Below are positions 1 to 64,000 of a stretch of 64,000 bases of DNA, in pieces. Under the pieces are notes generated by a model, which worked only from the letters and a program-made list of their open reading frames with translations, searched no databases and was not told where the DNA came from. Positions within the stretch are counted from its first letter, which is position 1. Each line of letters begins with the position of its first letter. Source of the DNA: Kudoa neothunni (Eukaryota > Animalia > Cnidaria); NCBI GenBank assembly GCA_964304625.1, contig OZ199839.1, positions 11,668,335-11,732,334 on the forward strand. The letters run 5' to 3'. A program made the position numbers and the translations under genes.

Positions 1-605
1 TTAATCTTTTAAAGTTATTAAAATCGATCTTTATCAAAGTATAGAGTAATTAATATTTTGTAGATTTGACTAAAAAATGGGATAATTAATTGTTAAATAT
101 TTAAATATATCTTTTAAGTCAGATCTGACCATTATAACAGTATGAACGACATATTTATATTTTTGAATATTAACTGATACTTTAAGTTTAGTTTAATAGT
201 TTGAAATAAAGTTTAATAAGATTTCATTCAATTTAATGCAACCTAATGCGGTTTTGACCGATATAGAGATATTTTCCGTTTTTGAAGCAATAATATAAAA
301 TAAATATTGTTAATATTAATAATTTAGGTTATCATGTTTGATATTTTCAGAATCTAATTTAATAAATATTATAATTATAATATTACGGACTAATTTAATG
401 TAGGGTTGCATCGATATCAAGTTTTTGCTTGTGATCGATTTCGTTAATTTTCCAATATTGTAAAATAATACCATGAAAACATAAATTTTTTGAAAAATTA
501 ATAGGATGTCTATGCCGCATTTCAAAATTTAACCTAAAATTAGTAATGTTTAACTTTATTGACGTCCAATGCATTTTTTTAATACTATCACGCATTATAA
601 CTAAA
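1..605 (-). pseudogene. Possible decayed exons of a minus-strand gene, perhaps similar modular ectodomain exons
   Basis: Minus-strand ORF 395..595 is preceded by a TTTTTAG acceptor-like site, and further short intron-like GT..AG segments lie toward position 1. Frames are broken and no family motif is recognisable. Confidence 0.2.
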
Positions 606-1464
606 AAAGTATAAATTATTTAATATATATATTTCTATATTTATTATATTTCTGAAATAGAGATATGGAATGGGTGAGTATGATAACACCTTTGTTTGCT
701 TCAAGAACTATACATTTTGATATATTAATTTAACGTGACATGATACGTTATGCTTGTTACGGCATAGCAAATGATTTTTACGTTTTTTAAAATAATTTAT
801 TTTACTCTTATTTATGTGTAACTAACCCATTTAGTTGTTTATCGTATTAACTACTGTACTTTTAAATTCCATTTATGAAATATGTATGAATTATTTTGTG
901 GAGTTCATAAAGTGATACCAATTAATCCATCTATACATTCATTCTATATGAATAAAATCCTTTGTGTGTCAACGTGTGTCCATAAGTACGCATGTGCGAC
1001 TAAAATATTTTCCATATAGAGAGACATTTATGAAATTTTTCAGGAATCACCACGTTTCAAAAAATCTTTAAATTGTGTTTACATTACCGAATATTCCCAA
1101 AGGTGTTTATAAAATAATGATTTTGTCGATTTAAAGTTTGTTAAGCAGATTACATGAGTCCAATTGTAGGATTAACGCCAGCTTATGTCATGGTGACCGT
1201 CGGTTGAAATTAACTTTTCCCCCTTATATGCTCCATCAAATGTAAATTGAGCGACAGAATCTGACTTTTATTTATTTTTGACCTGGTACTTTGTGTGTCT
1301 GCACTAATACACTCTCTATGTCGGGAGTTTTAATGTATTTGACTCGATAAGCACACTTCGAAGGTTCTATTACTCGTTTTAGACATAGAAAAAAGTCAAT
1401 ATTCGCATCTTTAATAGCGAATTGGTAGAGCATGCTATAATATGATGGATTAAAGAATTATAAT

Positions 1465-2044
1465 TAGAGGCCGTAGTTTTCGACGACTATTTTTAAAAAA
1501 TTCTACGTTTATTTAAAAACTCGCGTATGCGCATCAGAAAACATTATTATCAAGCATAATGTCAATGAAATAAACATGAATATAATTTTTTAGAAAATTT
1601 TTCCTTAAAATATAATATTTAAAGCATTCTCAGTCGTTCAAACGCCGAATGCACAGTATAGCATTTGAGAAAATGCTTTAATTTTGAGATACTTCTTTCC
1701 ACGGCTGTAGGTGAGAGTGATGTATGCACCGATTCTAGGCCCACCCTAGATAATATGAGATACTTCGATTTGTTTATTCTCTATTATCCAAGACCTATCA
1801 TTTTATCTTTTCTTGTTGATCGACGTTAACATATTTTGGTATATTTTTAAGATTAATTTACCAATTTTAATCTATTTATCTATTTACTTGGATATATAAT
1901 TTCCCATTCATCTGCTTTTTCCGTCCATAATAAAATGAAAAAGAATCGGCGAACTATCTCGATTATAACAGTAAAAGTAGAAATATGTTAAAAATTTCGA
2001 CACTTTAGACGTTTATCGATTTCAATCGAAAATTACGAACCCTA
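1465..2044. mobile_element. Non-autonomous hAT element
   Basis: Imperfect TIRs TAGAGGCCGTAGTTTTCGA and TCGAAAATTACGAACCCTA, with an 8-bp TSD ATTATAAT/ATTAAAAT. There is a faint hATC-like remnant on the minus strand at ~1620-1700. Confidence 0.6.
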
Positions 2045-2663
2045 ATTAAAATTGATGAAAAAAAGCAACCCTTCAAAAATATTACTTTAAATGTTAAATT
2101 ATGTAGGTGACAATAATATTTTTAATATTTAACAAATTGAGTACAAACTCAAACATGTTAATTGGGAGATTCATTATATACAGCCAAAGTTACCACATTA
2201 ATCGAAGAAGTGGCTTAAAAAAAGATTAGTCTATTTGAGCTAAAAAATGTGATTGTGCTCTCAAGAACTGGATTCATGCAAAAAGGTCCAGTAGGGTATT
2301 CTGATTTGCATCACTTTTATTAAAAACGTCGACAACATGAGGAAGAAAAAGTCATGTCAGACAGTTATATACTAAAACCAATTATTTCCTGAAATACAAC
2401 GACCAACTATAAGTCCTTCTATTTCACTCTTTTACACAACTATAGATCTTATCCAAACGATTGATCTAATTAATAATGCTTATCAATATCAAAGTGTTTC
2501 TACAACGATTAAACAACCATATTTCAAGTCATCAACCTGTGCAAAATTTTTCGTACATTTTAAAACAATGAATTCTGATAATTCATAATACTAGTACATT
2601 ATGAAACCATCTTCCATATCATATTACATATTTCTTTATAACGTTTCCAAAAAAGATGTTTAA

Positions 2664-4581
2664 CTTTCTGATTGCTTTCGGGTCTAATAGACCACAGAGC
2701 ATTTTGTGATCAAAATTTTTTGTACTTGTTGGTCTCAAACACAATTTAAATCCCGTGTAATCTCCCAAAATACACACATGAATATTTCAATCAGTTATTT
2801 TATAAAAATATTAAAGTTATAAGGGAAATAAACACAATTTATACACTTGGTGTTTTGGGGGCTGTATTAGACCCCGCAATTTTATAGACTTAAACAACTG
2901 TAAAAATTATTTTATGCATCATATCAAAATTAAAGCAGATTCTATCGTACATTTTCAGAGAAAATAAGGAAACAGGTATCGACGATATTCAGCGAGAAAT
3001 GCCGAAGACATCTCTAGAAATACGAGCGCCTCGGTTGACATAAATTATGAAGATTACGAAAGCGATGACAACAAATCCATTAATATATTACAATTTATTC
3101 ATAACTTTTCAAAACCTTTCGAATTCTATTATGGTGATGTTGACTCTCCCAATATATTTTCAAAAAATATGGCGTAATGTGTTCCATTGAAATCCCAAAA
3201 ACCTCAAAGTGTGCACATAAAATATTATGAACGTTGTCCTGGTGTTTCCGCTTATTTAACCCGTAGAATACAGGAATTTGTGGAGTGCTCAGATATACTT
3301 TTTCGTGGTGGCGTTTATTAAAACTTAATGTGGAATACAAATACAATTGTTCTGTATTGTTTTAATCGATTTTATTTGTGCAAAAAAATTAATGTACACA
3401 ACACTAACTTACAAAACACTAAAATAGGAATAACGTGCTACCACTCGTTAATTCATGTTTACATAGTAATACACAACTGTTAATCCTTTACACGAAATTT
3501 AATCCCATGCATGCAACATATATCGTCATACTCTTTGCTGAGAATAATTTTAAATCAACATTTTTGTGCCTACATAGGTGTACTTACTTATACGATAATA
3601 TTGAAATCTCGATTGGAGTTTTTAAAAATATTTTGGAATAAAGATAAAAGCAGAAAAATATTCGATAAGTGTGAACAAATTCTTCCTATTTGCCTAATAC
3701 CCTGTTCGATTTTAACAGCTGATGAACAGTTGATTGCTTCTAGAAGGAAATATCCTTTCGTACAATACATTCCTTATAAATCGACAGTCTACGGAATCAA
3801 ATTATTCTAGTTTGTTGTTACATCCACTAGCTTTTATCGTAATACTTCTGTCTCCCTGTGTAAACAAAATAACCAAAAAGCTAAATGTTTCGGAGAAAAT
3901 ATTATTTTAGATCTTGTGTCGTACCTAAAAACAGTAGTCGAAAAACAACGAATTCATACATTCTTTGTTTAAGACTTTGTTGTAAAAAAGCTCTCAGTTT
4001 CTCGAAAGAAATTACATTTAATGTGTTATGATAATGCATTTCTTTCATTTTACCTCAATTAACTTAAGATAAATATCAATTAAAATTTGTGTTGTCGTAA
4101 ACGTCTTCAGATTCATTTGAACCATTAATCAGTTGTATCGAATTTGTTAATTTAATACGTTTATTTTTATTTTTATGAATAATAATAGAATACCTTTTGA
4201 ACGAAAAGCCGAATTAATAATATGCATAAACAGTTATCACTACTTATTAGATCTTGCGCTATATTTTATAAACAACCATTCAGCATGCTCATTAATGATA
4301 TAATTTTAATTAAACCATCAATAGCATGTTGAAAACAGATTATTTTGTGAATAAAAAACTATGATTATCACACAAGATTGGAACGAACCAACTTTAATAT
4401 ACAGTTAATTCTACCGTTGGAACATTAATCCCTCTCGTATATAGTCGTTATGTCATGTTTTTACAATAGTGTCTTAATTCATCGACAGAATTTTTTCCAA
4501 ATTAGCATACAATCTTAAAACAAATTTCCGCCTTTAATGAGCCAATAAAAATGTATAGTAAATTTTGAGGCGCTCGGAAAG
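2664..4581 (+). mobile_element. piggyBac family A, decayed and internally deleted copy
   Basis: TTAA at 2660-2663 and 4582-4585, with ends CTTTCTGATTGC.. and ..GCGCTCGGAAAG. Transposase remnant LTADEQLIASRRKYPFVQYIPYK..YGIK (3511-3810). Collinear with 36304-38722. Confidence 0.85.
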
Positions 4582-5306
4582 TTAATTAGAATAAATAAAG
4601 CTATATAATTACATGATTTATGTTTTCTTAAAACTTGCTACATGTAAAAATTATATAATTATAGGCATAAGTAAACAATAAAAAGGGATTTGTTTAATAT
4701 CTAATTATCAATAAAATAATTTTAAAAATGTTTTTCCGTGAATTTATTTTTCTGACTGATATTGTAAATTCTAGAATATGGTCACCCATTGAACACACTG
4801 GTGGTTCATAACAGCATTTCTTATAATATTAAATCTAATATAATAATGAGGATAATATTACTTTTAGTTTATAAAGCAATGACAGAATTTCTCAGCTTTT
4901 TAAAGTGTAACGCACGCTTGCGAAGTATCTGTCTATTGCGTGACCTCTCTCTAGTCTAGTTGAACCACGCAAAAGCCACGTCAAACTGTGTATCAAAAGG
5001 GGTAACAAATTAATTTAAATGATATTATGTGTTAAATAAAAGTTAAAATAATATTATCGCCAAATTTATTAAGTGTGTATAATATAAAATCGTATTAATA
5101 TATAATAAATTAAATAATTTCAAAAAACAATAACCGTTTAGTTTTTTGCAAAAAATATATAGTGCAAATATAAAATATGTTCCTTTTGTAACAGATCTTC
5201 TGGCCATTTTTTTGTTATTCAAAATTAACCAATTTATCTTAATATTTTATTATAATAAGAATTAATATTTGATGATTAAGATATATTTTAGTTAAATTCA
5301 CATGTA

Positions 5307-7654
5307 CAGTCAACAACGGTTACTGCGCACTTTTGGGGGAATGGCAAAAAGGTGTGCGATACACATTCTGTGCCCAAGATTCCCCTAATTGTGCATGAGT
5401 GTAAGATAAAACGCAATTATTTTCTTTGAAACAAACTAATTAACATTTATTTTTTAGAAAAATTGTTATAAACTACATTTCTTCGTATATTTCACAATTT
5501 TAGATATCCTATCCATCACGGGATAGAAATCATTCAATCTATATGAGTGTTAAGTTGAAATGTTCAGTGTATTTCTGAGATAGCATTCTTCAGTTTCTCC
5601 GCCTTTAATAAGTACGTGAGGTGGTAATTTTCATTGTAATTTGCATCATATTAAGAAATTTTATTCCAAATAAATGGATTGTCCTTATAAGAATAAAAAT
5701 AAGATTCCATAATTTCACATGTTTTCATGATCTAACTGATTAATAATGATACAACCACCTTGTTGAATTTATCAAAACTTTAAAAGTTGAGAATTAAAGA
5801 TAAGCTTGATCGTCTTGTGTATCTAGAAAGGTGTTCCTTCCGAATAGTTGAAATAATTTTTTTAATTCAATTTAACGAATTTAATTATAAACAGATTTGG
5901 ATTTATCAAGGTCCGGTTGGGTAAGAAAAAACAAAAGATCTACGTAAGAATCATGACATATATGGGTGCGCGGGTGTTAATAATGAAGTTTTTATTTTAC
6001 ATTTGATTTTGAAATTCTGTGATTTCATCTTATATAATCGTTTATGATTATATTCATTTTATTTTGTTGACAATGATGCAATTAGATTCTATTACATTTG
6101 AAGAACGTAATAAAATATTTTTATAAAAAACGGGTTTAAAAATGTTAATTTTTAAATCTAAAACATACAGTTTGTTCCATTATATCATTCGCTTATAATA
6201 CTTATCATTTATAATTATAGGCATTTTTTGTATTTAAAAACAATTTCGATTATACCACTAAAATTTTTAAATATTTACAATTAAACATCATTTTCAATAA
6301 GAAATAATAATGTTTTAGTTTTTAAATTTTTTGGTCATTTTTCTCTCACCTAATTTAAAAGGTATTTAATTAATAATGGAAGACATTGATCATTGAATTT
6401 TTTTCAACCGTTTTTTCCCGCATAATAATAACAATAATAATACGAATTTATACGTCATTTATAATAAAAAATATATCATACGTTTGATAAATTTATTTGA
6501 AAATTGTTTAACATAATTATTTAACATATACAAAATTACCATTGTCATTATAATGACCAACAAATCCACATAGAGTAAAAAGTCTTAACATTAACTTGTT
6601 CTTTTTATTTGTCTATAATTTAATTAATTGATGAAACTCTTACTATTATAGATAAATTTTATATTAAAAGTTACATAAAATTAAAGCAATATCGATTTCA
6701 GGAGTACAACAAAAATATTTCCTTGCTGAAGAGCAAAATTACATGACCTATGCAATTGTAACAAAATCTTTCGTCTCCTGTAATCATTTTCATCTCTTTA
6801 TATGTGTAGATTCTCTTAAACATAAATACATCCGTGTAACGATAGTATGCACATTTGGGAGAATTTAAAATGGAACAAAATACAAATTTAGCTCCATATT
6901 ACCGTTAGATTGCACAGACATAAAACAAAACTTAGTAATATTTCGAGATTAATGTAGTGTATGATTATTTGCAAACATGTTACACGTGTCAATTATTTGT
7001 TTATTACATCATTTTAATATTTCATATAAGATTTACTGAATGAGTTAATCCATCAAAACTATTATATACATTTCTCACAAATTTTAGAGAATAGATATTT
7101 TAGTTTATTATTAATCTTTAATTATTTATTTTAATTGATTCATTAAAATGAATGAAAGTAAAATTTAGTTATTTTGTTATAATTGATTGTCGTTGGTCGG
7201 ATTCTTCCAAGATTCAATCGGATCATATATATTTGATTTAACATCAATATGATCACTGATATTAGGCTCTCAGGGATATATGTATAAACGAAATCAATTA
7301 ATATTTAGTAATTATGTCCACAGTCTTTTATAAAAAATATTTAAATGCTATCCACATTGTTCTCATTATCCATTTGTCGTAGTTACATTATTTACATTAA
7401 ATATAATAAAAATACTTTCTACATTGTTTTTAAAAAAAATTTAAATTTTATCAATAATTAAAACTCCGCCTTAATGGAGAAATTTATACTATATTTTTAG
7501 CATTTGTGAAAGGTTTTTTTTAAATAAATAATTCCAAATGTTTTTTTAATAGCTTAAAAGAGGTATAAGATGGAATTGCACCTTATAACGTGATAAAATA
7601 ATGACACAACGAAAAATGCGTAGTATCGACCTACGCAATAACCGTTGTTGACTT
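5307..7654. mobile_element. Non-autonomous Tc1/mariner-pogo type element
   Basis: TA-flanked ~21-bp TIRs CAGTCAACAACGGTTACTGCG and CGCAATAACCGTTGTTGACTT. The 3' part recurs at 62228-63027. Confidence 0.7.
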
Positions 7655-8154
7655 TAATCAAAACTAACAAACTAAGCATACACGTATAATGGTATCTTCT
7701 AGAATTAGAAATTTCATTATTTGTATTCATTGAAGACAGTGATATCTATGAAACCCTAATAAAATTGTAACGACAGAAAAAACAAAATTGATTTTATAAT
7801 AATACTTCAACTAGAATCAATCAAAAATCTAAATAATAAATAATGTAATAGTTGGAAATTGACTCATAATATCTTTCAATATTTTGTATAATATTCATAT
7901 CTTATCAAATATTTTATTATTGTTACATTTCAAAATTTAAGAAACAAATTAGAATAGCTATGCATTTAAAATTTATTTTAAATATTATTAATATAATGAC
8001 TGACAGTATAATTTATGAGACGGGAATTATTTACGTTATTTGAAAAGAGCTAGAAACATATATATTATTTTAAATTAACAATATAATTTATTTTATCTTG
8101 AAAAAATTAATTAGATAATTTACAATTCAATGGTATATTCATAATAACTAATAG

Positions 8155-11100
8155 GAAGCTATGGGTGAAGTTGTAACCAATGGTGAAGATCATATATTAC
8201 GAATAAGCTTCACATATAATACAAAAACCGATGGAAAATATATTAGTTATTACCGTTTCATAAATGGTAATTTCAATGAAGAAAAGGAATTAAATAAAAG
8301 ATTTGAATGCGATGAAAGACAAATCTCGACTTCCCCTCAAAGTATGTGTTTAATCAGTTTCGAAGTTCTCCCTGATCAAATAATTAAACTTTGTTCGATT
8401 GTCAATGAAAATATATTATCTTGCAAAATCTACAAATCCAGTAATTAAATATAATATTTTCAAGTAATGGTATTTTTATCATTAAAATATTTAGAATATT
8501 ATTTTCAGAATATTCGGTTGTTATCAATTATTGACAATCATTACAAAATTGAAATATCATTTAATTCGGATGTTGAAACCAAGTGTTATTTTTCATTTGA
8601 TTTTATCGATGAAAGAACCATACCTTCTAATCCAATAAATTGTGCATGTGACGAAAACAACTATGACATCAAATGTTCTAGTTACAAACCCTATTTGCTT
8701 GTTGGACGCACTAAATTAATTACATTTGCGCTGGATAATAAATCACAATTTTTTGGTTTTCTCAAAATTTCTGTCCCAATGCCTCTCAGTATTTTATATT
8801 ATTTCAATATATTATAAGCTCATAATAGAAACGTACTTGGATAGAAGTGAATACTCAGTAATTCATTTGGAAAATCAGGAAAAAGCAATAATAAAATTTA
8901 ATCCATTTTACTGTGAATATGCTTTTAAGGGAAATAATTTCGCCAAAAATAGAAAAAATACATCTACCATCACTGGAACGAAAATAAGCGACATTACCAC
9001 CACAAGTTATGGTCACCACGATTTCACTTGTCCTACTATCTCAGCATACATTCTACTGGACAATATTAAAATACAATTAAGTAATTCATTCACAAAACAA
9101 AATTATTCACTCCAAATAAATGGTAGTTAATTCAATTATCTAAAATTTCTATAATTACATATTTAGTATTCAATAATTACCGTCTAGTCGATTATAGTGC
9201 CATAATCTTGGGGAATGACATTTATTTCTTTGGAACATTAAATAAATTTGCCAATTATAAATATACTTTGAATAATGTTCTCTATATAACAAAATCTGAA
9301 ACTATTGACCAACAAAAATTATATACAAGTATACAAAATATTAAAATTGTTTGCGAAGGTTACTATTGTTCGAGCCTTTCTTCCCAAATCACTGATGCCA
9401 ATATCCTAAAATATAATATATTTATGGAGATATTTAAAAGAATAATTAAATTTGATAAAAGTATTATTTATTTATATTCTATTCATAATTATTATTATGT
9501 TTTGATGAGTAATTTTTTAGTTCCTACTGTAATAAGTGTTGACATCTCTGAAGTGAGCGATAAACAATATATGATAGTTTATAACATTGACCAGAAACTT
9601 CAAAAAATAATCATAAATGAAAAAATCACTGATAAATCAAACAATACTTGTTATACGGATGTGAATAAAACTCTCTTATGTGATTATAAATCTTGTGGAC
9701 AAACGATCACTATCAAGAGCGGCTGTACCCCTCCATTCTGGTTACATATTGATTCAAAAGATATGATTATTTCAAATTCGGTTTTGAAACGTAATTGAAA
9801 CTAATAATTAGGAGTGATTTCATTTTCATTATATTTAGTGGAAGATTCAAAAAGTGAGGTCGCGTTTGAGTATATAGACGACATGCACCATAATAACTAC
9901 AATATAATATTAAAATTAAAAAGAAACGAAACTAATAGAGCCTTTATTTCAAATCATATTAATATTGGTTCTAACACGATAGCAGATGAGTGCTACAGTC
10001 TAATAGATATGATAAAAATATCTTTGGTAATGGTCGAGATAAAATCTGATTGTTTAGCTAATTCTAAAACTATTAAATATTTGTATCCACTGGAACATGA
10101 TCCAGGTGAAAGTGACACTCGTAATAAAATTTCTGATCTCTATTTAATGAAATATCTTAATAGATAGCTTATATAGTTTTGGAAAGGCGATGGTTGACAA
10201 AAAATCAATAAAAGTATACTTATTTTCTCCAATACCAAGGGGTACATTAACACCGTCTTATTTAACTGTGGAAGATACAACAACAGGAGATGACATATTT
10301 GGCTCATTTGATACTAATTTAATTAGCAGTTGCGTCCAAAAAATTTGCACTTTTGTAATACCTTTGAAAGAAGATATACTGTCGGATAACCTTAAAATTA
10401 CTGCATCGTTTGATGGAATTAGTTCATTTGTGTATCAAATTAAAAGTATATGATGTTACATGAATCAAAAAATATAGATTGATTAGGTCCAAACGAAGAT
10501 CTTAATTATTATCTTTTCAAAACTACACATGATAATCTAATTCTCTATTTGGAAGGTGAGACAATTGCACCTGGTGTCGAGGTACTCTTGGAAGACGACA
10601 GAAACTCAAGATATTCTTGTATTATCAAAACGAACGAGGGAAAATTTTATTGTACGATTGCTCGAAACAATATATTGGATGGAACATATTTCAAATTCCC
10701 AAACAGTAACACAAGAATAAATGTAAAGAAACCTAAAGGTGATCGCCATTTAAAAATATTGGATATATTTGATGCAGTTATAAATAACTGACGAACTTAT
10801 TTACAACGCCAATAAAAATATTAACGTTACTATCGAGAAAACCCGGGAGCGAGCTTATTTAAATAAAAAACACCTTGAAAAATTAACAAAAAATGTTAAT
10901 CTCTTTATAAAACATTTTTCTTAACGGAATAAATTCATAATGTGTCTAATTTCAACATTTCGTAAATCTTGTTAAGTAAAATAAATATTCTAGTCGTATA
11001 AAAGTACTCTACTTCGTATAAGAGCGGGATTATTAGGTTACAATGATTTAAAAGAATCAAAATGATCTTTATCTTTCAACTGATCCGTCGAATAAAGTAT

Positions 11101-14100
11101 TAAACCCTAATTTTAATAACAGCGTCGTTCTTTTGACAACATTATTAATAAAAATAAACAGTAATATTCCAGACCTCTTCTCTTTCTCCTTGAATGGATT
11201 TTGTCATCATCTAGAAATCGAAATTTCTTAAAACTCCAATGGCGTACTAATCGCATCAACTAACCCATCAATCTAAAAGTTTGTTGGCAAATTTTACTCT
11301 AAAATAAGTGTGTTACATTCTTCTTAAATCCATATAAAAATCATCGACAAAATCAGCGTTAATTAAAGGCGCAACATTATAATATTCTCCCCTATCCCGA
11401 ATCAATCTCCCGCTTAAAAGACACGTCGCCGTTTACACCGCCGCCTTGCCAACTCACGTACTCACAAACACAAACCCCTTTGGTCGACTTAACTATTTTC
11501 CAAGAGTTAAAAAGAGTAAAATCTCAACGAAATGGTTGAATATACAGCAAATAACCAATTTCACACACTTTTAAAACCCCGATTTAGTTAGAATATTGAT
11601 TGGTCATTGATTATATATGTTTCTTATAATTTTTAAATCAAGATTTTTCTAAAAGTTATTTTAAATAGTTATTAAATAATGTTACCGACAGTCACGTGAT
11701 TCACAAATTTCATGCACCATTTTCAGGTACTTCTTGTTTATTATTTTGTAAAGTCAATATTTGATTCCAAAAACTCCTATAACTATACCTTTTGTCGAAA
11801 AGTATAATATTAGTTATTATTATGAAAGTCTCCAATCTAATGACCCAAAAAGTGCCACTTTGTCACCTTTTAAAATATCTATTATCCCGACTCCTAATGG
11901 CATCCTAGTGATGAAAAATTAAATAATCAAAACCTATAAATGTTTTAAGAATCTAAAAATAGAAGTTATTTGCACGTAGAACAATTTCATTCTGTTGATC
12001 AAGATTTGTACGAGTACATTGAGTGGGATCGAAGAAAAATGGTTGTAGTAGGCACCGTCGCGATAACCAAGGGAAATTAATTAGCCGATGAAAAAGGTTT
12101 ACTTTCATATGCAATTCGTGGTGGATATCGCTGATATAAAAAAGGCCCCAACATTTATAATTCTAATTTTATTAATTAATCTACTGATGTTATGACTGAA
12201 ACTACTTCAGAGTGGTTCACTCAAATCTGAATATTTTTTTAAATATACTCTGAAAATTTTATTCGCAATGTAGACTAAACTGTCTTATTCTACCAATAGC
12301 AACAATGGAGATATTTCATATATTTCTGAAAAATAGTTTTTTGTTGATAATACATTTCTCGGATTATAATATACAGTTATTTAATCAGCTAAAACGGAAT
12401 AGAATCATATTGCATCCTTGAACATCGACCTTATTTTGTTATAGATGATTATATGAAATCCGAATAATTGTTCCACGTACAAAATAACGGAAATTAGTTT
12501 AATCCGTTCCTGCGTATCGAATAAAGTCTATTTTTATTTATTTGAAAATGTACACACCTTGTATCTATGAAATATAATAAAAAATATTAATTATAATAAT
12601 ATAAATGAAATATAGGATTAATATTTTTTGGTTTTTACACGAAAAATTAAATAGGTTTCTCCTTCGATGGCGGTCGCATGAATTGATTAAGCGGCTCTTC
12701 TTCTGGAATTTCTTTTCTTCCCTGTTTTTTACTCCAACTGGACTTCGCTCTTATTTTGATGCGTTTACTAATATAAACACATACCTAAAATTAATTGCTT
12801 TGCCTTTGTTTAGAATTCTTCTGAAGTGGCTCATTACGATATGGTTAAAAATGTCCTCTATTCGATTTACCAACACTGTATATCAGGGGTCTCCAAACTT
12901 TTCTCTTCATCGACCCCCTCCATAGATTTTATTAAAAATATTAAAGTATATTCAGCGTTTTGACTGTAACAATTAAAATTATGTGCAATATCTCACATTA
13001 ATGTTCTATTTTCGGTATATAATAAAATGCAATATTACACTAACACAAAAAACTTTTACTAACGATGTAACATCAAATATATCAGACAAATCTTAGATAT
13101 TTGTAAATTTACCACAATAAACCTGTTTTTCATTATAAATTATATTCAAATGACCTCCTATGTTAGGTCTTCTGTATATGATTATAATTACATGTTTTTG
13201 CATAAATATGAATACAGCGCAGATTTTAAGATTAAATTACATTATATATAGAAAAATTAATATTTATTCATAGCTGCCTTTAATAGTTAACAAGAATGTC
13301 TTAATCTTTACCCTTAGATAGTGTTCCTTAGTCTGAGGTCGCTTCAAGAGTTTTTGAAGTGTCCACAGGGGTTCAAACGACATTTACTTGTTGTTATTAT
13401 TATTTTCGTAGCTTTTATAATTTTGTTTGAAATCAATTTAAAAATAAGACTTATCTTTTATAGTCAATTATAAATTTAACGTAAACTATCGTTATTGTTT
13501 TGTATATTATGATATCAACAAATACTAGTGATCATTTAAATTCGAGATATTTTAAAATGAGGAAAAATTAATTTATTACTTTGATTAAAATAATTATTTA
13601 ATGAATGATTTTGAATAGCGCATTTATCTTTAACTATGTCATTATATGCATTTTTATTAATTTATCAAAGAGCACATTTATTAGAGTAAGCGCGGTAGTT
13701 GTTCTAATCGTACCCTTTAAAATTATAGACAACAAATAAAATTTTTAGAGATATATCAAATATTTTTTTAAATTTATACTTTTATAGGTTTAATGAGGGA
13801 GTATTAAAAAATAATTCATTTGGAAGTTGGTATATTTAAATAGTAATGAATTGGTGCTAAATTTGAAATTTAATTTAAACAATTTTATAAATCATTTAAA
13901 ATATGCAGTTTCCATGGTATCGGTTTTGAATATTGGCAATTTTAGTGAATATCGAGTACACCCAAAGCTGAGAACAGATAGCCCAGTGGTGTGGTGACTG
14001 GACACGATACCCGCCAACTGATCAGTCTATTGTTTCCGTATGAGTGTACCACTATCCCGTAATGAGAGCTGTTATTAGAATGGGATTGCACTATAAGTGT

Positions 14101-17100
14101 AATTTCCTTTGCACTTTTAGTTCAATCTAACAGAGAAGGTTGAATTAGACGTTTTAATCGTCGGATGCTCTAACAGACCTGAAATCTCGGTAGAGCCTAA
14201 GTCCTTATGGATTTGTGCGTACGGTATGGGATGGTGCATGCACCACCAATAAGAATGTTTAGTAGGTTAAATACCCACACTACTCAAGAATGATAAGGAC
14301 AAAGTGGTAAATGTTACTCGTCTTACGGTGTCTACAGCGTTGTTGACGATGGTCTAACCATCCATATCCTCATAACCTAAAAAAAATTCGCCAGGGGCTT
14401 TACCTTGCAAACAAAAAAAAATTAAAAAGAGTAACGGAAAAAACTAGAAAATGGTGCTATCCTAATTAAATATATTAAATTTAATGATTTAGCATGCCTT
14501 CATTTTTATCTTCTTCCTAGTATACGTAATTCTGGTTCCGAATCTTAATTTAAAAATACATTTTATTATTAGTAAGATGTATAGTACGGAATATTTAGAA
14601 GTATAAATTGTTACTTAATTTTAATATATCCATTGTCATTATCGTTCAAGTGAACTGCTTGGTGGAGACATATTAACCAATCAAATAACGAGTTATCATT
14701 AATAATTATTTTATTTAATTAGTTATCTCCTTATTCACTCATATTCACATAATAAATATTTAAATACATCAATTATTTTCGTATAAATTAAATTTTTGTT
14801 CTAATAAAGAATGATATTAAAATATTTTTTGAAATAATGGCTACGTTCATATCATTTCTTGTTTATAAATTCATCTACGGATTTTATTAGTATGCGTTTA
14901 AATTATAATCGTATATTTATTATTCTCTAAAAATATAAATATGAGAATATTTATTATTTATAGATATATCTATCATCCAAATTTGTTGGTGACAAATTAA
15001 CTAATACATATTGAAACTCTTTTACTCCTATATATATATATATATATATTGTCCTCTGTTAACGATTATGATAATTTAGAAATATTAAGCACTGAATTGG
15101 ATTATTATTGGGAATCTCAAAACCTGAATATTGTATTGACGATAGTTTCAGAAGGAATATTATCTGAATTCAACATCAATTACCACCTGTGTGAGGAAAA
15201 TCCAACGAAGAAAAATTCATCGCAGAGACAACAAACAATTAAATGCGCTAACAACAGATGCAGTTGGACAGTAGAAAATATCAAATCTGACAAAAATCAT
15301 ATTTTAACGTTTTCATCACAAAATCTTATAAATCATATGTCTTATTTTATCAGGAATGGTGAATGTAATATTTCATTATTGGGATACAATAAATTTTTCA
15401 ATTGCCATATAAATTTTAGACGAGTGTCCCTTCGTTGGCGTTAAACAAGATGACAAAGCTACTGGTGGCGTTTCAATAATAATAGAATTATTAGGTGTTA
15501 TGCCGAAAGTCTTATACATCACTTATTCCTTATATGAAACAACTGATGGAAACAAACAAGTAATGCCAGAATCTACTCAAAAGATACCCTGCGTTAAATA
15601 TGAATGCACATTAAAAATCCCAGACATATCACAAACAAAAAGCTACGATATTATGTTATCCATACCAAAATGCACCGATAAAATAAATTTCAAAATAAAA
15701 AATTGTACTATTTATATACAAATATATTAAATAATTTTCTCTGTAGCTCCCACCACTTACGACTTAGTGTACAATTACCAAATAACCAGTTCCAACAAGG
15801 CCACCCTTACAATAATAATATCGAAACTTGCAATACCATATCAAAAAATTACTTTCGATTGGTTTTTAAAATTAAGTAAAAGCTCAGTACCTCTTCAATC
15901 TTCCACTTCATTGGTTGAACTTACAGATGAAAATTCATCATTTTCATTTCAAATACCAAATATTGATCTAGATTCGGAATACTTCATTGATTTTTCATCC
16001 GACTATCTCGCTGCAATGCCTCATAAAACATTGATTGTTAAATGTATATTTATAAATTTACTTTAATATATTTTTATATCAAAATTTTAATTAAGCGAAA
16101 ATCAATTATGAAATAATACAGAAATGGAACGATGGCAAACTTTCAATTTCATTAAGATTGAATGTACCAATAAATAAATTATGCATTGATATTGAAATTA
16201 CCACTCTTAAAAAAACGAATTCTGGAATAATAGAAAAATCCACAGTCACTCTGAATGCAACTTTATTTTGTGACCAAAGCGTTTGCGACTATGAATTTGA
16301 AAATGTGACCAAAAAAGATCATTTCAAAATCGCGTTAGTATCGAATTTATTACAACCCAAAGCTCCTATCATCCTTAAGAAAGGTAAATCATTATTAAAT
16401 AATTTAGAAATTGCAACAAATTTTTTAGAACCTACTACATTTACTATAAATCAAAAATACGAAAAAAATGTATTCTTGGTGGAGTTTTCATTGCATAATA
16501 AATACAATGAGATATTCATCAAATGGAGTTTGTCGGACACAGAAGGAAATTTGGTCGAACATTCTGGCAATTTATTCAAAGAGGTTGTGATTTACAATGA
16601 TAAATTTGTCCTCAATCTTGGGAAGCTGTACCAAACTAAAGAATACAAATTAAAGTTTGAATCCGAAGAACTTGATGGGAATAAAGAACTTGCAATAAAT
16701 AGTAACAACTAATCAAATATTGAAATAGTTGACCATTCCTAATTTTGTTTAAAACAATAATTATAATATGTTGTATCATTTAAAAATATATTATCCTGTA
16801 TTTAACTAATAATGATAATTTTAGAGAAGTTTGACTATGTCATAAAATATAAATGGGATTATCACAAACTAAAAATAACATTGGAAATTTCACCGAGTGA
16901 ACCTCGGATGGATTTTACCATCGACTATTCTTATTATGAAAATGATAAAAAACCAGAAAATGTGGTTGAAAATAATAAACCGATTCAATGCGACACAAAT
17001 ATATGCACGTTTTTAATTAAAAATATAAATTACGCTGTCGATCACACATTTTCGTTCCATGTACCAAGTCTCGTCGATAATGTTCAGTATCAAATAAAGA

Positions 17101-20100
17101 AAGGTACTTAGATTATCGAAAATGGCTTGTAATTCTGTTATTAATTATATTATTCAGAACCATGTCCGCTGTCAGATATACAACTGAAACCTCCAGAAAA
17201 CGAGGATCGCACTCTAATAATTCAACTGTTATTTGCATACGAAGAGTTATCGGTTGATTATTCAGTTTATGAATCAGATGAGAATACTAGCTTAATAATT
17301 CATGATCCAAATAAAAAGATAATTTGTGAATCGACCATATGTGAATTATCCATCCCAAAGCTAATACTTACAAAGTCTTATAACATTGTTGTGAAAGTAC
17401 CCTTGTGTAAGGAAAATTTGACGATATCAACTGAAAAAGGTACAATATACCACTCATAAAAATAATAAATTTTTCTAGCTCGAAGCAATTACACATTAAC
17501 ATACAGTTATCAAAAAGAACAGTCCAACAAAGTTACACTTACTCTACAATTAAAGCTTTTATTACCTTATGATAAAATCGAGTTGGATTGGTCTTTGAAA
17601 GCAAATTCCAATGTCGTTATGAGATCATCTTCAAAAACCGAGCTGACTCAAAAGAATTCCATATTTTCCTTATCTATACCAGAAGTTGATACAGGAAAAG
17701 AATATACAATTGAGTTCACTTCCAAATATCTCGTGGAAAAAACAAATGGGAATATCATAATTAAAGGTATGTAATAATAAACCCGCTAGTTCATTCGCAG
17801 TCATTTATTTAATTAATGATATATTAATAAATGAATATTATTATAATTCGACATTTTTCAAATAAAAATAATTCAGAAATAATTGTTCAATTTATGTTTT
17901 ATTCTCAAGAAATAATATGCAAGATAAACAAAATTTAATTAAATTAGTGATTATACAATGGATTATAATTTGATTTCATTGTATACTTATTATTTATGAT
18001 AGATGATATATATTAATTTATATCATTTAATTAATTAATTGTGTGAATATCACAAAAGAATTGATATCACCGTGAAATTCATGTTAAACCTAATTTTAAC
18101 CCTCCGGTATCCAGGAGAAAAGCTTACGCACATACATAGACGTGGACATTGTTTCCAACCACCCAAAAAACATCGGATTATATAATTGACTACGAATTAT
18201 TTAATTAAACATATTTTGCATAATATTAAATTTATTCTGCATTCACCGTAATTGCCTTGTTCACACGGACTGCATTTTGTGCGGCATCGTTTTTGGGAGA
18301 TCTGTTACAAACACAGAAATGTTAACGTTTTTCGAATCTATGGTTTACCCTTTCACTTTTGTTTTGTATATTTGCTTTGGATTCCACTATGAGTTCTATT
18401 GCTAGCTGTTTTTGGAAATCTCTTATGACCAAAGCTTTTATTGGTTAAGTAATTGAGAGTTTCTAGATCCATATAGTTGAAATTCATTATACACATCTGC
18501 TTCTACTATATTGTAAAACACAGCATTTGGCCAGCGTCTAATGGCTCATTCTGTAGAATAGCATCGCACAAGCTGATCGAAAGTGTCAACATCATCATTT
18601 ATCGCATTGTAATATAGGATTATCTTAGGTTTTGATTTTTCCATTTCATGACCCCTATCAGAATCAATGTCCCAGGAAATACTTTGAGGTCATTAAGGTT
18701 AACCTTTTTGTGCGTTTATTCTCAATATTATTTTATGTTAAAACAATAATATTATTCCTTAAAATTAAACTATGTATACACTTTTCTAAGAAATCAATCC
18801 GTTTTATTTATTATAATTATACAAGTTTGGGAAAAAGTATAAACAATGTAATTGCGCTAACGTAACGTATAGTTTATATGGTTTAAAATAGTTGGTTGTG
18901 TATATTGATTGCTAACAAATATAATAATATAGTTCCAATAAATTATCAAATCAACAAAAAGCACGCAGATGATAAAGTTCAACTAACAATACAGCCAGAA
19001 ATAGATGTGAATCAATTAGAAGTCAAACTTGAATATTCCACTTTGAAAAAGACCCCTAATAAATATGACGTGAAGGAGACAAGATCAATAGATATAACGC
19101 TAAAATGTATCGAAAAAGTTTGCGAATATCTTTTGGAAAAAATTGACAAGAATGAAAACTATTACATTAAAATTGTGCCAGGTTTATTGCAAAAGAAAGA
19201 ACCTATTCTTATCAAAAGAGGTATTATTTTTCTGTATTATTATTAATATAATATATTCAAGAACCGACTACATTTGAGGTTAATTATAAATATAACAATA
19301 ATGAATTATTGGTTGAGTTCACATTGAAAATTAAATTTGATGAGATATTCATCAAATGGAGCTTATCAGACTCAATAAATGTTTTGGTCAAAAATTCTAA
19401 CGATCTGTTCAAAAAGGTTGTGGTCAAAGATAACAAATGTACCTTAAATCTTGGACCGTTGTATCAAACAAAAGAATACAAATTAACATTTGAATCCGAA
19501 GAACTTACTGGGAAGAATGAACTTGTAGTAGAAAGTAATAATTAATAAAATATCGAAAAAGTTGACTATTCCTACTTTTATTAAAAATATTAATTATAAT
19601 ATAATGTATAACTTAAAAATAAAAAAAATTTCTTGTTGAATTATAAATGATAATTTTAGAGAGATTTGAATATGCATTAAAACATGAATGGGATTATCAC
19701 AAACTAGAAATAACATTGGTAATTTTCTCGAATGAACCTCGGATGGAATTTGCTATCGACTATTCTTATTACGAACAAGGTAAAAATATTGCTGATGCGA
19801 TTATAAACAAAAAAACAATTATATGCGAACATCATATATGTAATTTTGAAATTGAAAATATCAACTATAAAGTTGATCACATATTTTTACTTCATGCCCC
19901 AAATCTTGTCGATCACCTTCAGTATGAAATAAAGAGAGGTGATTCAAAACTCAACAATGTGTTTCCATTTTCTTAATTTTATTATATTTAGAACCATGTC
20001 CATTGTCAAGTATACAACAAAAGTCGTTTGAAAACGATAAACTGAATCTAATAATTAAACTTTTATCGGCATACGAAGAGTTATCAGTTGATTATTCAGT

Positions 20101-23100
20101 TTATGAAACAAGTGAAAATACTGATTTACTCACTCTACACTCAAATGAACTGATATCGTGTATAATGAATACATGCGAATTATCCATTTCAGACTTAACA
20201 CTTACAAAGTCTTATAATGTTGCTGTGAAAGTACCCTTGTGTGAAGCAGGCAGGACTCTATCAATCGATAAATGTATAATATCCGAATCATAAAAATAAT
20301 AAATTTTTTTAGCTCGAAGCGATTACACAATAACATACAATTATCGCAAAGAAGAGTTCAATAAAGTTACACTTACTCTACAATTGCAGCTTTCACTTCC
20401 TTATGATAAAATCGAGTTAGAATGGTCTCTGAAAACAGGTTTGAATTCAGAGGTCGTTAAGAGTTCATCTTCGATGACTGCGCTGACTAAAGAGGTTTCC
20501 TTATTTTCATTATCTATACCAGAAGTTGATATAAATAATGAATATACAATTGAGTTCATTTCCGAATACCTTGTGGAAAAAATAAACAGAAATATCCTAG
20601 TAGAAGGTATATAATAATAATGTTGTTTATTTCATTCGCATCTAACTATTTAATTGATACTATATTCATGATCTAATTTTAATAAAATTCATTAATTTTT
20701 CCAAATTTAACAATTAAGTAATAATTAATCTATTTATACTAAGTTATTAGCAAAAAATTTAAAAAAAATTAAATATTATATAAGGATTAGAATTTGTTTT
20801 TCATTGTTTATTTATTATTTAGAATACTTAAATAGGAAGTTTCATTATTTCGATTAATTAGTCTTATGAGTACTACTAAATAATGGATATAATGTGGAAG
20901 TTTATAAACAAAAATTAAATTAAAGATGTAATTTACATTTATAATGGGTTTGTAATTCAAATTTGACAAATAATATATTTTCTATACATAATAATTAATA
21001 ATACATATGTACAATCCCTGTTATTTTTATGTTTATTATAAAATAAAATTACGAGGGATAGAAACAATTTTTTAAAAAACTGCATTCGATGATATAATCT
21101 TATATAACTGATTACCACCTTTCTGAAAGTTAGCTAATATTCACCAACAAATTTAGTAATTGTGTAAACTATTAAAGCAAATAATTCGATTTTTAATGTT
21201 ACAAATTTTTTAAAATGATTGTATTAATTTAATCCTAAACTATAACATGAGAATTTCAATTACTAAATTTTACATTTTAATCTTCCTTGTAGGTGGCGCG
21301 TGACCATGGGGGAGCCGATTGGGCCATTTGTGGACCATGATAAAAAAATATAAAACGCTTCAAATTTTTATTTAATAACTCAGCTCATCTCTTTGAGTAA
21401 TTAAACGCAATACATGGATAAATTGGGTTCCAATTTTCAGTTTTTGTTATTAATCGTGAGCATGTTAAAGTAGGTCAGCTACCTCCAAATTAATAAAATT
21501 ATGAGCGTTATAGTCTGTGAGAGTATTAAAGACAAAAGTAATCGTCGAGTTAATCAATTAAAAATTAAAATAAGCTGAAATGGAGTAGGAACATGACCTC
21601 GCCCGGACAGTTTTAATGACAAACGTGTTTGTCGCCTTTCAGAAGGCTCCGAATGGATTAAGTATATTTTGAATGTCTCATTGTTTTTCACAACACTGTA
21701 TTAGACAGCGATGAAAAATAATTTTTCAGTATCGTGTCGAGTTACAAAAATATTTGATTTGACGGTCAAAATATGGATATTTTTTCAAGAAGTTGAAAGG
21801 GGTTATTGTTGTTATAAGCATTCTGCGAGTGAATGTATTTATGATTATACTAAATGAACTTTCCGACTCACCACTCACCAATTGCGTTGGATACGAGTCA
21901 TGAGTACTTAAATTACTAAATTAAATTAACACATCGTTTTTTAGAATACAATAAAAAATTGTCTTCCAACAAGTTCTACACCAATAATAACAAATTTATA
22001 TAAGAAAACTATTTGAAATATTTGTTACATACGATAACTTACTTTTGCTTGGGCTGATTCGCATAAATTAATTTACCGAAATTAGAACGAAATAATGTGG
22101 ACTTGCTATCTTTGATCCATTAATAGAGAAAGCATCTGATATGATGTTGTTTTTTTGAATAATCAACATCGTCTTCGTAGGAATCGTCAGATTTTGATAT
22201 TTTAAAATCAGAATCATCATTGGAATTAAAATTAAGATTATTTTATAGAAGCTATTCGATATCTCTGCATGCATTATGCATTATTCGCGGTCATGTTGCT
22301 TAAGTAATGATTGAATATTATTTTCCAAGAATAAATAACTTAAAAAAGGATTAAAAAAGTTACGTTTTATTAACATAAAAAGAATGTTAAATTGTTTGTG
22401 TACGTATTAATTTTCGTTACCCTCATTTGAGTTTAGCTAGAAACAAAGATGCAATTTTTGAGTTAAATAACTTCCACCAGTAAAATCTAATTTAATTATT
22501 TAAAAAAAATAATAAAAAGTGATACAATATTACTTTTTTTGAAAAATAAAACAAATAAATAATCTTTTTCTCATAAAAAAGTGGTATAGTTATTTTTCTT
22601 AAATAATTGAAACGAATAAAAATTTGTTTGTTACAGAAGTCATCTTATTACCCAGACCCTTCTAGATGAATTAAATGTAGAGATCAAAATCCTTAGGGTC
22701 ACAGATGACCCCACATTGGACCGGGGGGTTAATTGCAGAATAAATAATCTATTTTATTATTAAGTTCGTAAAAATTAATATTTTTAGAGTTAAAATCTTA
22801 GCCTGAACTTTTTTGTTGTTAACAACTATAATAATTTAGTTCCAATAAGCTATAAAATCAACAAAATCCATGTCGATGATAAGGTTCAACTAACAATTCA
22901 GCCAGAGATAGATGTTAATCGATTAGATGTCAAACTCGAATATTCCACTTTGAAAAAGACTCTTAATAAATATGACGTGAAGGAGACAAGATCAATAGAT
23001 ATAACGCTAAAATGTATCGAAAAAGTTTGCGAATATCTTTTGGAAAATATTGACAAAAATGAAAACTATTACATTAAAATTTTGCCAGGTTTATTGCAAG

Positions 23101-25519
23101 AGAAAGAACCTATTCTTATTAAAAGAGGTATTATTTTTCTGTATTATTATTAATATAATATACTCAAGAACCAACTGCATTTGAGGTCAAGTATGAATAT
23201 AACAATGATGGATTATTGGTTGAGTTCACATTGGAGGATGACATAGAAGAAATTTTCCTTAAATGGAGTTTACTGGGAAAAGGAGAGAAATCTATAAAAA
23301 ATTCCAATGATCAAATTAATTTATTACCATGTGAAGCAAAAAAATGTTCCATCGAACTTGGCAAGTTGGACCAAGCTGAACAATATAAATTCGCCTTTCA
23401 GTCTGATGAACTTCAAGGAGTCAGCGAATTAATAATCGAAAGTAGATATTTTTTCATTAAATATAAATATTATTATTCGTTAAAAATTGATTAAATAAAT
23501 TATTTTTTTATTTATATTCACTTTTTCTAGTTAACTGGGAAATACTTTTGACAAAATCAGAAGAATTGGATAAGACAATGGAACTCAATGACGAACCAAT
23601 AGTATAGTTAATTATGCCGACTTTTCATATGGTATGCATATATTAGATTACCGGTAATTTTATAAAAGCTTGGAATAAAATAGTGTATGAAGTAATCGAA
23701 ACAAGTAACTAAAACCACGTACAATTACAATTATAATAACTTTCAATTTAGCACCAATTCAAAATAATTCAACCATTGAAGACAGCCCAAAAAAAGAGAA
23801 GGAGGAAGAAACTTCGTAAATAGATCAAAATAATGACATTAATATAATAATTATCTTGTTTGTAGAATCTTCTTAAAACAAATTAACCTTTTGGACAAGA
23901 ATATCATAAATATTGACGTTACTGAGGAAGTCGATTCGGACAATATAAAATTGAAGACAATCACAACACAAGAGGCTTCAAAAACGATATATTTTGCTAA
24001 ACCAATAGCCGACAATGAAATTAATGACATGTTACAGAATTCAACGCTTGCTGTAAACAACGATGAGCCATTGCAATCCACTTATTTGCACATGGAATTT
24101 TCAGCTGATGATTCTTCCGCTGAAGCGGACAACCAGAGTAAAATTGTGTTGGCCGTAACGAAAAATAAGGAAATTAACAATTCAACACAAACGAGTGATA
24201 TTATTGCAGGAGATGTGCTAATCATAAAAGTTTCAAATAATCGGACAAAAAAATTAAATATAACGTTCAGTCAAATTATAAAAACCAATGATAAAAAGAA
24301 CAATTTTAGATGTTGCACGTTAGATAGTATATTAATACTATTAATTATTGTAAATAATAACCATGTTTCCTTATAAAGGTAAAACGTTAGCTTGGGAAAC
24401 TAAATACTGCTCAATTTTACATGAAGTCCCTATTTCAACATTCCTCACCAATTACACATGCACTTGCAATCACACAACAAGTTATGCAATCATATACGAT
24501 ATTTTTGACGACGATTCGACAAAAAATATTTATTATCAACATCAAATATCCCTAATCACAACTGGCATTTCGATGGTATTTTTGTTCCTCACATTTGTGT
24601 GCATTTTATCATCTAAGTAAATTTTTTACGGTAAATAGAAATTGAATGTTAACTGTTTGATTATAGAGTTGTTAAAAAAATAAGAATTTTGGCTCAATTG
24701 TGGATGTGTGTGGCTATATTTATATTCCACTTGGCATTTATCTTGGGAAATGTGTTTAACAAAAAACATCGTTCCTGTTTTTATGTTGCCACCTTTTTAC
24801 ATTATAGCCTTATGAGTCAATACATGGCGTTGTTATTAAATTCTCTTGTTGTTGTCAAAAACCTTTTATTAACAATGAAAAAAGTAAAGAAAATAATTAT
24901 GAAAATTATAGCACTACTTTTTCTAAGTGAGTATATTCGTTTAAACTTAATAATATTTAAATTTTAGTCATTCCTATATTTGTTGCAGCAATTTCTAGCC
25001 AATTATTTAGTGCTAATTACGTCATAAAAACAAAGTATTTAAGTTATATCAATTTTCATTGCAATTTATTTGAATATTTATAGTTGTATTCCACATGGTT
25101 GGCTAAAGTTGGTGACAATCACGATTCCTGGAGTGTGTATACTATTTTTTAATCTAATGGTATTGTTCCTGGTATTACGCACAATCTACAGGTCCGAAAT
25201 TACAAATAAGAAAAAATGTTCAATCAATCAACGAGCAAAACAGTTACTGTTCCTATTCATGATGTTAGGAATGCCGATGCTAATCCAATTTTTATCCTTC
25301 TTCATTAAAAGTGAAATAATTATATTGGTTTCCAATTGTTTAAACACGTCAATGGGAACATTCTTATTTTTCATCTTTGTTGTTGGAAACAAAGAAATGA
25401 GAACTCATATAAAATCAACACTTGGAACAGGATCAAGCCGGAAGAGGATAATATCAATGAATAGAAGTAAATCCACAACCAAGATGACAACTTTTACATC
25501 AAGATATAAAAAACGATAA
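8155..25519 (+). CDS. Giant adhesion GPCR (GAIN/GPS + secretin-like 7TM) with 23 tandem beta-sandwich-like ectodomain modules; gene 1, 5' end not identified
   Basis: 31 GT-AG exons splice in frame without a stop: 8155-8440, 8495-8788, 8829-9122, 9167-9460, 9521-9790, 9839-10120, 10164-10445, 10487-10738, 15080-15358, 15420-15704, 15747-16043, 16096-16383, 16429-16701, 16825-17103, 17158-17439, 17479-17766, 18933-19220, 19262-19534, 19660-19938, 19992-20273, 20313-20606, 22840-23127, 23169-23441, 23531-23601, 23647-23704, 23752-23815, 23866-24326, 24379-24616, 24667-24926, 24968-25034, 25084-25519 (~2,700 aa). The GPS motif W-x4-C..YTCTCNHTTSYAI is followed by seven hydrophobic helices, ending LNTSMGTFLFFIFVV, and a basic tail. 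Confidence 0.85.
11950..12300 (+). mobile_element. pogo/Tigger transposase remnant in the long intron of gene 1
   Basis: Degenerate CENP-B-type HTH (VDQDLYEYIEWDRRK..) followed by N-V-D-*-T-V-L-F-Y, which resembles the NxDETGLF motif. Confidence 0.45.
12884..12925. mobile_element. hAT (Charlie-type) terminal fragment
   Basis: CAGGGGTCTCCAAACTTTT..CGACCCC is a typical Charlie/MER-like terminus. The partner end was not found. Confidence 0.4.
13967..14420 (+). mobile_element. tRNA-derived SINE-like element
   Basis: GC-richer island with an A-box TAGCCCAGTGG (13979), a degenerate B-box, several hairpins and an A-rich tail. Its 5' ~120 nt align with 36065-36200. Confidence 0.6.
15028..15049. repeat. 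(TA)n microsatellite just upstream of the acceptor of exon c1
   Basis: About 11 perfect TA units. Confidence 0.9.
18100..18640 (-). mobile_element. piggyBac 3'-end fragment in an intron of gene 1
   Basis: TTAA|CCCTCCGGT terminus. The minus strand reads KPKIILYYNAINDDVDTFDQLVRCYS..RRWPNAVFYN, the third catalytic Asp region. Confidence 0.75.
21700..22728 (-). mobile_element. piggyBac 5'-end fragment in an intron of gene 1 (left boundary uncertain)
   Basis: Terminus ACCGGGGGG|TTAA (22729-22732), subterminal palindrome GGGTCACAGATGACCC, and a highly decayed N-terminal transposase-like sequence on the minus strand. Confidence 0.55.
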
Positions 25520-26487
25520 ATTCCTGTTAGTTAAAATAATATTGTTATTTCTCTAGTATAATATTAGTTTTCGTTCTTAGTTAGATTTCATTTCTTTAAT
25601 TTGCCTTTAAAATAAATCCATATTTGTAAACATTTCATTTTTATCATGTCTGTATACCCATTAAAAATCTTAAATTTTTGTCTCAACTAATAATTTGGTC
25701 TAAATAAAATACTTAAACGGATGAATTAAAGTTTATAATTTCCTTAAATTAACAATTTTGTTTATTTTGTAATTTATTGCTACATACGTGCCAGAAAAAT
25801 ACTAACAGAAATAAATAATAAGTTGGTCGCAAGATGGTTCTTACGCGTTAGACCAGTGAAGAGAATCTTATTACGCAGAATAGTTGCTGCGATAAAAACA
25901 AATTCCTCACTTGAAAACACAGCGGAGTAGTTGGGAACTTTTTATCCAAAAATCGAAACTATTGTATTACGATGTATTATTTTATTTTTGTTTGGGAACT
26001 TATACAATTACCAATAGTATAATAACCCTCGAATATCTGGCAAAATAGTTACATGAATTTTTGAAGAGGACCGCTATGGTCCTATGCAATTTATTTGTAG
26101 CATATTTATATTCAAATCTATTTAACTATAATGATATATAAAACAATCTAATAGCATTGTTATAAGTTATAAAAAATGAAAAAAAAATTGAATTATAAAA
26201 TTAAAATCAAATTTTTTAGACGCGCGCATTAAAAAAATAAATAATTTGAAAATATAAACTTATTATTTTATGATTGTAATTGGCAAAAAACCATTATAAT
26301 AAAGATATAATCAATAAATTATTTTGTTTATAACTACAAATGATAATTTGATACAAAAATACAAAATAAATTAGTATTTTACAACATTAAATTGAATTAC
26401 ATGTCCAATCTATCTATACCATCTCATTATAATGACATTAATTCTAATCGTTTTGTCTAAAATCTAAATAGGTAAATTACACAAGTA

Positions 26488-28377
26488 CAGTCGAGATTGG
26501 ATATTACGTGATTCGGTATTGCGTAATTTAAGATTTTCGATATGAAGATATTTACATTGGGACTTAATTTTAGAGTTATATCATTACTTTATTTATTAAA
26601 TTAATAATATAGAATAAAAATAAAAAAATATTTTTTCTATGTGCCTCTGATTTAGTATTGCGTAAAACCTTTTTATTGCGTAACGTAAATTACCAACGTG
26701 ACTCGATATTGCGTGATTTCATCTTCGATATGTCCAGGGAGCAGCGTGAAATTTCTGAGAAAATTAGAATAATACAATATTACAATTCAATAAAATCAAT
26801 AAAGGGCGCAAAGAAAATGACGGTTGAAAAGTTTAAACTTAGTGGTATGATTATTTTTAATCGATAACAATTTATTTCTTAAAGGACATTCAACGCTTGA
26901 CAGAATTATTTCTCATGAAACCAAGCTTAAAAATTCAGATGTTGCAGGAAATAGGAAGAGGCATTCAATTGGAAGATTTATCAACATAAACGAAGAAGTT
27001 TATGAATGGTTTACCAAAAAACACACCAATGGTCACATTTCTGGTGACGTAATACTTGAAATGGCCACCATAATTGCCAGAAAGAATGAAGTTCAAAATT
27101 TTAAAGCAAGCAGGGGTTGGCCAGCTGGGTTTAAAAAAAAAATTGGAACCATTTTCAAGCGTTTTCATGGTGAAGCTGCGAGCGCTAACGTCGCGTCTAT
27201 TGATTCATGGATCTATGAAAATAAAAATTTGATAAGCATATATAGCCCATAAAATATAATCAATATTGACGAAACTGGTTTATTTTATGAGCAATTACAG
27301 AAAAATAGTTATTTATTAAAAGAAGAAAATGACATTAAAGATAAAAAGCTATCGAAAAAAAGAATAACGATTTCGGTATCGTGCTCTTTAAGCGGAGAAA
27401 AGTTGCCCCTAGTCGTAATTGGGAAATACCAAAACCCCAGGTGCTTCAAGGGGGTAAAAAATTTACCTTATGAGTATTATGCCCAAAAAAATTCTTGGAT
27501 GACCTCTGCTATTTTTTTCCAGATAATGAAAAAATTAAATTTTAAAATGGAATCAGAACAACGAAAAATACTACAAGTGTTTTACAGCCACTCGATCTCG
27601 GAGTGATTAATTGTCTCAAAAGTAGATATAAAAAAATATTGTCTAGCCATATGGCATTATGTGATGATTCGTTAAATAATAAATTTACATTACTTAATGC
27701 AATTTTGACACTCCAAGAAGCATGGAACAGTATTCCATCTGAAATTATTGTCAACTGTTTTAAAAAGTCGGGCATATTTAGCGAAAGTAAAAGCTAATGC
27801 GAACTTCAAAAATCAATCCATTATCATAGAAGATACAGAGACGGAAACAAATGATAAAATTTTAGAAGATGAATAGAATATAAATATACAATAAAATTTT
27901 AATATTTTTATAGTCGAGGAGGAAACATGGGAGATTAACTTTGATGATGATAACGGCGATGTCTTAATATCAACAGTGAATCCAATTCAGAATGAAATCG
28001 AATCTAATGAGGAAGAACCAAAAGTTCCAATAAAAGATATAAAGCATGCCGTAAGTACATTAAGGAAGGTGTTTATTCAGGAAGATCCATCTGGACTCAT
28101 CGATCTTCATCCGACAATTGATCGAATTTTAAAAATATCTCAAAGATAGCACCAAACTAAAATTACTTCATTTTTTCATAAAAATTAATAATTTTGTCTG
28201 GTTGAGTTAAATAAAATTCCTTATATTTATTTTATTTCACTAGCAATGATTTAAAGTAGGATAAACGCACAAAACAAGTTCAAATCGAATAATTTTACAA
28301 GTGCGCTCATGTGCGTGACTCGATATTGCGTAATTTTTCCTTGGTCCCAAAAATTACGCAATATCGAATCTCGACTG
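26488..28377 (+). mobile_element. pogo/Tigger-like DNA transposon, defective
   Basis: TA-flanked TIRs CAGTCGAGATT(G/C)GATATT and repeated GATATTGCGT subterminal motifs. Protein motifs FKASRGW, NIDETGLFY, KRIT..GEKLPLVVIGK..NPRCFK, SWMTS, QPLDLGVI, AW..I...NCFKK. Confidence 0.9.
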
Positions 28378-28379
28378 TA

Positions 28380-30002
28380 TTTCAATTTGGAAAATTGCCA
28401 GCAGTATAACTTTAAGAAAATTGCTCGAAAGTGCACATGGAAAAGAAGTTCCATTGTCCTATGACGCAATTTTTAATTCATTAATCATTGTGGAAAACTC
28501 AAGACCTGCACTCTGTTGTGACGAATGGACATCAAGGTAAAATAAACGTTTCCTTAATATCCAAGCCTATTTCGAGGGGAAAAATCTCTCTTGGTGTAAC
28601 AGGAGTGACAGAAAGATGCACAGGTGTAGAATTGGCTTGATTAATAAATAAACAACTCTGCAAATTTGGAGTCAATTCATTATTTATGTGCATTGACGGA
28701 GCTTCGAACATGGAAAAATGTACGTATGAGCTGGAATCTGATGAATTAGAATTTGATGAGCAGGAGTTTGTTCTTATGTCCAACTTTTTTGATGTTGTTT
28801 CTCGGGCCAGGTCAATTATCAATTTTTTTTCAAGATCTGGATTGGCTACCGACACATTAAGGAAGTCGTGTGAGGAAAAAGGAATACAATATTTATCTCT
28901 AAATTCTGATTGTGTCACACGTTTGTCCAGTTTATATCAAATGTTGATAAAGTTCGTTCAAATGTACCAGGCAATAGAGCATACTTATTCTATTCTGGAA
29001 AAGGAATTATCAGTAGACAAGGACGAAATAATTGTCATCAATGTAATTACTTACATAATATTTTTATGAATGATTTACAATAAAGGAACTAACATCATCT
29101 CTTGAAATTGTACATCGAGCTGTTCTTAGATTGTCTGAGTCGGTTATTAATTTGGCGCAATGTGATTTTATATTGACAGGCGCAATAACTGAACTCACAC
29201 TTATTGAGGGATCAATTGCATCGAAACTAAAAGAAAACGTCATCAAGCGCTGCAAAGAAAGACGGACAATTTGGTCGGATATTTTTTTAAATCTAAGTTT
29301 TGATTCAAAAATCTGTGACAAAAGTTTTTTCTACAAAAGACAGTCACATTTTGAGCTAGAGGAAACGATAAACTTTGTTGAGCCAGTTGATCAAATTGAA
29401 AGTGAAGCCCCTGAGTCTAATTTGGACTTAGAAGATTCGATAAATTACGTTTCCGAGCCCAAGCGTTTAAAACTTACCGACTCAGATGAAACCCTCAATT
29501 TTACATGTCATGACGTGATGATGGATCGCTTAGAAAGAGTTCGAAAATCCTTTTCTAACATAAGATCCACGAGCATTGATTCCGAAAGATGTTTTTCCTT
29601 GTGTAATCACATCATAACCCCACTAAGAACAAGATTGAGCGATTCAAAACTCGACATTATCGTGTTTATTTATGAAAACCGAAATAATTAATTTTTGTTT
29701 GATTCTAATGATATTTGTTATGATGCATTATGTAGAATTCTAACATAAATAGACTATAACCACTTTTAAAAGGAAGGATCTATCATATTTTGAGAATTAA
29801 ATTTTTTAAAAAGAGAATACAAAATTAATTAAACTGTAAGATAATTTTAAACCTTTTTATAAAAGTATGTTTAAGAGTGAATAGTTTATATTTATATTTT
29901 CGTATAAATCATTAAATATTTCTTCTAAATAATTTAAAAAAAATAACAAAAAATCGAAAACCGATTTTAAAAAAACCGAAAACCGAACCGAATTAAACCT
30001 TA
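28380..30002 (+). mobile_element. hAT (Ac/hobo-like) transposon, 5'-truncated
   Basis: DEWTS, DGASNM and DCVTRLSSLYQM motifs, plus the hATC dimerisation motif TSIDSERCFS..RTRLSD. AACCG subterminal repeats and a ..AAACCTTA terminus. Confidence 0.85.
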
Positions 30003-30260
30003 TTTTTATCCATCTTTGGAGACAACAAGAGGGACATATCTTCAATGCTCGTATCGCTATCAACATCTTCGTCATTGTTGACTGACTCATTAATTATGTC
30101 ATCCAAGTCCTCTGAACCACTTTCAATGTATAGTGTATCGTCAACACTTTCATAATCGTTTAAAAAAATATGTTTTTTGTCATAATTCATTTTTTAAGCA
30201 AATTTATTGTTGAGAGATCAAGTTTGTCATAAAATAAATTCAATTAAAATTTTTGATTAA

Positions 30261-32538
30261 CCTTTCCGTGCCTAGTGATGCCATATGGCATCATTTTGTT
30301 AATTAGCAAATTTCTCCGTTATTACATATTTCTGCAAGACAAAATTTGTCATATTATTAGATGAACATCAACGTGATCATTCAAAAATTATGAAAGTGTT
30401 AGGTTTTATATTTTCATGTAATAAAATAGATAATAATACTTGCTGTTGAGATTAGCAAAACTGACCCCTTCGAACGATAACTATAAGACTAAAGAAACAG
30501 TTTTACTCAACTGATAAAAATTTATTGTATTAGTGTAATAAAATATTTTTAAAAATATAGATTAAAATTGTGGAAAGTTTTAACACTAAGGTTCAAAATG
30601 AAAAATAAACAATGATACCATATGGCATCACTCGGCGGGGGCCGATTACACGTGGGAGAATGATGAAGGATGCTGATTTTATTAAAAAAACAAATTCGGG
30701 AGGATGATGAAACTTTTAATAATTCTGTCAGTGATAACGACTTTTCTGAAAGCGAAAACGATACGGTAACTCCTGACGTTGATCCTAGGTGGATTCTAAA
30801 TGAATCTTTTGATGGTAAAAACTCAACTGCATCAAAATCTATTTTTAAGGAAGTTGATGGTGATATTTTTGAACCAATTTATTATTTCAATCAGTTTTTT
30901 AACGACGCCCTTTTTGAACTAATTTTAAATGAAACGAATAAATACGCATCAACATTAAATTCGTCGTTTAAAACTACAATTGAGGAAATCCGGCTATTAA
31001 TTGGTATTCTTATTCGAATGTCTGTCGTAAAACTGCCCCGATATAGGAATTATTGGTCAACAAAATTAATTACAACACCATATCCGACAGAATGACGAGG
31101 GATAGATTCGATTCGTTATTAAGATATTTACATTTCTGCGACAATAACAATATTGTTTTAAATCCTAATAACGATGGTTACGACAGGGTTTTTAAGATAA
31201 GACCTGTCCTTGACATAATACGGCAGGCTTGCTTAGTTATCGAGCCTGAATACCATCAATCCGTTGATGAGCAAATTATTCCCTTTAAGGGGAAATCGGT
31301 CTTAAAACGTTATTTACCATTGAAACCTACCAAACGAGGTTTTAAAGTTTTTACGAGGAATGGTGCCGGTGGAATTATCCATGATTTTTACTTTGAATCT
31401 GGAACTACTTTAATGTTACAACATCTACGGGGAATAAGTCATCGGACATAGTGTTGAAACTTTGAATAGTTCTAAATATCATAAATACTATGATAATTAC
31501 TTTTCAAGTTTAACTTGCATGCCAAACTTTTGGAGCTTGGTTACTTTTCTACCAGCACCATAAGAAAAACTCGCATGACAAAGTGTCCTTTTAAAGCAGA
31601 AAAAGAGTTTAAAAATCAACCTAGAGGAAGTTTTGAATATAGAATCTATTGTCTAAATAACTCAAAAATAAATGTTGTACGCTGGTTAGATGGATCTATC
31701 GTTAATGTATCATCCACTTTTATTCTGCCTTTCCGATGTCTTCTGTACAAAGGTATGACAAAAAACATAAAAAAGTTCTCAATATCAGTTATCCTCGAAT
31801 CTTAAAAATGTATAACAAGTACACGGGTGGGGTCGATTTGTTTGATATGTTGATGGCATTGTATCGATTAGATCATAAGTCATAAAAGTGGTACATCAGA
31901 ATATTTTTTTGGTGCTTAAATCTCTGCTTACTAAATGGATGGCTCATTTATCGCAGACAATGTAAACTAATGGATATAGACAGTAAAAAGATTATGGATC
32001 TTCAAAACTTTACATTAGAGGTAAGTGAGCACCTAATGTTTTACTGCCAAAACATAGAACGTGTGCCAAAAAGGGGTAGACCATCATCCACCGAAGTGAC
32101 CGTCAACCAAAGTATGCCTAATCGCAAGCGAACGTCCGATGGAATGTTTCATTATCCAGAATCTAGAAATGAAAAAAGAGATGCAAGTACTGTTCAATGT
32201 ATTCTAGGATTTACTGCATAAAATGCAACGTCGCTCTGTGCCTTAACATTAGCAGAAATTGTTTTAAAGAATACCATACAATATAAAAACACCATTTTTC
32301 GTTCTTATTTTCTTTATAAACAGCAATATTGTGCTTGGTTTTTTGAACCGCGCTTGCACATTAATGTGTTTGAAAATTTGGGACGGCCGAGTGATGCCAT
32401 ATGGCATCATGCATGTAACTTTTATTTTAGCACAATCAAATCCAAAAATGTTACACACGATTTATTTTACTATAAAAATGTCATATATGTTATCAAGTAT
32501 TTTTTTCCATCTGTCAAAAAAATTTCGGCGTCAAAGGG
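30261..32538 (+). mobile_element. piggyBac family B (PGBD2/3-like transposase), defective
   Basis: TTAA TSDs at 30257-30260 and 32539-32542. The palindrome TGATGCCATATGGCATCA occurs at 30276, 30613 (variant) and 32392. Motifs MTRDRF..LHF, SVDEQIIPFKG, DNYF, YNKYTGGVDLFD, with frameshifts and stops. Confidence 0.92.
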
Positions 32539-32551
32539 TTAAACATATAAT

Positions 32552-35500
32552 GGTAGTGGGGGAGTGTGTGGCACTTAAAAATCACTATCTTGCGCATGTT
32601 CCTTCTTCGTAATTTTTTCACGATTGTTTATAAGAAAATAAAATAACACCGAGAGCAAAGATCCAGCTCAAAATAACTTCTAAATTCTAACAATTCTTAA
32701 CCCGAACGTTGTCGGATGCACGTGCAATCTCCATCGTGTGACAATAAACATTGAATTTTCTCTTACTCTCTCCTCTTATTAACTCGACTATAACATATTA
32801 TCAATATTTAAATTTTCGTCTATTTTAATATAATAACTTTAAATTGAGAAACTTAAAAACAGACCCTTCGCATTTTCCACAAAAAACATCATATTTTCTA
32901 TTACATATATATGTTGTATTAACTACAAATGTATATAAACAAGTTTAATATAGGTATGTTTAGTTTATAATTTTTTTGGACGATTTTATATTTACTTATA
33001 GAATGGTTATACATGCATTTTTATTAACATTTATTAACTGCGGAAATTATATATGTTAATAATAACATTCCTAAAAGTTCATTACGTTAAAGACCTTATG
33101 AAAAAAATCTGTGCACAAATATTTTATTGAAATGTGTTTATTTAACAATTATTGTTGATAAATAAAAATGGGAGCCAGAATCAAATTTGAGTATAAATGT
33201 AGTGTAACGATTATCATAGTAATCGCAATAATTTCTACACAACATGTTTAAAATAATACATTTGTCAAATTGTTACTATTTTATCACAAATTATGGGCAA
33301 TATTATATATTATATGTTATAATGATCGCATAATTCTCAATTAAAATTATTCAAACGGTGGCAATAATTTAATTATTTTAATGTGTTATTTTTTAATCTA
33401 CATATTTGCTTCATTACCAAAAAGATCATTTAGAAAATTTTAATATTATATTGTATTTTTCAGGTAAATAAATCTTTTCGAAATAATAAAAGAATTATAT
33501 AGTAATGGAATCTTCACTGAGATATTATGTTTATTAGGCAAACAATTTTTTATTGTTATTCTCATTTCATTAAATCAGGGGTTCTCAACCAGGAATAAAT
33601 TAAGTAACATCAAAATTGGATGTGGAATTTTTTGCTTTATGTGCGTGGGATGTATTGCAGGATTTCTAAGGAATTATATTATGCGGGGCTATTAAAATCT
33701 ATATGAATTAAGGAGGAATTCTTATTAAATTTTTTAGGAATAAATATTTAACAGTTATTTTAAAAGTATTATCAATCTCTATCTTTTATGCCTCTTTTAT
33801 TTTTTGGTGATGCATCCCCTAATAATTATAATTATACTTACCATGACTATTTTCATGGTAATTAATATTTATGGGTCAAAAGTTGTGACCGCTTTAATTA
33901 TGTCTAGGCCATATGAGCTAAGAAATTGGCAACAAATAATTTACTTTAGCAAATCTGAAAAATTAAATCTATATATCTTATAATATACGACATATATTCT
34001 TTATGCATTAAAAAAAGTTGCAATATCGTTAATTTAATAATTTTTGCATAATCATAGATAGACATATATTTATTTATTCAGTAGCATAGTTAATCATACT
34101 AAAAACGTTATTTAAAAGTTCAAATTTTTTCCCATTGTTATAGTTTGGGATTAAGGCCGCGCAAAAGAAAGAGAACTGGAATAAAATAGACTAAAGGTAG
34201 TGATGGTATTCCTCTCCGTTTAGTCGTGTCTATGTATATCTATAGCGTGGGCCCCGCGTCGGTCCCCACCGGGTCGCCCACCCGGGAACGACTTCCCTCT
34301 TTATTGTGAGGGATCGTGATTCTCGGATTATGACACCCATAAATTTATCTGAACCATTCCTCAGATAAATATGCTTCTAAGTTTTCAAAAGAAATTCCTC
34401 TTTTTATTCATAGGAATTTTGTTTTCAGCCTTCCCCAGCAAGCCTCGATGGTATTAGTGTGACACCCATCGCGAACATATTCTATAGAATGATTAATTTT
34501 TATATGATTATAACCAAGTGATGATAAACTATTGTAGGCAGATTACTCATCATTAAAAATGGTCGACCCAGAAATGACTTCATTCTTAATAATTTCGGTC
34601 AAGGTTTCGGAATTTCCTTTTTCGACGTAGAAGTATCGAACCTCCTTTAGCCACCTTTTGTTATTGTCGCCGACTTGACAAAGTGTCAAACCAAATATCC
34701 ACGGCTCGTCAAAACGGTCACCGTATCTTTCTCTTCTTGCTGAATTCATATACTTAAATGAATAGAACAAAGTAATCATATATTACTTGAGGAATTATCC
34801 GACACTTCGTTCTCTGATGGTTCATATTGGCTTCCGCTCATAACATCGATTGCTACAGGATCAAAAGTATAACAAGCCATAATAAAGAAATATAATGCAT
34901 CAAATAATAGAGATAATCACTTAGATCAACAAATTCTTTGTTCGGAGACCTCTTCCAAACGTCTCCTTTTAAATAACGGCCACGGCTATTTTTTCGTTTT
35001 ACGCGGAGAAGAGTTTCGTCTATTTCTACTACGAAACCTTCTCCACCAAATTTGGATCGTTGGTTAAAGTTCTGGGCGAAAATATCTCGTAGCTTCGTAA
35101 ACCACATAGCCACCGTTTTCTTGTCAGAATGAATCAATTCGGAGGCGGATAAAATAGAATTATCCATAGATCCGTAATAAATAATTTCACAAATTTTTTC
35201 GACCGTCAGGTTATGAGATGGACCATGACAACTTGAAATAGAAAAGAATGTCCCATTCCTCGGAGATACCTTGGTTTTGCATCTAAATCCCGTCAAGGTG
35301 GTTTTTAGAGACAACGCTATTATTTTTTACAAAAATAGCAAAACATATCATCATAATTATTCCGTTCGTATGATGTCATTTCTGAAATAGGTCTTCTGAC
35401 ATTTGGTTTTCGTTTTGTTGATGAAAAACATTTAAAATTATAACATTTAGAGCACCTATGAGGTTGAGAACGAAGATACCTTTTATGTAGCAATGCATTA

Positions 35501-35903
35501 AATAATTTCATGGGATCATTAATTAATGAAAAAAAAGCGTTATCTCCTAGAAAACTTAACGAATCCATTTCCTTAACACATGCGAAGCTAACCCATTATT
35601 TTATTAACGAAGTTTATATGTTATTCCAATAAAGGAATTAAATTATTACGTTCAATAATAAATCATGAATAGAATGATTAATTTGAAAATAAAAGAAAAT
35701 TCAATGTTTACTGTCACAAGGAGGAGATTGTACACACATTCAACAGTGTTCGGGTTAAGAATTGTTAGAATTTAGAAGTTATTTTGAGCTGAATCTTTGC
35801 TCTCGGTGTTATTTTATTTTTTTATAAACAATCGTGAAAAAAATACGAAGAAGGAACGTGCGAAAGATAGTGATTTTTAGGTGCCACACACTCCCCCATT
35901 ATC
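32552..35903 (-). mobile_element. Merlin (IS1016/ISXO2-like) DNA transposon, defective
   Basis: ~160-bp TIRs starting GG and an 8-bp TSD CATATAAT (32544-32551, 35904-35911). Motifs GGEGFVVEIDET, WIFG, L..II...V..GSTI..D, H..INHS, HTNTIE..W. Confidence 0.92.
33576..33720. mobile_element. hAT-type MITE fragment nested in the Merlin element
   Basis: CAGGGGTTCTCAACC Charlie-like terminus. The second end was not found. Confidence 0.35.
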
Positions 35904-36064
35904 CATATAATTAGTCATAAATTGTTTTAGAATATTTTAAATTTCTTATGAAATATAATATTAAATTTGAATGATGTAATTATAGTACAAAATAGGAATT
36001 TCGTAAACAACTACACGCGGAACGAAATAGCCTCTCTCAGGTATTTACGTAACTTTTTTTTATT

Positions 36065-36299
36065 GTCGAGGACACATACCACATCGGTGTAACACACGGA
36101 CTCAGGACCTTGACGTAATGGGTTCGAATCCGCCGGTGATCAAATTACTGCTTCCGTGTCGGTGGGTCTCTATCCCATATACGAGAGCTGTGGTTAAAAT
36201 GTACGTTAGCTATGAAGTGAGGAAAGCGTGAATGGGAGTTTGAATCTCCGGAACCCATCGAAAGGCAAGTAATTTGCAGTCCCCACAGAGCCAACGTCC
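36065..36299 (+). mobile_element. tRNA-derived SINE, 3'-truncated by a piggyBac insertion
   Basis: B-box GGTTCGAATCC (~36121). It sits at a T-run that is empty in the paralogue (~58600) and is homologous to 13967-14082. Confidence 0.65.
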
Positions 36300-36303
36300 T
36301 TAA

Positions 36304-38722
36304 CCTTCCGAGCGCTTTAGGGTCTATTAGACCCCAATGCATATTGTGTTACTAATTTTATATACTTATTGGAATCAGATAAGGTTTATATCCGGTTTAT
36401 TCTCCTAGAAGGGGAGCGTGAATATTATAATCATTTATTTTATAAAAATATTAAAATTACAAGGGAAATAAATAAACTTTATACACTTTGCGCTTTTTGG
36501 GGTCTATTAGACCTCATGTTTTTATTGATCTAAACAACTGTAAAAATTATTATATGCATCATATTAAAATTAAAACAGATTCTATCGAATAAATTTGGAA
36601 AAAATAACGAAACAAACGTCTACGATGATCTGCGAAGAAGGCCGAACAATACGGCTGTAGATATGAGTGTATCTGACTATGTATATTCTGGTAGTTGTGA
36701 AAGTTACTGCAGCAAATCCTTTGATATAGAACATTATAGCGATAACCTGTTCGATTCTTTCGAATCTGATGATAATGATATTGAATCCTCTGATGTATAC
36801 TCCGACAAAAATGGTGTAATATGAAATATTGAAGCCCCGAAAACATCGAAAATGTGCAAAGAAAATATTTTAAACAAAGCCACTGGTGTTACTGCTTATT
36901 TACTACATAGAATAAAAGGATTTTCTGATTGATTAGATATATTTGTTGGTGATAGTATTTATGATACCATTTTACGGAATACAAATAATTTTGGCTTATA
37001 TCACTACAGACGATCTTGGAAACAGTTATCAAATGTAAAATTTCGCACCAAAACAAGTGTGCTAATATATATGGCAATATTTAAATCAAAATTAGAGTCT
37101 TTAAAAACACTGTGGAGTAAGGATAAAGGTAGGGAAATATTCGATAAGTGGAAAGAAATTCTTCCTATTTGTCTTGTTCCAAATTCCAATTTAACCGTTG
37201 ATGAGCAGCTGGTTGCTTTCAGGGGGAATTGCCCATTCAAGCAATACATGTGTTCTAAACCGGCTGTGTATGGAATCAAATTTTTCTTTCTTTTTTTTAA
37301 ATCATCAACGAACTTTTGTCACAATATCTCGATTTATCTTGGGAAACTAAATAATCAAAGATTAAACTGTTCAAGTGAAAACATAGTGCTAGAGCTTGTG
37401 TCGTATTTAAAAGACGGTGGTAGAAATATTGTCGCTAATAATTATTTCACGTCAGTTTCCCTCGCCAATAAACTATTAAACCTCGGTATGATTATGGTTT
37501 AAACAATCAGGACAAACGAAAAAGACATCCCCGAAGTATTGAAGGCAAATAAATCAAGGAACTTTATAGTTCACTGTTTCTTTTCCTTGGGAAAAATGTT
37601 GTTGTCTTACGTGCCAAAAAAATAAGTCAGTTATACTTTTCGTTACCTCCCCAGTAAATGAAAATATGGCTTCTGATGAATGCAAAAAACCTGAAGTCAT
37701 TACATAGTACAATAAAAATAAAGGTGGTGTTGATATTGTCGACCGAATTCTCGCTTCGACTAGTGTCAAAAGATACTCAAGATGCTGGTCAATCGTTGTT
37801 TTTTTAATATTTTAGATATCAGCCTAATACATTCATTTTATCTTTGCATAGCCGTATTTAATGACAACAAAATTAGGAGAGAACAGTTTCTGGATAAACT
37901 TGCGGACAAATTTGTCAAACCATTTGTGTTAGAAAAAAATGTGCTGGTTAAAACTCAACTATCATCAAAAAATTATCCTATTCCTTTGCCAAATTGCCGA
38001 AAATCATGTGAGCTATGTTCAAGGAACAATGACCGAAAAACTAAGAATTCGTGCATTATTTGTTTAAGATTTTGTTGTAAGAAATACTCTCAGTTTGTCT
38101 GTGTTGGTTTCTCAGCAGATAATAGAAATTAACATGTTTTGATGATGGTTTTCTATCGTTTCACCTCAAGTAATTTGAGATTTCTCTCAATTAAAATTTA
38201 AGTTGCAAGTAGGATCATTCGAATTCGCTTGAACCATTTATTAATTACATCGACTTCATTCATTTAGGATGACTGTTTTAATTCTTATCAATAATATTAC
38301 GATATTTATTTAACGGAATGCTGTAAAAATATATACGCGTATGTAATTAAGGTTACTTATTAGAATATTTGATGAGTTTTCTGTTAAATCATTCAGGTTT
38401 ATAAATGTTAGAATATGAATTTAACGATCAAATTCTCCTGAAATCAATTTATTTTGTGAATGAGAAACCATTATTATCACATGAGATTGGGGCGATGTAA
38501 CCTTAAGAAGGAATTAAATCTATCATGACGCGTTAGCCCCCCTTGTACATTGTCGCCATATAATATTTTTACAATAGTGTATAAATTCCTCGATAGAATT
38601 TTTTCCAAATTCACATACGGGCTTAAAAAAAACTATCATCTTTAATGAGTCAATAAAAACCTTGGGTCTAGTAGATCCCAATAAACACGAAGTGTATAGT
38701 GGATTTTTAGGCTCTCAGAAGG
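36304..38722 (+). mobile_element. piggyBac family A, copy 2, defective
   Basis: TTAA|CCTTCCGAGCGC ... GCTCTCAGAAGG|TTAA. Motifs LTVDEQLVAFRGNCPFKQYM, YNKNKGGVDIVD, and a C-terminal Cys-rich domain. Subterminal GGTCTA-TAGACC palindromes. Confidence 0.92.
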
Positions 38723-38726
38723 TTAA

Positions 38727-39490
38727 ATAATCTTGATTCTGAGTAAGGAGACGTTATCTATCATAACAATGTACGTAGGTTATGTGTTAGAAAAAGTTTT
38801 GAATAGATTATATTATATGAGCGACGAAATTAAGGTTTTTCTTAAAATGAAAGCTTTGAATTGTGACTTTATCGATAATAAATACTGTGATGAGTGGAGG
38901 TCTGAGTTTATGTTCGCATTTGACATCTTTGAAAAACTCAATGGCTAAAACCTAAATTTTTATGTTAAACAGCTTATGAGTTATAAAATGTTCAACCACA
39001 TTAAATCTTTTGAAGCGAAACTATCCCTTTTTAGTAATCAAATAAATGAAGGGAATTTACTCACTTTCAATTGTTTGCAAAAGAAAAAGTTCCTCCGGCT
39101 ATTCGTATTACAACAAAAAGCCATCTGAAATCTTTATTAGATGATTTCGATAGAATATTTAAATACTTTTGACAGGGTGAACCAAAATTTCAAATACTCA
39201 CATCGTTATTCTCTGATGAGGTCAATACGACTCTGACGAGCTTAAGCTTGAACTGTAGATTATTAAAAGAATTGTTTTTTGCTATTCCATTAGTAGAATT
39301 TTACAATTCGTTACCTGCTAAGAGTTTCCCATGCGTTAGAAATTTTGCTTCAGAAATATTTTCTATGTTTGGGTCAACCCATATTTGTGAGCAAAGTTTC
39401 TCCTGTGTGATAATTAATAAAAACAATAATAGGTCTTTGGCGCAGACAAAAACCTAGGAGCCGTACTCAGGATATCTTCAAGCAACCTAA
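38727..39490 (+). mobile_element. hAT (Charlie/SPIN/GTF2IRD2-like) transposase 3' remnant
   Basis: GDVIYHNNVR, W..EFMFAFDI, and the dimerisation motif EFY..L..F...A....SMFGSTHICEQSFS. Confidence 0.8.
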
Positions 39491-40289
39491 AATCGAGTCT
39501 TAAACTATTAGTATTAGTTCATGAAAATATTCGGTAATTTTTTTTTTATATTCTCTTTTTATTTGGCGTCTGAAATGCAACACCAATCATTTCAGAGTTG
39601 AAGCTTTATGATAAATATAAGTTTTATAAATTGATATAATTATGGGAAATTAAAAGAAATAATACAAAATAAGAAATAATAAATTATGATAACTTCGCTT
39701 GGTGGAATTATTATTCTAAAAAATATACATAAAAAACTTTAAAGATGAATATTACATTGATATATACCAAAAATTAAGATTTTTTTTAATTTCATGTTAT
39801 TTTAATCTTAATTTTGGATTGTAATATTCTGTAATAAATTGTAAGAAAATTATTTCTGCAAATTGATTGTATTTGTCACAACAAATTTCATGTAATCTGA
39901 AATATTATAAATCTAATTAATTTTTATTAGTTTGATTATATTCAAATTTATAATTTAGGTCTCATTTTAAAGTTGATATTATATTGAATTGTATGCTTAA
40001 AATAATTGTATCAGTCATTTTTTAAATATTTCATGTGTATTTAATGAGTAATATTAACCTTTCATAACTTTAGTTATAATTAAAATTAATTATTTATTAA
40101 AACTATTATTTCGATCGTATCATGAAATAGTATGCAGATCACAAAATTTCTATATTTAAAAAAATTATTTAATCCTTGTTTAAATTAATTTATACGCTAA
40201 CTTGTTTATCTTACCAAAAATGTTATGAAAGCCAACAATAGGTATTTAAGTTCTCGGAAAACGCATTATCAACAATTCCACCCTCAAAA

Positions 40290-42980
40290 CTTCTGTAAAG
40301 AGCCAATGTGACCCCAGACCCAAAAGTTGTGCCCACCATTTTTAAAGCGTAACTTGATTTTTTGAATGTTATGATAAATTTTTATTATTTAGTGTTTGTA
40401 ACACATTATGTACGATGAATCAGAAAAACTAATTGAAGATTCTTCTAAAGGCATTGGTTGTGAACCTGACTACGAGTTCTCAAATTCTGTTGATAAATCA
40501 ACTGACGATTTCCTGGAAGAATTAAGTAGCCAATCTTAAACTGAAGGATCAGATAACGACTTGAATTTTTTCATTGGGAATGAAAATTCTGACTTTGTAG
40601 TTTCTCGGTGTGGTTTTCAATGGAATTTGAAGTATCACACAGGAACTAAAAATCGCTCACACCAACAAAATTTCACCCCCTCCCTCTACATTTCTTGAGA
40701 AAATGGGTAATTTCGAAACTATCTCTCAAGCATTTGGATTGTTTTTTTCTCGTGATATTCTTGATGCGTTAATGCAGTGCACGAATAAACATTGTGAGCA
40801 GTATAGAGGTTTTAACCGTAACGAAATAACAGTAGTGGAGTTAAAGACTGCTTTTGGTGGTATGCACGATTCGGATTGCTCGAATGGATCATCTCTCGCA
40901 CATTCTAAAATGCAAGAGAATACCAATCCTTTATTTAAACAATTTTATTTTGCGGTAGCAATTTCGAGGAACAGATTCGCACATATTTATCAAATGTCGC
41001 GATTTGATGATAAGGCGAAAAGAACTAAACGTAAAAAAATGTCAAATGATGGTTTCGAGGCGATCCGAGACGTTTATCAAACTTTTAATAATAATTTTAT
41101 GAAAATTCGTTGGCCAAGGCTCCGCATCACTGTTGATGATAGGTTGGTAAAATTTAAAGGAAAATGCCTCTTCCGGGTATACATGAAATCTAAGCCAGGT
41201 GGTTATGACATCAAATTATGGGTGGCTGCAGATGCCGAAACATCATATCTTCTCAACATATATCCTTTTACGGGAAAGGTTGATGGATTAAATGAGATGA
41301 ACCAATTTGCAAGGATAGTAAAAGACAATATTTCACCTTTTTATGACACATGTCGAGAAGTTACAATCAACAACTTCTTTACTTCTATTCCACTCGCCCA
41401 GGAACTACTTTCAAATAAAATAACTTTGACTGAAACTATCAGACCATACAAACACGAGATTTCTAAAGAATTCCTCAAAAATCCTAGGTGTAAGGTTTTC
41501 TCGTCAATTTTTGGATTTCATGGAGACCTCACTTTGGTCTCATATGTAACCAAAAATAATTATTCTGTAAACTTTCTCTCAACCGATCATAACGATAGTT
41601 CGATTGAAAATGAGGAGAGAAAACGACCTAGTGTAATTATTTATTACAATAAAACAAAAAGCAGTGTTGATATGGCAGACAAAATAACTGTGTTTTATTC
41701 TTGTTCAAAACCAATACGCAGATGGTTAATGAAAATTATTATGGACCTATTAGATATAGCAGTTTTAAACTCTTATATCTTACTTACCAAAAAATATTCT
41801 GAATGACAAAAAAAATAATGAAAGTGGGAGAAAATATTTTATTAGAGAGCTATCCATTGATTTAGTTAGGGAAAATGTTTCTCATCGCCAAACGAATTCT
41901 GACCGATTACCAAGCTACATAAGATATTGTTTTAGTCTTTTTGATGATAATAATAATGATAATAAATCAATAAAAACGAATTTACTACAACTGCCAAGTA
42001 GAAAAAGGTTTTCCTTGTGCTAAAGAAATGTCAACAAGGAAACAAAGCTAGCGTGTTTCAATTGTCGAAGATTCGTGTGTACAAAGCATAGGGTCAAAAA
42101 AAAATTATTGTATGTACCGAATGCAACAAATAATTTCTTTTTGAACAATGATTTTATAGATCTTACTCAATGTAATTATGTAAGAGCTATATATTATACA
42201 CTGATTTGATTGCATCTTTAATTCTGTATCACTCTTGAAACGAAAAACTATAATTCTCTGGGGAAATTAAATTATTTAACGTCTAGTGTTAAATGTTGTT
42301 TCAAAAAGGGAGAATTTTAATATTTATGCAGTTCCCTTACATAAGGATTATTTCATAAATGTTTGTTGTAGTATTTGGAGGTGTAATTATTTTGCTTTTT
42401 CTATTTACTAAAAGTAAAATTATTAATTAACATCCAACTTTCAAACAAAGGATAGCAAAAATCGGAGAAAACGAAGAATGCAGCTTAAGCATGCGGTATA
42501 GTTAAAAAATTGTATACTTTTATGAATTCATCAATTAAACGCTTAGTAGTAAGGTTATTCAGGAAATCTCGAATTTGAGTTACGTTGTCTCAGTTAACCT
42601 AAAATAAACAAATGTTTTATGCTTGGCGTGGTGGTATTGCGAGTTTCAGTGATACCATTAAATATCCATTTTTCAGCAATAACATATTATATTTAATTTA
42701 ACTGTTATATGTTCTTTTTAATGTTTAATTTTTTATAATTTTAATGCGCATAACTTTGCATGGTTACATGATGACTTCACTCATAAATATTCGCGTTTTC
42801 TATCCCACATGAGCTAAAAGCTTCCTTAAATGGAACATTTCTGAGTTTATCAATGTTTCAGACGTCATAAATTAATGTTTAGAAAAATAAAAAATTGACT
42901 AAGGTATGTTGCAACTGGAGTCACTGAGTGACCCCACCTCGGACAGAGCGTGATTCTATTCTGAGTACGTATAGGGAAGG
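40290..42980 (+). mobile_element. piggyBac family D, defective (left terminus not located)
   Basis: ORF 40703-41806 has SRNRF, ITVDDRLVKFKGKC, YYNKTKSSVDMAD and RRW, with the second catalytic DN changed to NN. Right end ..GGGAAGG|TTAA with a GTCA..TGAC palindrome. Confidence 0.85.
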
Positions 42981-43683
42981 TTAACCGAGCGTTATTAATT
43001 TTTCGTTAACCAATATTTTATTCATAACCGATACACAATATATGATTATATATTATTTAATTCATATATCTCAATTATATGAAAACATTGTAGTTTAGAA
43101 TATAAAAATAACGTTTTTATATTACTTTCACATTTGCATACACATCTTATAATGGCATCAACTATGAATAAAGTCTATATACATATAATCAAACAACTTG
43201 GGATCCTTGGTTTCTTTAAACTTAAAATGTTTTATTCAAAGTTAATAACAGTTGATTCACATACGGAAATAACTTTTAATGTCGATTCAAACAATTAATA
43301 TGATTATGTCGGTGTGAAAGCATTGTTTGCTGAATTGTATATGAACAGATGGTTGAATAATGGCATTTTTAAATGTTATTAGAATTTTTTTAAATGTATA
43401 AGTGTACACGTATTTTAAATTAATATATCTTAAGGTTGTTCCAATGAAAATAAATATTAATTCATATTAAAATAGGTGTTTTAAATGATCCTTTCGTCAA
43501 AGTTTAAGCTTTTTTCATTAATTATTTAATTAATTAATAATAAAATAAGTAAATTCTGTCTGGTTTGAGATAGATATAATATTTGAAGGATCTTAAAGAT
43601 TATACTAAAATATCATTACCGAGTTATAATCGAAACCCTAGTAAATGTCGAATTCGTCTATAGAATAATTAGCTCATTATCTT

Positions 43684-46600
43684 ATGACAACCATGATGAG
43701 GAACATTATTTTTAATTCTGTTTTACTATTTATCACTTTAATTTCAGTAATTGGTAACAATTCTTAATTGGAAAAATTTAGTATATTTTTTGACGTCATT
43801 ATTACATAGAGAATAACTTGGAAAAGTGTAATATTCACTATGCATACAAGTCTAATTTGGATGTGTTGGACGTGTGGCTGAACATTCCAGGACAACGCGA
43901 ATATATCGAAATAAGTTGGAAGTTAGTAAATTCAATCAATAGAACTCCTATTCGGATGTCTCGAAAAAGTCTGATTAAATGTGAAAGTGACGGTGTTTGT
44001 CCAATGTCAATTTACGACCTGAGCAGATTAACGCCGTACCTATTTTTCGTTGAAACAAACGTGTGTTTACAAAAAGAGCCGCTAAAAATATTTCGAAGTA
44101 CGTAACCATATATTAATCTTAATTTAAATAAAATTAAATTGGACTATTTTTAGGTGAATTAAACATTGAAATTGATTATAGTATAAATGAAGACTCAAAA
44201 GTCGTATTTCTAAATGAAATCTTTCGTCACAAAAGATATATTTGTCACATTGAAATAGATGAAACAATTATAAATGGGATAACTCGTTATCCGTCTCTAT
44301 CTATTTACAATTATTGTGATGAACCATCGTACAAAATACCAGAGAATTTGGATAGTGCTATGTTGACCATCAACATAAAGGGCATGAGCTACCCCATTAA
44401 ACTTACAATTAACAGTGAGCCAAAAAAAATTTGGGTGTTTCTGAATTATTTTAGGTAACATGTTGAAAGAGAATCCTTATTTATATGATCAGACACACGA
44501 CAATAAAATCTATATAAATTTCAATAAAGAAGCTATCAAAAATTACAATTTATATTTGATTAATCATTTCCATGTTAACGAAGAAACATCTTCAGCTTAT
44601 CAAATAGAAACAAAATGTGGAAAAAATACTGAATCTTATCAGGAAGGAGAATTTGTATGTGATTATTCTTACGGTTTGTCAGAGTTTCTGAGATTGGAGA
44701 ACAATGAAAACAAAAGAAGTTTTCTATTACACATGCATCAACGTGAGATAATTATTACAGTTTTTAATATATTTGAATTTAGGTAATGATGATGATATAA
44801 CTCTGATTAATGGATTTGGTCAGTTCAAATTAATTATTGATGACTCAAAATTTGATCTAAATAATACTGAATACATATTGGATAGATATAATGGAAATAA
44901 AATAGAGAAAAGATTTAATTGTAACAGAAACAACAAAATTGGTTGCATCGGATTTGTCGTTGATAATGCTATTATTTTTGAAAAGGAATTTTTAAAAACG
45001 TACAGAATAAAACTGTTATATGAAAAAAAAGTTTTGAAGAATTAATCCAATGGAAAACTACATTAATTAAATTTTATCATTCAATTGGATCGAAAATATT
45101 CATGTTTGGTCGAATATACCAGAAGAATACAACCTGAGTTGTTTATACACATTGACCAGGGTTGATACTTTATGGGATGGCTATCACGTGGCGGGAACAT
45201 ACGATTCGTATGGTCCACATTCTCATACTGGCTATAAACCATGCCAAAATTACACAATTGACCTTTCGTCTATCACTCCCAAAACGTTTGCACATATATA
45301 TACCTCAGCTGAATTATGTGGATTCCATAAGAAATATATATGAAAAATATAACTTCCGAATTTCGAAATCCAATGATGATCTCAAAATAGCAACAGTTTT
45401 CAAGAAAGAACATTGTAATATAAAATTTGTTGACTTAAAGAATAAACTAGAATACATGTATTCCAACAAAAATATATTCAGTCAAAGTGATGATGCATAT
45501 ACCTGTGAATCTGAATATTCGTATCCATCAGATATTGATAAAAGAAATATTATTGGAATTTATTTAAAATCACTTGAAACAGACAGCGTCTTCTACGTTG
45601 ATCTACTTTACGGTAATAAATAAAGAAAATTTATAATTCCACATTAAAACATATATTAGACGACGAAAACTTCGACGTACAAATTAATCAGCCAGTTTCT
45701 GGCCAACTGAGCCTTGAATTTACAAAACCAATGGCTATTAATTCATTAGAGTATATAAAGATATTTCAAGTGGATGGTCTTAAAAATGATTTGCAATTAT
45801 TTTACAAGGAAATATAATTCGATAAGCCATGACACAGAAAAATTATCTCAATTAGAATTGGGAGTATTATTAGCTAAAGTTTGTCTATCTAGAGGTAAAA
45901 GTTAAATCAGGTCCCATTTTTAACAAAATTCTATCATTGCGTAAGAAAAATTTGTTGATGTATTTATATTAAATCTTATTTTAGCTGATATTTCAGTGGA
46001 TCCTTATGTAAAAGTTAATGAAAGAAATGTTGAAATTATTCCTCTGAATGCCGTAAATGTTGAAGGAGAATGTAAATTGGTGTTAAGTTTCTTACAATGG
46101 ATCTGACGAATATACAACGTCAAAACTAGCTTATATCCATAAATGCAACGAAAAACTAGTTATTGAGAATTAAAGGAGAGAAATGATATTTCTATCTACA
46201 AAGACAATCGACCGATTGTTAGACAATCCTTTACTTTATGTTATGATTATATTATTCCATTAAGAAAGTTCAAAATAAATATTTGAAATATAATAATTAC
46301 TTTAAATATTTACTGAAATATAAAATATTAATTACACAATTAAATTTTCGTATTATTTATAATATTTGAATTACGTCTTATAATTGATTATTTAAAATTA
46401 TAAATATAATTAATTAAAAATTATAATTTTGATAAATTATAGATGGCAACAATTTAATAACTGGAATGGAATACAATAACAATAAAATTTTGATTCGTCA
46501 CAAAGAACAAGGAAATGAAATTTCAAAATGCACGATTGAGGTTAAAGAGACTAATACGAACGGAAAAACATTATTCAAAAAATGCAATCCTGTTACAGAT

Positions 46601-49600
46601 TCCTGTAATGCTATTGTAGATTGTAATAACGTCACCATTGATACGGTATATAATAAAAATTTTTACCTTAAACTTTCCATCAATGATGATGTGGAAGAGC
46701 TGACTGTACGAGAAAGTAATTAATCGAAATGAATAAAATGCTACAACTAATTATTAAATGATAGTTCCACTTGAGATAATTTGGGAACACCAATGGGATA
46801 GCAACTCATTGAAAATTTTCCACCGAATGGCTGGTATTGGTTTCAAATGCTGTTACAAACTCGAAGGTGTAATCGATGAATCAAACAAAGAAAAATTAAT
46901 TGGAAACGAAGATTTGAGCAATTGTCAACTTGTAGAATGCAATAATTTAAGTTTTACTCTAGAATCTCTTTCTGACATATCAGAAAAATATATAAAATTA
47001 AAGTTTAGTTATCAAATTGAAGGGGAGAAAACTGCAAAGCATTACGATTTAGGTAATTATAATTACTAAAGCATTAGTTTCAGGCTTGTCTAGAAATATT
47101 TAAATAAAATCATATATTTAATGCTTTTCTTTTAAAACTTTAATGTAATTGAAAAAGGTTGTAGAATTTAATCCATTTCTTGACAGAGCCGTGTTTTCAC
47201 GCTATAATATTTATAAAAGTATTATTAAACATATTTTAAATTTAAAAAGATCGAACGGATGAAGTTAATTATTAATGCTTTTAGGATTAAATTGATTATA
47301 AAAATTAAAAAAAGAATTTTTTGTCCTAATTTATATCCAATATGACATTTCTAAACTATACTTTAGGTCATACCAAACATGATTATGTCTTAACACAAGG
47401 AGAGGGCTCAGTGTATTACAAACATATTTTAAAATTAAAAAATGATGCTTCACTAAATCAGAAGTGGTATTTATATAAAAATAATGTCTTGACGGAAGTG
47501 ACTCAAAACATTGACCAAATTGATACCGGTTCAGTGACATACAAATCTTTGAAGCCCGACTTCGAGCAGGAGTACAAATTGGCTGTTGAAGTGGGACCTA
47601 ACGATGCACAATTATTAATATACTACTATCATGAGAAGAATTTAGTAAGTTACGAATTTTATTAACCAATCTTCCCATAGTACTTAAAAAAGGGTGCTAT
47701 TATTCATTAATTATTATTAAAACGAATTTTTTATTTTTGGATTAATGAACAAAATACTTTTTGAAGTAATTTATTAAATTTAATTAATATCATTTAGATG
47801 TTATAAAAATATAAATGAATTCATTTACTTTGGATCAGGCAAATTCAATTTATTCATAATATGGATATTAATTATCATAAATAAAAAAAAATTTGATATT
47901 AATATTAAATCATGATGATGTTTATTAAATTATATATATAATTTAAAATTATTCCAAAAGGGATGCCATATATTAGCATCAAAAAATAATCATTCTACTC
48001 TGCTTATAAAAATATATATTTTTTCTACAGTTCTATAATATAAAATAATATCAAATATGAACGAATCCCGTAATCTGTTAACAAGAAGAGTATAAATAAA
48101 AAAGAATATTTGGAACTAAATCTGTGAATTAATAATTAGCCGATTACAGTAAACTCTCCATATTGCGTAACTTTTTTGAACTATGGATAAGTTATGATTT
48201 AGCAAGAAATTACTTAATAACGAGAGTTTAGAGTGATTTATATTCATATATTTATACAAAAGTTCTTAAAAATATGTTTTACATTTTTAATTTCTAGAAT
48301 TAGACAATATACAAATTATATTAACTATCATTAATTGGGAAGAATAATGTTTTTGTTAAATATTTGAAAAAATATTGTACCAACTGTTTAAACAGAAAAT
48401 TATTTATTAACGTATTTTTAATTATAATGTATTATTTCTATTTAAATAATTAAGGTATGAATAATAAAGTAATCTTTTAAACATTATTTATAGGAATCTT
48501 TGGTTGAAACAAAAACTGAATATATGGAACACATAACACGTATAACATTAAAACCTGAAGAAGCTAAAAGTCAGCCGAAATACATAAAATATTATGTATT
48601 TGTAAATGGAATATTCAATGAGGACGGGCAATCGAAGAAACGAGTTGGGTGCAATGGGACTCCACTATCCGATGTACATGACTGTTCAATCGATTATCGA
48701 GTTTTACCAAATCAAATAATTAAACTTTGTTTAATTGAAAATGAAAGTATAACATCTTGCAAAATCTACAAATCCAGTAATTAAATATTACATTTTTATT
48801 TGATGATATCTCTATCATTGAATTTTTTTAGAATATTATTTTCAAAATATTACATTATTATCAATTGTTGATAATCATTACAAAATTGCAATATCATTTA
48901 ATTCGGGTGTTGAAACTAAATGTTATTTTTCATTTGATTTTATCGACGAAAGAACCATATCTTCTAATCCGATAAATTGTGTATGTGATAAGAACGACTA
49001 TGAAATCACATGCTCTAGTTACAACCCCCATTTGGTTGTTGGACACAATAGAATGATTATGTTTGTCTTGGATAATAAGTCTGAATATTTTGGTACTCTC
49101 AGAATTTCTGTCCCAATGCCTCTCAGTATTTTATATTATTTCAATATATTATAAGCTCATAATAGAAACATACTGGGGTAGAAGTGAATACTCAGTAATT
49201 CATTTGGAAAATCAGGAAAAAGCGATAATAAAATTTAATTCATTTTACTGTGAATATGCTGTTAATGACAATAATTTGGATAAAAATAGCAAAGATGTCC
49301 CTATCATTACTGGGAAAAAAATAGACGGCACTACTGCTATAGGTGCTGGTCAACTTGATCTAACTTGTCCTAATATCTCAGCATCAAATCTACAAGACAA
49401 TAATAAGATGCGATTAAGTTATTCGTTCAGTGAAAAAAATTATTCATTTCAATTAAATAGTAACTTTACTTGATTTTATAAAATTTTCAAAATTACATAT
49501 TTAGGGTTCATTAAACTACGTCTAGTCGATTATAATGCAATAATCTTAGGACGTAGTGCTCATTTTTTTGGAATATTAAATACTTTTTTGAATTATAATT

Positions 49601-52600
49601 ATACTTTGAATACTGTTCTCTATTTAACTCAATCTGAAAACTTTGAAGAACAAACAATAAATACAAAAATTCAAGATATAAAAATTGTTTGTGAAGGTTA
49701 TTATTGTTCAAGCTTATCTTCCCAAATGACTGACGCTTATACATTTATGAACATTTTTAATAGAAAAATTAAATTTGAAAGAAGTATTATTTTTTATTAA
49801 CATAAATTCTCTCAAATTTTTTTTTATTAAAATAAAATTTTAGTCCCTACTATAATAAGTGTTGACATCTTTGAAGTGAGCGAAAAACAGTATATGATAG
49901 ATTATAATATTGACCAAAATCTTCAAAAAATAATCATAAGTGAAAAAGTTACCGATGAATCAAACAATGTTTGTTATAGTAGTAAGGATAAAACTATTTC
50001 ATGTAACCATAGATCTTGTGAACATAAAATCACTACCAACGGCTGTATCACTCCATTATGGTTACATATTGATTCAAAAGATATGGTTTTTTCAAGTTCT
50101 GTTTATAAACGTAACTGAAACTAACAATTAGGAGTGATTTCATTTACGTTATATTTAGTTGAAGCTTTAAGACGAACGATCCCGTTTGAGTATATAGACG
50201 ACGTGGATCAAAATAAATATAAAATAATATTAAAATTAAAAAAAAATGAAATGAATAAAGACTTTATCTCAAAACTTATTACGGTTAATGACCACAATTT
50301 AGCACATGAGTGTTTCAGCCTCGTAAATTTGAAAAGAGTGGAATTGATAATGTTGGTGATAGAAGAAAATTGTTATCTTGAGGATAGAAGAATTCAGTAC
50401 AAAGAACCACTTGTATTGTACCCCCTTTGGAGTGACATAGGTAATAAATATTTTAGTTTAATAAATAAAATAAATTATTTTTAGATAAGTTGTATACCTA
50501 TGGGAAAACGACAATTAGCGAAATGTCTGTAAAGTTACATATTTATCTCCCAATTCCAACAAATTCATTAACAGTGTCGTATATGAAGGTTACAGATTTG
50601 AAAACAAATAATGAAATCACTGAATACGAAAATGAAGATGAAATAATTGTTAATTGTTATGAAAAAACGTGTACACACGACATAAAATTTGCGGGAGAAA
50701 CTATGCCCGATGAATTTGAAATATACTTTCGTCCCAGGGAAATCAATGATTTGAAGTTTTACAGCAAAAGTATAATTTTTATATTATTGAATAAGATATA
50801 TAAATTAATTAGGTTCAAATCAAAATCTAAATTATGTTGATTTTACATATAAAGATGATAAAATATTTGTTTACTTGGAGGGTGATACAATTGTACCTGG
50901 TGTAGAGCTATTCTTAGGAGAAAATAACGACTCAAGATATGAATCATCAACTATCCAAACCAAAGATGGAAAATATTATTGTACGTTTTCTCAGGACAAT
51001 ATTTTGGATGGAACATACTTCAAATTTCCTGGTAGTGAAAAAAGAATAACCTTAAAGAAATATGAAGGTAGCTATCATTTAATAATCATAATTGTTCTTA
51101 ATGTTACGATAAACTGAGATATTGAGTATTTATAATTATCAAATAGAAATATTAAGATTTACATAATTTTATGTTATTAATGTTAAATAAATAGCTAAAA
51201 ACTATATCAGCAATCCGTGAACGCATGTGCATTCATCATTTAAGCGTGCTATTCTTGTTTGATTACGGAGTTACCTCATTAGGTTTCATAATTTCGTGTT
51301 GCGGAGAGCATATAAAAATATATCTGAAATTTTCTTGTGTTTCTTGTTGACATTACATCGCGTTGTTTACAATATTATAAATTAACGTAAAGTTTTTAAA
51401 TTATTTGTTTAAATTAAAAAATTACATCAATAAACCTATAAATATAATATTTCTAATGTAAACTATCAACGTGAAATTTTGCGCATTGGCAAGCAAAACG
51501 TAACCTTAATAATTGAAAATTTATTCTAAATCCGCAAACTGAATTGTTCTCATATTTCATCAGTTAGTGCCAAATATTATTGGGGAACAACTGTGTAAAC
51601 TTGAAACGTGGGACATATTTATACTCCATTTTTAATTGAAGCATGTAGATTTTTTAGCTACTTAGATTGTAAATAATACATGCCCTTCATTGTGAAGCTG
51701 TATTTAATAAAAATATTATATACAGTTTATAAAAAAGAATTATGAATTCGTTAGGTCTTGAAAAGATATTATATGAAAGGATTAATATATATTTTTAATT
51801 TAAATAGGCCCATTCCCCTACAAAACCGGGGTTTCGCACTAGTTATACATATATTTTTATGTTTCTATTTCATCATCACTGCAATTTAGAAAGATTCAGC
51901 TATGAAATGGAATATTATTGGGATTCTCGAAGCCTGAAAATTAAATTGATACTAAATTCATTACAGATATATCAAAAGTTAAATCTCAATTATTCATTGC
52001 GTGAGGAGAATCAATGGATAGAAAAATGAAACATCACTAAAGAAAGATATTGAATGCTCTACAAATGTATGCAGCTGGGAATTGGAAAATGTCCGTTCAA
52101 ACAAAAATATGATTTTAACGTTTTCTTCGGGAGAACTTATCAGTCCTGTTTCCTATTTTATCAAGAATGGTAAATTATCATTATTAGAATGTTAATATTC
52201 TTTATTTCCTAAAATTTTTAGATACATGCTCATTCTCTGGTGTTAAGCAAAATTTTAGGTCCATTGGCGACGCTTCAGTAATAATAACTATAACAGATGC
52301 TCAACCAAAGGAGTTAGAAGTCGTTTATTCTGTATATGAAGCGACTGAAAGGAACCGAGAAATAGTGCAAAAAACTACTAAAACGATACCTTGCAATAGA
52401 TATGAATGCACGTTGGATATTCCAACCCATATCACTCACAAAAAGCTATATTGTTCTTTTAAGTATGCCGAATTGCAGTCATAAAATGAAGTTTAAAATA
52501 GAGAAATGTATGATTTATATAAAAATATATTAATTAATTTTGTCTATTAGCTCCAAGCACTTACAAACTAGGATACCATTACGACTATAATGACTATACT

Positions 52601-55583
52601 GACTACAATGAAGTTACTCTTAACATAGAATTGAAAACTTACATTGCCCTATGAAAGAATTGTTCTGGAATGGACTTTACAATCGAGTTCAAATTCAGAA
52701 ATTGTACAAACTTCAAATACACGTATCAATCTGTCAGAAGAAGATTCAGTATTTTTGTTTGAAATTGAAGATATTGCTACAGATTCGGAATATTCCATCG
52801 ATTTTTCATCTGATTATCTCGTTGAAAACGCCTGCTCAAAATTTGATTGTTAAATGTATATTTGTAAATTTATTTAATTTTATAACTCTAATTAAGCGAA
52901 AATCAACTATGAAATAATACCGAAATGGAAAGATGGTCACTTTTCAATGTCACTAGAATTAGATGTACCAATAAACAGATTAGACCTTAGTGGTAAATTA
53001 TTCACCCTTAAAAAGGCGAATTCTGGGTTCATTAAAAAAAAAGGAAATACCTTTTTAAAAATGTATTATATTGTGATCAAGGTTTTTGCAACTTTGACAT
53101 TAAAGAGGTGACCAAAAAAGAATATGTCGAAATCACGGTAAATTCGGATTTATTGAAAGACAAGGATCCAATTATTTTCAAGAAAGGTAAATTATTATTA
53201 AATAATTTTGATAAACAAAAAGTTTGTTTAGAACCTTCTACGTTTGATATTAACTACAAATACGAAAATAATGTATTATTGGTTGAGTTCACATTGGAGA
53301 ATGACATAGAAGAAATTTTCCTTAAATGGAGTTTACTGGGGAAAAGGAGAGAAATCTATAAAAAATTCCAATGATCAAATTAATTTATTACCATGTGAAG
53401 CAAAAAAATGTTCCATCGAACTTGGCAAGTTGGACCAAGCTGAACAATATAAATTCGCCTTTCAGTCTGATGAACTTCAAGGAGTCAGCGAATTAATAAT
53501 CGAAAGTAGATATTTTTTCATTAAATATAAATATTATTATTCGTTAAAAATTGATTAAATAAATTATTTTTTTATTTATATTCACTTTTTCTAGTTAACT
53601 GGGAAATACTTTTGACAAAATCAGAAGAATTGGATAAGACAATGGAACTCAATGACGAACCAATAGTATAGTTAATTATGCCGACTTTTCATATGGTATG
53701 CATATATTAGATTACCGGTAATTTTATAAAAGCTTGGAATAAAATAGTGTATGAAGTAATCGAAACAAGTAACTAAAACCACGTACAATTACAATTATAA
53801 TAACTTTCAATTTAGCACCAATTCAAAATAATTCAACCATTGAAGACAGCCCAAAAAAAGAGAAGGAGGAAGAAACTTCGTAAATAGATCAAAATAATGA
53901 CATTAATATAATAATTATCTTGTTTGTAGAATCTTCTTAAAACAAATTAACCTTTTGGACAAGAATATCATAAATATTGACGTTACTGAGGAAGTCGATT
54001 CGGACAATATAAAATTGAAGACAATCACAACACAAGAGGCTTCAAAAACGATATATTTTGCTAAACCAATAGCCGACAATGAAATTAATGACATGTTACA
54101 GAATTCAACGCTTGCTGTAAACAACGATGAGCCATTGCAATCCACTTATTTGCACATGGAATTTTCAGCTGATGATTCTTCCGCTGAAGCGGACAACCAG
54201 AGTAAAATTGTGTTGGCCGTAACGAAAAATAAGGAAATTAACAATTCAACACAAACGAGTGATATTATTGCAGGAGATGTGCTAATCATAAAAGTTTCAA
54301 ATAATCGGACAAAAAAATTAAATATAACGTTCAGTCAAATTATAAAAACCAATGATAAAAAGAACAATTTTAGATGTTGCACGTTAGATAGTATATTAAT
54401 ATTATTAATTATTGTAAATAATAACCATGTTTCCTTATAAAGGTAAAACATTAGCTTGGGAAACTAAATACTGCTCAATTTTACATGAAGTTCCTATTTC
54501 AACATTCCTCACCAACTACACATGCACTTGCAATCACACCACAAGTTATGCAATCATATATGATGTTTTTGATAATGATTCATCAAAAAAATGTTTTCTA
54601 TCAACATGAAATATCTCTAATAACTACTTGCATTTCGATGGTATTTTTGTTCCTCACAATTGTGTGTATTTTATCATCTAAGTAAATTTTGTACGGTGAA
54701 TAGAAATTGAATGTTAACTGTTTGATTATAGAGTTGTTAAAAAAATAAGAATTTTGGCTCAATTGTGGATGTGTGTGGCTATATTTATATTCCACTTGGC
54801 ATTTATCTTGGGAAATGTGTTTAACAAAATACATCAATCGTGTTTTTATGTTTCCATCTTCTTACACTATGGCCTTATGAGTCAATACATGGCATTGTTA
54901 TTAAATTCTCTTGTTGTTTTCCAAAGTCTTATATTAACAATGAAAAAAGTAAAGGAAATAATTATGAAAATTATAGCACTTCTCTTTATAAGTGAGTATA
55001 TTCATTTAAACTTAATAATATTTAAATTTTAGTCGTCCCCATAATTGTTGCAGCAATCTCTAGCAAGTTCTTTAGTGAGAATTACGTCATAAAAACAAAG
55101 TATTTAAATTATATTTATTTTTATAACAATTTAATTGAATTTTATAGTTGTATACCACATGGTTGGCTAAAGTTGGTGACAATCACGATTCCTGGAGCAT
55201 CTATACTATTATTTAATGTAGTGGTATTGTTCCTGGTATTACGCACAATCTACAGATCTGAATTTACAAATAAGAAAAAAAGTTCAATTAAACGACGTAC
55301 AAGACAGCTAATGTTCCTGTTCATGTTGCTAGGAATGCCAATGTTAATTCAACTTTTATCTTCCTTCATTAAAAGTGAATTAATTACATTGGTAGCCAAT
55401 TGTTTAAACACGTCAATGGGAACATTCTTATTTTTCATCTTTGTTGTTGGAAACAATGAAATGAGAACCCATATAAAGTCAACAATTGGAACAGGATCAA
55501 GCCGGAAGAAGATAATATCATCAAGTAGAACTAGATCCACAACCAAGATGACAACTTTTTCATCAAGATATAAAAAACAATAA
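43684..55583 (+). CDS. Giant adhesion GPCR paralogue (gene 2); frameshifted as assembled, so either a pseudogene or assembly errors
   Basis: Signal-peptide exon 43684-43753 (MTTMMRNIIFNSVLLFITLISVI). About 11 N-terminal module exons (43810-47644), 8 exons paralogous to 8155-10738 (48495-51068), one c-d-e-a-b block (51890-53505), then GAIN/GPS and 7TM as in gene 1. About a dozen +/-1 indels, mostly in homopolymers. Confidence 0.75.
48147..48233. mobile_element. Short Tc1/pogo-type MITE in an intron
   Basis: TA|CAGTAAACTCTC ... GAGAGTTTAGAG imperfect TIRs. Confidence 0.4.
51810..51842 (+). mobile_element. Possible Helitron 3' terminus in an intron of gene 2
   Basis: CCCC-n9-GGGG hairpin 7 nt before CTAG, followed by T. 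Absent at the paralogous site of gene 1 (~15025). The 5' end is undefined. Confidence 0.4.
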
Positions 55584-56099
55584 CTTCCTATTAGTTAAAA
55601 TAATATTGTTATTTCTCTAGTATAATATTAGTTTTCGTTCTTAGTTAGACTTCATTTCTTTAATTTGCCTTCAAAATAAATCCATATTTGTAAACATTTC
55701 ATTTTTATCATATCTGTATACCTATTAAAAATCTTAAATTTTTGTCTCAATTAATAATTTGGTCTAAATAAAATACTTAAACGGATAAATTAAAGTTTAT
55801 AATTTCCTTAAATTAACAATTTTGTTTATGTTGTAATTTAACGCTACTTATGATGTGCCAAAAAAAATAATAACATAATTTAATAATAAATGAGATGCAG
55901 GGTGGCTCCCACTTACGTATAGGCCAATGGAAAGGGAAAGAATCCTATTACACAGAAAAGCTGCGATAAATACAAACTCCTCACTTGAAAACACAAGGGA
56001 GTAATTGGAAACTTTTTATCTAAAGATCGAAACTATTGTATTACGGCGTATTATTTTACTTTTGTTTTGAAACTTATGCAATTACCAATAGTATAATAA

Positions 56100-58769
56100 C
56101 CCTCCAATATCTGGCAAAAAAGTTACATGAATTATTGTAGAGGACCGCTATGGGCCTATGCAATATAATCGTAGCATAATTATATTCGAATCTATTTAAC
56201 TATAATGATATATAAAACAATCCAATAACTTGGTTATAAGTTATAAAAAATGAAAAAAAAATTGAATTATAAAATGAAAATCAAATTTTTTAGACGCGCG
56301 CATAAAAAAAATAAATAATTTGAAAATATAAACTTATATAAAATCGATATCACAAAAATGAAACAAAATAACGTTAATTCATATAATTAAAATAAATTTA
56401 TTCTTTTTCAAACTTGTTATTTTATGATTGTAATTAGCGGTTTAATTTAGATGGTGTTTTGATTTATTGGCAAAAAACTATTATAATAAACATGTAAGCA
56501 ATAAATTATTTTATTTGTACAAAAAATGATAATATGACATAAAGAATACAAAATAATTTAATATTTTACAATATTAATCTGAAATACATGTTGAAATATC
56601 TATATCATCTCATTATAATGACACTAATTCTAAGCGTTTTGTCTAAAATCTAAATAGGTAAATTACACAAGTATGATATATTTTTGCAGTTATAATCAAA
56701 TTTAATAAATTCGTTTTAAGTACGGATAAAAATATGGTTAAATAAAGTAGAAAAATAGTATAATATATTTTATATTTTGTTACAGAAATCGCATTCTATA
56801 TTTTCAATTCGGTGATTATCGCAGGCAAATTTGTTGCAATTTAAGAAAATTCTCCTGCTTTTCTTCTTGTTTATTGAGCAAATATGACATGTACCTCTTC
56901 CAGAAGGAGGTTTCGGTTTCTTCCTTTTTATTGGGATGATTTCAAAATCGATATCATCGTTTCCTAGCAATTCTTCCGCTAACATTTTTAAAAACTCTCT
57001 TCGGGATTGTTTTTTATGAGCAATTTTTAATTGCGGGTTTCGATAAACATACAGGAGATGTGCATTATAGGCGGATATATCGATGATGTTAAGGAAAATC
57101 GCCAACGACTAGTGACTCTTATTGTGGGATAGCAGCGGACAATTTGGTCAAGCGTATCCACCCCTCCCTTAGTTTGGTTGTAATAATTTATGATCTCTGG
57201 TTTTTAAGACTCAGGATCAACATCATAACCTCGAAGTGTGGAACTTAAAAGTACCACGGATATATTTTTGTTGGGATTGTATTTTACCAACGTAAATTTA
57301 TCCTGAAATAAAAATCTCACATCGTTTGATATTTCCTTTGATGATTGAAATTCAGGGATGAGAAATTTTTTATTTTTAGGGACAGTCCCTACAATCGTTG
57401 TTTTATGAGACATTAAGTATCTCGCAAGTGACAATGTGGTAAAAAATTGTCCGTGGTAACGTTAACACCGTTTTTTTAAATAAGGTGTAATTAAATCCTT
57501 TACCACATTTTCACCATTGTTGGTTTCAACAACACCGTTCTCTTTTCCAATATACATCTTTGCATTGCATAGGTATGCGTTTGTTGCATCACACAATGTC
57601 CATATTTTTATCCCATCCATGCCAGGCTTAGAAGGAATGAACATTTTGAAGAGGTAACGACCTCTGAATGTGACAAGCTGTTCATCCACAGTCAACTGGG
57701 AAGATGGGTCGTAACTTTCTTTACACATCTTTATAAACTCATCAAATATATATCTGATGGGGGCAAGTTTATCCCCTCTATCCCTGGTTCTTCTCTTGAC
57801 GAATCTGAGACAAGTTGCAAAATCTTCAAAGCGATTTCTTGTAATTTTTGCAATTAGTGATTGAAGGCCATATTTTTCAGTCAAAAATTCAGGATGTTTT
57901 CATTTTTGCCTATCATTACGCCAATTAATAAGATAGCTTCCAAAAAAACATTCAACTCGGCCATATTTATCTCTTTGACATTTGTTTTTTCTTGTTCAAT
58001 AAATTTGTTGGTACAACATTAAATCTCTTCCAACATTTTATTGGTCAACAAATTATTAAAAGCCCTCATGTGAGTTTGGCAATTCTGGAAAGCTTTTTTT
58101 GTAAATGCTACTTTTACATGTTAAATATTTTCCGTTGTAGGCCTCCATTCAACTCTAGTTGGATTTTTATACCATTATTATCCATCTTTGTAGACAACAA
58201 AAGGGACATGTGGCATATCTTCAATGCTCGCATGGCTATCATAAGCATCATCTTCGTCATTGTTGACTGGTTCATTAATTATTTCATCCAAGTCCTCCGA
58301 ACCACTTTTAATGTATAGTGTATCGTCAACACTTTTATAATCGTTTAAAAAATATGTTTTCTGTCGTAATTCATTTTTTAAGCAAATTTATTGTTAAGAG
58401 ATCAAGTTTGTCATAAAATAAATTCAATTAAAATGTTTGATTAAACATATAATTAGCCATAAATTGTTTTAGAATATTTTAAATTGCTTATGAAATATAA
58501 TATTAAATTTGTAATGATGTAATTATAGTACAAAATAGGGATTTTGTGAACAACTACACGTGGATCGAAATAGCCTATCTTAGTTATTTACGTAACTTTT
58601 TTTGTTTACTTATTTTTACAAAAATTCCCAAAACTTACAGATCTATTATTTTATAATGTAATAAAGCATAATTAAAACATAAAATAGGAATACAAAAAAA
58701 GTTTAAAAAATGTATTCAAAAGGATAATAAAAGTTTTATCTCTCGTCGTCCAACCTAGGTATTCGAGGG
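56100..58769 (-). mobile_element. piggyBac family C, copy 2, full-length but defective
   Basis: ATAA|CCCTCCAATA ... TATTCGAGGG|TTAA. Motifs TRNRF, DKLAPIR, LTVDEQLVTFRGR, YNQTKGGVDTLD, and a Cys-rich tail. Confidence 0.9.
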
Positions 58770-59529
58770 TTAATTAATGTCAAGGTTACGTTATTTAGAT
58801 TTGCTGTTAAGTTATTTTAAATTTTTATACTTTAAAGTAAGCTAAATATTCACTCAAAAATTATATAAATTAAAATTATACATTCAAGATTTCGTCACAT
58901 ATTTAATTCTCTCATGAAATGTTTAAATTTATTATTAAACAACAAAACTACAAAATCCAAAATTTCACCTATGCTCAACTATTCACATACGTTGTTGTTC
59001 ACAAAAACATTAACATATCATGTACCTTTACGAATTATGATTTAGTCGTAACTTTATCGGATAATGAGTCCCGTTTTGACTCGTGTATTTCCCAAAAACG
59101 ACATGAAAAAAATTCAAAACATTTAATTTATTATCAGATTTATTTATTTTATTCACATTTGTTTTCCTATTAAAATAGGCGGTTTTTTTGTTTTAATATT
59201 ATTATAATAAAAATAATTCCCCGCCTAAAAATAAATCCATTTTAAATCTCTTTTTTGATAAGGGGTGCGGAGTTGTCGTTGTATGCGGTAGGGGATCCGG
59301 AAACTAAAATGAATTGGGAAACGCTGCCATAGTTCAATAACCTATAAGAAACTTCCAAAGAGGGAGACCCGTCATCTTAAACATAAAAGTTGAATTTGGA
59401 ACATAGAACGTTTAGAATTCTTTATACAAAACATTCAAGAGACTGTTATGACCATTGAGCCTACAAAATTTTATAATCAGGACATAAAATACATCGAAAT
59501 CCAATCACGAGAAATCAAAACTAACCATA

Positions 59530-61027
59530 ATGAGTGTACCAAAGCGAAAGATCGATTATGAATGTCGTGTTTTTAACAAAGATTGGGCAAAAAAGTATTT
59601 TTTTGTTGATATTGGGACCAAAGCCACATGCCTGATTTGTTATGATACTTGTGCGGTATTCAAGGAGTATAACTTGAAAAGGCATTTCCAATCTCACCAT
59701 TCCAATTTCGGTCAAAACCTTACTGCAATTGAACCCAGAAGGAAGGTAGTGGACATAGGGAATAAATTAAAATAACAAGAAGGTGCGTTTTTAAAGTTCA
59801 CGTCCATACACGAGGGTGTAACATAGGCAAGTTTCGTATTGGCACACAAGACTGCAAAACATAACAAATCATTTTCTAAAGCAGAATTTATTTAGTCTTG
59901 TATGATTGATGTTGTGGACATAGTTTTCCCAGAAGTGAAGCCAAATTGGAGTTAATTTCATAGTCAAGGAGAACCATTATTCGTAGAGTTGATGCGATCG
60001 TTTCTAACCTAAAAGAAAAGCTGTTGGATACTGCATCTTCTTTGATATGGTTCTAGATAGCGTTAGGTGAGAGCACATATTTTCATGATACTGCAAGTTG
60101 CTCATTTTTATTCTTGGTATCGATGAAAATTTTCTAATTACAGAAGAGCTCTTGTCGATAAAAAGCCTCAGAGACACTACTACCGGACAGGACTTATACG
60201 AGAGTGTAATAAATTGAGTGGAGAGATCACAGTTGTGTCTTGATAAACTCGTGAGTACTACATCTAAGGGAGAACCTCCATTAATTGGAACACATCGAGG
60301 ACTTTTCAAATTAATGACGGACAGGATCCAACAAATCTTTCCAAAACACGAATTACTTTCGTTCCACTGTATAAATCACCAAGAAAGTATTTTCAAATCT
60401 AAACTGGATATCAGGAATGTCATTATTCTTGTCACAAATGCAGTAAATATGATATGGTCGAACAGGCTGAATCACAGACAGTGATTCAGCATCACTTGGA
60501 AGAAATGGAGTCAGATTTCATTGTTGTTTTGTACCACACAAATGTACGATGGCTTAGTCTTGGAATGGTACTAAAAAGAGTTTAGGATCTTAAGGATGGA
60601 ATTTTACTGCTTTTTTATGTAAAAATCTAACTTGTGATTTCACACAAAAAACTAAAGACAGCGATTGGATGTGTGATTTTGCTTTTGCGATTGATATTAA
60701 GCAAAAAGTTAACGATATAGATAAAAAAATCCAAGATGAAGATGTATTTGCTCACGATTTATACGTTGGGACCAAATCGTTCGAAACTAAATGAGCATCT
60801 TTTGCGAAGCAGCTATCTGATCAAAACTTTATCCATTATCCCTTATTAGTAACCCATTGTGTAAAACTAACACTTGCTTAAAAAATACTGTGGGCAGATA
60901 ATGTTACCTCCAGAGGAATTTAGACGACGATTTTCATATTTTAATACGATTCAGTACCAGTTTGATTTGTTGATACAGTAGGTAACTGATTTTCAGTAAT
61001 CCAATGAGGATCATGGAAAAGCCACTG
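59530..61027 (+). mobile_element. hAT (SPIN/Charlie, GTF2IRD2-like) transposase pseudogene
   Basis: KRKID.ECRVF..W...YFF, the zinc finger CLIC..KEYNLKRHF..HH, TTGQDLY, HCINHQE, LNHRQ and YHTNVRWLSLG, with many stops. Possible right end ..GGAAAAGCCACTG. Confidence 0.85.
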
Positions 61028-61229
61028 AAAATGCGACAGTGACGTATTTTCCCTAACATTTAGCGCGCAAAAACGAACAAATATACTTTTTTTTTTAAAT
61101 AAGTAAATTCATTTCATTTTTACAACCATCTACTTCTATTGAAATTATATGTTAATTTACATTATTTTTAATTATATTTTTAAATGTGTATGTCGTAATT
61201 TTATGATGTTAACTCATTACTTCGTCCAG

Positions 61230-61980
61230 ATAATCAATTCCTCTCCATTGTATATTTCTTCCGCATGTTTAAACATTTAAATAAATCTTTTGATGATATA
61301 AATTCTACCACTCTTTCATCTTTAGTTTCAAAATTAGTAGATCCAATAATCAAGGGAGTATGCTCGTCAGAATGTTTTAATGTAGGCATATTGACTTCCT
61401 TTTTAATAATCTCCGAATTTCCCGCCGAGAATTTTTTATTGCTAAAATTAATATTTGTTTGACGCTCACATTAGGTGGCTGTAAGAAACCCATATTTTCA
61501 GTAACAATTAAATGTAATATCCATTGAACCAACGTCCCATGATTATTTTATTGGGCACAATTTTGTGAGCCCAATCTTGGTAGGATGTATTTTTATCAAT
61601 GCTAACTGCAGAAATATGGCTTTCTATTATATTATTTTTGTAATTTTGTTTGAACAAAAAAAGATTCCGTGGGTTATTAATTGCAAACCACCAATTGACT
61701 TTTTGGTAAGGAATATAAGAGGGATATTGGACAAATGAATTTTGGCAGGGCAAGTGGCGTTATAAAGAAGTATTAAACTTTCTTGTACTTCGGTTTGAGT
61801 ACACTGTCAAAATTAGAAAAATATTTGTTAAATGTTTCTCTAATCATCCATTCTTTCCTGTTTGATTCGTATTTTACTTGAAATAATTTAGGATTTTTAA
61901 TACAATGAGGTTTTTGTGATTTCCAATCACAAGAGATGCAATACAACCTTCAGGCATAGATGCATACCGCAAAATAGTAA
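61230..61980 (-). pseudogene. Fragmentary minus-strand gene of unknown function
   Basis: A Cys-rich exon (CISCDWKSQKPHCIKNPKLFQ) is followed by a GT..CAG intron and broken ORFs (61508-61753 and onward). The family is not recognised. Confidence 0.25.
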
Positions 61981-62227
61981 CTATTATATAGATTTATTTC
62001 CCAGTTAAAATTTTTTTCTCTCGACAAAACATAACATTAAAAATAATGGAACTTTATATCGCTAGGAAAATAATGCAGTTTCTTCAAGATTATAGATACA
62101 GTCATCGTTGTTACTTTTGAATTAGTCAATCTATATAGATTATCAAATTTCTACAAAACTTTAGTAAACATAAGCAGCATCGTCATGGATAGTGATATTT
62201 TTAAAATAAATCGTGATTTATAACGAA

Positions 62228-63027
62228 GAAATCAATTTATATTTAGTAATTAAGTCCAAAGGTTTTTATAAAAAATATTCAAATGCTATCCACGTTGTTC
62301 TCATTATCCAACTATCTTAGTTACATTATTTACATTGAATAAAATTAAAATACTTTCTACATTGTTTTTGAAAAATTGTTAAATTTTATCAGTGATTTAA
62401 CTACGCTTTAATGAAGAAATTAATTCCGTAGGCTAATCATATATTTTATGAAAAATATTAGAGTTAAGTTATATCCCAAAAAATCTAATAATGAAAGTCT
62501 ACAAAATTTTGTATTATTATATTTTTTTATTTATTTATGTACATTGACCATACATATAGTTTAAAATCAACGAATCTACTCAGTTTTAAGGACAACATGC
62601 AATCCTGTAATAAAACCAAGATACTAAGAAATTTATATACGTGGATAAAATTTGTAATTATATAATATTCTTGTTTTTCTGCATTAACTATTAATTCTAC
62701 GTTTGTTGTTTATTGAATTAACCCTGAATCATTTTTGTTAATAAAAAATAGATAAACTTTGGCATCAACGCTTAATTTCATTCTACTTCTTTAAAATAAA
62801 AACAATCAAATAATGACAATACACTTCGATTTTAAGATATTGTCAAATTTCATGATGACAAGAAATTAGTGCTCAATATCCATTTTCTAGTATTCGTAAA
62901 AAAAAATCTTAAATAAATAATCCCAAATGTTTCCTTAATAGCTTAAAAGACTTATGAGATAGAACTGCACTTTATAAAACCATAAAATAATGACACACAA
63001 CGAAAAATGCGCAATATCCACCTACGC
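62228..63027. repeat. Second partial copy of the element at 5307-7654
   Basis: 62228-62420 matches 7290-7485 and 62909-63027 matches 7520-7636. It is cut just inside its TIR by the next element. Confidence 0.75.
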
Positions 63028-63080
63028 CAGTGTTTCCCTACGAGGAGTGCGAAGAGCCATCATTGGGGTGAGGGAGTCAT
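63028..63080. mobile_element. hAT-type terminus inserted into the preceding repeat
   Basis: CAGTGTTTCCC.. begins exactly where homology to 7636 stops. Confidence 0.4.
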
Positions 63081-64000
63081 TCAAGAATAAATGTAAAAAT
63101 CAATCAGTTTATTCACATCGTAATTTTCGTTTGTTCCCGTTTAAATCACGAAAGGACGTAATGCGTACAATAATATTTCTGATTGTTTTGATATCAATCA
63201 AATTCGATTCAACAATGGGATTTGATAATTTATAATTTATTCTGTTCGATTGTACGAAATAGCGCCGCAGTAAGGTAATAATTTATATTAAGTCTATTCA
63301 GCGGGCAGAATCTATCAATCTTTTCATGCAAAATCGTAACTTTGTTATCTTTCATAATAACATATTTATATTCTTCAGCTGTAATTAGGTTGTCATTACT
63401 TTAATCTACATAGAAATAATCTATATCCATGTAAATCCAACCACTCTGTGGTTTAAACATTGTCTTATAACTAAAATTCTTATCAAAGGCTAGGTACAAA
63501 TTCGAGCATAAGACTTAAAAATGCAACATAATAGAGCATATACAATTCAATGATGTATCTCAAATTTAGACATATTTTCTTGAATAATGTTGGTACAACA
63601 AAAATCCGAGCATTCATTTGTACATATAAATAAATGAATATGAATTTTAACAGAATAATCAGTTTTTTTTTCAGTTACATTAAGAAGGCATCTGTTTTGG
63701 ATTCTCGGAATTTTTCTTAGCCCCTTGACTCTATGTTTAAATTAAAATGACTAAATGTAGAAAAAGGAATTCGATAGGTTTTTCCGCAAAAGATGGTATA
63801 TGAAAAAAGCTTATCAACTTCATTATATAAAAATACTAAGTAGCGGAAATCATTAAATCCCGAAAACGATTTTCATGTTTCATATTCCGACAAAGTGTCC
63901 TGCTTTAAATTACTTATAAAAACCCAACGTAAGCAAGAGAACCGCCGGATCAAATAAATACTAAATAAAAATTGATTTTGAAATAATGTTTCTTGTGAAC

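Follow-up and report, generated by a model that had tools for sequence, protein, structure and literature searches.

The locus studied here raises the question of whether a long run of small exons in Kudoa neothunni encodes the ectodomain of one giant receptor and, if so, what kind of modules it is made of. We refer to the whole stretch of 64,000 nucleotides that was analysed as the window. Within it, the interval 8155-25519 is likely to hold most of a very large adhesion-type (class B2) GPCR gene, namely its 3′ portion; the gene belongs to a family specific to the lineage of this myxozoan fish parasite.

The exon model was rebuilt from the sequence on the + strand and agreed with the original prediction: 23 module exons (E1-E23) of 252-297 nt with AG/GT borders and no stop codon, of which all but the first (E1, phase 0-1) have a length divisible by 3 and are phase 1-1. 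Six further exons follow 3′ of E23 in frame and would encode a linker, a GAIN-type region, the GPS with TM1, and TM2-7, with a stop at 25519, in line with the in-frame splicing to a GAIN/GPS-7TM end that had been predicted. The 29 in-window exons have GT-AG borders and consistent phases and are open throughout. Exons and long introns are as follows:

8155-8440, + strand, exon E1, 286 nt, phase 0-1, unique N-terminal-type module
8495-8788, + strand, exon E2, unique module, phase 1-1
8829-9122, + strand, exon E3, unique module, phase 1-1
9167-9460, + strand, exon E4, unique module, phase 1-1
9521-9790, + strand, exon E5, unique module, phase 1-1
9839-10120, + strand, exon E6, unique module, phase 1-1
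10164-10445, + strand, exon E7, unique module, phase 1-1
10487-10738, + strand, exon E8, unique module, phase 1-1
10739-15079, + strand, long intron 8, 4341 nt
15080-15364, + strand, exon E9, predicted FN3-fold module, type C
15420-15704, + strand, exon E10, predicted FN3-fold module, type D
15747-16043, + strand, exon E11, predicted FN3-fold module, type E
16096-16383, + strand, exon E12, predicted FN3-fold module, type A
16429-16701, + strand, exon E13, predicted FN3-fold module, type B
16825-17103, + strand, exon E14, predicted FN3-fold module, type C
17158-17439, + strand, exon E15, predicted FN3-fold module, type D
17479-17766, + strand, exon E16, predicted FN3-fold module, type E
18933-19220, + strand, exon E17, predicted FN3-fold module, type A (second A-B-C-D-E block, E17-E21)
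19262-19534, + strand, exon E18, predicted FN3-fold module, type B
19660-19938, + strand, exon E19, predicted FN3-fold module, type C
19992-20273, + strand, exon E20, predicted FN3-fold module, type D
20313-20606, + strand, exon E21, predicted FN3-fold module, type E
20607-22839, + strand, long intron 21, 2233 nt
22840-23127, + strand, exon E22, predicted FN3-fold module, type A
23169-23441, + strand, exon E23, predicted FN3-fold module, type B
23752-23815, + strand, linker exon, 64 nt, phase 1 to 2, Lys/Glu-rich
23866-24326, + strand, putative GAIN body exon, 153 aa, C-terminal end with the first GPS cysteines
24379-24616, + strand, GPS+TM1 exon with GPS motif, putative cleavage site H-T/T, tethered agonist TSYAIIY and TM1
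24667-24926, + strand, exon with TM2, TM3 and the first part of TM4, phases and splice sites consistent
24968-25034, + strand, exon with the remainder of TM4 and ECL2, phases and splice sites consistent
25084-25519, + strand, final exon with the ECL2 cysteine, TM5-TM7, C-terminal tail and stop

Between E1 and E23, 19 introns measure 39-125 nt; introns in this genome are reportedly about 49 nt long. The three long ones (4341, 1166, and 2233 nt) contain dispersed repeats. Intron 8 carries an interspersed repeat of about 830 nt (roughly 11540-12370), of which at least 40 scored copies (465 candidates) with 77-82% identity occur on all three chromosomes; at the E8/E9 junction of the metagenome contig L048, the intron spans only roughly 170-230 nt. 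The repeats of intron 21 (roughly 21270-22725) have at least 30 dispersed copies with 67-78% identity, and this intron is end to end 98% identical to C2:11825425-11827567 in paralogue P4. Transposon insertions were seen in four introns.

All 23 modules had been thought to share one sequence pattern. This was confirmed for E9-E23, but not for E1-E8. A module HMM matched E9-E23 at E values of 1e-19 to 1e-28 (E9-E16, 1e-19 to 6e-26; E17-E21, 4e-21 to 4e-26; E22 and E23, 2e-19 and 4e-28), with no match on the minus strand. E1-E8 gave no significant match to the E9-E23 profile or HMM, and hhalign against the module family returned probabilities of 36% for E5 and 22% for E4. Each of these eight modules is present once per gene, in an order kept in paralogues and on L048, and the paralogues of E1 are 36-48% identical. 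A C-x4-C pattern is present in 14 of the 23 modules. Judged by sequence, the shared motif marks a single family for E9-E23 only, and the 23 modules are not of one kind.

A Pfam search of the modules gave no family match, and PF00041 produced none at E values up to 1. The predicted structure of E14 (pLDDT 86.3) has seven strands that form a complete beta-sandwich from one exon. With few exceptions, its 50 best matches in VIA-align are FN3 domains (Z 9.4-7.8; rmsd 2.2-3.4 Å across 79-91 of 92 residues), and an ESM Atlas search with the module model gave a TM of 0.76 to an fn3 domain. From this modelling, we are confident in predicting a fibronectin-III fold for the 15 modules E9-E23, a familiar fold with an unfamiliar sequence. 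E5, the one module of E1-E8 that was modelled (pLDDT 86.9), gave a generic Ig-like beta-sandwich instead (best Z 7.8). The FN3 resemblance described earlier fits E9-E23. Both exon translations are predicted to fold alone into a complete beta-sandwich, which supports the proposed rule of one exon, one domain. The modules had also been called unfamiliar; this is correct with regard to Pfam, but not with regard to the fold, since FN3 is already known in adhesion-GPCR ectodomains (PMC12716839).

E9-E23 are built from a five-module unit A-B-C-D-E that was duplicated as exon blocks: the DNA at 19260-20890 is 74.5% identical to 16427-18067, and that at 22816-23272 is 89.7% identical to 18909-19365. 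Module number also varies between gene copies in blocks of exons, and identity between copies is mosaic, from 72% to 97.5%. Since nearly every module exon is phase 1-1 (E2-E23 in this gene), modules can be gained or lost in frame, as had been predicted, through unequal crossing-over or gene conversion; because the paralogues differ, such gain and loss has indeed happened. The dN/dS of the modules is 0.35-0.52 against paralogues and 0.52 between the two A-B-C-D-E blocks, demonstrating purifying selection on the modules; for the GAIN, GPS, and 7TM exons, dN is 0.28 and dS is saturated. Given the HMM scores and the dN/dS against paralogues, the exon array is real, far beyond chance.

The count of family members that the original prediction had proposed gave about 15 GAIN-7TM loci in the genome, several of them decayed. 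At least 100 module matches cluster 5′ of each of these approximately 15 loci and share its strand. The order of upstream modules, E1-E8, FN3 array, GAIN, and 7TM recurs in paralogues on two chromosomes, and the same order is found on two contigs from other organisms. From this conserved gene order, we infer a single transcript. A search of 1.84 billion proteins returned only nine weak matches, namely five short homologous fragments and four long, mostly bacterial repeat proteins; outside this genome, the same modules were seen only on short metagenome contigs. In agreement with the proposed lineage specificity, the family appears to be lineage-restricted, with parasite-specific, fast-changing copies within a known receptor class.

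Position 8155, where the stretch described earlier begins, is a conserved splice acceptor and not the gene start. The phase-0 acceptor of E1 (ATAG/GAA) is kept in four paralogues and pairs with the phase-0 donor of the upstream exon U9. The window cuts the gene: 8-14 kb upstream lie an exon for a signal peptide and some nine additional module exons, which were checked less closely than the in-window exons. Signal peptides occur only ahead of the first upstream module. One upstream module exon, U3 (L044, ∼4430), is frameshifted relative to the paralogues.

The window contains a further copy of the family:

43669-55580, + strand, second, decayed paralogue, signal peptide through 7TM

This paralogue has a signal peptide, upstream modules, E1-E8-like exons, broken FN3 modules, GAIN, GPS, and 7TM. 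Frameshifts or stops interrupt its modules at 51.8-53.5 kb, its GPS exon, and one upstream module. Because U3 is frameshifted and neighbouring copies are clearly decayed, the copy at 8155-25519 may be a young pseudogene. That this copy is not a working receptor but a pseudogene, recently inactivated or unexpressed, or else a reservoir for gene conversion, is a possibility that we regard as doubtful but take seriously. Stops or frameshifts at no fewer than four other loci, the repeats filling introns of 8.3, 4.3, 2.2, and 1.2 kb, and the recent conversion-like mosaic identity across the cluster all fit it, as does the lack of reads on 19900-25600 in three RNA runs labelled with the species, although these runs are no test either way. 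However, the 29 exons inside the window all have open frames and good splice sites, dN/dS is below 1, and a single frame break was found in roughly 3,000 or more codons; this break may stem from an error in the assembly or lie in a phase 1-1 exon that can be skipped.

In the reading we prefer, the array is joined to the GAIN-7TM end in one gene. The linker exon 23752-23815 is the least certain exon and rests on frame and splice-site logic: no other link was found that keeps the frame from E23 (phase 1) to the acceptor at 23866 (phase 2), its splice sites are good, and contig L049 has a comparable acidic/basic linker ahead of its GAIN region. Weak support for this exon and the splitting of the array into clusters by long repeat-filled introns would suit one or more separate secreted FN3-repeat genes followed by a much shorter GAIN-7TM gene from near 23.7 kb. 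We consider this improbable: the GAIN exon begins in phase 2 without an ATG and signal peptide ahead, E23 closes with a phase-1 donor site and has no stop codon, every paralogous locus has modules 5′ of GAIN-7TM, and so does L049, with only short gaps between the two.

For the receptor end of this single gene, a GPS motif, a tethered agonist, and a class-B 7TM support its assignment to the adhesion-type (class B2) GPCRs. A TM5-7 exon profile from eight paralogues gave 24 PDB matches (best ADGRF1, E 1.3e-6) and a GPS-exon profile gave six; all are adhesion GPCRs, as had been predicted, and both profiles are colinear with them, one with TM5-7 and the other with GPS-Stachel-TM1. In the latter, CtCnhttsYaiif aligned to CSCNHLTNFAVLM of ADGRL3 (E 1.5e-3). 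Within the motif CxCNHTTSYA, CNHTTSYA is invariant across nine paralogues. Class-B hallmarks include the TM3 cysteine followed by LHY, the ECL2 cysteine, and N-x-S-x-G-x-F in TM7. For the TM2-4 exons, the sole PDB match was ADGRE1 (E 0.33). Scored singly, the gene's own 7TM and GPS exons stay under the Pfam cut-offs (GPS: E 1.4e-3, 19.6 bits against 22.5). Their L049 counterparts reach 24.2 bits on 7tm_2 for the final exon (38% identical), above the cut-off, and 20.4 bits against 20.6 for TM2-4. The GAIN body exon is found at no fewer than 14 loci, each time directly 5′ of a 7TM exon, and is 34% identical to L049; Pfam and PDB sequence searches detected no relative, and the GAIN assignment of 23866-24326 is putative. 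Another 7TM protein merely resembling an adhesion GPCR is very improbable, since the low single-exon scores, the GAIN body without a relative, and an empty six-frame scan of the genome with PF00002 are set against the exclusive, colinear profile matches, the class-B hallmarks, and the L049 homologue.

The predicted protein would begin with a signal peptide and the modules of about nine exons upstream of the window, followed by E1-E8 (probably all beta-sandwiches, as modelled for E5), E9-E23, a short linker, the GAIN-type/GPS region, and seven TM helices. By analogy to adhesion GPCRs, the long module chain would project from the cell surface and bind a partner, either on a sister cell or on host tissue. 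When the chain is pulled, or lost at the GPS, the conserved tethered peptide TSYAII(F/Y)D could be exposed and would in turn switch on the 7TM and a G protein; three or more G-alpha genes are present in the genome. Self-cleavage is uncertain because the residue ahead of the cleavage site is Thr and not the usual Leu.

Among solved structures, the best matches are ADGRL/latrophilin, ADGRF1, and ADGRE5 (class B2). The Kudoa receptor has in common with adhesion GPCRs a signal peptide, a long adhesive ectodomain, the four-cysteine GPS motif with its C-x-C-x-H-x-T site, a tethered-agonist peptide (TSYAIIY compared with TNFAVLM), and the class-B TM3-ECL2 cysteines and TM7 N-x-x-(Q/M)-G-x-F. It differs from them in its very low sequence similarity, in the Thr at the cleavage site, in a GAIN body of about 190 aa that may lack the helical subdomain, and in ectodomain modules that match no classic family-defining domain.

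In ADGRV1 (VLGR1), also a giant adhesion GPCR, the Calx-beta repeats number about 35. Both receptors carry dozens of tandem beta-sandwich repeats as a very long stalk ahead of GAIN-7TM, but the Kudoa repeats are predicted FN3 and unique Ig-like modules, the protein is roughly half as long, and its family is multi-copy and variable, whereas ADGRV1 is a single conserved gene. FN3 domains occur in GAIN-7TM receptor ectodomains of filastereans, choanoflagellates, and metazoans (PMC12716839), where standard domain models find them. In Kudoa, by contrast, FN3 emerges only in the predicted structure, and the array comprises 15 or more copies from a five-module super-repeat.

Exon shuffling gave rise to the classic phase 1-1 module proteins, such as fibronectin, tenascin, and cytokine receptors. 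In the Kudoa gene, as in these proteins, each domain has its own exon flanked by phase-1 introns, and exons can therefore be duplicated or lost in frame; unlike in these proteins, block duplications and the mosaic identity of tandem copies leave the process visible within a single small parasite genome.

The window is AT-rich (G+C about 27–30%), and between 8155 and 25519 its plus strand carries a series of stop-free stretches of 90–100 codons each, with no open frame of appreciable size on the opposite minus strand. We rebuilt the splice model of this adhesion-type GPCR gene, termed gene 1 below, by enumerating frame-keeping GT...AG pairs and then checking each border. The model exactly reproduced the sizes given in the original prediction: 23 exons of 252–297 nt (E1–E23), all with AG/GT borders and none with a stop. 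E1 (8155–8440) has phase 0-1, while the lengths of E2–E23 are divisible by three and their phases are 1-1, in agreement with the claim that all exons but the first are symmetric. Nineteen introns between E1 and E23 measure 39–125 nt; the other three, of 4341, 1166 and 2233 nt, are long. The frame runs past E23 through six further exons, in line with the proposed in-frame connection of the modules with the GPS-7TM end:

23752–23815, plus strand, linker exon of 64 nt, continuing the frame after E23
23866–24326, plus strand, exon before the GPS exon, 461 nt, 153 residues, frame continued
24379–24616, plus strand, exon of 238 nt with the GPS motif and TM1, frame continued
24667–24926, plus strand, exon of 260 nt, frame continued
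24968–25034, plus strand, exon of 67 nt, frame continued
25084–25519, plus strand, last exon of 436 nt with the stop at 25519, frame continued

For the TM4 region, donors at 24930 or 24966 and a mini-exon from 24999 were dropped in favor of the donor 24926 (GTGAGT) and the acceptor 24968, because this choice results in a full-length TM4 and the same stretch is conserved in a second family member within the window. Two introns, 9461–9520 (60 nt) and 16384–16428 (45 nt), have lengths divisible by three and contain no stop in the exon frame; their retention would insert 20 or 15 residues, respectively, between two modules and keep the frame. Exon skipping in RNA of gene 1 is a matter of speculation. 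Three metatranscriptome runs from 2026 gave no RNA reads on 19900–25600, which is no test of expression. In a DNA run, contigs covered all 30 depth bins of the same interval; differences may partly stem from 93–98%-identical paralogues and were therefore not taken as polymorphism. All database searches were made exon by exon, and joined exons were translated only to check the reading frame.

Scored singly against Pfam, the receptor exons of gene 1 stay below the cut-offs: GPS reaches E 1.4e-3 (19.6 bits, cut-off 22.5) and the last exon E 0.17 on 7tm_2 (11.5 bits, cut-off 20.6). A profile of the TM5-7 exon built from eight loci found 24 distinct PDB matches, all of them adhesion GPCRs and colinear with TM5-7, the best being ADGRF1 (E 1.3e-6). 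The TM2-3 exon has a single PDB match, ADGRE1, at E 0.33. The last exon of the homologous metagenome contig L049, 38% identical to that of gene 1, scores 24.2 bits on 7tm_2 and thus lies above the cut-off of 20.6. The GPS stretch of gene 1 reads ...RCCTLD / KTLAWETKYC...YTCTCNHT, followed across the putative cleavage site by TSYAIIY. All six PDB matches of the GPS exon profile are again adhesion GPCRs, with the GPS of ADGRL3 at E 1.5e-3; the profile C-t-C-n-h-t-t-s-Y-a-i-i-f pairs with CSCNHLTNFAVLM of latrophilin-3 in an alignment that extends over cleavage site, tethered agonist and TM1, and TSYAIIYDIF of gene 1 pairs with TNFAVLMAHV of ADGRL3. C-N-H-T-T-S-Y-A is invariant in nine paralogues, whose GPS exons are otherwise 41–87% identical to that of gene 1, and in all paralogues compared the putative Stachel consists of an invariant T-S-Y-A and subsequent hydrophobic residues. 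Position –1 of the putative cleavage site is Thr in place of the usual Leu. The GPS and TM5-7 profiles, matching only adhesion GPCRs in the PDB, back the receptor identity originally predicted.

The putative GAIN domain spans two exons. Its 153-residue exon ahead of the GPS exon, conserved at no fewer than 14 loci, gave no Pfam or PDB sequence match, singly or as a paralogue profile; a profile of the GAIN body combined with the L049 anchor likewise found no PDB match beyond the GPS. Because this exon lacks a sequence relative in Pfam or among solved structures, the GAIN fold around the GPS is one that we only infer. Judged by the sequence of its 7TM, GPS and tethered agonist, gene 1 is identified as an adhesion GPCR with a putative GAIN fold. 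A six-frame scan of the genome with PF00002 gave no match and also missed the known family loci, and is uninformative on other class-B receptors. The genome contains at least three G-alpha genes.

We then turned to the modules. In line with the expectation that they have no close Pfam family, none of the 23 gave a usable Pfam match, and PF00041 was without match even with a threshold of E 1. Closest came NDNF Fn(III), with E 0.041 in two modules, and Fn3_Dep-1, with E 0.1. An HMM from 60 modules recovered E9–E23 at E 1e-19 to 1e-28 and was not significant on E1–E8 (best, E7 at 0.07). The original idea of 23 modules sharing one pattern therefore holds for E9–E23, which form one family, and does not extend in this HMM to E1–E8. 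Five module types can be told apart within E9–E23, which run C D E / A B C D E / A B C D E / A B. E14 was modeled with AlphaFold from a 60-sequence alignment of modules of the same genome; the model has a pLDDT of 86.3 and seven strands across the whole exon translation. Compared exhaustively with 48,161 PDB representatives, its top 50 matches were almost all FN3 domains (Z 9.4–7.8, rmsd 2.2–3.4 Å over 79–91 of 92 residues), among them those of LAR, LIF-R, IL-12R, tenascin, fibronectin and integrin beta4. An Atlas search gave a TM of 0.76 to an fn3 domain; Foldseek E-values were weak, the best being 3e-3. The suspected FN3 resemblance is thus borne out for the E14 model. Taken together with the missing Pfam match, these structural matches argue that the repeated module has a fibronectin-III fold invisible to sequence models, and homology captured by the module HMM would extend this fold from E14 to E9–E23.

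Each of the E1–E8 types occurs once per gene; a genome search with the E5 type, for instance, found nine copies, one in each of nine paralogues. The E5 model (pLDDT 86.9) is a beta-sandwich, with Ig-like domains of glycosidases and aminopeptidases as best structural matches (Z 7.8) and FN3 domains at Z 6.2–6.4, all within the range of a common arrangement. An ESM Atlas feature search with E5 gave nothing usable. A rough hhalign comparison of E1–E8 with E9–E23 yielded a probability of 0.3% from an alignment that mixed unrelated module types; per-type alignments, used in its place, gave weak but colinear matches to the FN3-like module family, with probabilities of 36% (E5) and 22% (E4). A combined target of E4, read-through intron and E5 was dropped, as MAFFT set E4 homologues onto E5. 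That one exon equals one beta-sandwich domain is seen in the models of two module types and would apply to the remaining ones.

Several observations place the 5′ end of gene 1 outside the window. The ATG at 8161 was rejected as start codon because it does not lead into a signal peptide and the splice acceptor at 8155 is conserved. Positions 1–8154 contain nothing module-like and only a piggyBac remnant. Immediately ahead of the window, a stretch of 10 kb (L044) holds about nine more module exons in the same order as the exons of the second copy at 43.8–47.7 kb, and their first module is preceded by a short exon, signal-peptide-like as judged by eye, encoding MKIILITLFLIASKVLTNG; matching signal-peptide exons sit before the first module in two paralogues. 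The last upstream exon has a phase-0 donor and E1 a phase-0 acceptor (ATAG/GAA) in all four close copies, and because of this junction E1 is the sole asymmetric exon. Paralogues on chromosomes 1 and 2 show the same order of signal peptide, upstream modules, E1–E8, FN3 array, linker, GAIN and 7TM. From these homologies, gene 1 is predicted to extend past 8155–25519 at its 5′ side. Relative to two paralogues, its third upstream module exon shows a net one-base frame change (L044:4380–4480; C2 about 11,662,715–11,662,815). Whether this copy of gene 1 is intact depends on this change, which may be a true mutation or may stem from misassembly.

Relatives outside the genome were sought with the FN3-like profile among 1.84 billion representative proteins, which gave nine weak matches at E 1e-3 or better. 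In Pfam, five of the longer matches carry bacterial-type repeat domains (DUF285, MBG, PKD/CHU_C) and fn3. Five short matches are genuine fragments of modules and come from metagenome or run assemblies. Two metagenome contigs contain homologous exons in series:

L049, 3.4 kb, 19.5% G+C, modules, linker, GAIN+GPS+TM1 and 7TM exons in series, 32–38% identical to gene 1
L048, 3.1 kb, E2–E8-like exons directly before C- and D-type modules, spanning a junction that is split by 4.3 kb in gene 1

The two contigs lend independent support from other organisms to the view that modules and receptor form one gene. As far as databases show, the family is confined to Kudoa-like organisms, as the proposed lineage specificity implied.

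The number of family members was determined by genome search with the 7TM, as had been suggested. Sixteen matches to the last 7TM exon fall on about 15 loci, and those to the GAIN exon, likewise 16, lie in the same places. With the FN3-like profile we obtained at least 100 matches, virtually all of them in clusters upstream of GAIN-7TM loci on the same strand. Gene 1 has 15 FN3-like modules, as does the copy at C2:11.82 Mb; the copy at C1:15.96 Mb has 13 or more, the one at 11.75 Mb about 10, and others have 4–9 (C1 and C2 being chromosomes of the assembly). The predicted gain and loss of modules without frameshift agrees with these differing numbers and the symmetric exons; because module exons are symmetric in phase, recombination can change module number and leave the frame intact, and the paralogues show that it has done so. 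Summed by exon, Nei-Gojobori estimates gave a dN/dS of 0.35–0.52 for the modules and a dN of 0.28 with saturated dS for the GAIN, GPS and 7TM exons, demonstrating coding constraint on the family that is looser in the ectodomain.

Not all copies appear intact. The second one in the window is as follows:

43669–55580, plus strand, second copy, decayed-looking, signal-peptide exon at about 43.7 kb

Its FN3-like modules at 51.8–53.5 kb are distributed among several frames, there is a frameshift in an upstream module at about 45.1–45.6 kb, and the GPS exon has one immediately past the tethered-agonist motif; even so, the 153 residues encoded by its GAIN exon are the same as in gene 1. The paralogue at 11.76 Mb (C2:11761867–11762299; L009, L011) looks broken at its 3′ end, with the last 7TM exon in two frames and a TAA, and the copies at C2:6.08 Mb and C2:10.37 Mb carry stops. 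Three copies at C2:10.48, 10.505 and 10.534 Mb score identically, which suggests a very recent triplication.

Traces of duplication are also visible within and between copies. Inside gene 1, 16427–18067 and 19260–20890 are 74.5% identical, and 18909–19365 and 22816–23272 are 89.7% identical. Gene 1 and a copy 136 kb away share 72–76% identity over E1–E16 and 93% at the 3′ end, and between 17704–23532 and C2:11822479–11828300 identity reaches 97.5% over 5.8 kb, including two long introns and inserted repeats. This mosaic fits recent gene conversion or unequal crossing-over, and the 5.8-kb stretch looks like a tract of recent conversion or duplication.

The assembly consists of three large sequences and one of 18 kb, with introns of about 40–55 nt. 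A published Kudoa neothunni genome from yellowfin tuna data has three chromosomes, a median intron of 49 bp, 30% G+C and a (TAAACC)n telomere at one end (PMC12239612). In our assembly a (TAAACC)n array occurs at a single place, the end of C2 (C2:12039536–12040069), and the receptor cluster at C2:11.66–11.83 Mb lies about 210–380 kb from this only assembled telomere. The long introns of gene 1 hold dispersed repeats. Intron 8 contains, at about 11540–12370, a repeat of about 830 nt without obvious coding capacity, which has at least 40 scored copies (465 first-look candidates) of 77–82% identity on all three chromosomes; a second dispersed family at about 21270–22725 has at least 30 copies. A piggyBac-like remnant at about 2900–4030 lies within the 8.3-kb intron ahead of E1. 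Between and around the two receptor genes we found the following:

26851–27800; 30667–32218; 36933–38129; 40631–41803, plus strand, transposase remnants
57465–57899, minus strand, transposase remnant

One of these is of Tc5/pogo type (HTH_Tnp_Tc5 + DDE_1) and four are of piggyBac type (DDE_Tnp_1_7), one of the latter being a 391-codon open frame.

Architecture, folds, family and selection come from the present analysis, whereas for the function of the ectodomain we draw on adhesion-GPCR biology. By this analogy, the more than 30 beta-sandwich modules of the ectodomain would form a long extracellular chain binding a partner; force on the chain, or shedding at the GPS, may expose the conserved TSYAII(F/Y)D peptide, which would then activate the 7TM. 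Recombination can alter the number of modules through their symmetric exons and keep the frame. We think it rather improbable that these genes are variable parasite-specific surface receptors, in which tandem, partly near-telomere and decayed copies swap phase 1-1 exon blocks by gene conversion or unequal crossing-over and thereby diversify the ectodomain. If this were true, a host-facing or cell-recognition ectodomain would be diversified and coupled straight to G-protein signaling, a GPCR counterpart to the variant surface gene families of other parasites.

Myxozoan animals are extremely reduced and have lost many signaling pathways. Kudoa neothunni is reported to have about 5,300 genes, and its genome paper does not mention receptors (PMC12239612); our literature search found no paper describing adhesion GPCRs in myxozoans. 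Automatic annotation probably split or missed the genes of this family, because neither the modules nor, when its exons are searched singly, the 7TM are picked up by standard domain models. That about fifteen giant adhesion-GPCR loci are kept and still remodeled suggests that surface recognition tied to G-protein signaling matters to the parasite. The locus is also a living example of exon-module evolution, with one domain per phase 1-1 exon, duplicated five-exon blocks and 97.5%-identical tracts between copies that are 72–76% identical elsewhere.

Phase 1-1 modules are the textbook exon-module pattern. FN3 domains are already known in adhesion-GPCR ectodomains (PMC12716839), and a very long repeat ectodomain is likewise known from ADGRV1. 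Receptor class, fold, the presence of FN3 in such ectodomains and the phase 1-1 rule are all familiar, and we propose no new category; what is new is the family itself, which is multi-copy, invisible to standard domain models and actively remodeled in a very reduced parasite genome.
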